This document shows, piece by piece, positions 1 through 64,000 of a stretch of DNA of 64,000 nucleotides. A model generated the notes under the pieces. That model was not told the DNA's origin. It worked only from the letters and a program-made list of their open reading frames with translations, and did no database searches. Origin of the DNA: Lingula anatina (Eukaryota; Animalia; Brachiopoda); assembly GCA_051362555.1 (NCBI GenBank), contig CM120646.1:9982001-10046000 (forward strand). Reading direction: 5' to 3'. The translations under genes and the position numbers were made by a program. Position 1 is the first letter of the stretch, and every line of letters starts with the position of its first letter.

Positions 1-1219
1 ATGACATACAAGCCAGTACCAGTATATGGACGGAATGTAAATGAAATCATACATGAAGGAAGAACGTAGTAGGCCTACCAATCAAATATACTGGGTATGT
101 CACGGCTAGTTCTATAGAGAAATATCTGTTTGTTTTCAGTAAACTGCAATAAACTAAATGTATTTTACATTTAAAAAACAAACAAAATAAATAAATAAAT
201 AGCTTGTCAAAAATGTTGTCAAGAATGACAAGGGTGCCATTAAAGAGCTATGAATGTAGTTACCTGCCCAGTCTTTGTGTTTTAGATGGATTTACATGTT
301 CAGATTTTTGGACAGCTGGAATAAACCCCTCCATTCTTTATTGGCCAATGTATTCCCTCTAAAAATAATAATAACAGAAAATAATTCGTTAAAACTTCAA
401 GCTCATTTTGGAATTCAAAGCATTCACGCCAATGCCTAAAGTGGGAAATGTACGATTTTGAAAAATATTGTCGACGCAAAATACGTAGTTATATCATCAA
501 TACAGTACTTACTATCGACTGCTGCAGTTTTCGACGCCAAAATTTCGTTCTTCGTAAGAAAATTGTCGCAGTGTGGCACAGGCTCATTTTTTCTCCATTT
601 TTGCCCACTGACCTTGGTCCTCCCTGAACACCTCTCACCAAAAGGCTCATCTGGATTACATAATAGTACACAGTTGACCACCTTCCGCACCAAGCCTCGA
701 TTTAAGATTTAGACTTTGATAAGGAACAATCATGGATTCGTATTAGCCCTTTCACATAATCCCTGCAGCTGGCTCGTAAATACAACAACTCTGTGTGAGT
801 TGTACTATTTCATCCACGCTTTACTGCAATAAAACGATCTAATGGGATATTTACAAGAGCGAGTTAGTAATGTTTATTATGATAGGGATGAATGCCTTAT
901 ATGAAAAACTCCTAAGATTAGTTTACAATAATATTTTAAGTATTTTCTAACCACTGCTAAACACAGGGGCATGTCTTTCTTTCAGTAAAGCAGAAGGTTA
1001 ACAAAAATTAAGATATAAATCCTTTCTCAACTACAACAGAAGTGACAGTTTTGATAAAATGAATAAGTTGCTTTGATTACAGAACCTTGAAAAATGTGCA
1101 AATTTTAACAAATAATGGAATTGCCCAAATTCCACAAATAACGCAAAAAAAAAAAATCATTCCTTTCGCTCAATATCTTATATTTTTCACGCTGTTCAAA
1201 GCCATAGAGATCAAATATG

Positions 1220-1490
1220 TGATGATTGACGTTTGTTTATATAACCATTCAATCAATCCGACTGAATTTGACAGCCTTCATCAAAATTAATTGAATTTGC
1301 TTAGCAACTGCCAATCAAAGGATATAAAATCTGGAGCTTTGCATGTACGACGACTATAGTGATCAACTGTGTAATGATTGTGACTGACGTTTGTTTTTAA
1401 AACTGTCAATCAAAGTCGTGTGCACTTGACAGCTTCCATCAAAATTGAAGTTAATTGCCTGAATTTATTTGATACCTGTCAATCACAAGA
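1220..1490. repeat. Diverged tandem duplication, period about 160 bp
   Basis: TGACGTTTGTTT...TCAATCAA...TTGACAGC..CATCAAAATT occurs at about 1227 and 1385. Confidence 0.6.
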
Positions 1491-3871
1491 CGTATTATAA
1501 CCCGAGGGCAAAAATGAAGTATTTTTTACGGCATTCTAGGAAAACTTCTCGATAAATGTTCACTGCCTTAGATATGGGCCTCGATAGAACGCTTCCCACT
1601 AACTCGTAACTTTATTAAACCCTCATACCCATAAATCCACGGCTGACAGATCCATGTAAGAATCCCATTAACCGAATCAAATTTTTTCACTTCACAATAA
1701 AAACAGTTGCCCTGTTTGGTAATGACGCTTTGATAATGAGACACTGATCCCGGTGAATCCTGTGATTTGACAACATAATATTTTTGTAAAATTCATTTAA
1801 TTACCGGAGCTATCTCTAAAAAGCAGTTGTCAAATATCATCATACATGTATAATAAACCATTTTTGAGAAAGGGTATAAAATGGTATAAAACGTTTGTTG
1901 GGCTATAATTCTTTCTTTGAAGCTCGAGCGAAACCGAAATTCCAAATATTAATTCAAAATTTGACTTTTATCATACCCTTGTTCTTTGAGAACCAAAGGA
2001 TTTTACAGGATAATTGTATAAAAACTGAATTCTTTTCTTCTCTTTCACGAGGGCCTGGTAAAACCCTTTGCTAAGCTGCCGTTAAGATTAACTAGTTATA
2101 TAGAAAGTACCCGTCTTGTTCGGGCCATAGCTATTTGTACTGTGTAGATTCGGTGTGTTGGTATGAAATATCTTGGGTGTGGGCCCTAAAAATGTATACT
2201 TAGCGTCACAGAATTAATTTAGTCTATTATACTTAAAACAGTTCCTCCTAAAAGTTATTTCTATATCTTATGAAGAATGTGAGAGCAAACATATAATGAT
2301 TAATATTTCTTTCGGACGACTAGACAGAATGCTGGGTAAATAAATGATCCATTTAGTCTAAAGGGGAAGGGGTCGATTTCCGACCTTAGATCTTATAGAA
2401 GAGAATTGTAGGCTGCCTAAATATGTGGCTCTCGCAAATACGTCGGAAAATAAACAGCAACCTTTGTTTTCAGTATCAGTCGGATGTTTTCAAACCACGT
2501 ATGGGCAAGCACGGACTAGATCAACACTAAAAGGAAAACAGTAGCAATGGAAGTAATTCGAAATTCAGCACTACCAACATCGACATCTCTCTTTGCCCAT
2601 TATCACATTTCTATGATTTTAATGGAAAGCGTTGCAATCAGGGAAGACCGCTTCTTGTGTGAAGGCGCCTCCTAGTAAGCCACTTGTCTTGGTAAAGGTC
2701 CTGTCACACAATAGCGTATAGAATCAACGTATGGTAAAATTTGCACATTGTAGTTACTGAAAAAAACTTTTAAAATAGGCACCATTTTGGAAGGACAAAT
2801 TGATAGGATTAAACCATTATTTGTTAATTTAAAAAATCTTCATAAAATGCTGGAAATAACCTATAAATAATGTCTTTAGCCTTAATGATAAAATATTATC
2901 AATATTTTGAAAACCATATAAAAAATAAACAAGTCCTTCCCAAACACTATTTTACAATTTTCCAGATAAAAGTGGTAATTTAATCATAATCAATGATCAA
3001 AACTTTAAATTTCTTTTGGATTCTGGTGTCTAATGGTGCCTGGGTTCAGAAATTAAAAGTTTTGTTAATTTTCCTTTTTCTTTTTTTCTTTTCTTTTCTT
3101 TTTTTATTGAGATATGACGGATTAGAGAAATAAATAATGAAAAAAGCATTGTTTGAATAAGTTGAAAAATATAAAATTGAAGAAATATCTTGTCATGATT
3201 TCATTTTTTAAACTCACTCAATGTCAATACATGTGATATAAGATTATATTAAAGAAAATTATTATATTAATGATAATACTTTATTATTTTATCATAAAAT
3301 TTGAAATTTCCTTAGTAGGTATTTCGAACATATTGAAAATATTTAAGCTGAAAGAAGAGATGAAATATGCATTTTATTCAACGGACCTGTCGATTTTAAA
3401 TTGAGTAATAAAAACTTAGGTCATGTAAGGCCATGTACAAAAACTAGCATGACTGTCATCATGTTTTCTCATTTTTTTCTTTTTCAGATATTTGTTACAT
3501 CATTCAGTCCGTAAATTTCAAGCTTTATTATTGTTTGGGATGAAATTAGCTAGGAGGTTTAATTTGGTAAAATGAAAAATTGGCATTATCTTCTTTAATA
3601 TTTTGATTTCATATTTTGAATCATACCATGATTGTGAAACCATAAAAATGTGATACCAACCTTGTTGGACTTAATGCATGACCAAAACCTGTACCAAGTT
3701 TTAAAAATTAGCATTCCAATAAAACAAAACATTTGCTGTGGAGTCCATTTTTCATCTGTCTCTCCCCTTCCTCATACGCACCGCACACACAAACACAGCC
3801 TATATTATAATGATGCAATTAAACATTCACATAGAAATAATATTTATTGTAAAACGTCAGCAATCACGAGG

Positions 3872-6800
3872 CTACCAGTCTATATCGGTTACTCTTACAG
3901 CCCGTGAAGTCTCCAATGGTCTATTTTGCTTTATGACAGGAAAATCCAGTCGTCCACCCTGACTGGTCATGTAAACATTAGGGTTGACACGAAGCAACTT
4001 CGGAGAAGTCTTACTGCACGCTTTAGGTTCCTTGTCGAACACTCTCTTCTTTTTATAAGTCTCTATTGCTTTGGTAAAATTATAGGCATGTGGTTGGCAT
4101 TTTCTTGACAATTCAATGCTTACTAAACTGCTTTGTTTATTGAGGACTTTTGGATTCCCTTTGTTCCCAAACACTGAATACAACTGAGGACAATTGTTTT
4201 GGGAAAATGTCACGAAAACCGCAGCCTCGGTCTGTGTCTCTGCTGTCCTGGTGACAAGGACGTCACCTCTGCTTACAATGTCACCTGACGTTTGCGCATG
4301 TGCAGTGCGATGATCTGTAGGAGGCTTCTTTGATCCACGAAATCGTCTGCATATCAAGATGATCAAAATGCAGCCCAACGCTATCAGCAGAAGTGGTGTT
4401 ACCGCTGCCAAAAGAAGGTCATACGGTATAGGTAATGGCTCTCCAAGTGTGGAGGAGTTCTAGAAGGGGGAAAATGAAATAAGGTTTAGTGTATACACAT
4501 GCATGCAAAAACCAGGCTGAAAAGCAGGACAAATAGAATCGTTGAATCGTATCGTATCAATATATATTAAATTTACCAGAAAATTTTTGTACAGAACGCA
4601 CATTATTTCCAATAAATGCTACAGAAAACGCCACCAACACAGAGGATTAGAAAATAGCCTATACTCAAATCAATATGCAAGTGTCGACTCGCAAGACTGT
4701 TGTATTTAAACATAGGGCCCTTAATGAATGCACTCAGAAAATTCACTTAAGAACTACACAAAAGGGACCCAAAAGCAAATATGAAGTAGAATACCATATA
4801 ACATTAGAATAACTGTCCATATTTTTCCCCTTTTCTGAGACGCAAATGACTGAAACTGAACATGCCAAAAATAAAACATCAATTCTATAAAATAATTTAA
4901 TGTAATTAGGTCTAGCAACCTTTGACGTCTATTTGTGGATTGTATGTCATGTAAATTATCCTTTAATACCATGATTAATATTTTCGAATAGAAAAAACAA
5001 ATTTTATATGTACATGTACTTACGTGAGACAAGATATCATCTGAATTATTCTGGTTAACTACATGTATTTTCCGTGTAACATGTTCCACGTCACCTCCCG
5101 CCTCTGTAACACTGGTTGGATTTCCACTCTCTGTTGTTGTGTCGGTTAGCATATTATGTGCAAACGTGCTGCTTTCCGTTTTGGCTCTTTCAACTTCCAC
5201 TGCGGTCGTGCATCTTTCAGTTGTCGTAAAGGAGGTTGAAGTTACAGTGTGGTCTGAGGCACGGGTTTTAGCAACGCCACCGAATTCACCCAACTGCCCC
5301 TGAGGCGTAATTTTCTTCTCGAAAGGCACTGCCCTCTCGGGTTGAAGGGGGCGATTGCGCCTGGCACTTCCATAATCCTCGTCTGTGAGGCCATCTCCGT
5401 CGTCATCTTCTATATTGAAAAGTTCCTCGTCGATTCTACCGTCACAATCGTTGTCAATTCCGTCGTTATATCTCGGCGTTGTTCTCCTACAGCGTCGGTT
5501 TAAGAGCCCAAGGCCAGCAGGGAAGGCGTAAGACTCACCAAACGCTTTGCCGTAGACATATGCACCGAACTTTACTCCAGGGGTCTCGTGACTCAGCACG
5601 TGCCTTCCAGGAGATACCTGTAATTGTGTAACGGAATATCCGTGTGTCATTCTAGTCCAGTTTGTTACAATTGGCTTATAATCATGTCTTAGGCCATTGG
5701 TTTCATTTCTGCGAGATATAATGTTAATATAATGCTTATATCCTCCCAGGTTCGGTGTCGGGAATGAGTATCTCTCCAGGAACTGCTGTGTGGGCTGCAA
5801 ATAGACGGCAAACGGATCCCCTCGGCGCCGACCCAAGGGCACTGATCGGGAAAACTGATACACGGAGACTGGTAAAACAGATTCAACATAGCAGGGGGAA
5901 TGTGACTCTGTGACCAGTTTAACATACCTGGTGTTGACGCTGTGCGTTTCCGTTGTCTCTCCACACTGAAGAGTCACGTTGATGGTGTGCTGGGATCCTG
6001 CAATGATATGAGCACGTATTTAGAGTACAAGTATATAAGCAGAGGAGTAAATATCAAACCATGTAAGTTGAAAACGTTTACTCAGTGCAACATGATATCA
6101 AGTATCTGGAAAAAGGCTACCAAAGTCTAAAAATAAAGATCACCCACGCCACCCCGACACGCAAAATTTGAACATTGCGTTTGCGGACTATGTTTTGGTA
6201 ACCAGCCTCAGGAATTTCAAAAAGACTTTCCCGTGTAACCGTTTGATTAATTTCAGAGGCAATGCCATGAAATATTTAATGACATTTAATGGAGAAATTA
6301 AACTTTAAACTGAAGGGCGTTTTAACTATTTTAACTATACGGTACATAAAACCATCACTGTGTTAAATATATTTTAAAGATTAAATATTTAAAAATCAAA
6401 ATAACATATATAAAAGAAACAAGAAAGCTAACTTACCAATGACTGTATATATATTCTCTCCCGGTCGACTGGTTGGTACCAGCACGAACGCTGTCCCCCA
6501 GGTGTTCACAGGAGGCAAGGTTTCGACAAGGTGGTCTCCAGTGTTTTCATTAGGAGCCCCGCCCACAGAGGTTTTCATGTTCCCTGATAACGCAAATATT
6601 GGTCTGCTTGCCAAGATCTTAGTTCCCGTGAAGTCCACATTGGACTGTACTTGAAAAGTCTGAAACCGATTCAGAACTACGTGAATCATGTCGCCGCTAC
6701 GATAGGTGAAGCCGTTGTAAACCACGGTTAGATTTGGGGTCAGGGGATTTAACTCAATGTTCACATCTGTCGCATCAGAGGTCGCCACCAAGGCAATCTG

Positions 6801-9800
6801 GGAGTAAGCGGGACTGTCTCCCAGCACAGGCGCCGAACTTACTGCATAGTAGTCAACTGACAGCGATGACGTTGGTATAGCTATAAAGCCGTCGTTACTA
6901 TATCGCTGTCTATTAACTCCAAACACGCAAATGTTCTCAGTGGCAGTGATAAGTATCCCTTTATTTTCCAGTGCAGTCCCTTTCATTGCTAGATCTAATG
7001 GAATGTCCACGGTTAGAGTATCATTGTACCGAACTGATCTAGTAGTAGAGGGGAATGTATGATTTGGAAATAATGGAGACGAGATAGTCACAGCCACTGG
7101 CACTACTGCATCCGTCACGATTAGAAGGCGTGGTCTATATGGACCCCATGGAACATTTTCTGTGAACCCTATGATAAACTCTGTTCCCGCATTGGTCGGC
7201 ACGCCTGGAACAAATGACAAAAGTTGGGATTTGCAATAGCATTTAAGATATTTTTGTATGGTGTACTCTAAAAGTAGTTAATATTACCATCTGAAATGGA
7301 AATTAAATTGTAGGTTCCTTTGACATGAAAAAAAAGAATTAAAAAAGTATTACACGTGTATCTGAATACAATTGGTTGATCTTGATAGTTGACTTACATG
7401 AGACGAATTCCACATCTCGTTTTATAACTTAATACAAAATAAGCTGATCAGCTGTTATTGCTGGTGGGATTCAGGAAAAGCGCATATGCTATAGTTATAA
7501 GGGGCATTTCAGTGCACAGGGGTGGCAAAACTTGATATGGTGACTGACATTAGGAAAATGATTAAGTAAACGTATTCGAACAGTAGAGAAAAAATAAGTT
7601 AAATCGAAAATACTTGTTAAATAACTGTTACTCAGTCATTGGCGAAGCACGTAGATGAAATGGATCAGGCTAGCTTCAATGGATTTTATTTTGTAGCAAT
7701 TTAAAACCAGAAGTTAAACAGTTCTCATGTGAAATGTGATAATTCTTTACACCCAAATTTCAATTAAAGGATGACTTAGACATTTTTTTATTATAAAGTT
7801 ATTCAAAGCAAAAATATCGGTGGGCATGGGGATTCTAGGGATTTCTGTCTCAGGATTATTCATCCCTTGTGACGAATACGGATACGTATTACAGATAGAC
7901 TAGTTACAAAACAAGCAGGTAACAAGCACAAGTTACACAGAAATATTGGAAGCATTTAAACAAAAACATCTGTGGATATTAATAGAAGATGTGTCATAGC
8001 GTGATATTTAAAAGACAATACGTAATAAATGTAAACAAGTCAAAACCTGAGTGTAAGCTAATATAATCTGACGGTGCCACTGTCTACTGACACACAGCCT
8101 GGTGTGACTACAGTCGGCTACAAACGATCCAACGTGACAAGGCATTTCCCCTGGATCATCTTGTACAATCTGAACCTCTTTACGCTGTGACTTATGATAG
8201 CGTCAAAACATGAACATATTTGTGTTTGGTGATGCCTAGGATGACTTATGGCTCTCTGCTACTTAAAATGAAAGATGTCTGTAACCACGGGCCCATAAGG
8301 TACACGTGTCAAATTATTTATTACGGCCAATGTACGAAATGGCAGATAGTTTTGGTGAACGAATGCCGCACTGCCTGTCCTAGTGGGAACGCATGCGGTA
8401 CGTGATGACATGTGTTTCTAGTGTGGCAAAATTTATATCGCGTCTGCCTGGCGATTTAACACTTTCAAATATAACAAGAAACTCAAATGTAAGCAAATGT
8501 TTATTTTAGTCTGTTGAAACTTGATTTAAACTTCCTAGAAAATACCCTCGCTGATGATTGCATTCAGCGTGCAACAACACTTTTTTATTTACTTTTATTT
8601 TTTATTTATTTTTATTTTTTTTTTTTTTTCGTCAAGCGATTCGACTTATTTGACTTGCATGTCTGTCGGCCATGAAAATAATTTTCTGGGAATTCTATTA
8701 TGGCTTCATGTCATCAGTACCGTTCTATGTATCAAAATCAATCATAAACATCTGCATTTATTTATTTTCTAATTGTCCAGACCTCCCACGTGTGCGTGCT
8801 GTTGTTCGTGTGATATATAGCCCAGGCCCACTCCCCGGCATGGCGTGTGTGGCAGATGTTTTGGAAGAGCAGAGGAATTGTTTACATACCACGGTCGGGC
8901 ACACAGATGGGACCCCAAATTAAAAAATACTACTATATTCCCTTGGAAAAAAGATGAAAAGTAAGAGGAAACCCAGTAAAAGTTATACCCAGTATTTATA
9001 CCCAGTATTTATGCACGTAGAGGATGCTACTACAGGTACATGGATGCATGTAACACCATTCCCTGAGGAAGTATTTCCGAAGAGTGGAGATTGGATTGAA
9101 TAGGCCACTTCTTTTTTTTTTCTTCTTACAAAATAAAATCATATTTGATCCACACAATAATACAAACTAACAGTTTATTTTGTCAAAAGCTCATCGTAAA
9201 TTTACAGTGCACACCGCAATCAGAATAATCGCAATGACCCTTCAAGACCTGCCTGTCTGCCCGCCACAACAATTTGGACAAACATTTGAAGTTCTTGAAA
9301 CCTAACCCTTAAAAATAGACTTCTGAAATAACATTTTTAAGTTTACAATATCATGTTGATCTTTGGCACCTAATTGTTTTATGAAACAATAAAAGTGCCA
9401 CTATGGCAAAGTGCGTATCTGCGACCCGTGTAAAACAATTGTCAGCTGCAACAAATTGAACACAAGAGCCCTCCAGTCCTGTTCTTTGATCGATATGTCC
9501 GAATATGCAGTTTTCGTCTATTTCAATTTTAAATGAAAATGAAAAAAAAATATGGAAGAAGGTGCGTCAAAACGATGAAATAGTACAAAATTATTAACAA
9601 GAAAATAAGAAACTATGAAATCATAAGACACTTACCACTACATAAAGAAAAATGTGTATTTTTTCTGTTGTTCTATACAAGTATATGAAAGCGATCACTT
9701 GGAGCTTTCAGTGTTCGTGTCTTTGAAATGCCCCACAGCACGCAAGCAACACTACAAAGGCAAAACTATATTGCCTTCTGCTTTCTAAAACTTCTCTTTC

Positions 9801-12800
9801 ATTGAAAATATTCCAAATCATTGCCACACGAATTTGATGCCTCAAAGTCTAACAATGGTCGTTCTCATTTTTTTCTTGTGTACAAGACAGATTATATGCA
9901 TGTGCAAGATGACTATAAGAGGTTTTTATACTACAGAATACTCAATATTTTAAAAGAAATAATGTGGCTGTACATTTTTGTCATTACAAGATTTTTATCA
10001 CCGTGCATGACAGCCGTGCCTTTATCTAGTAGCAAATAATGTAAAATATATACTGTGAAATGTAAAGAGTCACTTCATCTTGTACCGTTTAAAAGACACT
10101 TGATTGCAGAATGCCAAGTCAACTTTTAAGACGGCTCTACGGTATTTCGCATTTAATTGTATTATATCGTTATAAGTAGACGTCGGTAGTTTTACGATGT
10201 GTGCGATCGGTGCGAAATATCATAACATGCACTTTGTACTTAAATACTGATAAATGTGTTAACATCGATCCTAAACTGGTAAAAATTTGTTAAATTTTTT
10301 TATTTCAATTGTTGTACTCTTTGACCTCACGCGTTCACGGTTCTGGTCACATCTGTTGTCACCTCATTTTTAAAGTAAAACAATGAAACATTAGCTTTCA
10401 CTATAAACACGCTTAGATCTTTCCAACAACGTGTATTTGGACACGAAAAGCTCTTAAATCAATGCATTGGACAGAATGGAGGCATTTTCTTTAAAAAGGG
10501 GGAAAAGCGCAGCAGTGTGTATCTGTTGATATTTTGGAATAATCTTTACTTCGGGATATCTATCCTTACACAGTACATGTACGCGTTACACAGGGTATGG
10601 CAGGCAAATGGCTCAGTCGATAAAAACTTAGTTTGGTCGTTCAAGGGAGTGACAAGTGCATGTGTTTGTTTGTGTATGTGTGCGTATCAATTTATTTGTG
10701 CATGTGTATGTCCATTGCGTTGATCAATCCCAGTGAAGAGTGTTTTCTTGCCCAGTGGCTTTTAAGCATTACATGTGACGCCAATATGTGCGGTGTAAAA
10801 ACCTTATTCGTTTGTATGTTCTTTGTACTGCTTTTAACGGTGTTATGAAATTATACGTTTTCTTAAAAAGTTAAGACTAGTAGTTTCGTTAAAAGAATCC
10901 ATTTCAGTTTTCTCTTGCACGTGTGGTCTCTGGTTTTTGCTAAGATCACTAGACACACAAATTAAACAATATTGTACTGTGTTGAAGCCAACAGCAGGGC
11001 CAAAACAACCCATGCCTCTGGCATGAATACATGAGCATGCACACACAGCCACAGAAATACACACACACATATACATAACACGCAAATCTAATATGTACAT
11101 GTAAACGGACATGTGCCATGTGCGTGCACGGACGATTGTTAATACACACACACACACACAAGTTGCAGTCACACGCACATATTGAGCTGTAGTACTAGTG
11201 CTGCATGTGTCGCGTGTTGTACCAAAACAAAGTTCATCTGGACTCGTTGGTATGAAAACAAACAGTCCAGGTCAGGATTTTTTTAGGTGGTGCTCGTGCA
11301 CATTAGTTCTGTATAATATTCAGAGTAAATACCACAGGCAGAAACAGGGAGGAAGGTAATCCATTTTTCGAAAAAAAATGAGAATTGGGGAATAAAATAG
11401 AGACGAACGGTTTGTGAAATATCTCAAATTACACCATATCTTCAAAGCGTCCTCGAAGCAAATAAGCACCCGCAACCATTTCGTATCTAGACCCGTTAGT
11501 GAAAATCTTTATTGTAAACTTCTTACAACCCCTTTCTCTCTCTCTCTCATTTTAATGAAATGTTAAAACAGGGTAAACTACAATTGTAGTTTGTTTTATA
11601 TTGCGATAGGTATAAAGGGCAACTCTATGGGATTTACCCGCCAAAATGGATTTGCCTGGGGAAGTAAGTAATTTTCTCGTACTCACGAATCGTTTATCTA
11701 TTCCTATCTGCACTTGGATTCGACCTTTAATTGAATTAATAAAGATCGATTTAGTTTACAATGACGGCCAGTCATTATAGCCAGCAACCATCTTCCTAAG
11801 TTCCAGTGGCAATATCAGGGAGGCTCCAGAAAAATATTTAAGGGTTAAATCGCTGTGTGGTTTTCGTGTAAGGTTTTGTAATAATCTGTGGATGGTAAAA
11901 ATAAGCATTTGTGGCGTTTTGAAGCCCATGGAGTGTACCTTTAACAGGTTCATAAAAACAAACGTTTTTGAACTTGTAACTGTCTTCGTAGTAATTTATA
12001 TATATACTTCTCTGTTCACCACAAGATCAGGTAGATGAGAAATGACGGTGCATGGTAGACGAAACTGCCACACTAGAAACTGCAACTACTCATTTTTACC
12101 ACTTTTTTTCGACATTTCAAGATCTGTCATCGCTCCTGTGGCCATCTCAGAAAATTGAATTTCCAGAAATTACATGACGATTTTGTCATGTCAATTAACT
12201 TGCTCTTGGTTAAATAAGAAATGCAGTTGCTTTCCTACCAGTAAAGGGTTTATGTTTCGTTTGTCTCTCGTCGCGTCTGATCAACACTTTATTACGATGG
12301 TACATGCATGTTTCAACTCAAGGGGGTCGAAGTAAATATTCCCTCACTAGAGATATATGAGTATTGTATGGGGTTAAAGAAAAAATTAGAACAAGCTACT
12401 CGTATTGATCATGATTGGACAGTTATCCCTGGACAATTGTCCCCAAGGGGAATACTACCATCACATTAAATACAATATTCGTAGATCATAGGCCTTGTTA
12501 AAGGTATCAGGACAATCGGAAAATCCCCCCCCCCGGACAATTCCTCCCCGAACAATCCCCCCCAGGACAATCCCCCCCCCCCCCCTCCGGACGACCCCCC
12601 CCCCCCCCCCGAAGAATATATATTTATATACAAATATAGAGTAAAAAAGTATGAAGCTCAAATCTTTTCATCTATTGTATGAATATTTCTAAGTGTGATG
12701 ATGCAACTCGAAGACAGAGAATATTAATTCCATTAAACAAATTATTTTCATGGAGCACAAGTATAGAAAAATTCAGAAATAGAAGTACAGCAATTTTTAA

Positions 12801-15800
12801 TAAAAATCTAATCAAAGTATATCTCCAGGTAAAGTGTGGTTAGCAAATGATCTCACACATCCAGGTAACCCTTTGATGAATTAAGTGTTACTTTTAATTG
12901 CTTAATTCCCCCCCCCCTTTGATTAAGTAAGCCTTGAATCAAGGTGCATCTCTAGGGAGAGGTGGGGTAAACAGATTCTCTCACTTATACAGGTATACCT
13001 TTGATTATCTGTCACTTTTAATTGTTTGACTACTATCCACCTACCCACTTCCCACCTCACTAAAAATATAATTTTAAAAATATGTTTACCTGTTCATCTG
13101 TTTATCCCACCTTTACCTGGAGAATAGGTGGTTATACTTTGATCAGATATTTAATAATACTTTCTCTACTTGTACTCAATGAAAAAGGAATTTGTTATAA
13201 AATAATTTGTTTAATGATGAAGTTGTATTATCACACTAAAAATTATATATGAAATGAATGAAATGTTTTGAACTTTACACTCCCTGAATGTGAGTGAAGG
13301 TAACCACAATTATCGTGCATTGCAGCGCAATGGGATTTGTTTCTAATGCTCATGTTGTTACAAATATGAAGCTGCACATACAGTACAGACAGTATATTTG
13401 GTCAACCACAGTTACCCCTTAATATTGTCCAGATCCTACAGTAGCGTTGCCATAACAATAACCTGGAGGACTGTTCAGGCCATCTCAGGACAAGTTAATT
13501 ATTCCACCACTTTAAGCATCCAATCCTGAATTTTCCCGCCAATTCGATTTTGCCTCGAAATAGAGAGCATTTTTTATTTAAGAGCCATTGCTCAATCCGT
13601 CCCTGCACTTAATGGCGATGTTTTATACTCTTTCCAATTAAATGATTTAGCTCTGAATTACTTATTAGGCACTTACAGTGTCATGTCTTCTAGTACAGTT
13701 CAGAGGGAAATATCGACATCAAACACTTTTATTTCTTGAGTTGCATCATTTTAAGGTCTCAATTGAGAGAGGTAATAGGTAGATTCACAGGATAGGTGGA
13801 AATAGAACATACGTACGAGTATGGGTCATTTTCAAACGCGGACAGTATACCTTCAAACGATATCTGAACTGTTGGATTTTTCTTTTATACTTTGATAAAT
13901 GATTTCTATGGTAAACTAGGCCAGACCTGACTTCTGTAGAACTTCCGCATATACTGTACCGTAATGTAAGCCCTCAGTGTCAGATCCTAAACTGCCAGTG
14001 GGTTCAAATCTTACAAAAACCTATTTCTAAGAAGAGCATTTACAAACGTTAGGATTTGAAATGGATGGTACGTGGAATTTGTCGTTATTGAGAAAATGAA
14101 ACATGTAAATGGGAGTTCTTATTAATTACTGATATTGTTTAATTAATTCAATTAATTACCAACACATGAAATACGACCACCGCTGTTTGTTAATCTTTTT
14201 TCGAAAAGATTAGAAATACCTGTCCATTGCCAGTGCGTACATTTATAATAATAATAATAATTATTATTATTATTATTATTATGCATCACACCAGAGTCGA
14301 ATGCATTTTTGCCGCCGTTTTTTACTGGAGGAGATTCAGATATAGTCTGGCTAGACATGATGACCGTCTCTTGACCTGCGTGGCCTGGATGGGGTGGGGG
14401 CTTCACTCTTTAAGGGAGATCGATACGTTACGATGTATTTCCGTATCCGCGGAAATAAACATCGTCATGTAATAAGCTAATGCTGCCCAACATATCGGGG
14501 AGAATTTGCGTACTCATACTGATGACGCAACAGAAGCGTTTTTTTTGGGGTGAAAACTGATATCAATTTCAGGCTGATCTAATTTATCGCAACAATAACT
14601 ACTACAATCTGTTGCCAGAAACTTTCTTGAAAGGTTTGCTTCTGTTTTTATTAGTAGAGAGGCGAAGTAATGACCTTTGTTAAGTACCAGTCTCTGTAAG
14701 AATCGGAAAAATAACACAATGACATTAGAACACGATCCTCTCAGATTTTGCCTTCTTAAAACTAATATACCGGTATTTCAAGGCCAAAAATGAATATTTT
14801 AATCAGTTAATTTTTAGAGCATTTTATAGTCGAGATTGGAATTTGACCTCCCATATGCTTCCTTATAAAAAGTGTACAGGCAACCCTTTATTCACTCACT
14901 TATTACTCATATGGCCGACGTAATTATGAAAGCTGGGTATGTTAGAAATATTCAAAGTATATTTTGGTCCCAATGATGAAATGTTGAAAATTCAACATTT
15001 TCATTTTCTTTCTAATTTTTAAAGATCAGAAAAAATAAGCGCTTCATTATTTGTTTTAAGTTCAAGTAAGACATGATATTAAATGACATACATGTACAGT
15101 TTCATCATTTTTCTTAGTCCCTGACGAATGCACATAAACCGAAATCTCGAGCGTTTTATACCTTGTTTTATCTGATCTTTATAGGTGCGTTTTTAATTTC
15201 TTAACAATATATAAAACTGTTAATATATAAGTAGAACGTTAGCCTAGATTTTTTTGGACATTTGAACCAGCTGTTATTAATGTAAAGTTAACAGATCTAT
15301 GCATTCATTGTGATCAAATAGGGGGCGTCTCGATAGTCCGAAGGTTCATTGGTCCGAAGGTTCATTGGTCCGAAAAATGGTAACTCTTTCATCGGTTTTT
15401 TTAATCAAGGGTTCATTGGTCCGAAGGTTCTATAGCGCACATTCGGACCAATGAACCTTCGGACTATTGAACCTTCGGACTATTGCTACGGCCACCATTT
15501 CCCCCTAAAACCATGTCTTGGTATTAATTTCATTTATTGTTTAAGGCAAAAAAATAGTGTTACTGCATGAGGAATGTTATAAGCGTTGTTATAAATGTTG
15601 TTATCAATGTATTCTTAATACCACACACATCAGTTGCTGATTTTCCAGGGGCGTGTGAAAAAAATTAATTTTTTATCTTGGCTAAGATTGCTGACAGTCG
15701 GCTGCCATACAACAGGGACGCTGACCTCACCAAGTTGACCCCACAGCGGTCTATGAAAGATTGGCAACAATTCGGGGAGCTGGCTCCCACCGTGCGTTAA

Positions 15801-15848
15801 CTTAAAAACTGAGAAAGCGGACCTTGATATTACCTTTAATTGACGGCT

Positions 15849-15928
<80 letters not shown>

Positions 15929-18217
15929 TTTTTTTAGGTTTTCTGGCGAACTCATTTAAAACTGTTGGCCTTGAAAATGCCGATTGTCTCCGCAACTAAT
16001 ATGATTATAGCTTCACTTTCAAAAATAATATTACATGCGATGCATTTTAAAACAATATGTATACAACGCGTCTCCGTGAAACACAGTGCCAAAACACTCT
16101 GTTTTATAAAAGGTTTAATTCAAAACAGAATTTTCTGAGGTTCAATGGTCAAGCAGTCGGCATGAAAGTGCGTAAAAGCTGAATAATTCAATTGTACATG
16201 TTCAAATTGGTTCTTATTGTGTCTGCGATGAAAGAATCCTTGCAGAGCACATAGGTTCAGACCCCGTGGCCGAGCAGTGGCCGTACAGTACTGTCTGACC
16301 ACAGGGTAAGCTAGTAGTCTGTTACAAAATAATTGTATCGCTGATACTTTAATTTTGTATGCATTTTTAGAAGCCCGTGATATCAGACGGTTGCCGCACT
16401 GTGGCCGTACTGTGGCCGGCCGGTGGTCGTCTCTGGAGCACGATAACGTGAATATTGCGTGGATATAACCGCTGTCCTGTGACCCACTGTAATAGCATTA
16501 AATCACAGAAATCGTATAATTCTTAGAACAAAATCACCCCTAGGTGTTTTAGGTTTTAATATCTACAAGCTGTCATAGTTTTATCATTCGTTATTGTGTA
16601 ACTGATCATAGATGCTTGTCTTCTTGAGATGGCAGCTTTTTAGAATCTTATTTTCACTCCTATTTTCGATACTGCATTCTAAAAAAAAACCGCTGGAAGA
16701 GCTTAAGCCTAATGATAGAGACAGGGATGGTGGTGAAAAGACATGGGGCTCATTAAATAAAGGCCAAACTATCAAAATGCACTCTACATGTAGGTTGTAT
16801 TTCCAGGCAAGTCGCGACAACTTAGCTTAGTGCGTTCTCTCATCAGACCACCTGATAACAAAGTCGAATCTAAAGAAGCGTACGAAGATAATAATAAGAT
16901 CTTAGATTGACTACCTTGTGATTAACTTTTCAAACTGTAAAGAAATGAGATTATTGCCCTGATGGCTTATCTAACTGCACCCCGTATTAATTCAATCTAT
17001 CATGTATTTCCTCTTGTTCGTCTGATAGTCATTACTCATTTCAACAAATAAGAGAAAATGGGAGAGAACTAAAGTGTTCCTAAAGTTACATGCACGCCTG
17101 CCATCCTATCGCTTTGCACAAAAATGCCCGTAGAAAGGTCGAGTGCAATTCTTTTCTGCACAATTTGTTCTTGTGTGCTACCACTGTTCAGTTTGTGAGA
17201 AGAGTTATTTGAATTCGAATTCCAACTTTTTCCCTAATAATTACTGACGTGTACATAATTCTCACCTCACTTTCAAGTTTACTTATCGTAAGCCCCCCAA
17301 AGGCATTTTTATGTGAAAACAAATTTCGAATTGGGGCCGCTGTACTTATTCCATATCAAATTGGAGTATTCAATTCAGTTTAAACAAAGCACACCCAAGT
17401 TGCATAACTGATAAAATGCATTTGACGCGCAACTTTACATAAACCATGACAAAGCGAAAAACGCATCGTTGAATTGGCTCTTCTTTGATATAAATTGATT
17501 TCACATTTTTCTCGTCGCCTACAAATTCACACACACTTCCACTGAGTAATGAGGTTGCTGATAGAAATTACTTATATGCCAATTTAAGTATTTTTTCTGG
17601 ATGCAAACGAATGAACTATAAGCATGTATAGAGATTTTTCAATGTCACAAAAAAAGGAAAGAGAAATGTTCTTCTATCAAACATACTGTAGCAAACGTTT
17701 CAATTTTCTAAACAGTATCGTTTACTTTAATGTGACTGAAGGATATTGGAAAATTTGGACGAGGTAGTCTGGTCATACATTGGAATCGATTGCCAAATTC
17801 GATTTGGTCAAATAAATTAATTCGCCCTTTTTCTATAAAAGCACCAAACCATCACCATTCTATCATTTGTCTACGTAAATCCATCACCAGATCATATGTG
17901 TCAGTTGACAAATTTCGACACTTAAATGAACATGACAGAAATAAGTATCGGTACTTTTAGAGTGAAAGACTTTAACGTGCCACCTCTGTCAGATCTGACA
18001 CTCAAATACATACAGTATGTCTAGTGTATTACATTCAGTGAATATGGACAATGGAACGAAATACCCTCACCACCTGCGCCGCAAGAATAATAAAGGCAAT
18101 CAAGAGTATTTCTACTCAAACATTACAGTCCGGGAACGTACCTGATGTCTTTGCCACCTGAACCGCAAGAATAATAGATGCAGTCAACAGCATCTTCAGA
18201 ATGTGTGCGCCGGTCAT
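3872..18217 (-). CDS. Type I membrane protein with IgGFc-binding-protein N-terminal domain (4 exons, about 801 aa)
   Basis: Exons 18217-18142 (MTGAHILKMLLTASIILAVQVAKTSG, signal peptide, donor GTACGT), 7204-6437, 5997-5024 and 4459-3872. All junctions are GT-AG and phase-consistent (1,1,0), total 2406 nt. Motifs GTEFIIGFTEN, SNDGFIAIP, GDHLVETLPPVNTWG, GDPFAVYLQPTQQF and FGAYVYG...ESYAFPAG are typical of the IgGFc-binding N-terminal domain. These are followed by DGIDNDCDGRIDEE, a Thr-rich stalk, a TM helix (LLLAAVTPLLLIALGCILIILIC-RR) and a cytoplasmic tail. Linking exon 1 across the 11-kb intron is inference; exons 2-4 are firm. Confidence 0.85.
11616..11940. mobile_element. TTAA-target (Kolobok-like) MITE, copy 1
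   Basis: Same ends and core as 30643-30977. Confidence 0.7.
12505..13280. repeat. Foldback-type interspersed repeat with C-rich GACAAT(C)n head; homologous partial copy at about 63350-63700
   Basis: Arms at about 12640-12850 and 13080-13280 are diverged reverse complements. 12600-12830 aligns by eye with 63425-63650. Confidence 0.65.
15321..15496. mobile_element. Small MITE built from 17-bp subterminal repeats (GTCCGAAGGTTCATTG) in inverted arms
   Basis: Direct copies at 15336-15430; inverted copies (TTCGGACCAATGAACC) at 15442-15485. Confidence 0.7.
15849..15935. repeat. (TA)n microsatellite followed by poly-T
   Basis: Direct reading. Confidence 0.95.
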
Positions 18218-21200
18218 TGAGATCCAGTTTTCCAGATAATGTGTCTTGTTTTGGTCACCTGGTCTGTGCGGAGTTCCTAAGAAGCTTAAACAGTTCTACA
18301 CTAACATCAGCAACAAGGCCACTGGTTGTAGTTCAGTTCGGAAGAAGTTCCACTTTCACCCTCCTCTGCAGAAGGGTTCACCAGGTGTGGACTACGTCGA
18401 GATAGCTAACTAAAGCACGCTCAAGGTGCCAAAGAGAATGTAATGAATTTTTCCTCCGCTGTGAGCTCTCTGTATCCGTTTTCTTACCAAAAGAGTTGGG
18501 AAATGCTTGCAATGCTAAGCACGATTACTTTTACACCGATGCCCAGGCTTTTTTCTTTACTTTCTGCAACTAGTTCGATAACGCTAGAACTGCCAATGTA
18601 ACTCTTGACTTGCCTTTCTGTCGTGTTGTGTGCACGTCGATAAACTACACAGACAATTCAGTGATTGCGCTGATAATAGTTTATGTCAAGATTAAAACAA
18701 CACAGAACGCAGTCTTTGATAATATACATGCGCCGCTCCCTTTTTCTTTCCTTTCGGTGAGTGAGCGCCACTGCTTAAAGCTTTCCCCAGTGTTATCGAC
18801 AAAAGTTACACTTGATTGTGTTGACGACAGCTCACGTTGGCAAGATATACAGGCAGCAGTGCGCAGGTTTCTTAATGATTCTTAATAGCCACCTCTCTGA
18901 CAAGTGACAGACGCGCGTGAGGGTCCCGATGCAGCCTAGGAAATTCCACGAACTCGGTGTGTCTGATAAATGAAGGAAAACGCGCTGCGTCACTGTCACC
19001 ACGCGGCGACGTCCTGGTCGCAATGAGTGCCCCGTTTATTATTAGAAATTATTTTGCACTTTTCTTCGACATCTAACTTAAACACATTTATGACTGACTG
19101 ACCCGATTGTTTTGTCTGCCTTCCTGGCGAGATCATGAAGTAATAATAATAAAAAAACAAACACTCAAAGTTCATTTGACCGTGCGAGTTAAAATATCTT
19201 TTTTGCGCAATTTTGTGATACTTTAATAGCTCTTTTTCAAAATTGCCCGATGCTATGAAATGTAAAGTCTGTTTCACCAAAACGTGCAAAATAACATGCT
19301 CTCTTTTTAGAAACGTGTCAATGAATCTTTAAAATATCTGCAAAGTGTTCCACAGCTTATCCAAAGGGCATAGGGACGAAGACACAGAGCAATGACATTC
19401 AACATAAGAAAAAGAAAAACAAACACACAAAATTCAAACATATACACAGGACCGGAAGACACTGGCTCCGTTCACCTCACTCACACCTCGTATTGATTTT
19501 AAACTGCAACGTTGGTTTTGAGCGGATACAATAAACTTGTTTGTTCTGTGCAGGCTGTGTACACTCAGCCGGAACCTTGGTCCTGCTTCATTAAAGACAC
19601 ATCTTTTGCAAAGTAAACATATCATAATGTCTCTAGCTCGATCTACAAATATCAAAATCTGCGCAAAATAGACTAAATGCGTCCTTGGAAAAAGAGGTAA
19701 ATGGAGAAAAAATGCGTTTTGCAACACTACACACACGTCAGTTTCGATTGTAATTTAACACTTAATTCGTGATTAGCAGCATTGCTTCAGAGAGAAAAAT
19801 CAAGTTTGATTAAACACAACACAGTAGTTGTACCCACTGTAGAGCAGGCCACGCCAGTGTGTCCCGCTGAGAGCCTGTCAATCTCCTTGCAGACGAGAGA
19901 AAAAAGCGCGGAGTTGTAGTAAATTTTTTCTTTTTTCACCCAATACAGAATGATAACTAGCAAACCTACCCTAAACCTGCCTTCAGAAATGCAAAACATG
20001 TCTTAAGAAATAAGTTTCAAAATTATGAATAAAGTATAATTTTGATATGAGAAAAATGACAAAAGAAAAATTAAGCTGTGTTTGGAATGTTTGCAAACTG
20101 GTTGAATAGCGAGAACCACTATCATTATACTAACTACAATATTATCTGCCCCTCTCCCATCCAACACACACAGTTTATACAACATCACATGAACATGAAA
20201 GAAAACAAGGCTAGGTTGACTTGAATACAACTCCATTTAAATAAACCCACTTCTGACAGATATAACCTCAAAAACATATTGATTTCATTTCAAAGCAACT
20301 CCATGCCTTTTAACTCTGATAGAGTTTGGGATCTGTCTGCTTTACATCAATTGGTCTTTGCAAGAGACTATATAACTTTCTCGCCCCTTTTCAAATGTCA
20401 TTACTGCGTTTATGTTTGAAAACCACCTCTCGCTACTGACAGTGGGCAAAACCTCGTATTAAAAATCAACATGTGAGTGTAGAACACTTGTTCCTTCGTC
20501 TTCGCAAACTAACATTGTCAATCCAATCATGGCAAACGGCCTCAAAATAGATACATTTTTGTAGTGTGATCGGTGCGTGAGAAACGTGTTAGCATCCTAC
20601 CCTCTACCAGGGTGGCAGATTATATAGGGAAAAACGGAAAAATCCAGAGCCAAATGACTGTCTATTTATCCAGAGACATATCTGTGAATATCTGAGAAAA
20701 ATCAATCTGGTAGAGGGTATTAGCATCCCTAGATTTAAAAAAAAACTAGAAAAGCACACTAAATAGGACTCAAAATTGGAGTCTTAAGGCTCATCCCTTT
20801 CATCAAATATTTTACAGGTAGGATTTTCCAGAGTTTATTTTGGAAGTAAGGTATATACGTGACGATATAGAATTTTTGTCTTATGGTAAAGACGAACTTT
20901 ACCAAAACTCCCAACACAATGCCAAGCCTACATATAAATTTGCTGCCTGTTGAGATCTCATAATTCCTATTTATTTGTCTATTCTTAAATAATAATCGAG
21001 AGGTATGCATTTACATACAGTGTATATGTTAGTCGCCAGTCTTTTATTAACGAAGTTATTTCTTCAAGGAGTTTTTTCCTCGGTTGGTTTGTCAGTATAA
21101 AACCGAACTGAGGAAGTTATAAGCGGAATTTGAAAAAAAAATTAGAAAAAGACCCCTCTTCACACACACACACACACACAGTATTACATTGCATTTATTG

Positions 21201-24200
21201 GGCGTGCGTTAAACGAAGCCTAGTGCACCAACTGGTTACATGTCTGGAGCTTCTTTAGTCGCAGACGAAGAGCCCAGTTTATGCACTGTACCCGGTAGCA
21301 GAATAGTTGAGAAAACTGGGAAATTTCACCCGCTTAAATGTGATGATAATTTTATTTTAGCAGATATGTTGGGCTATGTATTCATAATAGCTATTGACAT
21401 AAAATAGTCTGTCTGTGGTAATTGAATTCACTTTCGTTGTCTCTCTAGCTCTCTCTCTCTCTCTCTTGGTTGTCTGTCGCTAGGCAGCATCCATCTCGAT
21501 CTTCCTTTCATCTTTCCCTAAGTTTATGTTCCGCCGTTTTCTTTCTTTTTGCGCCAGTAGTTGGCTATGGAATGGAATATTAGTGGGATTTAAACTCACC
21601 ATTCCCTATAGTGTTGCATGTTATATGTCCGCACCTAGGCGGATATAGTCCCTCGCCCTCTCGCGCGTGATTTGGAGGTTGCTATTTGGGAACTTTTCAG
21701 GAATAAAAAATCTGTATCAATATGAACGACACTTGATGTAGAGAGCTTAAAGTGCAGTTTATGATCGTTATGTGGGTTCGAATTACAGCGATAAAAATGC
21801 TTCAGTTGCAAGTTCGTTTGAATCATTATTCTTAATTTGAAAAACGTCAATGCTAGTTAATAAGAGGAAGCATAACTTGTCGTGTGTGGTTATATTAAAG
21901 TGGGCATGAATTGTATTCCTAAGACACCAGCATGTGTGATGAATTAAATTTTTATTCTAAGCCGAACAAATTAATAATTTGGCAAAATAGAAAAGATCTT
22001 TTTTTTTTGTTGTTTGTTTCTCTCATTACAGTAACACGTATTGTGTTAGATAATGGGAGGTGAATGGCCCTGCATCACCAGCTGTCGTCACCAATGATGA
22101 CAGAGGCCTGTTTCACAACGACTTTAGGCTGAAAGTTCAGTCTACCCCAGATAATCGGTAAAAGTATAATTTAAGTTGCTGATATGTATATATCGTGGTG
22201 GCCAGGACTGGGTAAATTGCATTTGGGAAATGGCAAATTAATGCAAGTAAATGTCTTGTTTTAATTAAAAGTTTTACCTGCAAGACGAAAAGTAAATTAT
22301 AATTAAGATTCGCTTGATCAAATTGATAAAGAAGTATAAATTCTGTGTTCTAGAATCAGACAACGGGGCGCAGTTTTTAAGAGAATAGCCCCCCCCCCCC
22401 CCCCCCCCAACCCGCAGACGAGATTTGAAACCATCCTTCACTCCTACCGATTCTAGGCAATGAAGTGTTAGATCGCATCATGGTAGATTTGCGTTTGGAA
22501 ACCATGAAAATAGCGCCGCTGGGTGTACATCAATATATCTAAATCTGTAAAACTTACCTCGATCCTTTCCCTTCGTTATTTGAACCGAGGGAAGTCTTTC
22601 CCAAGCTATTCTGTTAACGCGACTGACCCATTGACTTTTAAAACCCGTCTTCAATGTTTCCCTGACACTTTACTGTTATGTTGGAATGCTAACACATATG
22701 TCCGACACGTCCTTTGCTTTCATGGGAATCATCAGAGATAGCCCAAGGTCTTTCCACGTAAAATAAAGTGAAAATAATAAAGTGATAGTGTGGTCAGAAA
22801 TAATGGAAGACTAGGGAGCGAGAATAAGAGCTGAAAGCATTTATCCATGGATATTTTTAGTTATTTTCGCTAACGTTCTGCAGAATTACAGGTTATTGTA
22901 CAAAAATAGCAATTCACCATGTTTTGCTGTTACTTTTGTATTGCTTTTTAAAACGATATTCCAAGCACATAGAACACCATTATCGCTGAAATTTAACCCA
23001 AGCTCATGCAAAATCTTGACTGCAATCTCGGCAATCGTTCGTTCCATTGACCCCTAATCCCATTAACCAATAACACGGGGGTTGTAATCAAAGGGTTGCT
23101 TTCCGAAAGAGGGCGTAAAGTCGCGCTATTCTCAGAACAGATGACAAGAAGACCGAGGTGGAGGTAGGATTCGCTTAGTAATACAAATATGTAGCTGATT
23201 TGTTTTCTAAGAAGAAGGAACTTCATGCAAATAAAAAACACACAAATAACTTCCTCGGCCTACGCTTCATAATTTTTTTATTCAGTTACCCATGTTCAGT
23301 TTTAAATAACACATGACTGTGAACAAGCACAAAAGGGTATGTTTTTCTTTGAAATATTTGCATTTGATATATTCAGTTTTTGCTCTTCGTTGTTAGATAA
23401 AAAATTATTTTCAAACAAGATGGTCCCACGCCCCCTCCCCTCACCAGTTTTATATGATTACAAATTGATTACAGACTGTTACAAATCTTCAAACGATGTC
23501 TCAAATCTCTTGGCAGAAATCAAAGCAATTCGCAGAGGATTTATTATGAAAGGCTTCAAGCAATCCAATACTCAACTGTCCTATAGAAGTTTTAATTCTT
23601 CTAACAAACATACCGTGTTCGCTTAAAAACTTTTTAGCTGAAACTTTTGTCATCCTTAGGAAATAATATCTGCAGTGCTAGGTTAATGATTGCCACTTTG
23701 TATGCATAGATAGCCGTGACTTTTCATGTCCATGAACAAAAGTATATTGGTATTACAGTTTAAAAAGGTTCGTTATGTTTTATATTACTGTAAGCCAGCC
23801 CATCACATTCGTAATATTCACAGAGTAGGTGAGGGATAAAGTTTTAATACTGTCTTCAACTCCCTCGGAAATGTCACGATTTTCAGCAAATTTCTTGAAG
23901 AATTTCGGTATGTTTAGTTCATCAAATTTTGCCTGATTAGATTGTTACATAGCCTCCTTGGGTTTCCCCAGAGAGATCCATGTAACCTGCATCTATTGGT
24001 TGTCACCTCACATTATCGGCCTCTTTGAATACAGTGTGAAAAAACAATTTATTACGAAATTTACTTTCTATGAAACAAATATTTAACAAAATACAGTAGA
24101 AAATGTAGGCCCTATGCAGCAATGTCTTCAAAATACGAAGCAGCGCCATCCAGTTAAAGGAAAACATCACTCACACAAAGAAATTTTGATTGCAAGGAAT

Positions 24201-26013
24201 GGCCTTCTAAGCCCTCCTTACAACCTTATTTGTGTTGACTGATTACAGAATTATTATATTTTGAAAGATTAGTTTAACAATATATTTGATATCAATTTTG
24301 ATTTCTAATGTGATTCACTTAATACTGGCAATGTGATTATTTACAATATTGAATTAATTTTTGAAGAAAATTTTTTCTTGGGGTTAAATAATAAAATCGG
24401 CCATGATTGGCCAAATCTCGGACAACCAATTCCCTGCATTGTTTACTTACTAGGTATGGATGATGGTGTGAAGGTTTGTGGTAATTTGGGATGGGGGACA
24501 CATAACGAAAATGAGTGAAAGAAGATAATTGTTCAAATATTTTCTGCTATTTTCTCTTTCACGAAAGCAAATCTAACCTTCACTTTCAAAATCTCTGATC
24601 AAATAAATAGTAATAATAATGATATGTCATATTACAGTATATGGCTACATACATGTAAATGCAATAAATGATAAAAAGGTGTAGTAAACATTTTTTGACC
24701 CCAGATATCCCCATTTAGTTTTTTACTTGGTCACCCCACTAGCCTTAACTTCAACTTGAAACCGTACACCTTTTGTCATAGCCATTTAAAAAGTGTTTTA
24801 ATTTTCATTTTCAGCGGCAATCCCACACTGCTTTCCTCTACATTGCACTTGTAGACTAGTAGATCTTTCCTGCCGCGAATGAGTCAATGTTTTTTCCATC
24901 TGGACGACAAGACCTTAACCATGTGCAGGAGGATTAATTCGTATGTTCGACATTCTGCTCTTCTGGTTTCAAAAATCCCCCCTGTGGCGGGGCCACTGAT
25001 CTCTGATGCAGAGTAAAACGGCACATTTTTTTATTTCATTTTTTTAGCAGTTCGTGAAAGGCAGCAGTAATTTGTAAGTGTAATTTTGCTCTCTACAAAC
25101 CTTAGGATTATCAAAGATACACCACAGCCGAATAACTGATGTTTAATCTTGTGTGATGGGGTTACATTGATAAAGAATAGAAGTCAACTGGTCACAAATG
25201 AACAATGTAACCCATTCCACTTCAACATAAAATCCAATACTTATTCCCGGTTATATTGGTATTATAGTGCTGTGAAAATTGGGTGAACCGCAGACCACAC
25301 CCCAGCACAATGCTGTGTCTTATGTGAAGCACAGACACAACGAACAAACGTATGCAATTTATTTTAGTAGTCTCGACGTTTTCCCTGCCCGCAGATAATT
25401 TTTTCTGACGACCCTGTCTCTAGCCAAGCCTCCAAGCCTGCTTGAAGATACAAACTAGTAGCCTTTCTTGATTCTTAAACCAAAAAAATTACATTTTCAT
25501 GTAAATAGTTTGAATATCTTTTTATCTCTGTGCGACTTTTGCTGCGAAATTTCTATTTCTTTACTTTTGTGTAAAAAATATAGTTCCAATATACAATAAA
25601 ATTATAGCATATGATTATATATACTTTGTGTGATTTATCTCCAACAACGTAGATATTTTTTCTTCTTTACAAGCGCTTCAAAATCAAAATATAGTTAATA
25701 TTTTTTAATACTTGTAGTTTACATATTTAATAAAATTTAGATACTAGTCGTCATCTTATCCTAAGTTAGATGATATTTTATTTGATAAAGATATTAAGGA
25801 CCCGGCGAATGTTGTCCTTAAGTAATTACAAAGGGATGGCGCTGAATCCTACATCAAATGGAGTTTCGTCTTGTTTTCGAAACTAATCCGTTAAGCATAT
25901 TCTGTATCCAATACAGTTTTTAAAGTTTTTACTATCTTTCATCATTGTAATATACATCTGTATTGCACTATCCTGAACGTTATTTTATTTTATTTACAAG
26001 CGTGTGAGTTTAA

Positions 26014-26228
26014 GACCCCATTTCCAGGGATTAGATCGATCTACTTTAGATCGACCTAACTCCCTGGGGGTTCAAGCTAAATAGCTGTCAGCCGGGCGGA
26101 CACGAAAGTTAATTACCCCCTTACAGCTTGTAGTAGGCGGGACGGACATTTAAGCCGGATTATCTGACAGTAATCTAGTGAGACTCCCCGCGGGGATAGA
26201 TCGATCTAAAAGCTCTGGGAATACAGCC
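26014..26228. mobile_element. PIF/Harbinger-like MITE (TAA flanks); related copies at about 31609-31676, 41243-41454 and 62320-62542
   Basis: Shared TAGATCGATCTA motifs, TTCCCA/TGGGAA ends and internal inverted symmetry. Confidence 0.65.
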
Positions 26229-28019
26229 TAAGTGTCAGTAGAGGTGTACCGGGTGCATGTATCTAAGTCATAAGGTTTTCATTCACAGAACATCCGTTAT
26301 TTTGAAGCAAAATTCGCCACCAATATCTGAAAGAGATGAAAAAGAAGGAAGGTCGAAGAGAGAAAACAACAGATGCCACAAACCTGGGAGTTATGGTTAA
26401 AGATGGTGAATATTTAACCGGAATTGGCATTTTCTGTACTAAGTAAATATAACCTGAGAAGCTGAAGCGTGACTGAAAACGGGGTAAAGACGCACATCAT
26501 TCACTCAAATCTGCCGAGGTGTTGAGAGACACGGTTGCATGAACCATGCTTATGGCTTGTTCTTAGAATGAACACCATCAAAACATAATCATAATACCTC
26601 TCTGGCAAGGGGAAGGGGGCTCCGATAGGCCGCTTTCACCTTTCCCCTATCACTTGTTATCGAGAAGAGATGAACGGATCTAGAATGGTTCATTTGCTGT
26701 CGTGCACCCCACGGTCCCTTCCGCAAGATGCCATTTCTACTTTAAATCTCAGCGTGAACAGTTGTTTACCTTTTTAACCTTCAGCAGACCGAAGTGCGCC
26801 ATGTATATGACCCTAGGAGAGGTGAGAGAGGGGGAAAGAAAATACAAGCTCTTGATGTGAAATATAAATAATTGTACAGTAGCGTACGTCCTCGGAAAGT
26901 TGATTTTATTTATTGATGTTCACGTGAAAAGGAGATTCAATTTTGAGAAAAACAGGGCGATGATAAAAAAATTAGTGTGACAGAAAAAAGTGGCCTGACC
27001 CAAATATTGAAAAAAAACGGGTTCTTTCTTTTATTTCATCTTATTAAAAATGCACATTTTCAAAGACGGTTGTTAAGTCACTAAATTAGATTCTTTCGTG
27101 AAGCAAGAGATGCACTTTCTAATTCCAAATATAGGGACAACAATTCCGCCATGAGTTCTTCATACTGATTATGTCGATGTACAATGTAAAATAAATAATT
27201 ATTACGTATAGTAATATATCTTAGCAGGCCTTAACCAGCAATTTCAAAATGGGGTTTTTTTTTCTGAAAAAGTGGACCTTTTACCATGAAACCTTGGTGT
27301 ACATAGATAAAATTTTACCCAGAGGAGACCTTTTTCCGGCAAAAAGGGCGGTTCTTTCGAACCCCCCCTCTCCCCGGGGTCCAGGCCTGCTAAGTGTACT
27401 GTCTGAGTGTCAGCCTAGCTTTTGCTACACTGTAGTGCACGTTCCCAGAGTGAAATATCAGTGTACAACTTTTTTCATTCATCAACAACAGAAACAAAAA
27501 CCAATGCGTCTGCGTTTCAAAAAATCCAGTTCCCTAAATTTCAGAGTAATTTTACCCATCCAGGATTGTTTGAAGGGGTTTGGGACCCACTGAAGGGCCC
27601 CCAAAAATTTGATATTTAGAGGGAGAGCGGCGTCATTTGATAAGGTACAGAACTATTATTCAGCAAGTCAAAATGCTAATTTCAAGAGGGAACCATTGGT
27701 GTGATATTTTTCAGAAATCCGCCACTGCCATCAATCATCAATAATCTGTGTAAAAAAAACATTTTTAAAAATGCATCCAATACTTTTCAATCAATATAGG
27801 GAAGCACCCCCCCCCCCCCCCCCTTCCAAAAAAAAAAAATGACACTGATAAAAGTCAGCTTCAGTTGTAAAAGCCGTGCGATATATGTGCTGGTAGCGTC
27901 TCCCCTAACGCACGGCCGTGGAAAGCGGGATTTCATAGAAAGTGTTCACCATTTCCAGGTCACTACTCTTTTCTTGCTGGTAACAATGTCTCACAAAAGA
28001 CTATTTTGGAATACGTTAT

Positions 28020-30445
28020 ATAGACTTTTTGAAAAAATCCAAGATGGCTGTCATTTGCCATAGAAACAGCCATAGGAATACTAGTGCACAACTATTTCCA
28101 GCTAGAACGATACGTTGTCCACTATCAAATTAAGTCTGTTTCTCAGATCTTTGTTACCCACATAATATGTTTGTGGTGAGTAACTACGAAGTGTTCTTGG
28201 GCATTTTGGAAAATGCAAGATGGCTGCCATGTGCCACAGGAATTCTAGTATACGGGGGATTCAACTAATGGCAACTGGAAAGATTAATTTTTCACTATCA
28301 AATTAAGCTGGTTTCTGAGTGTTTTCCACATCCTCTCTACCCACACAATATGTATGTGGTGAGTAACTAACAGTATTCTTGGCCATTTTGAGAAAATCCA
28401 AGATGGCCGTCATACGTAATAGGAATACTTCTGGTATTACAAAGGGTTGGAACTAATGCCAGCTAATTCACCATCAAATTCAGTTTATTTTTTAGTGTTT
28501 TACACATTATTATTACACAGTGATACATATCTAGCAGGTAATAAATGTGTATATTTGATCATTTTGAGAAAACCCAAGATGGCCGTCACTGGCCATAGGA
28601 ATACTACTGGAATTACAACTGCACATCCATGGCTTTTCATCTACTACCAGGGTGAATTTGTGTTTGCTTATCAAGTTTTGCCCATCGCATCCTTATTAGT
28701 CCTATGATATATATCTGGTGGGTAAATAGTGTGCATCCTTGGATATTCTGAGAAAAAGATACCTACAATTTAACATAGGAATACTAATAGGTAGGTTTCA
28801 ATTGCTGCTAGAGAGGCATATGGTTCATTATACAATTATATTTCCATGGGTTTGTTTTAAAAATAATTTATGTTTTTCATTCCATTTATTATTACCCCTA
28901 TGATGTATACCTGGTCTGTAGCATGTGTGTATCTTTGGGTATTCTGAAAAAATTCAAGATGTCTGCCTTTTGTCATTAGAATATTCGAACACATAATCAA
29001 ATAATGCTAGAGATACACTGAGTACGATTTAAATGTAGTTAACTTTGGGTCGTTTTTAAAATGTTTTTCATATCCTATTTATCCTTATGAAAGACTCTGT
29101 GTGTTTTGAAAGTGTATGTATCCTTGAGTATTATTCGGAGAAAACCCAAGATAGCTGCCAGTTGTCATAGGAATATATCATTCAAATGCACATACAGGTA
29201 GGTGTCAATTAATAGAACAGTTCAGACATTGATTCCAACATGAAATAAAGCCATTTGATGTTTAAACACGTTGACATCCTTATTAACCTTACTCTTTATA
29301 AATCTGGTGTGTAGCAAGTGTGCATCTTGCGTATTTGAGAAAATTCAAGATTGCTGCAATTCACAATAGGAATAGTACAGTCATGCAACTACTGCCAGAG
29401 AAACACTGGGTTCAATATAAAATGAATTTTGTTTCTCGGTATTTCCCACATTCTTTTTGGACTTTTAGATATCTATCTGGTAGGTAACAAGTGTATACCC
29501 TTAAGTATTTTGAAAAAAATCATGATTACCCTCATTTGCCTTAGAAGTGCCTATAAAATCTAATGCACCAGTTTTCCTATGGGGAAAAGACGGCCATCTT
29601 GGATTTCCCCAAAATGATAAAATATGGACATTAATTACCACACAGATATGTATCATGGGATAATAATACAAAAAAAAAAAACAGAATAACAACTGAATTA
29701 AGCTTCATTTAATTGTAAGCCTATCTCTCGCAGGTATTAACTGAACTCTACCTTCTATGGCTAATGGCAGCCATTCTGTTTTGTTTTGTTTTCAAAAAGG
29801 ATACACATAACATTCTCATCACATATGTATTATGTGAATTAAAAAGATGTGGAAAATACTCAGAAACAAACCTAATTTATCAATTAATATTATATCTCCA
29901 TGGCAGAAGAAGCCCTATGTGTACAGTATACTAGTATTCCTTTGATATGGGGGCCATCTTGGATTTTTCTCGAATTGCCTGTGAATAAAGGTTAGTTACT
30001 CACCACAAATTTATTATTTGTGTAATAAGAAACCAAATTAATTAGATAGTGGGCAAAGCATCTTCCTAGTTGGCATTAGTTAGTTGAAAACCCTTGTACA
30101 TGTTCTAGTATTCCTATGCCATACGGCGGCCATCTTGGATTTTTCAATAAGTCCAAGGACACTAGTTTGTTATCTGACAAATATGCATAATATGGGTAAT
30201 AAGGATGTGGAAAACATTGAGAAAATACTTAATTTGATAAAAATCAACATAGATATGTATATATTTCTACAAAATTTCACAAATTGGCGGCCATTTTGGA
30301 TTTTTTTGGCCAAACGGTAAATTTTTTCCGTGGGCTACGGCTCTAATTTGATTTAGTATGTCAAAAGGTACCCACATGCAAAATTTGGTGCTTTTATCCG
30401 CTGTGTCACGATTTAGCCATTTTTTTGCCCTAAGCAACCGGACTA
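28020..30445. repeat. Diverged 175-200-bp tandem array that flips orientation near 29550 (foldback-type non-autonomous element)
   Basis: AAATCCAAGATGGC-type motif at about 28040, 28217, 28399, 28575, 28955, 29146 and 29346. Its reverse complement GCCATCTTGGATTT occurs at about 29593, 29953, 30129 and 30290. Confidence 0.8.
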
Positions 30446-30642
30446 ATAATGTTGATGTTACTTATGATTTCCATGACTTTCAAAGCTACTTACGAAATGT
30501 GAACAAAATCACTCAAATGTTTAAGGCGATTGTTTATTGCACCACAGGATTTTCTTTTAAAGCATTCACTATAAACATTCCAAACCTGGAAGAACTACAT
30601 GTAGTGTATCTAACCAACATGTATACATGAATAAGCGTTTAA

Positions 30643-30977
30643 AGGGAAACTCCATGGGATGTAACCACCAAAAGGATTTTCCCACAAAAATAAGCAATTT
30701 TCATGTACTCAGGAATTTCTCACCTATCTCTCTCTGCACTTGGATTCGAACTTTAATTGAATTAATAAAGGTTGATTTAGTTTAAAATGACTGGTCAGTC
30801 ATTATAACCAACAAGAATCTTCCTTACCTTTGATGGAAATGTCAACATTAGGTATAAAAAAAGAAGAAAAAACTATTTTAGGGATTAAATCATTTTAAGG
30901 TGTATGGAAGGTTTATAGGAAGCTGTGGTTAGCAAAAATAAGCATTTAGAACATTTTCAAACCCATGGAGTGTACCT
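30643..30977. mobile_element. TTAA-target (Kolobok-like) MITE, copy 2
   Basis: TTAA|AGGGAAACTCCATGG ... CCATGGAGTGTACCT|TTAA. Core CTGCACTTGGATTCGA is shared with the copies at 11616 and 44478. Confidence 0.75.
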
Positions 30978-31287
30978 TTAAACATTAACCTTCTTAAATG
31001 CAAATCAGAAGAAATAAAATAAAATATCTAAACACCATTATCTTTGTCTGATAAGCCCAACTTATACTGCAAAGTAATTTTAATCCAGTAAGCGCCTCAT
31101 TATTACATAAAATAATGTATTTCAATTTAAAAAAAACTTACTTATGAATAAGCCAATGGCTGAAACTAAAATTGAACAATCACAGGACAAGGAAATTATA
31201 TTTAAAATTGTAAACCACATATTAAATCTTAAAGTCAAATTTAAAATACAAAGTGATCTTTGGTATATCAGAAATATGTTTTATATA

Positions 31288-31511
31288 CACTGACAGTCAA
31301 TGAAAACGCATCAGAAAACTTTCTTGTACTTTTTTACCCAGAATCGATTCAAACCATACAAAGGAGTACAAATGCACTTGTTTGGAGAGTGGACTGACCA
31401 CTATTTCATATTTCACATATTTCACACGAAAACTGTTATTTTCTTAATGTGCTAAAGGAACTTAAAATATTATTTGATAAATAAATGATGCGTTTTCATT
31501 GACTGTCAGTA
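31288..31511. mobile_element. Tc1/mariner-type MITE (TA flanks)
   Basis: TIR ACTGACAGTCAATGAAAACGCATCA / TGATGCGTTTTCATTGACTGTCAGT within TA-rich flanks. Confidence 0.75.
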
Positions 31512-31676
31512 TATATATCGATTGATAGCAGATGAGATGCAAAACACTTAAGATGCAAATAGAGATAACATTCACTTGAAAGAATTTAGATGGTATAGAG
31601 CAACCACAGGCTGCGTTCCCATAAACCCATCATACTAGCTAGATTGATCTAACTCTGCAGGGTTACTCACTAAAGT

Positions 31677-31985
31677 CAGGCCTACCAGACTCGGCACCGA
31701 ATGATCCAGAATTCACCGGTAAATCGGACCACACTACCCGTTTTCAAGGTGTGTATCAGATCGCATTACACAGTATCAGACGCGACACCGCTTTTGCCTA
31801 GTACGTGATGTGATAGGGACGATTCTCAGCGGGGTTGAAAAGCATTGCATCACCACTCAAAATTTGTTCAGGGTATGATACTGTGTAATGCGATCTGACA
31901 CACACCTTGAAAACGGGTAGTGTGGTCTGATCTACCGGTGAATTCTGGATCATTCGGTGCCGAGTCTGGTAGTTGGGTAGGCCTG
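31677..31985. mobile_element. MITE with about 100-bp near-perfect TIRs (CAGGCCTACC...GGTAGGCCTG) and apparent 5-bp TSD AAAGT
   Basis: Arms at about 31677-31779 and 31876-31985 are reverse complements. AAAGT lies at 31672-31676 and 31986-31990. Confidence 0.85.
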
Positions 31986-32362
31986 AAAGTGCTTTCAGTG
32001 TAATCAGCTTAATTGTCTGGTACACCCCATTGAGTTACAATGAGGTAATTGACTACTGTTAATTATATCTAGCAGCTTGAGTAGTAGTATAAAACAATGG
32101 AAGAACCTTTAAACACACAATGCACCAAAAACTAGTAATTTGAACAATGATGAAACACAGACCGATATTAGTACACATCTATGGTAACATATTTAAAACT
32201 ACTTGTTAGTCTTGAAAATTAAAGAGACAATTTAAATTCACAGCTTATTTTTCTCCAGCTCTGTCATTCTAAAGGCTCCAATGTCACTGCTCTGGTCTGA
32301 GAAAATCTGCAGGAATTATTCTTCCTCACAAACTTATATAAGATGATAGATGGTGTGAAATT

Positions 32363-33565
32363 TTACTCAGACACATCTCCATCTGGACTACTTAGAAGAG
32401 AGACTTCCTCAAATTTCCCCATGCTAAGTTTTGACATTGTCTTTTTCCATTTTTGGATTCCAGTTTCTTTGCCACTTCTCTCAATATTAGCAGCCTGACT
32501 GAATGCTCCTACACTCTTTGTGTTTTGTCCTGTGGATCCCAAACCTAAATCTCCATCCACTTCACTGTCATACAATACAGAAGAGTCTGCATTTGAATTG
32601 TGTTGATATTGACTAAAATTATGGTGTGAGTTTTGGCCACTATCTGCCTCTCTTGTGCTGTCATAGGAACTGTTGTCATGGAAACTACTTTGACGGTCTG
32701 CTGAGGTCCTGTCAGGTATATTTCTTGGCATTTCTACCATGGGGATATTTTCCTCAATATTGCTGAGGAGTCTTGCATATTCTGAACCCCTGTTGCCAGG
32801 GTTATTAACATGGGAATTGTTGACATGACTACCACTGGTTGCCATGGATCCTGCACTCCCTGGCTGCACCAAGGCAGCTTTCTTTTCATCATTGTAACAA
32901 AACATGTATTCAAATGTGTCATATAGTGCCACCAGAAAGCAGAACACACCTATCAGCAAAATAATCTAAAACAGAATTTGAAAAAATATTACACATTTCT
33001 ATCAAAATCAAAAAAGTCCATTCCAACTAACAAATGAATTTTCATCATCAGCCAAAGTAAAGAATGAGCTGACATTTTATGAAGTAACTCAAGTAAAAAT
33101 CTCAAGGTTAAAAAACACTTCAAATAATACTATAAAATGTTGTTGACTGCAATACCACATTACAATGTAAACTGGAGACAAGGCATTTACCTTAAGAGTT
33201 TTGGGTGGAATGCTGGCTTCAGGACCTTGGTTGGCAGGAGGGGGTGGACAAGGCTTTGTGAAGTTGTCATAAAGATACCTCCCAGACACAGCATCTGATA
33301 TTAGTCTTAGAAAACAATAAAATATATGATCAAAACTTATTTGGCGGGTTTTTCAGGACACATGGTGAGGAAAGGAGGGTGGGAGTGTTTAGCGATCACA
33401 GGGAAAATCAGAGGAAAGAGAAGCAGAGGAAGACTGCGTGTTGGCTTTGTCAAGAGTTTAGGTTTATGGATGGGTGTGTCCAGTAAAACAAATCTGAGGT
33501 TCATCTGAACAAAAGGAGTTGTGGAGGTCAATATAATAGTCAATGTCCAGCAAGGACAAGATACT

Positions 33566-33597
<32 letters not shown>

Positions 33598-36500
33598 TAA
33601 TAAGTGTAGCGTAATACTATCTCTCCTCCTTTTATTACACAAAAAAATGGAAAAAATGAAATATCAGCTTTCACATGGTATTTTAATTGTTCAAACACTT
33701 TATTTTACAATAACTCAGCTAATTAATGTTTAAAACTTCCATGATAACTGTGAAATCCACTATTATTCATGTCATAGAGACTGTATACATTACCTCTTTC
33801 TTGCCTCAAAATTTCCACGGTTCATCTGAGATCCAAACAATACCAACTGCCATTTCTCAAAGATGCCAAATGGAAAGATGTGGTTTCCTGGTCAAAAAGT
33901 AAAGTTTCAGATATGGAAGAAATGTAAGATCAATTAGAATTTTCTTAAGACTCTTTACCCATACATAATTATTTAATTTAATATCAATGTTTGTAAGTCA
34001 AAATCAGCATTTCAATAAAGAGAAACACTAATATACTTCTTAATAATCTTAACCCACAAATATTACAGACAATATTCAACTAAATATCGATGTATGTAAT
34101 TCTTTATTAAGTTGAAATCAGTATTTCAATATGGATTTAGACTTATAACTTCATCTTAAATTAGATTATATATTTGAAGTAAAACTTTCCAAAAGATAAA
34201 CCAACAACTTTATAATAACACAATACCATGCTTATCACAGCAATTGGAGAGTTGAGGAGGTTAAGGCCAATAAAACTAATAGATCAGATGAACTGCCTCT
34301 TGACCATGTACCGCCCACAGGGTGTGGTCCAAGGGTATCACAACCAACAGAGATAGTTGTTAAGTTATTAAGTGTTCAGAGTCGGCTGATGCAACAATAA
34401 AAATGCACCGATGCCCACTAATGAATATTTTTCACGGTACAGCACATAGTGAAAAATGAAAAATGAGGTGTGACTATTAGGTGTACTTTATAGTAGCACT
34501 TCAGTTCTAGCCCAACAACTTATAGCAGTCAGGACACACTAAAATTTTCAAGATGTCTCAAGATGGTGAGTTGGTTCCTAACAGAGGAGAAAGTCCCTAA
34601 ACGACATCATAACCCAGAAAGTTAAAACCCAGGTCGTCGCCTCCCAAACAGTAGATATATACAACCTACAGAGCATGATAGCCGCCAATCTTAAACAATT
34701 TTCCGAGTCCATGGACTTAACACAAAAGCATATCCCTAACATAGAGGACAAAGTATCCTCTTCTTACATGTATAGAAGAAAGGGCAACAAACAATAGTAC
34801 AAGGTGAACGATCAAGTCTTAAGGAAGCTAAATGGCGCTGACGAAATCCTAAGATGCAAAAAGGCTGCAAACAACATGTTGGAGAAGGCCTGGGAGAAAA
34901 TCTGGGAAGGTATACGGTCTTATTAGCCAGACAGAAGCTTATAAAGATAGCAGATTCCAGCTCTCAAGGTTAGCTTGTTGTTGAAGAGAACAGTTCAAAG
35001 CCCGTTGCAGATGGCTCAGAGGACAAAAAGCGCATCCTTAAAAAGCACATTGATGCCAGACAGAGCAAGAATGAAACGATAAGTAGACACTGTTATACTC
35101 ACAAATGCATGTTTATCTTGTGACAATAAATGTTCAAACAAAAGTGAAAGTAAATGATTAGAATGTGACTTTGAGCAGTTATCCCAAACAGAATGTTTTG
35201 CATAACAAAATTGATTTTTGTTACCCGTAGGTAGATTTAAGTCATACATTTCAAAATGGGTTGAAACAGTGGCTTGTTCCCACTTATTGGAAGTTATTGA
35301 ATCAGGTTACAAAATTCCTTTTAAAGATACGCCTGAGGTCTTTCTCAGAAAAAACAAATCAGCCTTGGAAAACGCTACTTTTATATCCAGCGAAATTACA
35401 GCTTTGTTGAACAAATGTTGCATTTCAGAGGTACATTTTCTGCCCCACGTTACCAACCCTTTATCCGTTGCTTACAGTAGGTCCGGTAAACCTCGATTGG
35501 TATTAGATTGCAGGTACATCGATCCCCACTTATTCAAATTCAAATTTAAGTACAAAGATTTCAGCGTAGCCAGAGATATATTTAAGAAAGGGGAATACGT
35601 GTTTTCATACAATTTGAAATCTGCTTATTTCCACATTTTTGTTTTTCCCGATCAACGCACCTTTTTAGGATTTACTTGGATCATAGATGGGAAAGAAAGA
35701 TCATTTGTTTATAATTCACTTCCATTCAGTCTAGCTACTTCTAGATTCATATTTTCTAAACTTATAAGGCATCTTGTCAAATACATCAGGTCGAAGGGAC
35801 ACAAAATCATCACGTACTTGGAGGATGGGATGGCCCGGAGACCGCAATTTTTCTAGCGCTTGTCAGTTCAGCAATTTAATCAGAGAAATTTGCAGTTCTG
35901 GGCATTTGGCCCATGGGGTAAGTGAGAATATTAAACTGCATACATGTGGCCATGGTCCATATGGGGTTAACCTTGCAGTAAATGATGCAGGCTGACATAC
36001 AAAACGTGGTCCTGGCAACAGAAAGCAAGGTTAACAGGCCAGGATGTTTGATACCTTACTTTGTACTGTACATGTATATGGTGCTGACCTCTATCTGTGA
36101 CCTTCAGTTTCCAAATTCCTACTGGGTTCTCACTCCAACATCTCACTGTGCTGAATGTCCAACCTTGGAAACCATCTGATGAACTGAATAAAAAGAAAAA
36201 TGAATCAATTATACTACATATACATGCATTTAAATGAGGTTTAAAATGCTATTTTCTAGTACCAAAAATCCAAGCTTAAAATACGAAAATCCAAATTACC
36301 ACTGTGACACAATAATTGTTTTTAACAATGGAGACAGAGATAGATGAGGGAGGGGGGGAGAACAGGGAGCCAATAATGAGAGTTCATTTAGGTTTCAAGT
36401 GGCACGTACAAATATAGAACAAGTAAGGTGTTATCAATACGATTATTCATGGTTCCAAGGAATTGTACTTAGCTGATATTTTAGTGATAATAATCACTTA

Positions 36501-39500
36501 CTTTGAGACAAAATATTTGAAACTATAACTTAAATATCTATAAGTAATTACAATGTTCTTAAAAACAAAGTTTGATTTTTTCCCATCCAGAATTGTTAGA
36601 AGGTTATCTAAGAATATATAGCTATCTGTGGTGAGTACACTTTGTACCTGTCTTTAGGTCTTGGTGTAGCTATAACAGAATCAGTCCCACTAGGACATGT
36701 CACATGAATGTCAAGACTGCCTCTGTGGGGGTGACTCAAGGTCACTGTCACCTGCACATGCTCAAGTAGAAATAGGTTATATCCTGCTAGGACTTCTTCT
36801 GAAACTAGAAAAAAATCAAAATAAATAAAATGTAATAAATCAATTTTTCAACATTACAATGAAAAGCTGCTTAACATAAGACAAAATAATTCTGTTAAGC
36901 CCCCTTTACACTGGACAATGTCCTTTCTGCGTCCTGAAGTACAGCCCTGTTTGAGAGAAAAAAAATACTTTAAATGCCGACAACTGGATGATCATTCAGT
37001 ATTCATTTTGCAATCAAAGCGATGCTTGTGCCTCCTGTCTATGACCAGACCAATGCCAGTTTCATGGTGGCACAAAGGATGCAGAAATTACGTCAGGCTA
37101 GCAATCTGTCACAGTGGACCGGTCCAGTTTAGTAAACTGCTCATTGCAAAAAAAGGTCTTAAATACTTTCATGGACTATACCAGGTCTTGTAAATTTTTC
37201 CTACACGAAAACTATATAATATAAAATAAAACTACAGTAATTACTATTTACATTAGATCATCCCTATTGAGTGGTAGCAACAAAATTTTTAAAAAGGCTA
37301 ATCTATATATAGTTCCATTCTACACAGTAAAAGCACCACAAATGCTATACAAAAATATAATTTTTGTGATTATAAAATTATGCATCTGAAAATTTGATAA
37401 TTTTTTCCCAATGAAAAGATCCCATCATTACCGTAAGTCAGTAAATTTCCTTCAAAACAATTTTATGTTAAATCTTTTAATTTAAAGGGTATATGTTTTT
37501 CTCTTAATTTTTTAATAATTAAACATTCATTTACTAAAATTATCATCAACACTGCACTCTGAATTGTATACAAAAAATGTAACATACCTGTCATATTCAG
37601 TTCTAAAACTTGGGGATGTCTTGGTATTTTAGTATGTACAGTGACCTCTTGTGATGAATATGTTGACATCCATGGCACTGGATCCCACACCTTAATTTGT
37701 TCATATATGTACTTTAAAGAATACATACTTCTAATTTTTATTCAACACACAATAATACGTATTCAATTTTTGGTGGTTTAACATTATCAATTAAAACTCA
37801 TTGTTATAGCAATTTTAAAAGTTGAGATGCATACAAGTAGCAGTATATTGAACTCTGTAATGCCTGGCTTGCTCTTATAAACTAATAGTTGCATGTTGTT
37901 CATTGCTTGTCATAAATTCTGCGATAAATATTTATAGTAATTTGGATATGTCCCACTGATTCTGAACCAGATAAATACATGTAGCTTTGGATTTACACAG
38001 TGTATGGATGGAAATATAATTATTTTCAGTCAACTCTATAGTGATGTTTAAGTTCAAAAACGACTAGTCCATGCCTTTGCTGCGTTGACAAGTCTCCAAG
38101 CGTCCAGGAGTCCAAAGCCATGTTTGTGGCTGTGGTGGAGGCCTGCCTGGTTGGTGGTGAAGTGGCCGGCCTGTTCATCTACCTGGAGTGATAAGGGTAT
38201 GGGCCCATAACTAAGGATCTAATGGTTCAAAGCAGAAACACTGTCTAGTAACTAAACAAACAAAAATATATGCATGGGCAAAAGTTGTTAAGTTGCAGCC
38301 TCTAGCTACTGGTACATTTCCAAATCAAGTGAACATTAATAGCTGAATTTCTTCATACATTTAAGTTCAATATGCTTAAATCAATATGCACAAAATATGG
38401 GTTACAACACTGCTTTCCATTTGCACCCTTCATTCAAAGAACTGCTGGCTTTTGTATTCTTGGCCAGGATATGATTCTTTAGCTTCACCAGCAAAACTAT
38501 TCTTTGGGTTCCAATAAAATGTATGGCCTCTTTAGGAAAATTTTTGAAAATAACTTAATGGTATATTTTTTTCTTTTTTTTCTATGTCTTTTTTCTAATA
38601 TACTCTCCTCACATCTTGGATATTATCCAAAATAGTAAATCACTCAAAAAATTGCTAAGTGAAAAACTGATCAGAATAAAATAAAAAAAATTAAATAACA
38701 TAAAGATAAAGATATAAATTTATGAGCAGGGTAGAAGTAACCCAGTATATAGCCTGATGCAGGCCTACGTCCAGGTTGGCTGTAAGCTAACAGTATGAAA
38801 GTTTTCTGGCTAGTGTTAGATAATTTTCATTTAAGAATATCAGTTATTATCTTTTTTAAAAACACTTTTGTAAGTAGATAATTGATTCTAAATATTTAAG
38901 CCAAGGAATTTATTCAATTGAGGCCCAATCTCTCTGTTGACTACTCAGAGTACTGAATTACACTAGTGAACTCTACACAATTTTAATATGACTTTGAATT
39001 TTATTTATAATTAAAATTACATTTTACCAAAGATGGCATACAACAACTCAACTGACATGATCACAATCAATGAAAAGTTATTCAGACCTTAGTTTGCAGT
39101 ATCCCTCTGAAGAAATTGCTGCAAAGAATATATGTCAAGAATTGTATTGTGTTGGAGGTGACAACGCAATTGTGAGCAAAATTATGAGTGAGTACGGACC
39201 GTAGTAGTTATTGGATTGTGTGGAACGTGGCAGTCTTCATGTGTTCACGTGGGTGAGACCATGATGTTAGTTTTTGTTGGATAATATTCGCCTTAAAGGC
39301 GGCTAAGACCCTTTTGCAACAATATACATTTTTTTAAAAATTGAATGTTAATGAGGAGTGTCATGTTCAGAACTATGTATATGATTATTACCAGAATTTC
39401 ATTTTCAAACTCAAAACTACGCATACCTTTACAGCAGTCATTACAATAATGTGCTGCACATCTCTCCATGTCAAGCAGCTGCGTGCCTGAAGCATCAGCG

Positions 39501-41799
39501 CAATCATCCCAGCAGCCAGTGGGGCAGCAGCTGAGGTCCCGGAATGTTCATCAGTGCAACCAGTGCCTCCACGCACCATCCAATCTGTTGTCACCTACAA
39601 TATTTTGCATCAAAGTTAGTTCAAATTTTATTACTTTTTTTACAATATCTTAATATCCTGTAACTTAACCTAGTCATTTGTCCTCAAGGTATATTATCTG
39701 CATTTAAAAAAGTCTCAACATCATATCCTCTATGTCTACATACCCTGCAAAACAAATCAGACCTTAAAAGCAATAAACCCCCTCAAATGAAGGTAGATGA
39801 CATCAATATTTCCTCCTGACATGTACAGGAAGACATGCTGGTCTGATTGACTGTGCAGCACTGTGTGCACTAAATATAAAATATCCAAATTCAAGGGCAG
39901 GGGCAGGTTAAGCAACATATGAGGGGAAGGAAAAATTTCTTTTCATATAAAATATCCAACTTGGCAGGAATACCCTTGTTAGAATACCTTCAAGCTTACT
40001 TATTGAGCTTAGTTTGATCAAAGGTCTGTAATTTATATGTGGCTTTAAATCCAGTTAAATATCAATTACAATAGATGGAACATATTACTTGTCATAATAT
40101 TTAGTTTTATCTTCACCCGAAGATGTTTCTGACTCATATTGTGTATCTCACCACATTTCTCAAGCCAGGCCCTCCACTGCTGAAAGTGACTGCTAACATA
40201 GAAGCACATTCTTCTGCATAATAAGGCATGTTCCCCAATTCATCAACAGCCCCTAGATTACAACAAGGAGATGTTAAACTTCCAATTTTCTATAAATTTG
40301 TTTCTTCAAGGTTAAAAGCAGATCATACTAAGATTCTCATATTACATAAAGTATGGAATAATAATATTGTTTTCATTAAAACTCCTTAATGTCACATACC
40401 CAGTTTGCAAAAAAAAACAACAAAAAAAAAAAACAGGCTAAAACATGCCTTTATATAATACTGGTTTTCATCTATATTCAACTGCAGGGACAGGTCGACT
40501 TAACATTTCAAGAGAAGAAGAAAAACATTTTAAGGAAAATTTGATTTGGCAAGAAAACCCGCCTAAGGATACCTTTAAACATACTTAATACCCTTAGCAT
40601 ACACTAATAATAAGTCACCAAATAACTTCACCCAAATAAGAAATCTAAGACTTGCATTTTGTGCATCATTCTACAAACTAAGTACCTTATATTTATGGGT
40701 ATATGTCCTTAAGTCTGCAAGTAAATGGATTTGAAATGCAATATTTCTGCCTCAAATAAGAAATCATGTATTTCTGAACATAAGTAATGGGCAACAAGGC
40801 TGTTTAGAAATACCTGTACTTTTTTCTGCCTAATAGTTCCCAACCTACCAATAGTAACAGTATAAACTGAATTTGCATAGCCATCAAAGTTGCAGTTGTC
40901 TCCATGGAAACCACCATTGCCACTGGCAACCACATAGATACTCCCATAGCCTTGACGACCAAAGTTGACACCTTTTTCCATAGCAGTTTGTGCCAAGATG
41001 TGGGGGCCATCTACTGTTTTGCCATCATCATCTGGACCCCAGCTATAAGGAATAAACACAAAAAGGCATAAGAACTAAATTTGACAGATATAAACAAAGG
41101 GTATGTCTTAAGGGGGTGTAGTTGGGCATACAATGTAGTTTGAACAGTGGCTTATTTTTCAAAACTTATCAAACTATCACTTTACATACCAAAAGTAAGA
41201 TAAAGTGGGTGTTAGCAATGTAAAAAGTGCACCCTTTTCAAGACCATTCCCAGACCCTATCGTACTAACTGTGGATCAATCTATCTCCGAGGATTCTTAA
41301 TAAATTGCAATCAACTTAAGCGGCTTGGATGTCTGTCACGCCTACTGAAGCTGCTAGGGGGTAATTAATGATCATTTAGCAGCTTCAGTAGGCGTGAGAT
41401 TGATTGATCCTGTTAGATCCTGTTAGATCGATCTAGTTATGGGAACCCAGTCTTAGCTAGGTTAGTTGGTGGTAGTATACGGTCACATGGGCTGTGAAAT
41501 GCTAGTAGTTGATGCTGTCTCAGAGGTCAGGGAGCTGTCAGATCCAGCTGTCATTATTCTCATGTAAGAACATTTCCAAATTTTGAAAATGGACCCTGGT
41601 CATTCATGTTTTTACCCCAGGTGTTAAAGACAGACGTTGCCTATGTATTTTATTTAAAAATAGCATTAATTTTACAAGGTGGGCAATTGATATTTAAGCA
41701 TCAACAGCATATTGAGACCAAAGATTTTTCATTATAAAATTTTAAGATCCCACAGGCACTATAATATCCTTTTAACTCTAGGTCAAGTGTGTGTGTGTG

Positions 41800-41843
<44 letters not shown>

Positions 41844-44800
41844 GCCTCTCTTCTGGTCCTCAAATCAAGTTCGGTCCCTTGGTTTAAACTGTTTACCAGA
41901 GGCTCTGTTATGGTCCTACACCTGTTAATGTCCATCATGACGTGTTCTAACGTGTTCCCCAAACGTGTCCTTGGCTGACTCTATTATGGTCTCCAATATT
42001 TGAGGTTTAAAACTTTGAGAGGCTACCAAAAAACGTACGTAAACTGAATGTTGGAAAGAAATGCATTTCAATTATTTAAATTGTATTATATTTGCTATAA
42101 TATTTTCTCAGATTTTTTAAAGAACACAAAAGTTTTGCTGCGTGACTACCTTTAGGATGCTTAATACTACTACAACATTTATGGCGTTCTCTGCTTCTTG
42201 TTTGCTTCTTGTTAGGCCTACATTCGTGGGTATTTGTGTGCATGTGGGGGGGGGGGGCTACTCACTCACTGTCATGATCGTGCAAACTTTATTCCGTTTC
42301 AAGTTATTATAAGCTCTTATTTTCATATGGACGCGTTTATTCCCGTGAATTTCCTAAATGTCCACTGGACTGTCAAGAACTAAAGTGAGTCAGAGCTTAA
42401 ATCAGAACTTAGTCCCTTATATAGGCACAGTATAATGGATTTTTACTGCATACGTTTTATAAATCTATTAATACTGCAATTTATGTAAAGAGCTCCTTAT
42501 GAAGGATAGTCTAGCTACTTTATTCATTTACGCATTTTGTTTCAGATTTTTTTTCGATTTTCAGGATTTAGGGTTTAGGTATGGTCACTATAAAAATACC
42601 AAAATGTAGGCGTTTTGTGCAAGTAGTAGAAATGGATTATATTATTTTCGAATCAGCGGATCTAAAATAAACAATGTTTATTAATAAGCGTGCAATATAT
42701 TCGTAATTATAGCCTGTTTGACTGCATTTAAACTAAGACGCAAGTGAACATAATGAGTGTTTGATTGACGGGGCTGGTTTAGAGATGAGCTGCATACCTT
42801 GTTGGTATTTATACCTAGGCTTTCACAAGCTATATGTCCCATATCATTCGCATAATGTTTAAGTGATGTTTTGCTACTGGATGACAACTTACATGTAGCA
42901 TCCCAATTGTATTGCTTTAGGAGCGTACAGTGAAGGGAATATCATGAAATCCCAGTGATCTGACCAAATACATTGTGGAGATTTGAGGGACTAATGGTAG
43001 AGGACAGATCCAGTATAACTAGGTAGTATAAGTATGCATACCAATGCAATTTACTGTTACACAACGCCGTACTCCCTTGGGCAAAATTAAAGGCTAACAT
43101 CCCCGTTTCAATTTACCACTTCAAGGGAAAGATTTAGAGCAGCGCCAATACTAATTAGAGCTTTTAAGCAGATTGTTGGAAGATTGTGTTAATTCGTTAC
43201 ATCTAAGCTTTGTCAGGGATTAATTTTTGGTTGGGGTTATGGTTTATGTTTAGTTTAGTTTAGTTTATTTCACTGTAACATATGCATCCACTTGTGTGGA
43301 TGAAAATGACAATATGAATACAATTTATGTGTCGATTATAATTGGAATGCCTTTGATAATTTTATAACCAAGACTTATGGAATAAATAATTTGCTAAGTT
43401 TTATAATTATGTGTGAGGACGTGGGCGAAAACGGGAGTCACCCTATTGAACGTAGGTTGGGAACTGATGAATGAAATTAAGTAAAATTAGTTAGATTTAA
43501 TACAGATTAAGAATTTTAGACGCATTTTTGTTGCTGCCAAAGATAGCTTACGAATTATGGATTCTAAACTTGTGTGTTTGTGGGAAACTTTTAGTTTTAT
43601 TTTGTTCTAAGGTTAAAGAGACGAGGCCTAAGAAGCCTATACGCGTTAATTCTCTAATGTAACTAAAATTTTCAAATAACGATTTTAAAATGAAAAAGCT
43701 GTTAAAATAAGCTTTTTTTTTAGAATATCACGTTCGGTTAAGAAGATACCGGTAACATACGCCTCCACAGATCTGCTACCCCCCCTCCCCTTCTTAACCT
43801 GAAAAAGTGCTGTCCTTGAAAACAAGTCTGATTTTACGGACAAATTCTGAATACCTGATCTTGGGTTCACAGAGCGTCAGCTGGTTATTTTGAAAAGGGT
43901 ACAAAAATATAAATGAATGTGTGATGCAACAATAAATAATTGTGTAAATAATGTCGTCTAGTGAGCCTACAAATGTATTCATATCATTCAGTGCTCAATA
44001 AACTTATTGTTTTTATTATAAAAATCTATGGTGCAAATTGGCTTGACGTAAAAGTAGAACTAAACCGAATCTCGTTATACCAGTTTGGATTTAACAAAAT
44101 GGACATACAAATAAATGCAGTAGCTCTGTCAACTGTAATTATTTACACGACTTGCAAATGGACTGGACATATGTGGCAAACACTGACCACACCATATATA
44201 TGATCTGATAGCGATTTGATTTATAACCAACGCAGCAAAAATTCTTCTGACGTGAGCCAGTCTTCAGAAAGAATAACAGTGCAGGAAACGATAGACGGAG
44301 AAAGAAAAAGCTGGTACTACGAATTACAAACGCCAAGATGAATGCAGTTCTAGGACTGTTGACATTTCTTTGTATCCTATGCATAGCTGTTGAGTCAGCA
44401 GACGAGGTAAGTTTCTTTTCGTGACTTACCTACACTGTAAGTTTTGACAAATGAAAAAAAATTGATTCAAATGTAAAAGGTACACTCCATGACATTTAAC
44501 CGACAAAGGGGATTTCCAGGAAAATAAACGATTTGCTCGTACTCCCGAATTATTAATCTTTCCTTCTCTGCACTTGGATTCGATTTGATCAAATTTATAA
44601 GGATTGGTTTTCACCTTTAAAGGAATGGCCAGTCATTAAAGCAGCGCCCACTTCCCCATTTCCAAGAGAAATGTCAACATCAGGTACGGGTCAAGAGAAA
44701 AACAAAAGAGATTAAATCACTGTGTGTAAGATTTGTTAGAAACTATGGATGGCAAAATTAAGCGTTTTTGGGGAATTTTCAAAGACATGGAGTGTACCTA

Positions 44801-47800
44801 CGCTGTGTTATACTTGTTAAGGAATGAATGCAGTTATTAACGAGAGAGAATAATTTCCTTAACAATTTAGTTAGTTGGATATGAGTTTGCTGTTATTGAT
44901 ACATGTATTTGGAGCAAATTGGTGTAATTGTATTCATATTTAAAGGACCATTACAGACACGAGAAATATCCTTAACACGCCCAATTCTAAAATAACTGTG
45001 GTTCCAAAAGTACCACAGCATTAAAAATTGGGAATATCCTCTAGCATAAAATTCAATCACTCGTAATCAGTGCAAATGGAAATTATTTAACCCCGCCCTG
45101 GTTTTTGATAATTTACAGCAATTCAGCGCAACACAGCACAATACATTTTGAAAAAACGAGTCCAGTCACAAGTAAACAGGGTCATACCCAACAAAATAGG
45201 CTGATTCTAGAGGGAAATTTATAAGTGATGTACTCTGATGTACTTGTATCATGTAAACATTATATGAGACGCCTGCAATGTGATGTGAAAACACGGGCAT
45301 CACGTTTTAGTAAGTGGATGTCTTAAAAAGTCGGTTTGACTTTTATGAATAATTCAGACAAAGTTTATGGTTAAAAGCTTTCAGCTTAGAATAAGAACGG
45401 CTTAAGAATTACCAATTATTAAAACAAAGACCATCCTGACAGATGTTAATATTTTTGAAGAACTTGTCAAAAAGCCGCAACATTTTAGTTAGACTACGGC
45501 CACACACACACAAAAAAAAAAAAAAAATACAGACCGAAAACCAATACTAGCCTATTTAATTTATTGCCAGATTAATATCGATAAATTGCTGCAACGATGC
45601 GTACATCTTATCATCACACGTTTGTTGCTCAATGAAGATGAAGACTCTCTTATACACTAATTCCAGGAAAAAAAACGCTCGCTTGAATTGCGAAAAATAT
45701 CACGTTCCAACACGCGCTTGCAAGCTAATGAAAAACATTCGACATGTGCATCAGCTTCGTGTTCAAACGGCTGTGACTGAGGATTATTGAGGCGACGGAG
45801 AGACCTGTATAATTTGCTAATTAAAACATAGAAAATAAGATTAAGATCTCGGGATGCAATCGGCCTCTGAAGTTCTCTTACACAATTAACAACGGTTGTG
45901 TCATGAAAAATATATTGTAAAAACTGTATGACATCTGCTGAGTGATTGAAAACACATACATAACTAGAGGATCAGAGAGGCGATACCGCCTCCGAATATT
46001 GTACCACCAGCTGGAGCAAGCGCATTCGTATAGACCCCCACATACGCAAAATAAGGGACACAGCCACCAGTCTTATGCTTGACAAGCTGTAAAAATGCAA
46101 TCAACAAGAATTTTCAAAATACGCAAAAAATATATAAAACTTAAAATGGTACAATCAAAGTTAAGTTCATTGTAAGGTAGGTCAAAGGTCAATTTCAAGG
46201 TCACAGTAAATTTCCAGTATATGACTTCCTATTCAACTTCAATAGTAACTATGGACCTATCTCTGCCAGGTTTGGAGTTAAAAGAGAAAGAAATTAGCAG
46301 AGTTCAGTTCATGATTATAAGTAGGTCAAAGGCCAATTTCAAGGTCACATTTAGATTGCCAGTATATGACTTCCTATTCAAGTTCAATAGTAACTATGGA
46401 CCTATCTCGCTAGTTTTGGAAATAAAAGGGAACCAAAATTTGCAAAGTTCAATTCATGATAAAGAGTAGGTCAAAGGTCAATTTCAAGGTCACATTTAGA
46501 TTGCCAGTATATGACTTCCTATTCAAGTTCAATAGTAACTATGGACCTATCTCTGCCAGGTTTGGAGATAAAAGGAAAGCAAAATTTGCAAAGTTCAATT
46601 CATGGTGTAAAGTAGGTCAAAGGTCAATTTCAAGGTCACAGTAAGATTGCCAGTATATGACTTCCTATTCAACTTCAATAGTAACTATGGACCTATCTCT
46701 GCCAGGTTTGGAGTTAAAAGAGAAAGAAATTAGCAGAGTTCAGTTCATGGTGAAAAGTAGGTCAAAGGTCAATTTAAAGGTCACATTTAGATTGCCAGTA
46801 TATGACTTCCTATTCAAGTTCAATAGTAACTATAGACCTATCTCTGCCAGGTTTGGAGATAAAAGGGAACCAAAATTTGCAAAGTTCAATTTATGGTGAA
46901 AAGTAGGTCAAAGGTCAATTTCAAGGTCACAGTAAGATTGCCAGTATATGACTTCCTATTCAACTTCAATAGTAACTATGGACCTATCTCTGCCAGTTTT
47001 GGAGATATAAGGGACTAAATGTTATAATTTCGGAGTTACCTTAATGTGCCATAAATTTCCTACAGAAAAAATTAATTAAAATAAAGAAAAGGTCATTTTG
47101 GTCAAAATTCTTGAAATGGGAGGTGCTCTGAAGTTCCAGAAGTTCAAATTTGATGAAATAATGTCATTTTTGACCACAAGTTGTCTGCTTTGCCAAGTCT
47201 TATGTTTTATTTTTCCGGAGTTCAAAATTTATTATCCATTACCGTACTGCACATTTTGCTTTCACCACCAATATGTACTTTTTGATACAGCGTAACTCGA
47301 AAACCGTATGGAATACAAAAAAACCGAGACCACCTCCAGTGTTGGGCTTTACATGCTCTACAAAATGCAAAAAAGAATGGGTCTCTAGCATTAACGGTTC
47401 CCGAATTAGAGACAGTTTTCAGTTTCGGTATCTTATGGCCGCTTCACCCGTGAAAATGCACCGATTGACCCCAAATTCACAAAGGTGAAAGATGACCTGA
47501 AGGGTAACATTTTCCAATAATATTATTGGTTAAGTCTGTGTGGTGTCTGAATAACAGCGCAAATAAATTTTTTTTCGAAAAAAAATTCATTTTTTTGAAA
47601 ATTTTTGCCCGTTTGACCTTGAAATAAAGGTCAAAGGTCAAATCCAAGGGCATATTTGAAATCTACACATATGACTTTTGGAAAGCCGTCTGTAGAAATT
47701 TTTCCCATAATTCCTTCCGTAGGGTAGATAATTAGCATTTAATTTTGCCATTTTTGGACAAGGGTGCATTGCAATGAGTGCCACACCTAGACCCCAATAC

Positions 47801-50800
47801 CGACAAAGCCCAAATTTTACGTGGAACGAGTTGAGATTATAGGTGACCTAAATCCAAGAGATGGGTATGGGGGCCCTTACCGTCTAGGAGGAGAAGCGGT
47901 AACGGTAACATGGCGGCGGAGCCGGCGGAGCCGGCGGAGCCGCAGGAGCCGGCGGAACGGACCGGACTGGACTAAAACCATGTGTACCGCCAGCGCTAAC
48001 GCTGGTGGTACAATAAGTGGGGTGTCTGTAATAATGTGGGATCAAAAACTTGGTATTTTGGGAGGTTTTATTTGGGAAGTTCAAAAAGATATGTATGATA
48101 GATATTACAAACCGAAAATATAACCGAAGATATAACTTTATACAATATACATTATAAAGAATATACAAGTTCGATGGATGAGCGACTTTGTGTATGTCTA
48201 ATTAATCATTTGCGTTTTTTCATAACCTTACTTATAAATTTCCCTACTGCAGTTGCACCCTGCGCAGAGGGTGGGTTTAGGCTGTTCTGACGTTGTGTGT
48301 TAGACCCTGCAAGTTAACCTAGTGATTTTTTTCGATTTCGTGATGATTGCATTCTAAGAAGAAATTAATTTTATCCTCTGCCTTGTCACAGTAGGGGCAA
48401 TTTCGGTCGGATAGTTGTGTTTTGTTGTTTTTATGTCGCCCTCTTTCAAATTCTAGATCTTGATCACTTATTCGCATTTGTGTGAAAAGCTTTTTTCGGG
48501 TACGTGTGTTTCAACATACTTCATGGTATATTACCACTTCATGGGATAAATGCTCTGATTTTACTGTCAAATCGACTTTATAGGATAAAATGCGACTTCA
48601 TCTTCACATAAGATATCACCTGCGTGCGCGTGCGCCTACATGGGATAATGGTGAAAAAGTACATGTTGTTGGTCCACGTTATGAGAGAGAACGTTTTTGA
48701 AAAATAAGGTATTTTTACATGTACTGTAAATATTATCCAAAATAGGTAAAATGTACGTTTTAATTTACTTGCATGACTGAATATGGTTTCTTTAGTGGTA
48801 TTGGATGCATGTTTTGAGCAATTTTAAAATACACAGGCATATGTAGGTGAGGATCCAGTATTTATAAAAATCAGTACATTATGGGAGATTATGGTCAGCT
48901 TTGAAGAAAAGGAGGTTCAGACCCCTTGGCCCTGGGCCCTCACTTCCCAGATCCGCTTGATACATAAAACTAATGGATCAGGTAAACCAGGCTATGAAAA
49001 CATAATTTACGCGTAGCTTACTGGATTATAAGATTGATTAATAAACAAATTGGAATCAATTATTAAAGATATATAAATAGATAATAGTGTTGAAAAAGAA
49101 GCAGAGAAGGTACATAAATATAATTGTGCACTACAATCGTCTTGTTCAAATCGCGTCCCACTCTGAAAAGACTTCTTTTTTCCATGAGGAAAGACACGCA
49201 GGTGTAATGCTTTAGTTATGTCCCTTTGGTTTCCGAGAGGATCTGTTCTGGTCCTACACCTGTGAATGTCCATCATGACGTGATCAAACGTGTTCCCCAA
49301 ATGTGCCCTTGGCTGGCACTCATTTGACCCGAAAGTATTATTTGCGGCACAGTCTGCATTTGGAAACCTGTTAATAAGGGGTTCGGAGGGGGGGGGGGTA
49401 GGCCTACTTGTTGTTTAGCAGCCTAATTAAAGCAGTTGTTCTGTGAGATCAACAGCCTTGTAGATTGATATTTATTCATAATAAATTGATGAACTGAATT
49501 GAAAAGTTAAGCTGCTAAGTAACCTTGTGTCTCAAGTATATTGCTTAGGATTGCTTATTTCTTTTGTGCTTACACCTCACCCGAGCACTTGTAATTGATA
49601 CCCTGTTACTTGGTTTTAATGTGAAAGATAAGAGCGTAAATTAACTACAGTACACTACAGCCTGGGGGTCATTCCTTAACATAGTTGTAAAGCCGCATTT
49701 TGCAACCAAGGAAGTACGTGAAAACGCAATCTGCAACTGTAACGCATTTAGCAACCAATTTCTTTAAAGTAACTGGAACTATTTGAAATAATTTAGAGAT
49801 AGAATCGGGATGTGAACGGGGTTACCTTGACACCATGGGCTGAATATGGTGCCTGCCCCCGGGGTGGATGATTTATATTTTATTCATATCACAATTTCTG
49901 TCATCTTCCCCAAGCACACAACAATCAGTTTTTTATTGGATCCCTTAACCTACATTCAGGCACTCAGCTGTCCAGTGCTGTGTGGTGTCCTTTTCTTTTT
50001 CAAATTACTTAAGAGTCCATTCACAATCATAATGACAGTTGTAGAGCCGCATCTTTTAAATGCAACGCATTTTGCACCCAAGGAAAGTCGTAAAAATGAG
50101 TTTTGGAACTGCAATGCATTTTGCAACCAGGATATTTTGTAGGCACCTTAAACAGTTTGAAGTACGGGGCGTGGTTGTCCCATAGGGTGGTTGGTTGAAA
50201 TTTTTACATCGTAATTTCTGCTATGTACCCGTAGAGCTGTAGTACCGTGACGACCTTTGGGGGGTATTTTTTTTTAAATATTTATTACTGTTATCCTCTA
50301 TCCATTATAGTGAGGAACATGAGGCGCCGGGGATATTTAAACTTGCCATTAGGGATATGCACGTGTCCTTCGGATTTTTGGTGACTATGGGTGTTGCCTT
50401 CCCTAGGGGTGGTTGATTATTATCTTTATTATTTTCTGCTATATACCCATATAGATATTTGGGTTGAGGAAACTAAAATGTCTGGGTGTGCATCGGCAAT
50501 TTTTTTTATTGTGACCTGGGGTGTGGCTATCCCTGGGGATGGTTGACTAATATATTACCGTAATTTATTTCATCTCCTCCTAGACCATTCGAATTAGGAA
50601 CATGAGTCTTTGGTGCATGAGTGGGCTACATGGGAATTTTAGTGTGACTGTCCCTAGGGGGTGGGGTGATTAATGGTTAGTAAAACAATGAAGCTGTTTC
50701 CATGGATTGCACTTAAGTCAGATTCCTTTCAGAGTTGGACCGAGCCAGCCAGTACGATGTGTGAATCTGAAGGCGTTAGTTAGGAAGGAAGGGGAAATGC

Positions 50801-53800
50801 AGAGAAAGCAGCAGATAGTACTTAATAATTTTACAGACCTTAATATAAGTCGTATTCTTCAATATAGGCCAAGTTAATTAAAACCCATTCAAGACACCAT
50901 ACTCGCAGGAATCCTAGAGTCCAAGTCCCGTTATTCTTTAACATAAAACACACATGTTAATTACTGCTCTTAGGTAATAAACATGTGTGTTTTGTGTTAA
51001 GACACAACAGCAGTTCAACGCTAGGATTTCTGATCTAGTGTGTGGGGCCTTGAATTAATTTTTAATTGGATTCCCTGACCTATATTTACGCATATGGCTG
51101 GAAGTCCAATTAGTTCTGTATGTGCATCTGCTGTTCTCTACATTTCTTAAGGACCCATGCACATTCATTAAAAATGACTGGTTCATCAATATCCGTTTCA
51201 TGTTCCTTAATTTTTAAGGGTATAGATGGCAGAAATAACGATGTGAATCATTCACCCCCCGGGATAGCCACACCTGACATATCATAAACATTCCCGGAAA
51301 CCTATGCATATGCTCAACGGTAGGCTTATGAGCCCGGGAGGTTTCATGTTCCTAACTGTAATGGCTTAAGGGTAGAAGCACGAATAACGATGTAAAATTT
51401 AAAATCAACCTCCCCAGGGACGGCCATACCCAATGTCACAAAAATCCAGAAGGACCCATACACATCCCCAAAGACTGTTTTTTCAATCCCCATAGCATTA
51501 CGTTCCAAACTTCATTGATCTAAGGATGGATAGCAGGAATTACAATGTCAATTAGACTCAACCGCCCCCCCCCCCCCCTCCAAAAAAAATTCGAAGTGCC
51601 CTTCCACATCCAAAATGGTATGTAGCCACGTTTCATGTTCCTAGCATAAGTTCCTAACTATGATGGTTTAGGAAGTAACAATGTGAAATAGATTATGCAT
51701 GTATTTTAATTGTTAATTATTGACCAAGAAAAAATTCTGGTTGCAAAATGCGTTCATCTGCAAAAATCCGGCCCTATTTGTAAGCCTGTACAACCGGCTC
51801 TTCACCAGTTTTATGAATCCCCAGTATTTCATTCTCCCCGACATCTATCTGAACAGTTGACCGTTTCAAATCATTCAGATTTCAGACTTTCCTTAAACCT
51901 TAAACCTTTAACTTAAACTTTAAACCTTAAACTTTTTCAATATATAGGACAGCGGGTCTACATTTTTAAACGACCGAGATATTCTCGAAATATTATGTTG
52001 CATATCAAGCAATAGCTTATTTCGACAGCTGTTATTGCAAGTCATGACATTTATGTCATAGTTACATAATAAATACTTCTATATCACGAATAATGGAATA
52101 GACTGTTTGTTAAAGTAATGTACACCTAATGTGCAGCGAAATTAAAACCTCTCTGCCTAGTAGAGTTCTCGTGGAAAGACATACTACTGTGTACTAGCCA
52201 CATCTATAAACCTGCGCCGTCAATCAAATCACAAATGGTCAGCTTTATGTCCTAGTTTAAAGGCAGGCGATGTGTTTATTTATAGACTTCGTTTGTCTTA
52301 TACATGTAGTGCCTTAGACCCGCCATGATTCAACGCCCAAATATTGTCAGTTTTTAATCGTCCTGAAATCTGAAAAATCTCAAAACAAAATGGGTAGCAA
52401 AAAAAAAAAAATAATAATAATAATAAAAAATAAATAAATAAAAAATAAAAGCTGTTTGCTTTCCGTCACGGAGCTCTTGAGATATTTATAGAAGTTAATC
52501 TCACGGGTATCTTCGAGAACATCTGCAAATAACAGCTTCATTAAACTCCAACGAGATAAAATACACACTATCATGTGAGTGAGTAATGTTACTCCACCCC
52601 CACCCCCCCACTCCATTGCAAATACACGCGTCACTCTCGAAATCATGGTCTAGAATGAAACATCATATCGAGCTTTACGCCTAATTTCCACATCCAACCA
52701 GAACTGAAACATGTTTGGATACAAGCACATCTGTAACGATAGGTTTATGAATCCTGGATGTTTTCCAGGGTATGAAGCAGAAATTACGATGTAAAATATC
52801 GAATCAACCATCCCCAGGACGGCCATACCAAAAGTTTAATTTTTTTTTTTTAAATAGTAAAATGATGGACCCGTGCACATCCCTAATTATGAGTTTATAT
52901 ATCAATGACAAAGACCATTTTTAGTCCATAGAAATATATCTGAAATATCTGAAAGGACTATACCGACCGGACAGGAGGGTCTAAGTAATTATAATTATAA
53001 TTATAAAATTTGGTTGAAAAAAATGAAAAGAAAATTAATTTCAACATTTAATTTTTTGTAGGAAAATGACTGGAGAAAGAGACCAAGAAAGGTTGGACAA
53101 AGACCAATTGATGACACAGTGTATGAAATCATGTTGAAAGTATTGCAAGGAAAATTGTCCTTTGCGAATATACCCAAAGCTACTCGTTCAAGTAATGACA
53201 GGAAGGCATACAGACAACTAGCCAGCAAAAAGTTCAAGCTTGGAAGTGTGCCCGATCCCATCACATCTCGTGAGGAGCAGCGGATACTACTGGAAAAAAA
53301 TGGCACCATTGTCCTCAGGGCATCAGAGGTGAAAGCAGTTGTGCAGAAAGCATCTGCGCTCTCCAAAGGCGAAGGGGCTAGAAAGCTGAAGTTTAGGATT
53401 GGCTCCGTGGTGACAGGGGTGGGAAAGAGAAAAATCCAAGAAGTCCTTAATGCTGACAACCGGCAGCAGCAAAGGAATCCTAAATTTATGAATAAGGCAC
53501 CTCTTCGACCAATCAAATCAAATATGGTTATGGATCGCCACCAGGTGGATTTGGTAGACTTGTCGTCCATTGAAGTAAAAGATGGCGAGGAAACATACAA
53601 GTGGATTCTTTCCTTAATGGACATTTTTAGTAGATATATTTGGCTTCGGCCCTTAAGGTCCAAATCATCTGATGAAGTTGCTGACACCTTAAGGGATATA
53701 TATAATATATTTGGGCCCCCGAGAATATTACAGTCTGACCAAGGTGGGGAGTTCAAAGGAGCTGTAACAAAACTTTGCAAATCACTAGATGTCAAAATTA

Positions 53801-56800
53801 TCCACTCTTCGGCGTATTATCCACAGTCGCAAGGACAGATTGAAAGATCACACCGCACATGGAAAGAAAAACTTCGATATGATCTGATATATGGTGAGAC
53901 GGGGGTAAACTGGGCCAGAGAATATCAAGAGTACGAACGCCTTTATAATGAAGGTCCCCATTTGGCTCTCGGTGGCAGATCCCCATTTGAGGTTTTTTAC
54001 GGCAGAACCAGTAATCGGGTTTCTAACAAAGACGCTGAAGAATACTGTAAATGTGAGGAGAAGGAGGATTTCCATTCTAGTGTGGACGACCTTGTAACTC
54101 ATGAGGATGCTGTCCAAAAGATAAGAAGCCAAGCCCAAAAAAGTACCGAAAAAGCAGCAGAACAGATGATAAAAAGAAACCTAAGAAAAAACCCGCCTTC
54201 TAAATACCACATAGGGGATAATGTTCTTGTTTCTGTTGATCGGAAAGACAAAAGGGTGCAGAGAGGAGGGCATGGCATCTGTAAACCGAGGGTGGCACAA
54301 GGTACTGTAATTATCACCGACTATGAAACACACCGTTACAAAATTAAAGTAGAAAACGAAAAACCAATTTGGTACCGAGTGGACCGGATAACATCATTAA
54401 GTAGGGATGTCGAGCAACAGCGACAGAAAAAAGCCAAGCTAGGATCTCTCGTGTGTCTATACAGAAACTGCCGTGCTCAAAAAAACCGAAATTGTAAAAA
54501 TAAAATGTGCGATAGATGCTGTCCAAAACATGGACTTGATAAATGTCACTACCACACCAAAGACATTTGGGGTCAACTGAGGGCTTTAGAACAACACGAA
54601 GACGCCGTATCGCAAAGTATATATGACTGTCTAATACGGAATGCTCTGAGTATGGGGTTAGTTGAAGTAACTGAAACTCCTAAAGATGGTAATTGTCTTT
54701 TCCATTGTTTAGCCCACCAACTCAATTTAATGAAAAAGACAAAATACACCCACAGGGATGTGAGGGAACAAATTGTTAATTTTTTAGTCAAATATCCCAC
54801 TAATGCACACGGGGTGCATTACAGTAATTTCGTTCCCGGTAATGATTGGGATGGTTACCTCCAGGGTATGGCAGGTACATCCTGGGGTGACCATATTGTG
54901 CTGCAGGCAGCTTCGACATTGTACGGTGTAGATATAATGGTGGTGTCTAGCTTAGGCGAAGAAGCAACTCAGTTTTTGCATTCCACGACTGAAAATGGTG
55001 ATGTCAGTCAACCGAACATAATTATTCTCGGACATCTCGCAGAACACCACTATATTTCACTTCAGGCATTAAATTTTAGCACACCCAGCGGCAATGACAG
55101 TAGCTCCAGTATCACAGCAGATGTTACATCTATTAATGAACCTGGTAGTTATAATTTCACTTCGTCAAAAACTGAATTTGATGTTAGTTATAACGATGTC
55201 AAGGAATATTTGTGTTTAGAATTAGAATCAAAAAACGAAATAGATATGCCTTTCAATAATGCTAACAGTCACAGCCCGGATGAAAATGTTGGAGAGAATG
55301 GGGTACCCCTTCATAGAAATAATGCTCGTGTTGTCAAATTCGTGAAGTACATGGAGAAAAGGGGTAAAACATTCAAGCGACAGATGATTTTGGGTGCGTC
55401 AGGTGGTGGAAGTGAGTTTTTGCTCGTACCGGACGAAGATATGCTTATTTTTGACGATACATCTCTATATATGGACTCCTCTATTAGCACAAGGTTAAAT
55501 GATGTATGCTTTCAGTACTGGTTGTATTATGTATACAAAGGTGACAGACAAGGAATTAGAATAGACGATGATGGTACAGTCAGTATGACTCAAATGCAAG
55601 CTTCTGAATATGACGAATGGTTAACTTCAGTGAAGGGAGAAGTTTGCTATGAATATGGTTTTAAATCCATTTAATTGCTTATAATTTAAGTCATTTAAGT
55701 GTATTTTTACACATAACCCATGCAATTTTTGATAATATCGTTGTATGAAGTGTCTGTATGTGGATGTCTATGTGGATGTCAGAGAATGTCTTTAAATGCT
55801 TTCTTGTTATACAACATGCAATGTTCGCGAAAACTGCAGCAACAACGTTCCACTGAGAGATCAGTTTTTGGATGTATAGTTTTACGTAGAATGTAATTTT
55901 TTACGATAAAGAAACTTAGGCTATGTAATTATATAACTAGAAGTATATAATTAGAATATTGTTCTTAATTTTAAGTGTTTGTTAAAGTTAGAAATCATTA
56001 ATTTTCATAGCAATGTCACCAGTACGCCTTTAGTTCACTTTTACTTTGAACAGTATTAATGTCGATTACATCATATTTAGAAAGTTGACATTTGCGTCAG
56101 ATGAATGCATAACATTTTATTTTACACATGGTTATTGTACATTTGGGATCATATCCTTACTGATTTTACGACATGCGCTACATCGTGATTAGTAGAAGTA
56201 GAAACGGTAACGACATTTTCTCAAGAGTACTTGTGTAATCTTTTATTATACTTTCAATTTAATCTTTGTGAGTTGAGGGTGTTAGTCTTTAATGACATGA
56301 ATTAGTGTTATTAGAAGTAGGATTGTGGTGTTTTCATAAACGTGTATAAGGCATGTTATTTATATTACATAGTTCACTTGTCTATTGCTACATGTATATT
56401 GTATTGTTCAATGACATCACTTTGCCTCAAGGACCCTCAAGTGCACCTATCCGTTATCATAACGAATTGCATTGTAATTCAGACCTGGGACCAGACCAGT
56501 TTTATGTCAAGAATATATAAGGTGAACATGAATACGCAAGAATATAAGAATTGCTACTAAAACCCCCAGAGTTATTAATTCGCGTCATACACCTGTGCTG
56601 TACATGATACATGTATGTAGTACTGTAGGAATATAGAATAAACGATATGCCGCTATGTCTGTTTTCGTCTTATAAGATTTGATGATGTTTTCGTTTCTTC
56701 CAAATGTTGTCTTCAACTGAACATGATAATGAATAAATCCCTTCTCTTTCCACTTTAGTAATATATTTTTCTACTAGCACTGCTCATCTGAATTAATTTA

Positions 56801-59800
56801 AAGCACTTTTAATGTTATACAGTAGTAAAAAAAAAAAACTTTTTACATCGCCCCAACCCAATATATCGTTTTCCGCACTGTGGGTTCAACTACAGTAAGT
56901 TTTTGCACGTTTTTTTCCCGTTGCTATCTTTGTGTCAAACTTAATACTAGTTGTCAACGCTGCGGAGTCAGTAAAATGAAAATATGCGAGTATGAAACAA
57001 AACGATTAGCCAAGAGAAATTGACTAACTTGCTAAATGATATGAGTCCCTGGCCTGAATTTTGATCAAACTTACAAACTGACCCCTGGAAACCACAAAAT
57101 TTTCTTTCATGCCCAAAATCTGTGAATTTAAAGGGATAATAACTCTTCGTATGAGACCTATATTTCACAATAAAAACCTTGTGAATAACTCATAGAAATA
57201 TAATATATTCTGTTTTACCACAAAAACAGCAGTTATAGCTTTTATTCTGATATTTGAACTTGTCTTTAGACCACGTGACCTCCATTGATGTCTATACTCT
57301 GTTAAAATCTCTTAAGAGATTTTAACAAAAAAACAAACTTTTTAGAAAAAAACCAGGGACTAACTTTGAATGTAAAAATGGATTCATTAACCATTGGTAA
57401 GTATGGGAAAATTGTTGTTTACTCCAGAAAAATTCATTTTTTGGCCGAAACGAAGAGTTATTATTGCTTTAAATACTCGATCCCCACCATTAAAAGTGCC
57501 ACCGACCCTCACATTGACTGCCTCTCTTGTTATAGAGCACAATTCAAATAAATTTAAAAGAGACAAACCTGGCTGTTACTACAGAATCGGGATTCTTTAA
57601 CATAGATTTTTTGTCTCGACTACAGGGACGCCTCAATTTCCTTTTCGCCCTATAAATCTTATTCAGTTGAATGGTCTTTATCGCAGCATCTATATTTAAG
57701 TTCATTAAAAACCACAAATCAAACGAATTGTGTGTACGCGCCGTAATGAGCATGATCTTTGGATGGTTATTTTAAATAATCCGATGTTGATAATTTCGAA
57801 TCCTATACATTATAGTAAATCTGCGTACATGGAAAGCATCAAAACAGACTAAAAGGCATTTTCGAGTCGATCATTATACGGTTTTATTTGCATCTCATCT
57901 GTAGCGACATTAGTTGCCAGATTATGTATGAGAACCACGAAAACAGAGCACTCGCACCAGACACGGGCATTTAATTTTGGTTGGCCCTTACGGGCTTGCA
58001 TTCGACCGGAGGCAGAGTTGTGAATCAATCTACAGTATATTATTTTCAGTTTATACAAAAGTTACCTAAGTCCCGCATAACGCTATCTAAAAAATTTGGT
58101 CACTTTATGACCCTTTAAAACACCGCTACAGATGTAGACACCCCAACCCAATTAAGTTCGATGTGAGAAAACTTTCAACAAAAAGGGATAATGTGAGCCA
58201 CATATATTAAGATAAATATCGGAATAAAAATATGACACGTTCCATTAATTTTCACTGGTTTATGTCACTGTACCCTCTAATAGGGAAAGCCGTCAGCAGT
58301 TATTTAAAGTAATGTGACACATTCATAAAAACTTTATGCAAAACGTGAGCAGTTGGGATAAGTTAATTTACGCTCTCATTTTTCATATGAAAAAAAAAAT
58401 GAATATTTATTACAAGAGTTCAGGGTGGGAGGGGGGCATAAGGGCATAGCAACTAAATTATGTTATGAAATAACGATTTGAAATTTAAAAAAGGTCAAGT
58501 TGAACCTTTCTACTCATATACTTTATCATGGTTCGGTTAAGAAGATATATACCCCCCCCCCCCCTGCCCACACTTATTTCAACCTGTAAGACTGGAATGT
58601 CGGTAGTCTGGCTCGGGCAATAAAATCTTACTATCTCCACATCTGGTTTCTATCTAGCGCGTTCAGAGCTTCAGAGCTTAGGACAAACATATTGCTCCTC
58701 GGAGAGGGGGAATAGAGGAACATGTCTTCTCAATATGGAAATCTATATATTTTTGGTAATTTCCTTTGTAACATTTACGAACACTGTAAAATACCCTTTC
58801 TCAAATTAATATGATGTTCACACATTTCTGTAAATATCCTGAATTGAAATACTAATTTTAAATGTCAGATTTATGACGAGGGAGAGAGAGGTCAAGACAT
58901 TCAGTAAATGTCCCCAACTAGGGGAGAGTGTTATAAACTAAACACATCTTGGCAATAACCCGTAGCCAGTAAGACTGCTGATTGGTTTACTTATTATGAT
59001 AAACATTATTGTTTATATTTTTATTAATATCAAACAATTTTACTGTTTGCAGGTATACCTGTTTGGAACCTGTACTCTGGGCCATATAATAGCAATGGTG
59101 CAAAATAGTGATATTCTTCAAATATTAAATTTTATTAAATGGTTGAATACAACATTAGTTATAGAACAGTAATAGAATTCAGTATAATGACATGTAGGAA
59201 GGTGACCATATTGTGCTGCAGGCAGCTTCGACATTGTACGGTGTAGATATAATGGTGGTGTCTAGCTTAGGCGAAGAAGCAACTCAGTTTTTGCATTCCA
59301 CGACTGAAAATGGTGATGTCAGTCAACCGAACATGATTATTCTAGGACATCTCGCAGAACACCACTATATTTCACTTCAGGCATTAAATTTTAGCACACC
59401 CAGCGGCAATGACAGTAGCTCCAGTATCACAGCAGATGTTACATCTATTAATGAACCTGGTAGTTATAATTTCATTTCGTCAATATATGCCCGGAATTTT
59501 GTCGGAGAGGGAAATTTCTCGAGTTTGTTCACTGCCCTGTGAAGCCATATTTTGTGGCCTGAGATGCTGTATCCGTTACTTCGTGACCTGACCTGTCAAA
59601 AGCACGTCTGGGCGCTCTTTTCATCTTTCAATTCTTCCACATTAATCAAGATACGGAGTATCAATTACAAGTGCCCGGGGAGGGGGGGGGGGAAGAGGGA
59701 GCATGAAGGGAATAAATAATTATAAGTAGTATCCTTGCGACACAAGGTTACTCTGCAATTTATATCTTTCCATTTATGCTGTGAAATAATAGCCAGGTAG

Positions 59801-62800
59801 TCCGTTGATCTCGCGAATCAACCAAATGACCGTTAGTTGAGTTGCTTAAGTGCAAGTAATCAATCCCCTCCCCTCCCCCGAACGTCATACTGGCAGGTTT
59901 CCAAATGAAGACTATACCGCAGAAAAAGTTTGGGGCCCAAAAGAGAGTCAGCCAAGGACACGTTTGGGGAACACGTTAGAACACGTCATGATGGACATCA
60001 ACAGGTGTAGGACCATAACAGAGCCTCTGGTAAACAGTTTAGAACCAAGGGACCGAACTTGATTTGAGGACCAGAAGAGAGGCTTTACATGTGTGTGTGT
60101 GATTCAAGAAAAATTAATGTAATTTTCAGGAGGATTCCATCAATCAAAGCACAATCACACAAATCTTGCAACACTAAAGCCAATATAAAAAATAGGAAAT
60201 TTTATGGCAATAAAACTCCATGAACTACATAATAAAAAAGGTCTGCTCACCTGCAACTGTAGATGTCATTGACTTCCATGTTCTTGTTGAATGCTGTTGC
60301 TTCTAAGCTGTCTGTCATGGGACCATCCAATACTCTGATACCTGAAACAATTACTGTGTTGTGACATGTAGAAGATAATACTATGCACTTTAAATACAGA
60401 CTGTTATTTAATATAATATTTACATATTTTTCTTGTAATATCAATGCCATAATCAGTCTTTTATATATCTAAAACACTTTATCTATAGGATCAGAGGCAC
60501 CACCATCTTTTTCTTCATAAAATAATTTGAAGACATGACAGAGAAAAAGATGAAAATTTAAATTGAACTTGTATATCTATATTTGAATCACTTATAAATA
60601 TTAATCACATTTTGCTAAATTTAAGGCTAAAATATCAACTAGGCAGCAGACATAAATAACACATGTGATGGAAGCACTGAGATGAAAACTTCTAAAAATG
60701 ATGAAACAGTCTAACAAAAGTGCACGGAATGTTTTGTGTCAATGCAGATGCAATAGATGTAAACTAATGCTTTATAGCAGCATGACCAACATTTTTAATC
60801 ATCATGATCAGTTTTTAATAATCTACTCACATTAATTACTGTAGACATTTAGAAAATGTAGTAAGCACTGGACTTTAAACCACAGCTATTTGCCAATTTG
60901 TGAAAAACTTGAGCACTATTTAAGTTCGTGGACCACACCTACCAATCAGAGAATAAAATTGCTCAATAGCCCAAAAACTTGTGGGCTACATAACAATATT
61001 TTTAACATATATAAAAACATATTGCAAAAAATAGATATAATAATAATTAATATAATAACAATGATTAGTTTATTTAAAATCATAGCAACCAAAAGGTTGA
61101 AGTTGTTAACAAATATGAGTTCAAATAAAAATTGAAAACAGAAGATTAATATTAAGATCATATTAAGTTCAAAATAAACACAGACCTCTAAAAGCTAGTT
61201 AAAGAAAATGGGATAAAAGTGTTTTAGAATCTTTCAGTCTTAATTTATGGCACTCAGTAAAAATTTGGATTGGTTGCTATATCATAACTTTCTGTAAAAT
61301 CTGGTAGTAAAAAGAGAACTTAACTTATACCTTTTCATTCTTAATGTTCTGAAAGAAAGAATTCCATAGTTCTAAGTGCTGCTTTTCAAAAATTAACTAT
61401 AAATTCAAATATTAATTTTTTTATTAATCAAATCATAGAAATAGAATCAAGAAAAGGTTTTGCTCTTAATAATCATCAAAAATGACAAAAAACTCTCGTG
61501 CTAGTAGAACTCAAAACACCTGCACACAAAGATGCTATATGCTACCTGTTGAGCTGTGGCACCCAGGTACTAATCCAGTACTTCAAAACATGTACCATTA
61601 GCATTAAAAAAGGTCAAGAGCTGAGGTCATGGTGCATGCTGCACAGGGCTTGCCATTTACTGCATTTTACTGGTATAAATAGGTACAAGTGGTAATCTGT
61701 GCCATCACCAAAATTTGGTGGTCAGGTCCGCATAAAGTACAGTATCTCACAAAAAGAATCAGAACAATACCTCCCGAACTGTGAGCCAGAAAGTGCTAAT
61801 AGACAGTCATATAAAATCATGCAAATAAACAAACAGGAACACACTTTGAAATTCCCAAAAAGGGATTTTGAGTTACAGAGTTTCCTTAACTAGTGCACAT
61901 TAACAGTGCCAGTGCACAAAGTATAGTTCTTCAAAATAACATCATGATAAATAGCAAATTGTCATAATGTACTACAGACTACTATAATTGTGGACATTTG
62001 ATGGGACTGATGCTCAAACTACAGGGCACATAATTTCAATTGTATAAGCTCTCTTACTAAAGGTTAAAGTGATTTTCTACAGAATCTACCTGCCAAAATG
62101 AATTTTCCCGAGGTAAAGTGCAATTTCTGTACGCAAGCTTCCATAGATCCTGGGAAGATGCATGTAACTACAACATCAGGTATGCTTCATATAAACATTT
62201 ATTCAGGGTGTAGCATGTATTATCTTTACTGTCTGAACAGAGAAATTCAAGAAGTTTTGCAGGATATAAATATGACTGCAGAGGATTTTCAAATGTGTGT
62301 AACTTTAACTATATGGAACTATTCCCACAGATATTTAGATCGATCTATCTCCCTGGGGAGTCTCACTAACTTAACCGGCTTAAATTTCTGTCATGCCGTT
62401 AAGGGGTAATTATCTTCACCCCCTAGCTGATTCGGTAGGCGTGACAGACATTTAAGCTGGTTAAGTTGATAGCAATTTAGTGAGACTCTCCAGGAAGTTA
62501 GACCGATCCAGATGGATCGATCTAGGCATGGGAACCTAGTCTATGAAACTTCAGGTTTAATTGTTTCACTCACCAGCAACCTTGGCTTGAAATGCCACTC
62601 CCACTGCACATACGGAGTTAGCAACTGCCCCTATCTCCCCTGCACAGCGTGTGCCATGATGATTTTTATCTGGAGGAAAATCAACTTATACACAAAATAA
62701 CTTCTTTTAATGATACTATTCCAATAGCAGTTAAAATGCAAGGCAGTAAAGTAAAAGGCCCTTTCTGACATTTAAGTGTAGTGTTCTAATTTAACTTGAC

Positions 62801-64000
62801 TATTTTTTTATTTATTTTGGGACAAATAACATCTTGGGTCATAGTATTTAATCCTTTAGTGAAATATTGGTTAGCAGGAAGTTACCTTTATTAATTGCAG
62901 GCATAGGATCACTGTCATGAGAATTCAGATCCCAACTTCCTTGAGGACTGTAATTGTCTTGAATGTCTGGGTTTGTCCACTCTAGACCTACAACAACAAT
63001 TGTACAAGTAACAAACATAACAGTAGCAGTGCTTTCACATTTATTTTCCAAGTCACATACTCCTTTGGCCTTAACCCAAATTTTTTTAATTAATCATTTT
63101 ATAGATATCATGTATATTTTATGATATATTCAAAACAATATAGCATCTGTCACCTGTTTTATAATACGTATATATATCTTCAAGCTCTGTTCAAATCAGT
63201 TCTCAGAGAGAGAGTCAATTTCTGAATTAATCTAGGAACATTTTAAAGGGTTCTCATTAAATGAGAACCTACATTTACAGCAATGATTGTATCTAACCTG
63301 ATATGCTCACAGTTCATTGTCTGAGCAATTACTTGATTGTATGTAATACCCTGGGATTCTAGAACAACCCCCCCCCCCCAACAATTCCCTTCCCCTAGAC
63401 AACCCAACCCCCTCCCTAAACAATTCCCTCCAAAGAATATATACATAAACATACAAATATGAAGTAAAGATTGCAAAATTCAAATCTTTTCATCCATTTT
63501 ATAAATATTTTTAATTGTGGATATGGAACATTAACATCAGTAACCAAATTATTTTATCCCAATGTCATCTTTGTGAAGTACAAGTATATAAAATCTTATT
63601 AAAATCTGATAAAGGTATATTCAACTATCCTCTGAGTAAAGGTGGGTAAACAGATAAACATATATTTCAAACAGATATTTTATCATATGAATGTTTTTTA
63701 GGGTAGAGAGTAGACAGGTATGGTCCAGCAATTAAACAAAGCATACATAAATATTTTAATGGCTCTCTATAAAGGATTTACCAGCTAAAATAGCTTTCTT
63801 TTTGGGAGGGGGGAGCAATTTTCTACTACTCACAATTTAAATCAATCCCTGCTTTGCAGAATAAATATGCCTGTGGGAAAATTTTCAAATGGGAGCAGAG
63901 TGCCTTTAAATAAGTATTAGTACATATCTGGTTTAAAGCTCTTGGTAACCACAAGATGACCTTGACCTTACCATCATCAACCACCACGACTGTCACTCCT
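32363..64000 (-). CDS. PCSK7: Proprotein convertase subtilisin/kexin type 7 (5' part lies beyond the window)
   Basis: Exons >64000-63972 (VVVVDDG, catalytic Asp), 62987-62886, 62669-62574 ([11 protein letters not shown], catalytic His), 60341-60251, 41042-40849 ([15 protein letters not shown]...VASGNGG, oxyanion Asn), 40252-40152, 39594-39427 ([13 protein letters not shown], catalytic Ser), 38182-38075, 37690-37588, 36804-36648, 36183-36089 (P domain), 33887-33794, 33305-33191, 32965-32363 (TM and tail). All phases chain correctly. [24 protein letters not shown] and [20 protein letters not shown] are PC7-type rather than furin-type. Confidence 0.93.
33350..33565 (+). mobile_element. 5'-truncated RTE-clade LINE 3' end followed by (GA)n
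   Basis: [28 protein letters not shown] matches the RTE ORF C-terminal pattern GH..R...LE.L..TGKIEGKR.RGR.R. A (GA)n tract follows at 33566-33597. Confidence 0.7.
34561..35856 (+). pseudogene. Degenerate DIRS/Ngaro (tyrosine-recombinase retrotransposon) fragment: ORF1 remnant and reverse transcriptase, in a PCSK7 intron
   Basis: RT motifs [49 protein letters not shown] and YLEDG (decayed YLDDG). The upstream ORF1-like segment [11 protein letters not shown]...VVEE...EDKKRI has stops and frameshifts. No RNase H or recombinase follows. Confidence 0.85.
41787..41840. repeat. (TG)n microsatellite, target of the Ginger insertion (continues at 60090-60101)
   Basis: Direct reading. Confidence 0.95.
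41838..41982 (+). repeat. Left terminal inverted repeat of the Ginger element (145 bp)
   Basis: Reverse complement of 59944-60089; by eye it differs by one substitution and one 1-bp indel. Confidence 0.95.
44338..44406 (+). CDS. Candidate first coding exon encoding a signal peptide ([23 protein letters not shown]) inside the transposon
   Basis: Kozak-like gccaagATG, hydrophobic core, V-E-S/E-S-A cleavage-like end and consensus donor GAG|GTAAGT in phase 0. TATA-like (about 44195 and 44221) and TGACGTGA (about 44248) motifs lie upstream. Confidence 0.55.
44478..44799. mobile_element. Kolobok-like MITE, copy 3, inside the Ginger element
   Basis: TIR AGGTACACTCCATG / CATGGAGTGTACCT and the shared core. 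Confidence 0.75.
45962..48016 (-). mobile_element. Non-autonomous Helentron-type element (HINE/DINE-1-like) with internal satellite, nested in the Ginger element
   Basis: Subterminal inverted repeats TATTGTACCACCAGC (45997-46011) and GCTGGTGGTACAATA (48001-48015). Second IR GTACCGCCAGCG near 47985, hairpin GAGGCGATACCGCCTC near 45977, CTAGTT 3' end on the minus strand, and a CGGAGCCGG/CGGA microsatellite near 47912-47970. Confidence 0.8.
46177..47015. repeat. Tandem satellite, about 5.8 copies of a 144-146-bp unit
   Basis: GTAGGTCAAAGG recurs at 46177, 46321, 46466, 46612, 46757 and 46903. Confidence 0.95.
49203..52679 (-). mobile_element. Decayed, inverted relative of the Ginger element nested within it
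   Basis: 49203-49640 (starts TGTAATGC) is a diverged reverse complement of about 59610-60089. About 52180-52640 is a diverged reverse complement of about 42220-42800. The right boundary (GCTTTACG at 52672-52679) is tentative. Confidence 0.65.
49680..51770. repeat. Foldback (long imperfect inverted repeat with modular arms) centred near 50970
   Basis: Central palindrome TTAACATAAAACACACATGTT...AACATGTGTGTTTTGTGTTAA. GGGGTGTGGCTATCCCTGGGGATGGTTGA-type modules at about 50165, 50388, 50518 and 50641 are mirrored at about 51250 and 51403, with one more copy at about 52802. Confidence 0.75.
53062..55674 (+). CDS. Ginger transposase: rve-type DDE integrase, SH3-like region, Cys-rich finger, OTU cysteine protease and an unknown C-terminal domain
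   Basis: 851-aa ORF that extends upstream in frame to the acceptor ttttttgtag|GAA at 53062. DDE motifs are [18 protein letters not shown] and [17 protein letters not shown] motifs are [24 protein letters not shown] and [12 protein letters not shown]. No internal stops. Confidence 0.92.
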   Translation, partial: ENDWRKRPRKVGQRPIDDTVYEIMLKVLQGKLSFANIPKATRSSNDRKAYRQLASKKFKLGSVPDPITSREEQRILLEKNGTIVLRASEVKAVVQKASALSKGEGARKLKFRIGSVVTGVGKRKIQEVLNADNRQQQRNPKFMNKAPLRPIKSNMVMDRHQVDLVDLSSIEVKDGEETYKWILSLMDIFSRYIWLRPLRSKSSDEVADTLRDIYNIFGPPRILQSDQGGEFKGAVTKLCKSLDVKIIHSSAYYPQSQGQIERSHRTWKEKLRYDLIYGETGVNWAREYQEYERLYNEGPHLALGGRSPFEVFYGRTSNRVSNKDAEEYCKCEEKEDFHSSVDDLVTHEDAVQKIRSQAQKSTEKAAEQMIKRNLRKNPPSKYHIGDNVLVSVDRKDKRVQRGGHGICKPRVAQGTVIITDYETHRYKIKVENEKPIWYRVDRITSLSRDVEQQRQKKAKLGSLVCLYRNCRAQKNRNCKNKMCDRCCPKHGLDKCHYHTKDIWGQLRALEQHEDAVSQSIYDCLIRNALSMGLVEVTETPKDGNCLFHCLAHQLNLMKKTKYTHRDVREQIVNFLVKYPTNAHGVHYSNFVPGNDWDGYLQGMAGTSWGDHIVLQAASTLYGVDIMVVSSLGEEATQFLHSTTENGDVSQPNIIILGHLAEHHYISLQALNFSTPSGNDSSSSITADVTSINEPGSYNFTSSKTEFDVSYNDVKEYLCLELESKNEIDMPFNNANSHSPDENVGENGVPLHRNNARVVKFVKYMEKRGKTFKRQMILGASGGGSEFLLVPDEDMLIFDDTSLYMDSSISTRLNDVCFQYWLYYVYKGDRQGIRIDDDGTVSMTQMQASEYDEWLTSVKGEVCYEYGFKSI
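59201..59483 (+). pseudogene. 283-bp direct duplicate of the C-terminal half of the OTU coding region (54886-55168)
   Basis: Near-identical sequence (3 substitutions seen). Lacks the catalytic Cys segment, keeps the His segment, and stays open to a stop at 59542. Confidence 0.9.
59944..60089 (-). repeat. Right terminal inverted repeat of the Ginger element (146 bp)
   Basis: Pairs with 41838-41982, ends in ACA and is followed by (TG)6. Confidence 0.95.

Follow-up and report, generated by a model that had tools for sequence, protein, structure and literature searches.

The window, the 64,000-nucleotide stretch of the Lingula anatina genome analysed here (contig CM120646.1, positions 9,982,001 to 10,046,000), contains a transposon of 18.25 kb with 160-bp terminal inverted repeats that are 96% alike, inserted in a (TG)n tract in one of the introns of a protease gene of the furin/kexin family (Table 1). 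The host exons on either side of this intron join in frame and carry Peptidase_S8 (Pfam), with furin and kexin matches at 1e-21, and the intron measures about 950 nt once the transposon is subtracted. The termini of the transposon are TG..CA; because both flanks are (TG)n, a target-site duplication of any even length would fit. The domestication considered in a previous sequence-only reading of this DNA is unsupported, since the ends are intact at 96% and the related families have 33-275 near-identical members.

Table 1. Features of the transposon and its host locus, in window coordinates.
Feature	Position	Strand	Remarks
Host intron with the transposon inside	41043..60250	-	furin/kexin-family protease gene; 19,208 nt, phase 2
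Left terminal inverted repeat	41838..41996	+	tip TGTAA, (TG)n flank; 160-column match to right end, 96%
Candidate first coding exon	44338..44406	+	23 codons, predicted cleavable signal peptide, phase-0 donor; putative splicing
Putative GT-AG phase-0 intron	44407..53061	+	8,655 nt, repeat-swollen; best donor of 658, best acceptor of 490
Dispersed repeat, MITE-like	44476..44799	.	nested in putative intron; about 70% matches to two further copies
Tandem array	46156..47014	.	nested in putative intron; about 6 copies of 145-146 bp
Relic end of related element	49203..49628	.	own TGTAA tip; 70% to right subterminal region 59633-60035
Proposed mini-exon	52925..52978	+	54-nt phase-0 open segment; weak splice sites, unsupported
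Main exon	53062..55674	+	870 codons, stop-free: basic patch, integrase, Cys-rich segment, OTU, C-terminal domain
Basic patch RKRPRK	53074..53091	+	6 K/R in first 14 residues
DDE catalytic core	53548..53844	+	D163, D226, E261 intact
OTU-type deubiquitinase domain	54682..55053	+	PF02338; D542, C545, H663 in place
C-terminal domain	55294..55656	+	about 120 residues; common to close relatives
Recent internal copy of transposase frame stretch	59201..59483	+	283 bp from 54886-55168, 99% identical
Right terminal inverted repeat	59930..60089	-	(TG)n directly beyond

The transposon encloses an unbroken integrase-OTU frame of 870 codons that is reachable by splicing alone. The frame matches rve (PF00665, 2e-12) and OTU (PF02338, 1.2e-9) in Pfam, and the fold matches of its DDE core include foamy virus integrase (E 2e-17) and Ty3 integrase (E 5e-16), while the C-terminal domain gave no family match and no fold match in the atlas, the PDB or viral structures. 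The RKRPRK patch is likely a nuclear localisation signal, which would lie near the mature N-terminus. The 23 codons before the ATG at 53131, which the sequence-only reading took for coding, are so, as the match to the closest family covers residues 1-42, beginning with the very first (48%, E 2e-8). A start at that ATG was rejected, as the conserved first helix would be cut short and the Met is not conserved; because this helix starts upstream and the frame, traced upstream, hits a stop at the acceptor, the frame cannot begin at 53131 and requires an upstream exon.

For this role the sequence-only reading had pointed to a 23-codon phase-0 exon with a good start context and a perfect donor, some 2.5 kb inside the left inverted repeat, all of which is borne out in the sequence: GCCAAG stands ahead of the ATG (with A, not G, at +4) and GAG/GTAAGT behind the exon, whose start is 2,500 nt inward from the left end (41838), and the segment directly upstream (44262-44337) has no ATG. 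The encoded leader has a Met start, an apolar h-region (16 apolar residues in a row, with acidic ones after them) and small residues at -3/-1, with a heuristic score of 3.38 and a predicted cut after residue 20. Within the 64-kb window, both strands included, this is the only exon passing two stricter signal-plus-donor thresholds; third-order Markov nulls of the region contained such an exon in 13, 2 and 0 of 300 cases at the loose, middle and observed thresholds, which were picked after the exon had been seen. The signal and splice scorers are home-made heuristics (not SignalP), built on general splice-site frequencies. Of the 14 pyrimidine-tract read-throughs in the window taken as a control, only one scores as a signal.

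Both splice sites have the top score of their kind with the home-made scorer, the donor (44407) among the GT sites of the + strand from 41838 to 53061 and the acceptor (53061) among the AG sites between the two. The TAG at 53059-53061 closes the frame and doubles as the acceptor, as had been noticed from the letters. Likewise, no other convincing downstream exon was found for the signal exon: the next-longest phase-0 open stretch behind any AG in that interval has 110 codons and a poor acceptor score. The mini-exon proposed in between is open and in phase 0, yet its acceptor is outside the top 15 and its donor outside the top 12. The nested repeats said to fill much of the intervening 8.65 kb were located; they are the MITE-like repeat (with further copies at 11614-11940 and 30641-30977), the tandem array and the relic end, for which a partner end was looked for and none was found, and which allows for a composite history of the transposon. 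When four RNA runs were aligned to 52880-54000, they gave 0, 0, 5 and 3 partial reads, 90-95% alike, with none over the acceptor and neither a joint nor a loose end among them. The 44406-53062 junction is quite probable, and the proposed splice of a leader to basic patch, integrase and OTU has good indirect support from the leaders of the homologues and the exon layout of a related locus (L001, below).

In 77 of the 185 distinct homologues the N-terminal domain is preserved from its start, preceded in 40 cases by at least 15 residues. Sorted by heuristic score plus eye, the 40 long leaders include 19 that are signal-peptide-like in one frame, 9 that are acceptor-like at the same place and 12 that are not hydrophobic; the 9, although hydrophobic, were set apart because they look like intron read-through. 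A hydrophobic N-terminal leader in homologues, a check put forward with the sequence-only reading, is thus present in 19/40. Four of the signal-bearing proteins (P0013, P0014, P0021 and P0023) each consist of one frame, on contigs 0.8-2.5 Mb long, with the leader kept across cluster members. The apolar runs vary among relatives, some having 17-19 residues followed by basic ones and others 10-13 residues with -3/-1 sites, and a basic cluster behind the signal is found in many relatives, being equally common in those without a signal. The signal is not universal, because in many rows with short leaders the first residue is a Met directly ahead of the domain.

In P0001, the closest family (56% in the core), a pyrimidine tract and an acceptor lie within one codon of the position of 53062; a spliced form of this family was searched for, and none was found. 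P0010, from the same 18-row subgroup (support 89), carries a complete signal peptide at the point where the near-identical P0009 has an acceptor. Within the half of the tree to which the window protein belongs (30 rows, support 100), no signal peptide other than that of P0010 is convincing, and several leaders are not hydrophobic, abalone gene models included. These are quick trees, the second of them without 10 long-branch or near-duplicate rows, and 5 short proteins are in neither. A metagenome scan gave at least 79 loci, among them L001 and L002 of the transposase's family and the more distant relative L003, while viral and prokaryotic collections gave distant integrases only, or nothing. 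L001 has the same exon layout as the window's transposase, its signal being split by a phase-0 intron, here of 214 nt, which follows an 11-codon hydrophobic ATG exon and precedes the codons completing the signal; its donor is the best of 48 upstream GT sites.

N-glycosylation sequons number 31 against 54.8 expected in 15 signal-bearing proteins and 33 against 29.0 in 10 proteins without a signal, in a test that was devised after the fact and in which 14 of the 15 signal-bearing rows come from one clade. Six control motifs show no depletion over the whole length; the whole-length deficit sits in N-X-S (0.37) and not in N-X-T (0.92), and the reversed control also drops in the C-terminal part (0.67). 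Among Asn residues in helices and strands, 4/137 form sequons in signal-bearing proteins versus 10/69 in those without (Fisher p 0.006), and the loss of sequons in helices and strands is a pattern described for ER-recruited proteins (PMC5562741). The shortage suggests that the signal-bearing relatives really pass through the ER; the count for the window protein itself, 4 sequons versus 5.4 expected, is uninformative.

The reading favoured here, to which somewhat less than an even chance is given as a whole, is that of a spliced 893-residue transposase which would enter the ER, be cleaved and in part return to the nucleus of the same cell. The small upstream exon would be spliced to the integrase-OTU exon over an intron that repeats have swollen to 8.65 kb, and the predicted cleavable signal peptide would take the product into the endoplasmic reticulum and then be cut, both of which are strongly to be expected if the junction is used. 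Part of the transposase would return to the cytosol by abortive translocation or ERAD-type export, the OTU domain would strip its ubiquitin so that it escapes the proteasome, and the basic patch, exposed after cleavage, would serve as the nuclear signal, steps that are reasonably likely if the ER is entered. The substrates of integrases and OTU domains are nuclear or cytosolic. With this detour through the ER, the dose of active enzyme would be kept down and would come later.

The best-surviving alternative accepts the junction and the signal, and has the transposase secreted and taken up by other cells, e.g. germ cells, where it would escape to the nucleus and mobilise their copies. Secretion is the default route of a classical cleavable signal, the leader and sequon evidence fits it equally, and the basic cluster behind the signal in many relatives could aid uptake. 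The cluster, however, is just as common in signal-less relatives, no translocation domain is recognised (the C-terminal domain being without a match), an enzyme of 100 kDa would need a route of endosomal escape, and the literature search turned up no precedent. Secretion is regarded as fairly unlikely, as is its extension to a widespread lineage of animal DNA transposons that would secrete its transposase, with the element's own deubiquitinase shielding the enzyme on re-entry into the cytosol of other cells, although the present data fit secretion and return within the same cell equally. Of the meanings first put forward for the leader, it is export or ER passage that has support.

Alternatively, the exon at 44338 may be an orphan or captured piece of a gene for a secreted protein, or the left-arm leader of a different element, with the transposase using a signal-less first exon. 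The missing junction reads among few partial ones, the 12/40 non-hydrophobic long leaders and the 8.65 kb and relic end separating exon and frame are in its favour, as is the capture of gene fragments by related integrase-type transposons (reported in PMC6839031). This is unlikely, since there is neither a competing exon with a comparable donor or signal nor another downstream exon for 44338, the chance level is 0-13 of 300 nulls, and the agreement with a family trait (19/40, P0010, L001) would be a coincidence.

It is improbable that the signal-bearing product is a sink lost in the ER, with the active enzyme arising by leaky scanning, from a start further downstream or from a different first exon. 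The A at +4, the in-frame ATG available at 53131 and the existence of signal-less relatives that look intact would fit this, but that start would truncate the conserved first helix at a Met that is not conserved, and selection against sequons in folded parts is sensible only if a molecule that has been exposed to the ER still has to function. An uncleaved anchor that holds the enzyme in the membrane of the ER or in the nuclear envelope, its catalytic part towards the cytosol or nucleoplasm, is highly improbable: an apolar run followed by basic residues is the pattern of reverse signal-anchors and some relatives have it, but others have only 10-13 apolar residues and -3/-1 sites, a cytosol-facing enzyme has no need to lose sequons, and the membrane tethering once suggested for the window leader is unlikely given its 16-residue run, the acidic residues behind it and its -3/-1 site.

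To our knowledge, the accepted view of DDE transposases is that they pass from the cytosol to the nucleus. Many relatives have a predicted signal of this kind, by which a nuclear enzyme would first go through the secretory pathway. A literature search, with Repbase entries and reports and bioRxiv supplements outside its scope, found no report of signal peptides in such transposases, and gene callers miss the leader because many copies encode the signal on a very small exon, in the present case at a distance of 8.65 kb. If true, the conserved secretion signal and the trace of ER exposure would mean either an undescribed route of control, in which the enzyme makes a detour through the ER and comes back, or transposition between cells. 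Either reading is relevant to the ways in which DNA transposons limit damage and gain access to the germ line, and secretion would amount to cut-and-paste transposition driven from outside the cell.

The transposon, an intact one of the cut-and-paste type, is filed here as Ginger2-like and not as a member of Ginger2, the core having been compared by eye and not in a tree of reference families. By this count, 45/83 core residues are identical to Ginger2-1_CGi (Repbase; PMC10045372 Figure S1, Data S3), and no other row in the available part of Figure S1 is near the core of the transposase; the Repbase mollusc Ginger2 families are compared by their core rows only (PMC10045372). Ginger2/Tdd as defined by Bao, Kapitonov and Jurka 2010 (PMC2836005) shares with the transposon an integrase-like DDE, TGTNR termini and no GPY/F seen, and the 160-bp inverted repeats with tip TGTAA are within its range of 50-180 bp. 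It differs in having an H2C2 finger before the core (0/20 alignment rows in the family studied here) and the target RTATAY (the single insertion here is in (TG)n), while the transposon adds the OTU domain, the 18 kb length and the predicted signal peptide. Ginger2/Tdd has target-site duplications of 4 bp (or 5 bp), and the (TG)n flanks here fit any even length. Neither 'signal peptide' nor 'OTU' occurs in PMC10045372.

According to PMC2836005, Ginger1 resembles the transposon in its C-terminal OTU domain, transposase-gene introns and TGT termini, but it targets CCGG/CCGT, unlike the (TG)n flanks here, and has the motifs YPYY, H2C2 and GPY/F, of which H2C2 is absent from the transposase and GPY/F not seen by eye; OTU and Ulp1 occur together in coral-type relatives, a combination said there not to occur in Ginger1. 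IS3EU/GingerRoot elements of animals and plants are similarly large, with an integrase-related transposase and 100-150 bp inverted repeats, yet they have mostly TA..TA termini (rarely TG..CA) and 6-bp duplications (PMC6839031, PMC10045372), compared with the TG..CA termini here. Identity with GingerRoot was rejected, as the core motifs differ by eye from its five rows in the available Figure S1 (PMC10045372).

For entry into the ER followed by return, there are precedents in Ty1 Gag (PMC3945221) and in the hepatitis B precore protein p22, 15-20% of which moves back to the cytosol and nucleus once the signal is cleaved off (PMC9300162). Both share with the reading preferred here the ER targeting and the subsequent return to the cytosol or nucleus, and both are capsid-type proteins of elements with an RNA intermediate, whereas the window protein would be a DNA transposon's catalytic recombinase.

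The sole long frame of the element matches the Pfam domains rve and OTU, and its product (the window protein) keeps the integrase residues D163, D226 and E261 intact, with D542, C545 and H663 present in OTU. The predicted model (mean pLDDT 70.6) aligns with the integrases of foamy virus and Ty3 across >400 columns. The C-terminal domain, of about 120 residues and present also in P0002, P0005, P0006 and the family of P0058, is confidently modelled (pLDDT 85), with no match in Pfam, nor in atlas, PDB or viral folds. A Cys/His-rich segment between integrase and OTU, poorly modelled and 34% like the closest family (P0001) over 38 residues, is possibly a metal finger, H2C2 having been lost from this family.

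The element lies in an intron, and on the opposite strand, of a furin/kexin-family convertase gene, putatively PCSK7; it inflated this intron from about 950 to 19,208 nt, and the flanking exons join in frame. The terminal inverted repeats are 160 bp long, 96% alike and tipped with TGTAA, and (TG)n stands on both flanks. A 283-bp piece of the transposase frame occurs a second time in the right arm (99% identity), where template switching during repair likely placed it recently.

Features in the window and coding parts of locus L001
Feature	Position	Strand	Remark
Element	41838-60089		18,252 bp
Host intron	41043-60250	-	
Host gene exons	about 40780-41042, 60251-60345, 62570-62690, 62890-63000	-	
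Candidate leader exon	44338-44406	+	
Transposase frame	53062-55674	+	870 codons, without stop
Cys/His-rich segment	54457-54560		
C-terminal domain	55294-55656		
Relic end	49203-49628		
Motif region	50180-52813		hairpin 50906-51032
Recopied piece	59201-59483		
Inverted array	28000-30300		176-199 bp units, foldback-like
Separate frame	35215-35856	+	213 codons; no Pfam match at 0.01; presumably a decayed reverse transcriptase piece
IgGFc-binding-domain gene (PF17517)	4754-7277	-	long exons
L001 coding parts	687-719, 934-1147, about 1740-3951		two introns in N-terminal part

As the sequence-only reading had it, the TAG that closes the main frame upstream also forms an acceptor, and the codons ahead of ATG 53131 are coding, with residues 1-42 matching P0001 at 48% from the first residue; an upstream exon is therefore required. 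A motif at residues 16-21 opens a helix conserved across a 20-row homologue alignment, and P0001 has an acceptor, preceded by a pyrimidine tract, no more than one codon away from this position.

With home-made scorers (assumed splice frequencies; signals by hydropathy and the -3/-1 rule), the leader exon donor, earlier described as perfect, was the top of 658 GT sites (+ strand, 41838-53061), and the acceptor at 53061 was the top of 490 AG sites. The leader exon, confirmed as phase-compatible with the integrase-OTU exon, was the only one on both strands of the whole window passing the two stricter thresholds; 13, 2 and 0 of 300 Markov nulls yielded such an exon at the loose, middle and observed thresholds, respectively. 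The claims that the leader has no other convincing downstream exon and that nested repeats make up much of the interval also held: no plausible one was found before 53061, and within the interval are inverted motif arrays, a tandem array, a dispersed repeat and the relic end of a related element, so the putative intron was likely far shorter in the past. The relic end, with its own tip, is 70% like the right subterminal region, and is either a nested insertion or a trace of composite origin; its partner end is absent from the window. A short motif that recurs in both orientations around a hairpin is likely another nested element within the intron. Four of nine RNA runs, those examined, gave 0, 0, 5 and 3 partial reads against 52880-54000, none over the acceptor, so the junction of 44406 with 53062, although quite probable, is inferred and not seen in RNA. 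The eight partial reads (runs X7 and X8; 90-95%, 53526-53867) lie over the most conserved core motifs, which suggests transcription of a related family in these two runs' samples.

At E 1e-10 the homologue searches yielded 44 proteins, and at 1e-30 they listed 150 of 737 cluster representatives; the named relatives are from abalones and corals. Among the matches listed (185 distinct sequences), 141 match the N-terminal profile, 77 keep its start, and in 40 of these 77 the start is preceded by at least 15 residues. The hydrophobic leader expected in homologues was recovered in part: by score and eye, 19 of these 40 long leaders among the matches listed are signal-peptide-like (three identical in leader), whereas 12 are not hydrophobic and 9 resemble intron-end read-through. 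As a control, 14 read-throughs of pyrimidine tracts in the window were scored, and 1 of them passed as a signal. Several signal-bearing homologues are each encoded in a single frame, on contigs 0.8-2.5 Mb long, their leader being kept across cluster members. In L001, a metagenome locus of the same family, ATG at 687 is followed by 11 hydrophobic codons and a donor that ranks first among 48 upstream GT sites, and after a 214-nt phase-0 intron come codons that complete the apolar run and add an A-S-A site. This intron splits the predicted signal peptide, which makes L001 a bridge form. Two Acropora millepora gene models in the 90% cluster of P0008 (P0308 and P0310; 1127 and 1200 residues) start with an unrelated N-terminus, which may stem from fusion to a host gene, from capture of a gene piece or from joined annotations.

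Quick trees divide the family into two clades (support 100), one of them rich in signals. The clade of the window protein has mostly acceptor-like or short starts and several signal-less leaders, including abalone gene models; its sole convincing signal is that of P0010, whose near-identical kin P0009 has an acceptor in that place. The trait thus occurs in both of the deepest branches, is not universal and thinly documented near the window protein.

Buried N-glycosylation sequons are lost in proteins recruited to the ER, according to PMC5562741. Here, 15 signal-bearing homologues (14 from one clade) have 31 sequons vs 54.8 expected from shuffles, ten without a signal have 33 vs 29.0, and the count in 79 insertion-sequence-type frames, most of them prokaryotic, is 96 vs 107.7. 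In the integrase region, with secondary structure as no more than a proxy for burial, Asn forming sequons amounted to 4/137 in helices and strands of the signal group vs 10/69 in nine relatives without a signal (P0208 dropped as acceptor-like; p 0.006), and to 11/171 vs 11/86 in loops (p 0.10). Against this evidence, the sequon comparison was post hoc, the whole-length deficit lies in N-X-S, not N-X-T, and the reversed sequon control dips in the C-terminal part. The four sequons of the window protein, all outside modelled helices and strands, are an uninformative count. The deficit may be taken as suggestive of a signal in use, not as proof.

The spliced message would encode 893 residues. Its leader combines an apolar run of 16 residues with a -3/-1 site behind residue 20 and acidic residues beyond that, features more in keeping with a cleaved signal than with an anchor. 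Because the substrates of integrase and OTU are nuclear or cytosolic, the enzyme would have to get back from the ER. Two papers offer precedents: Ty1 Gag passes into the ER lumen, and its return has been proposed (PMC3945221); of hepatitis B precore, once its signal is cleaved, about 15-20% goes back to the cytosol and nucleus (PMC9300162). The reading tentatively favored is that the transposase would enter the ER, lose its signal, return shielded from the proteasome by OTU and be imported into the nucleus through the basic patch, this detour acting as dose control. Secretion followed by uptake into other cells is an unlikely course for the same product. The sequence observation is thus borne out, and the splice interpretation stands in part, having the best donor and acceptor and the homologue leaders in its favor; that the leader exon is an unrelated orphan is slightly less likely than secretion. 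A signal-bearing product serving as a pure sink is improbable, and a membrane tether, which the leader features fit less well than a cleaved signal, very improbable. Domestication, another option of the sequence-only reading, is not supported.

Full-text searches aimed at a transposase signal peptide or Ginger2, with Repbase, subscription journals and bioRxiv supplements outside their scope, listed no relevant report; likewise, "signal peptide" is absent from the consulted passages of PMC6839031, PMC10045372, PMC10871703 and bioRxiv 2021.09.26.461848, and "signal" from those of PMC3575427. The core has 45/83 residues, counted by eye, in common with Repbase Ginger2-1_CGi (supplementary portion of PMC10045372). 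The element does not fit GingerRoot as described in sections of PMC6839031. It has the end features in the Ginger2 definition excerpted from PMC2836005, but lacks the H2C2 finger (0/20 alignment rows) and the RTATAY target, and is therefore filed as Ginger2-like. Unlike Ginger1, which according to the same excerpts has either Ulp1 or OTU (PMC2836005), the homologues P0003, P0004, P0007 and P0008 carry both protease domains on one transposase.
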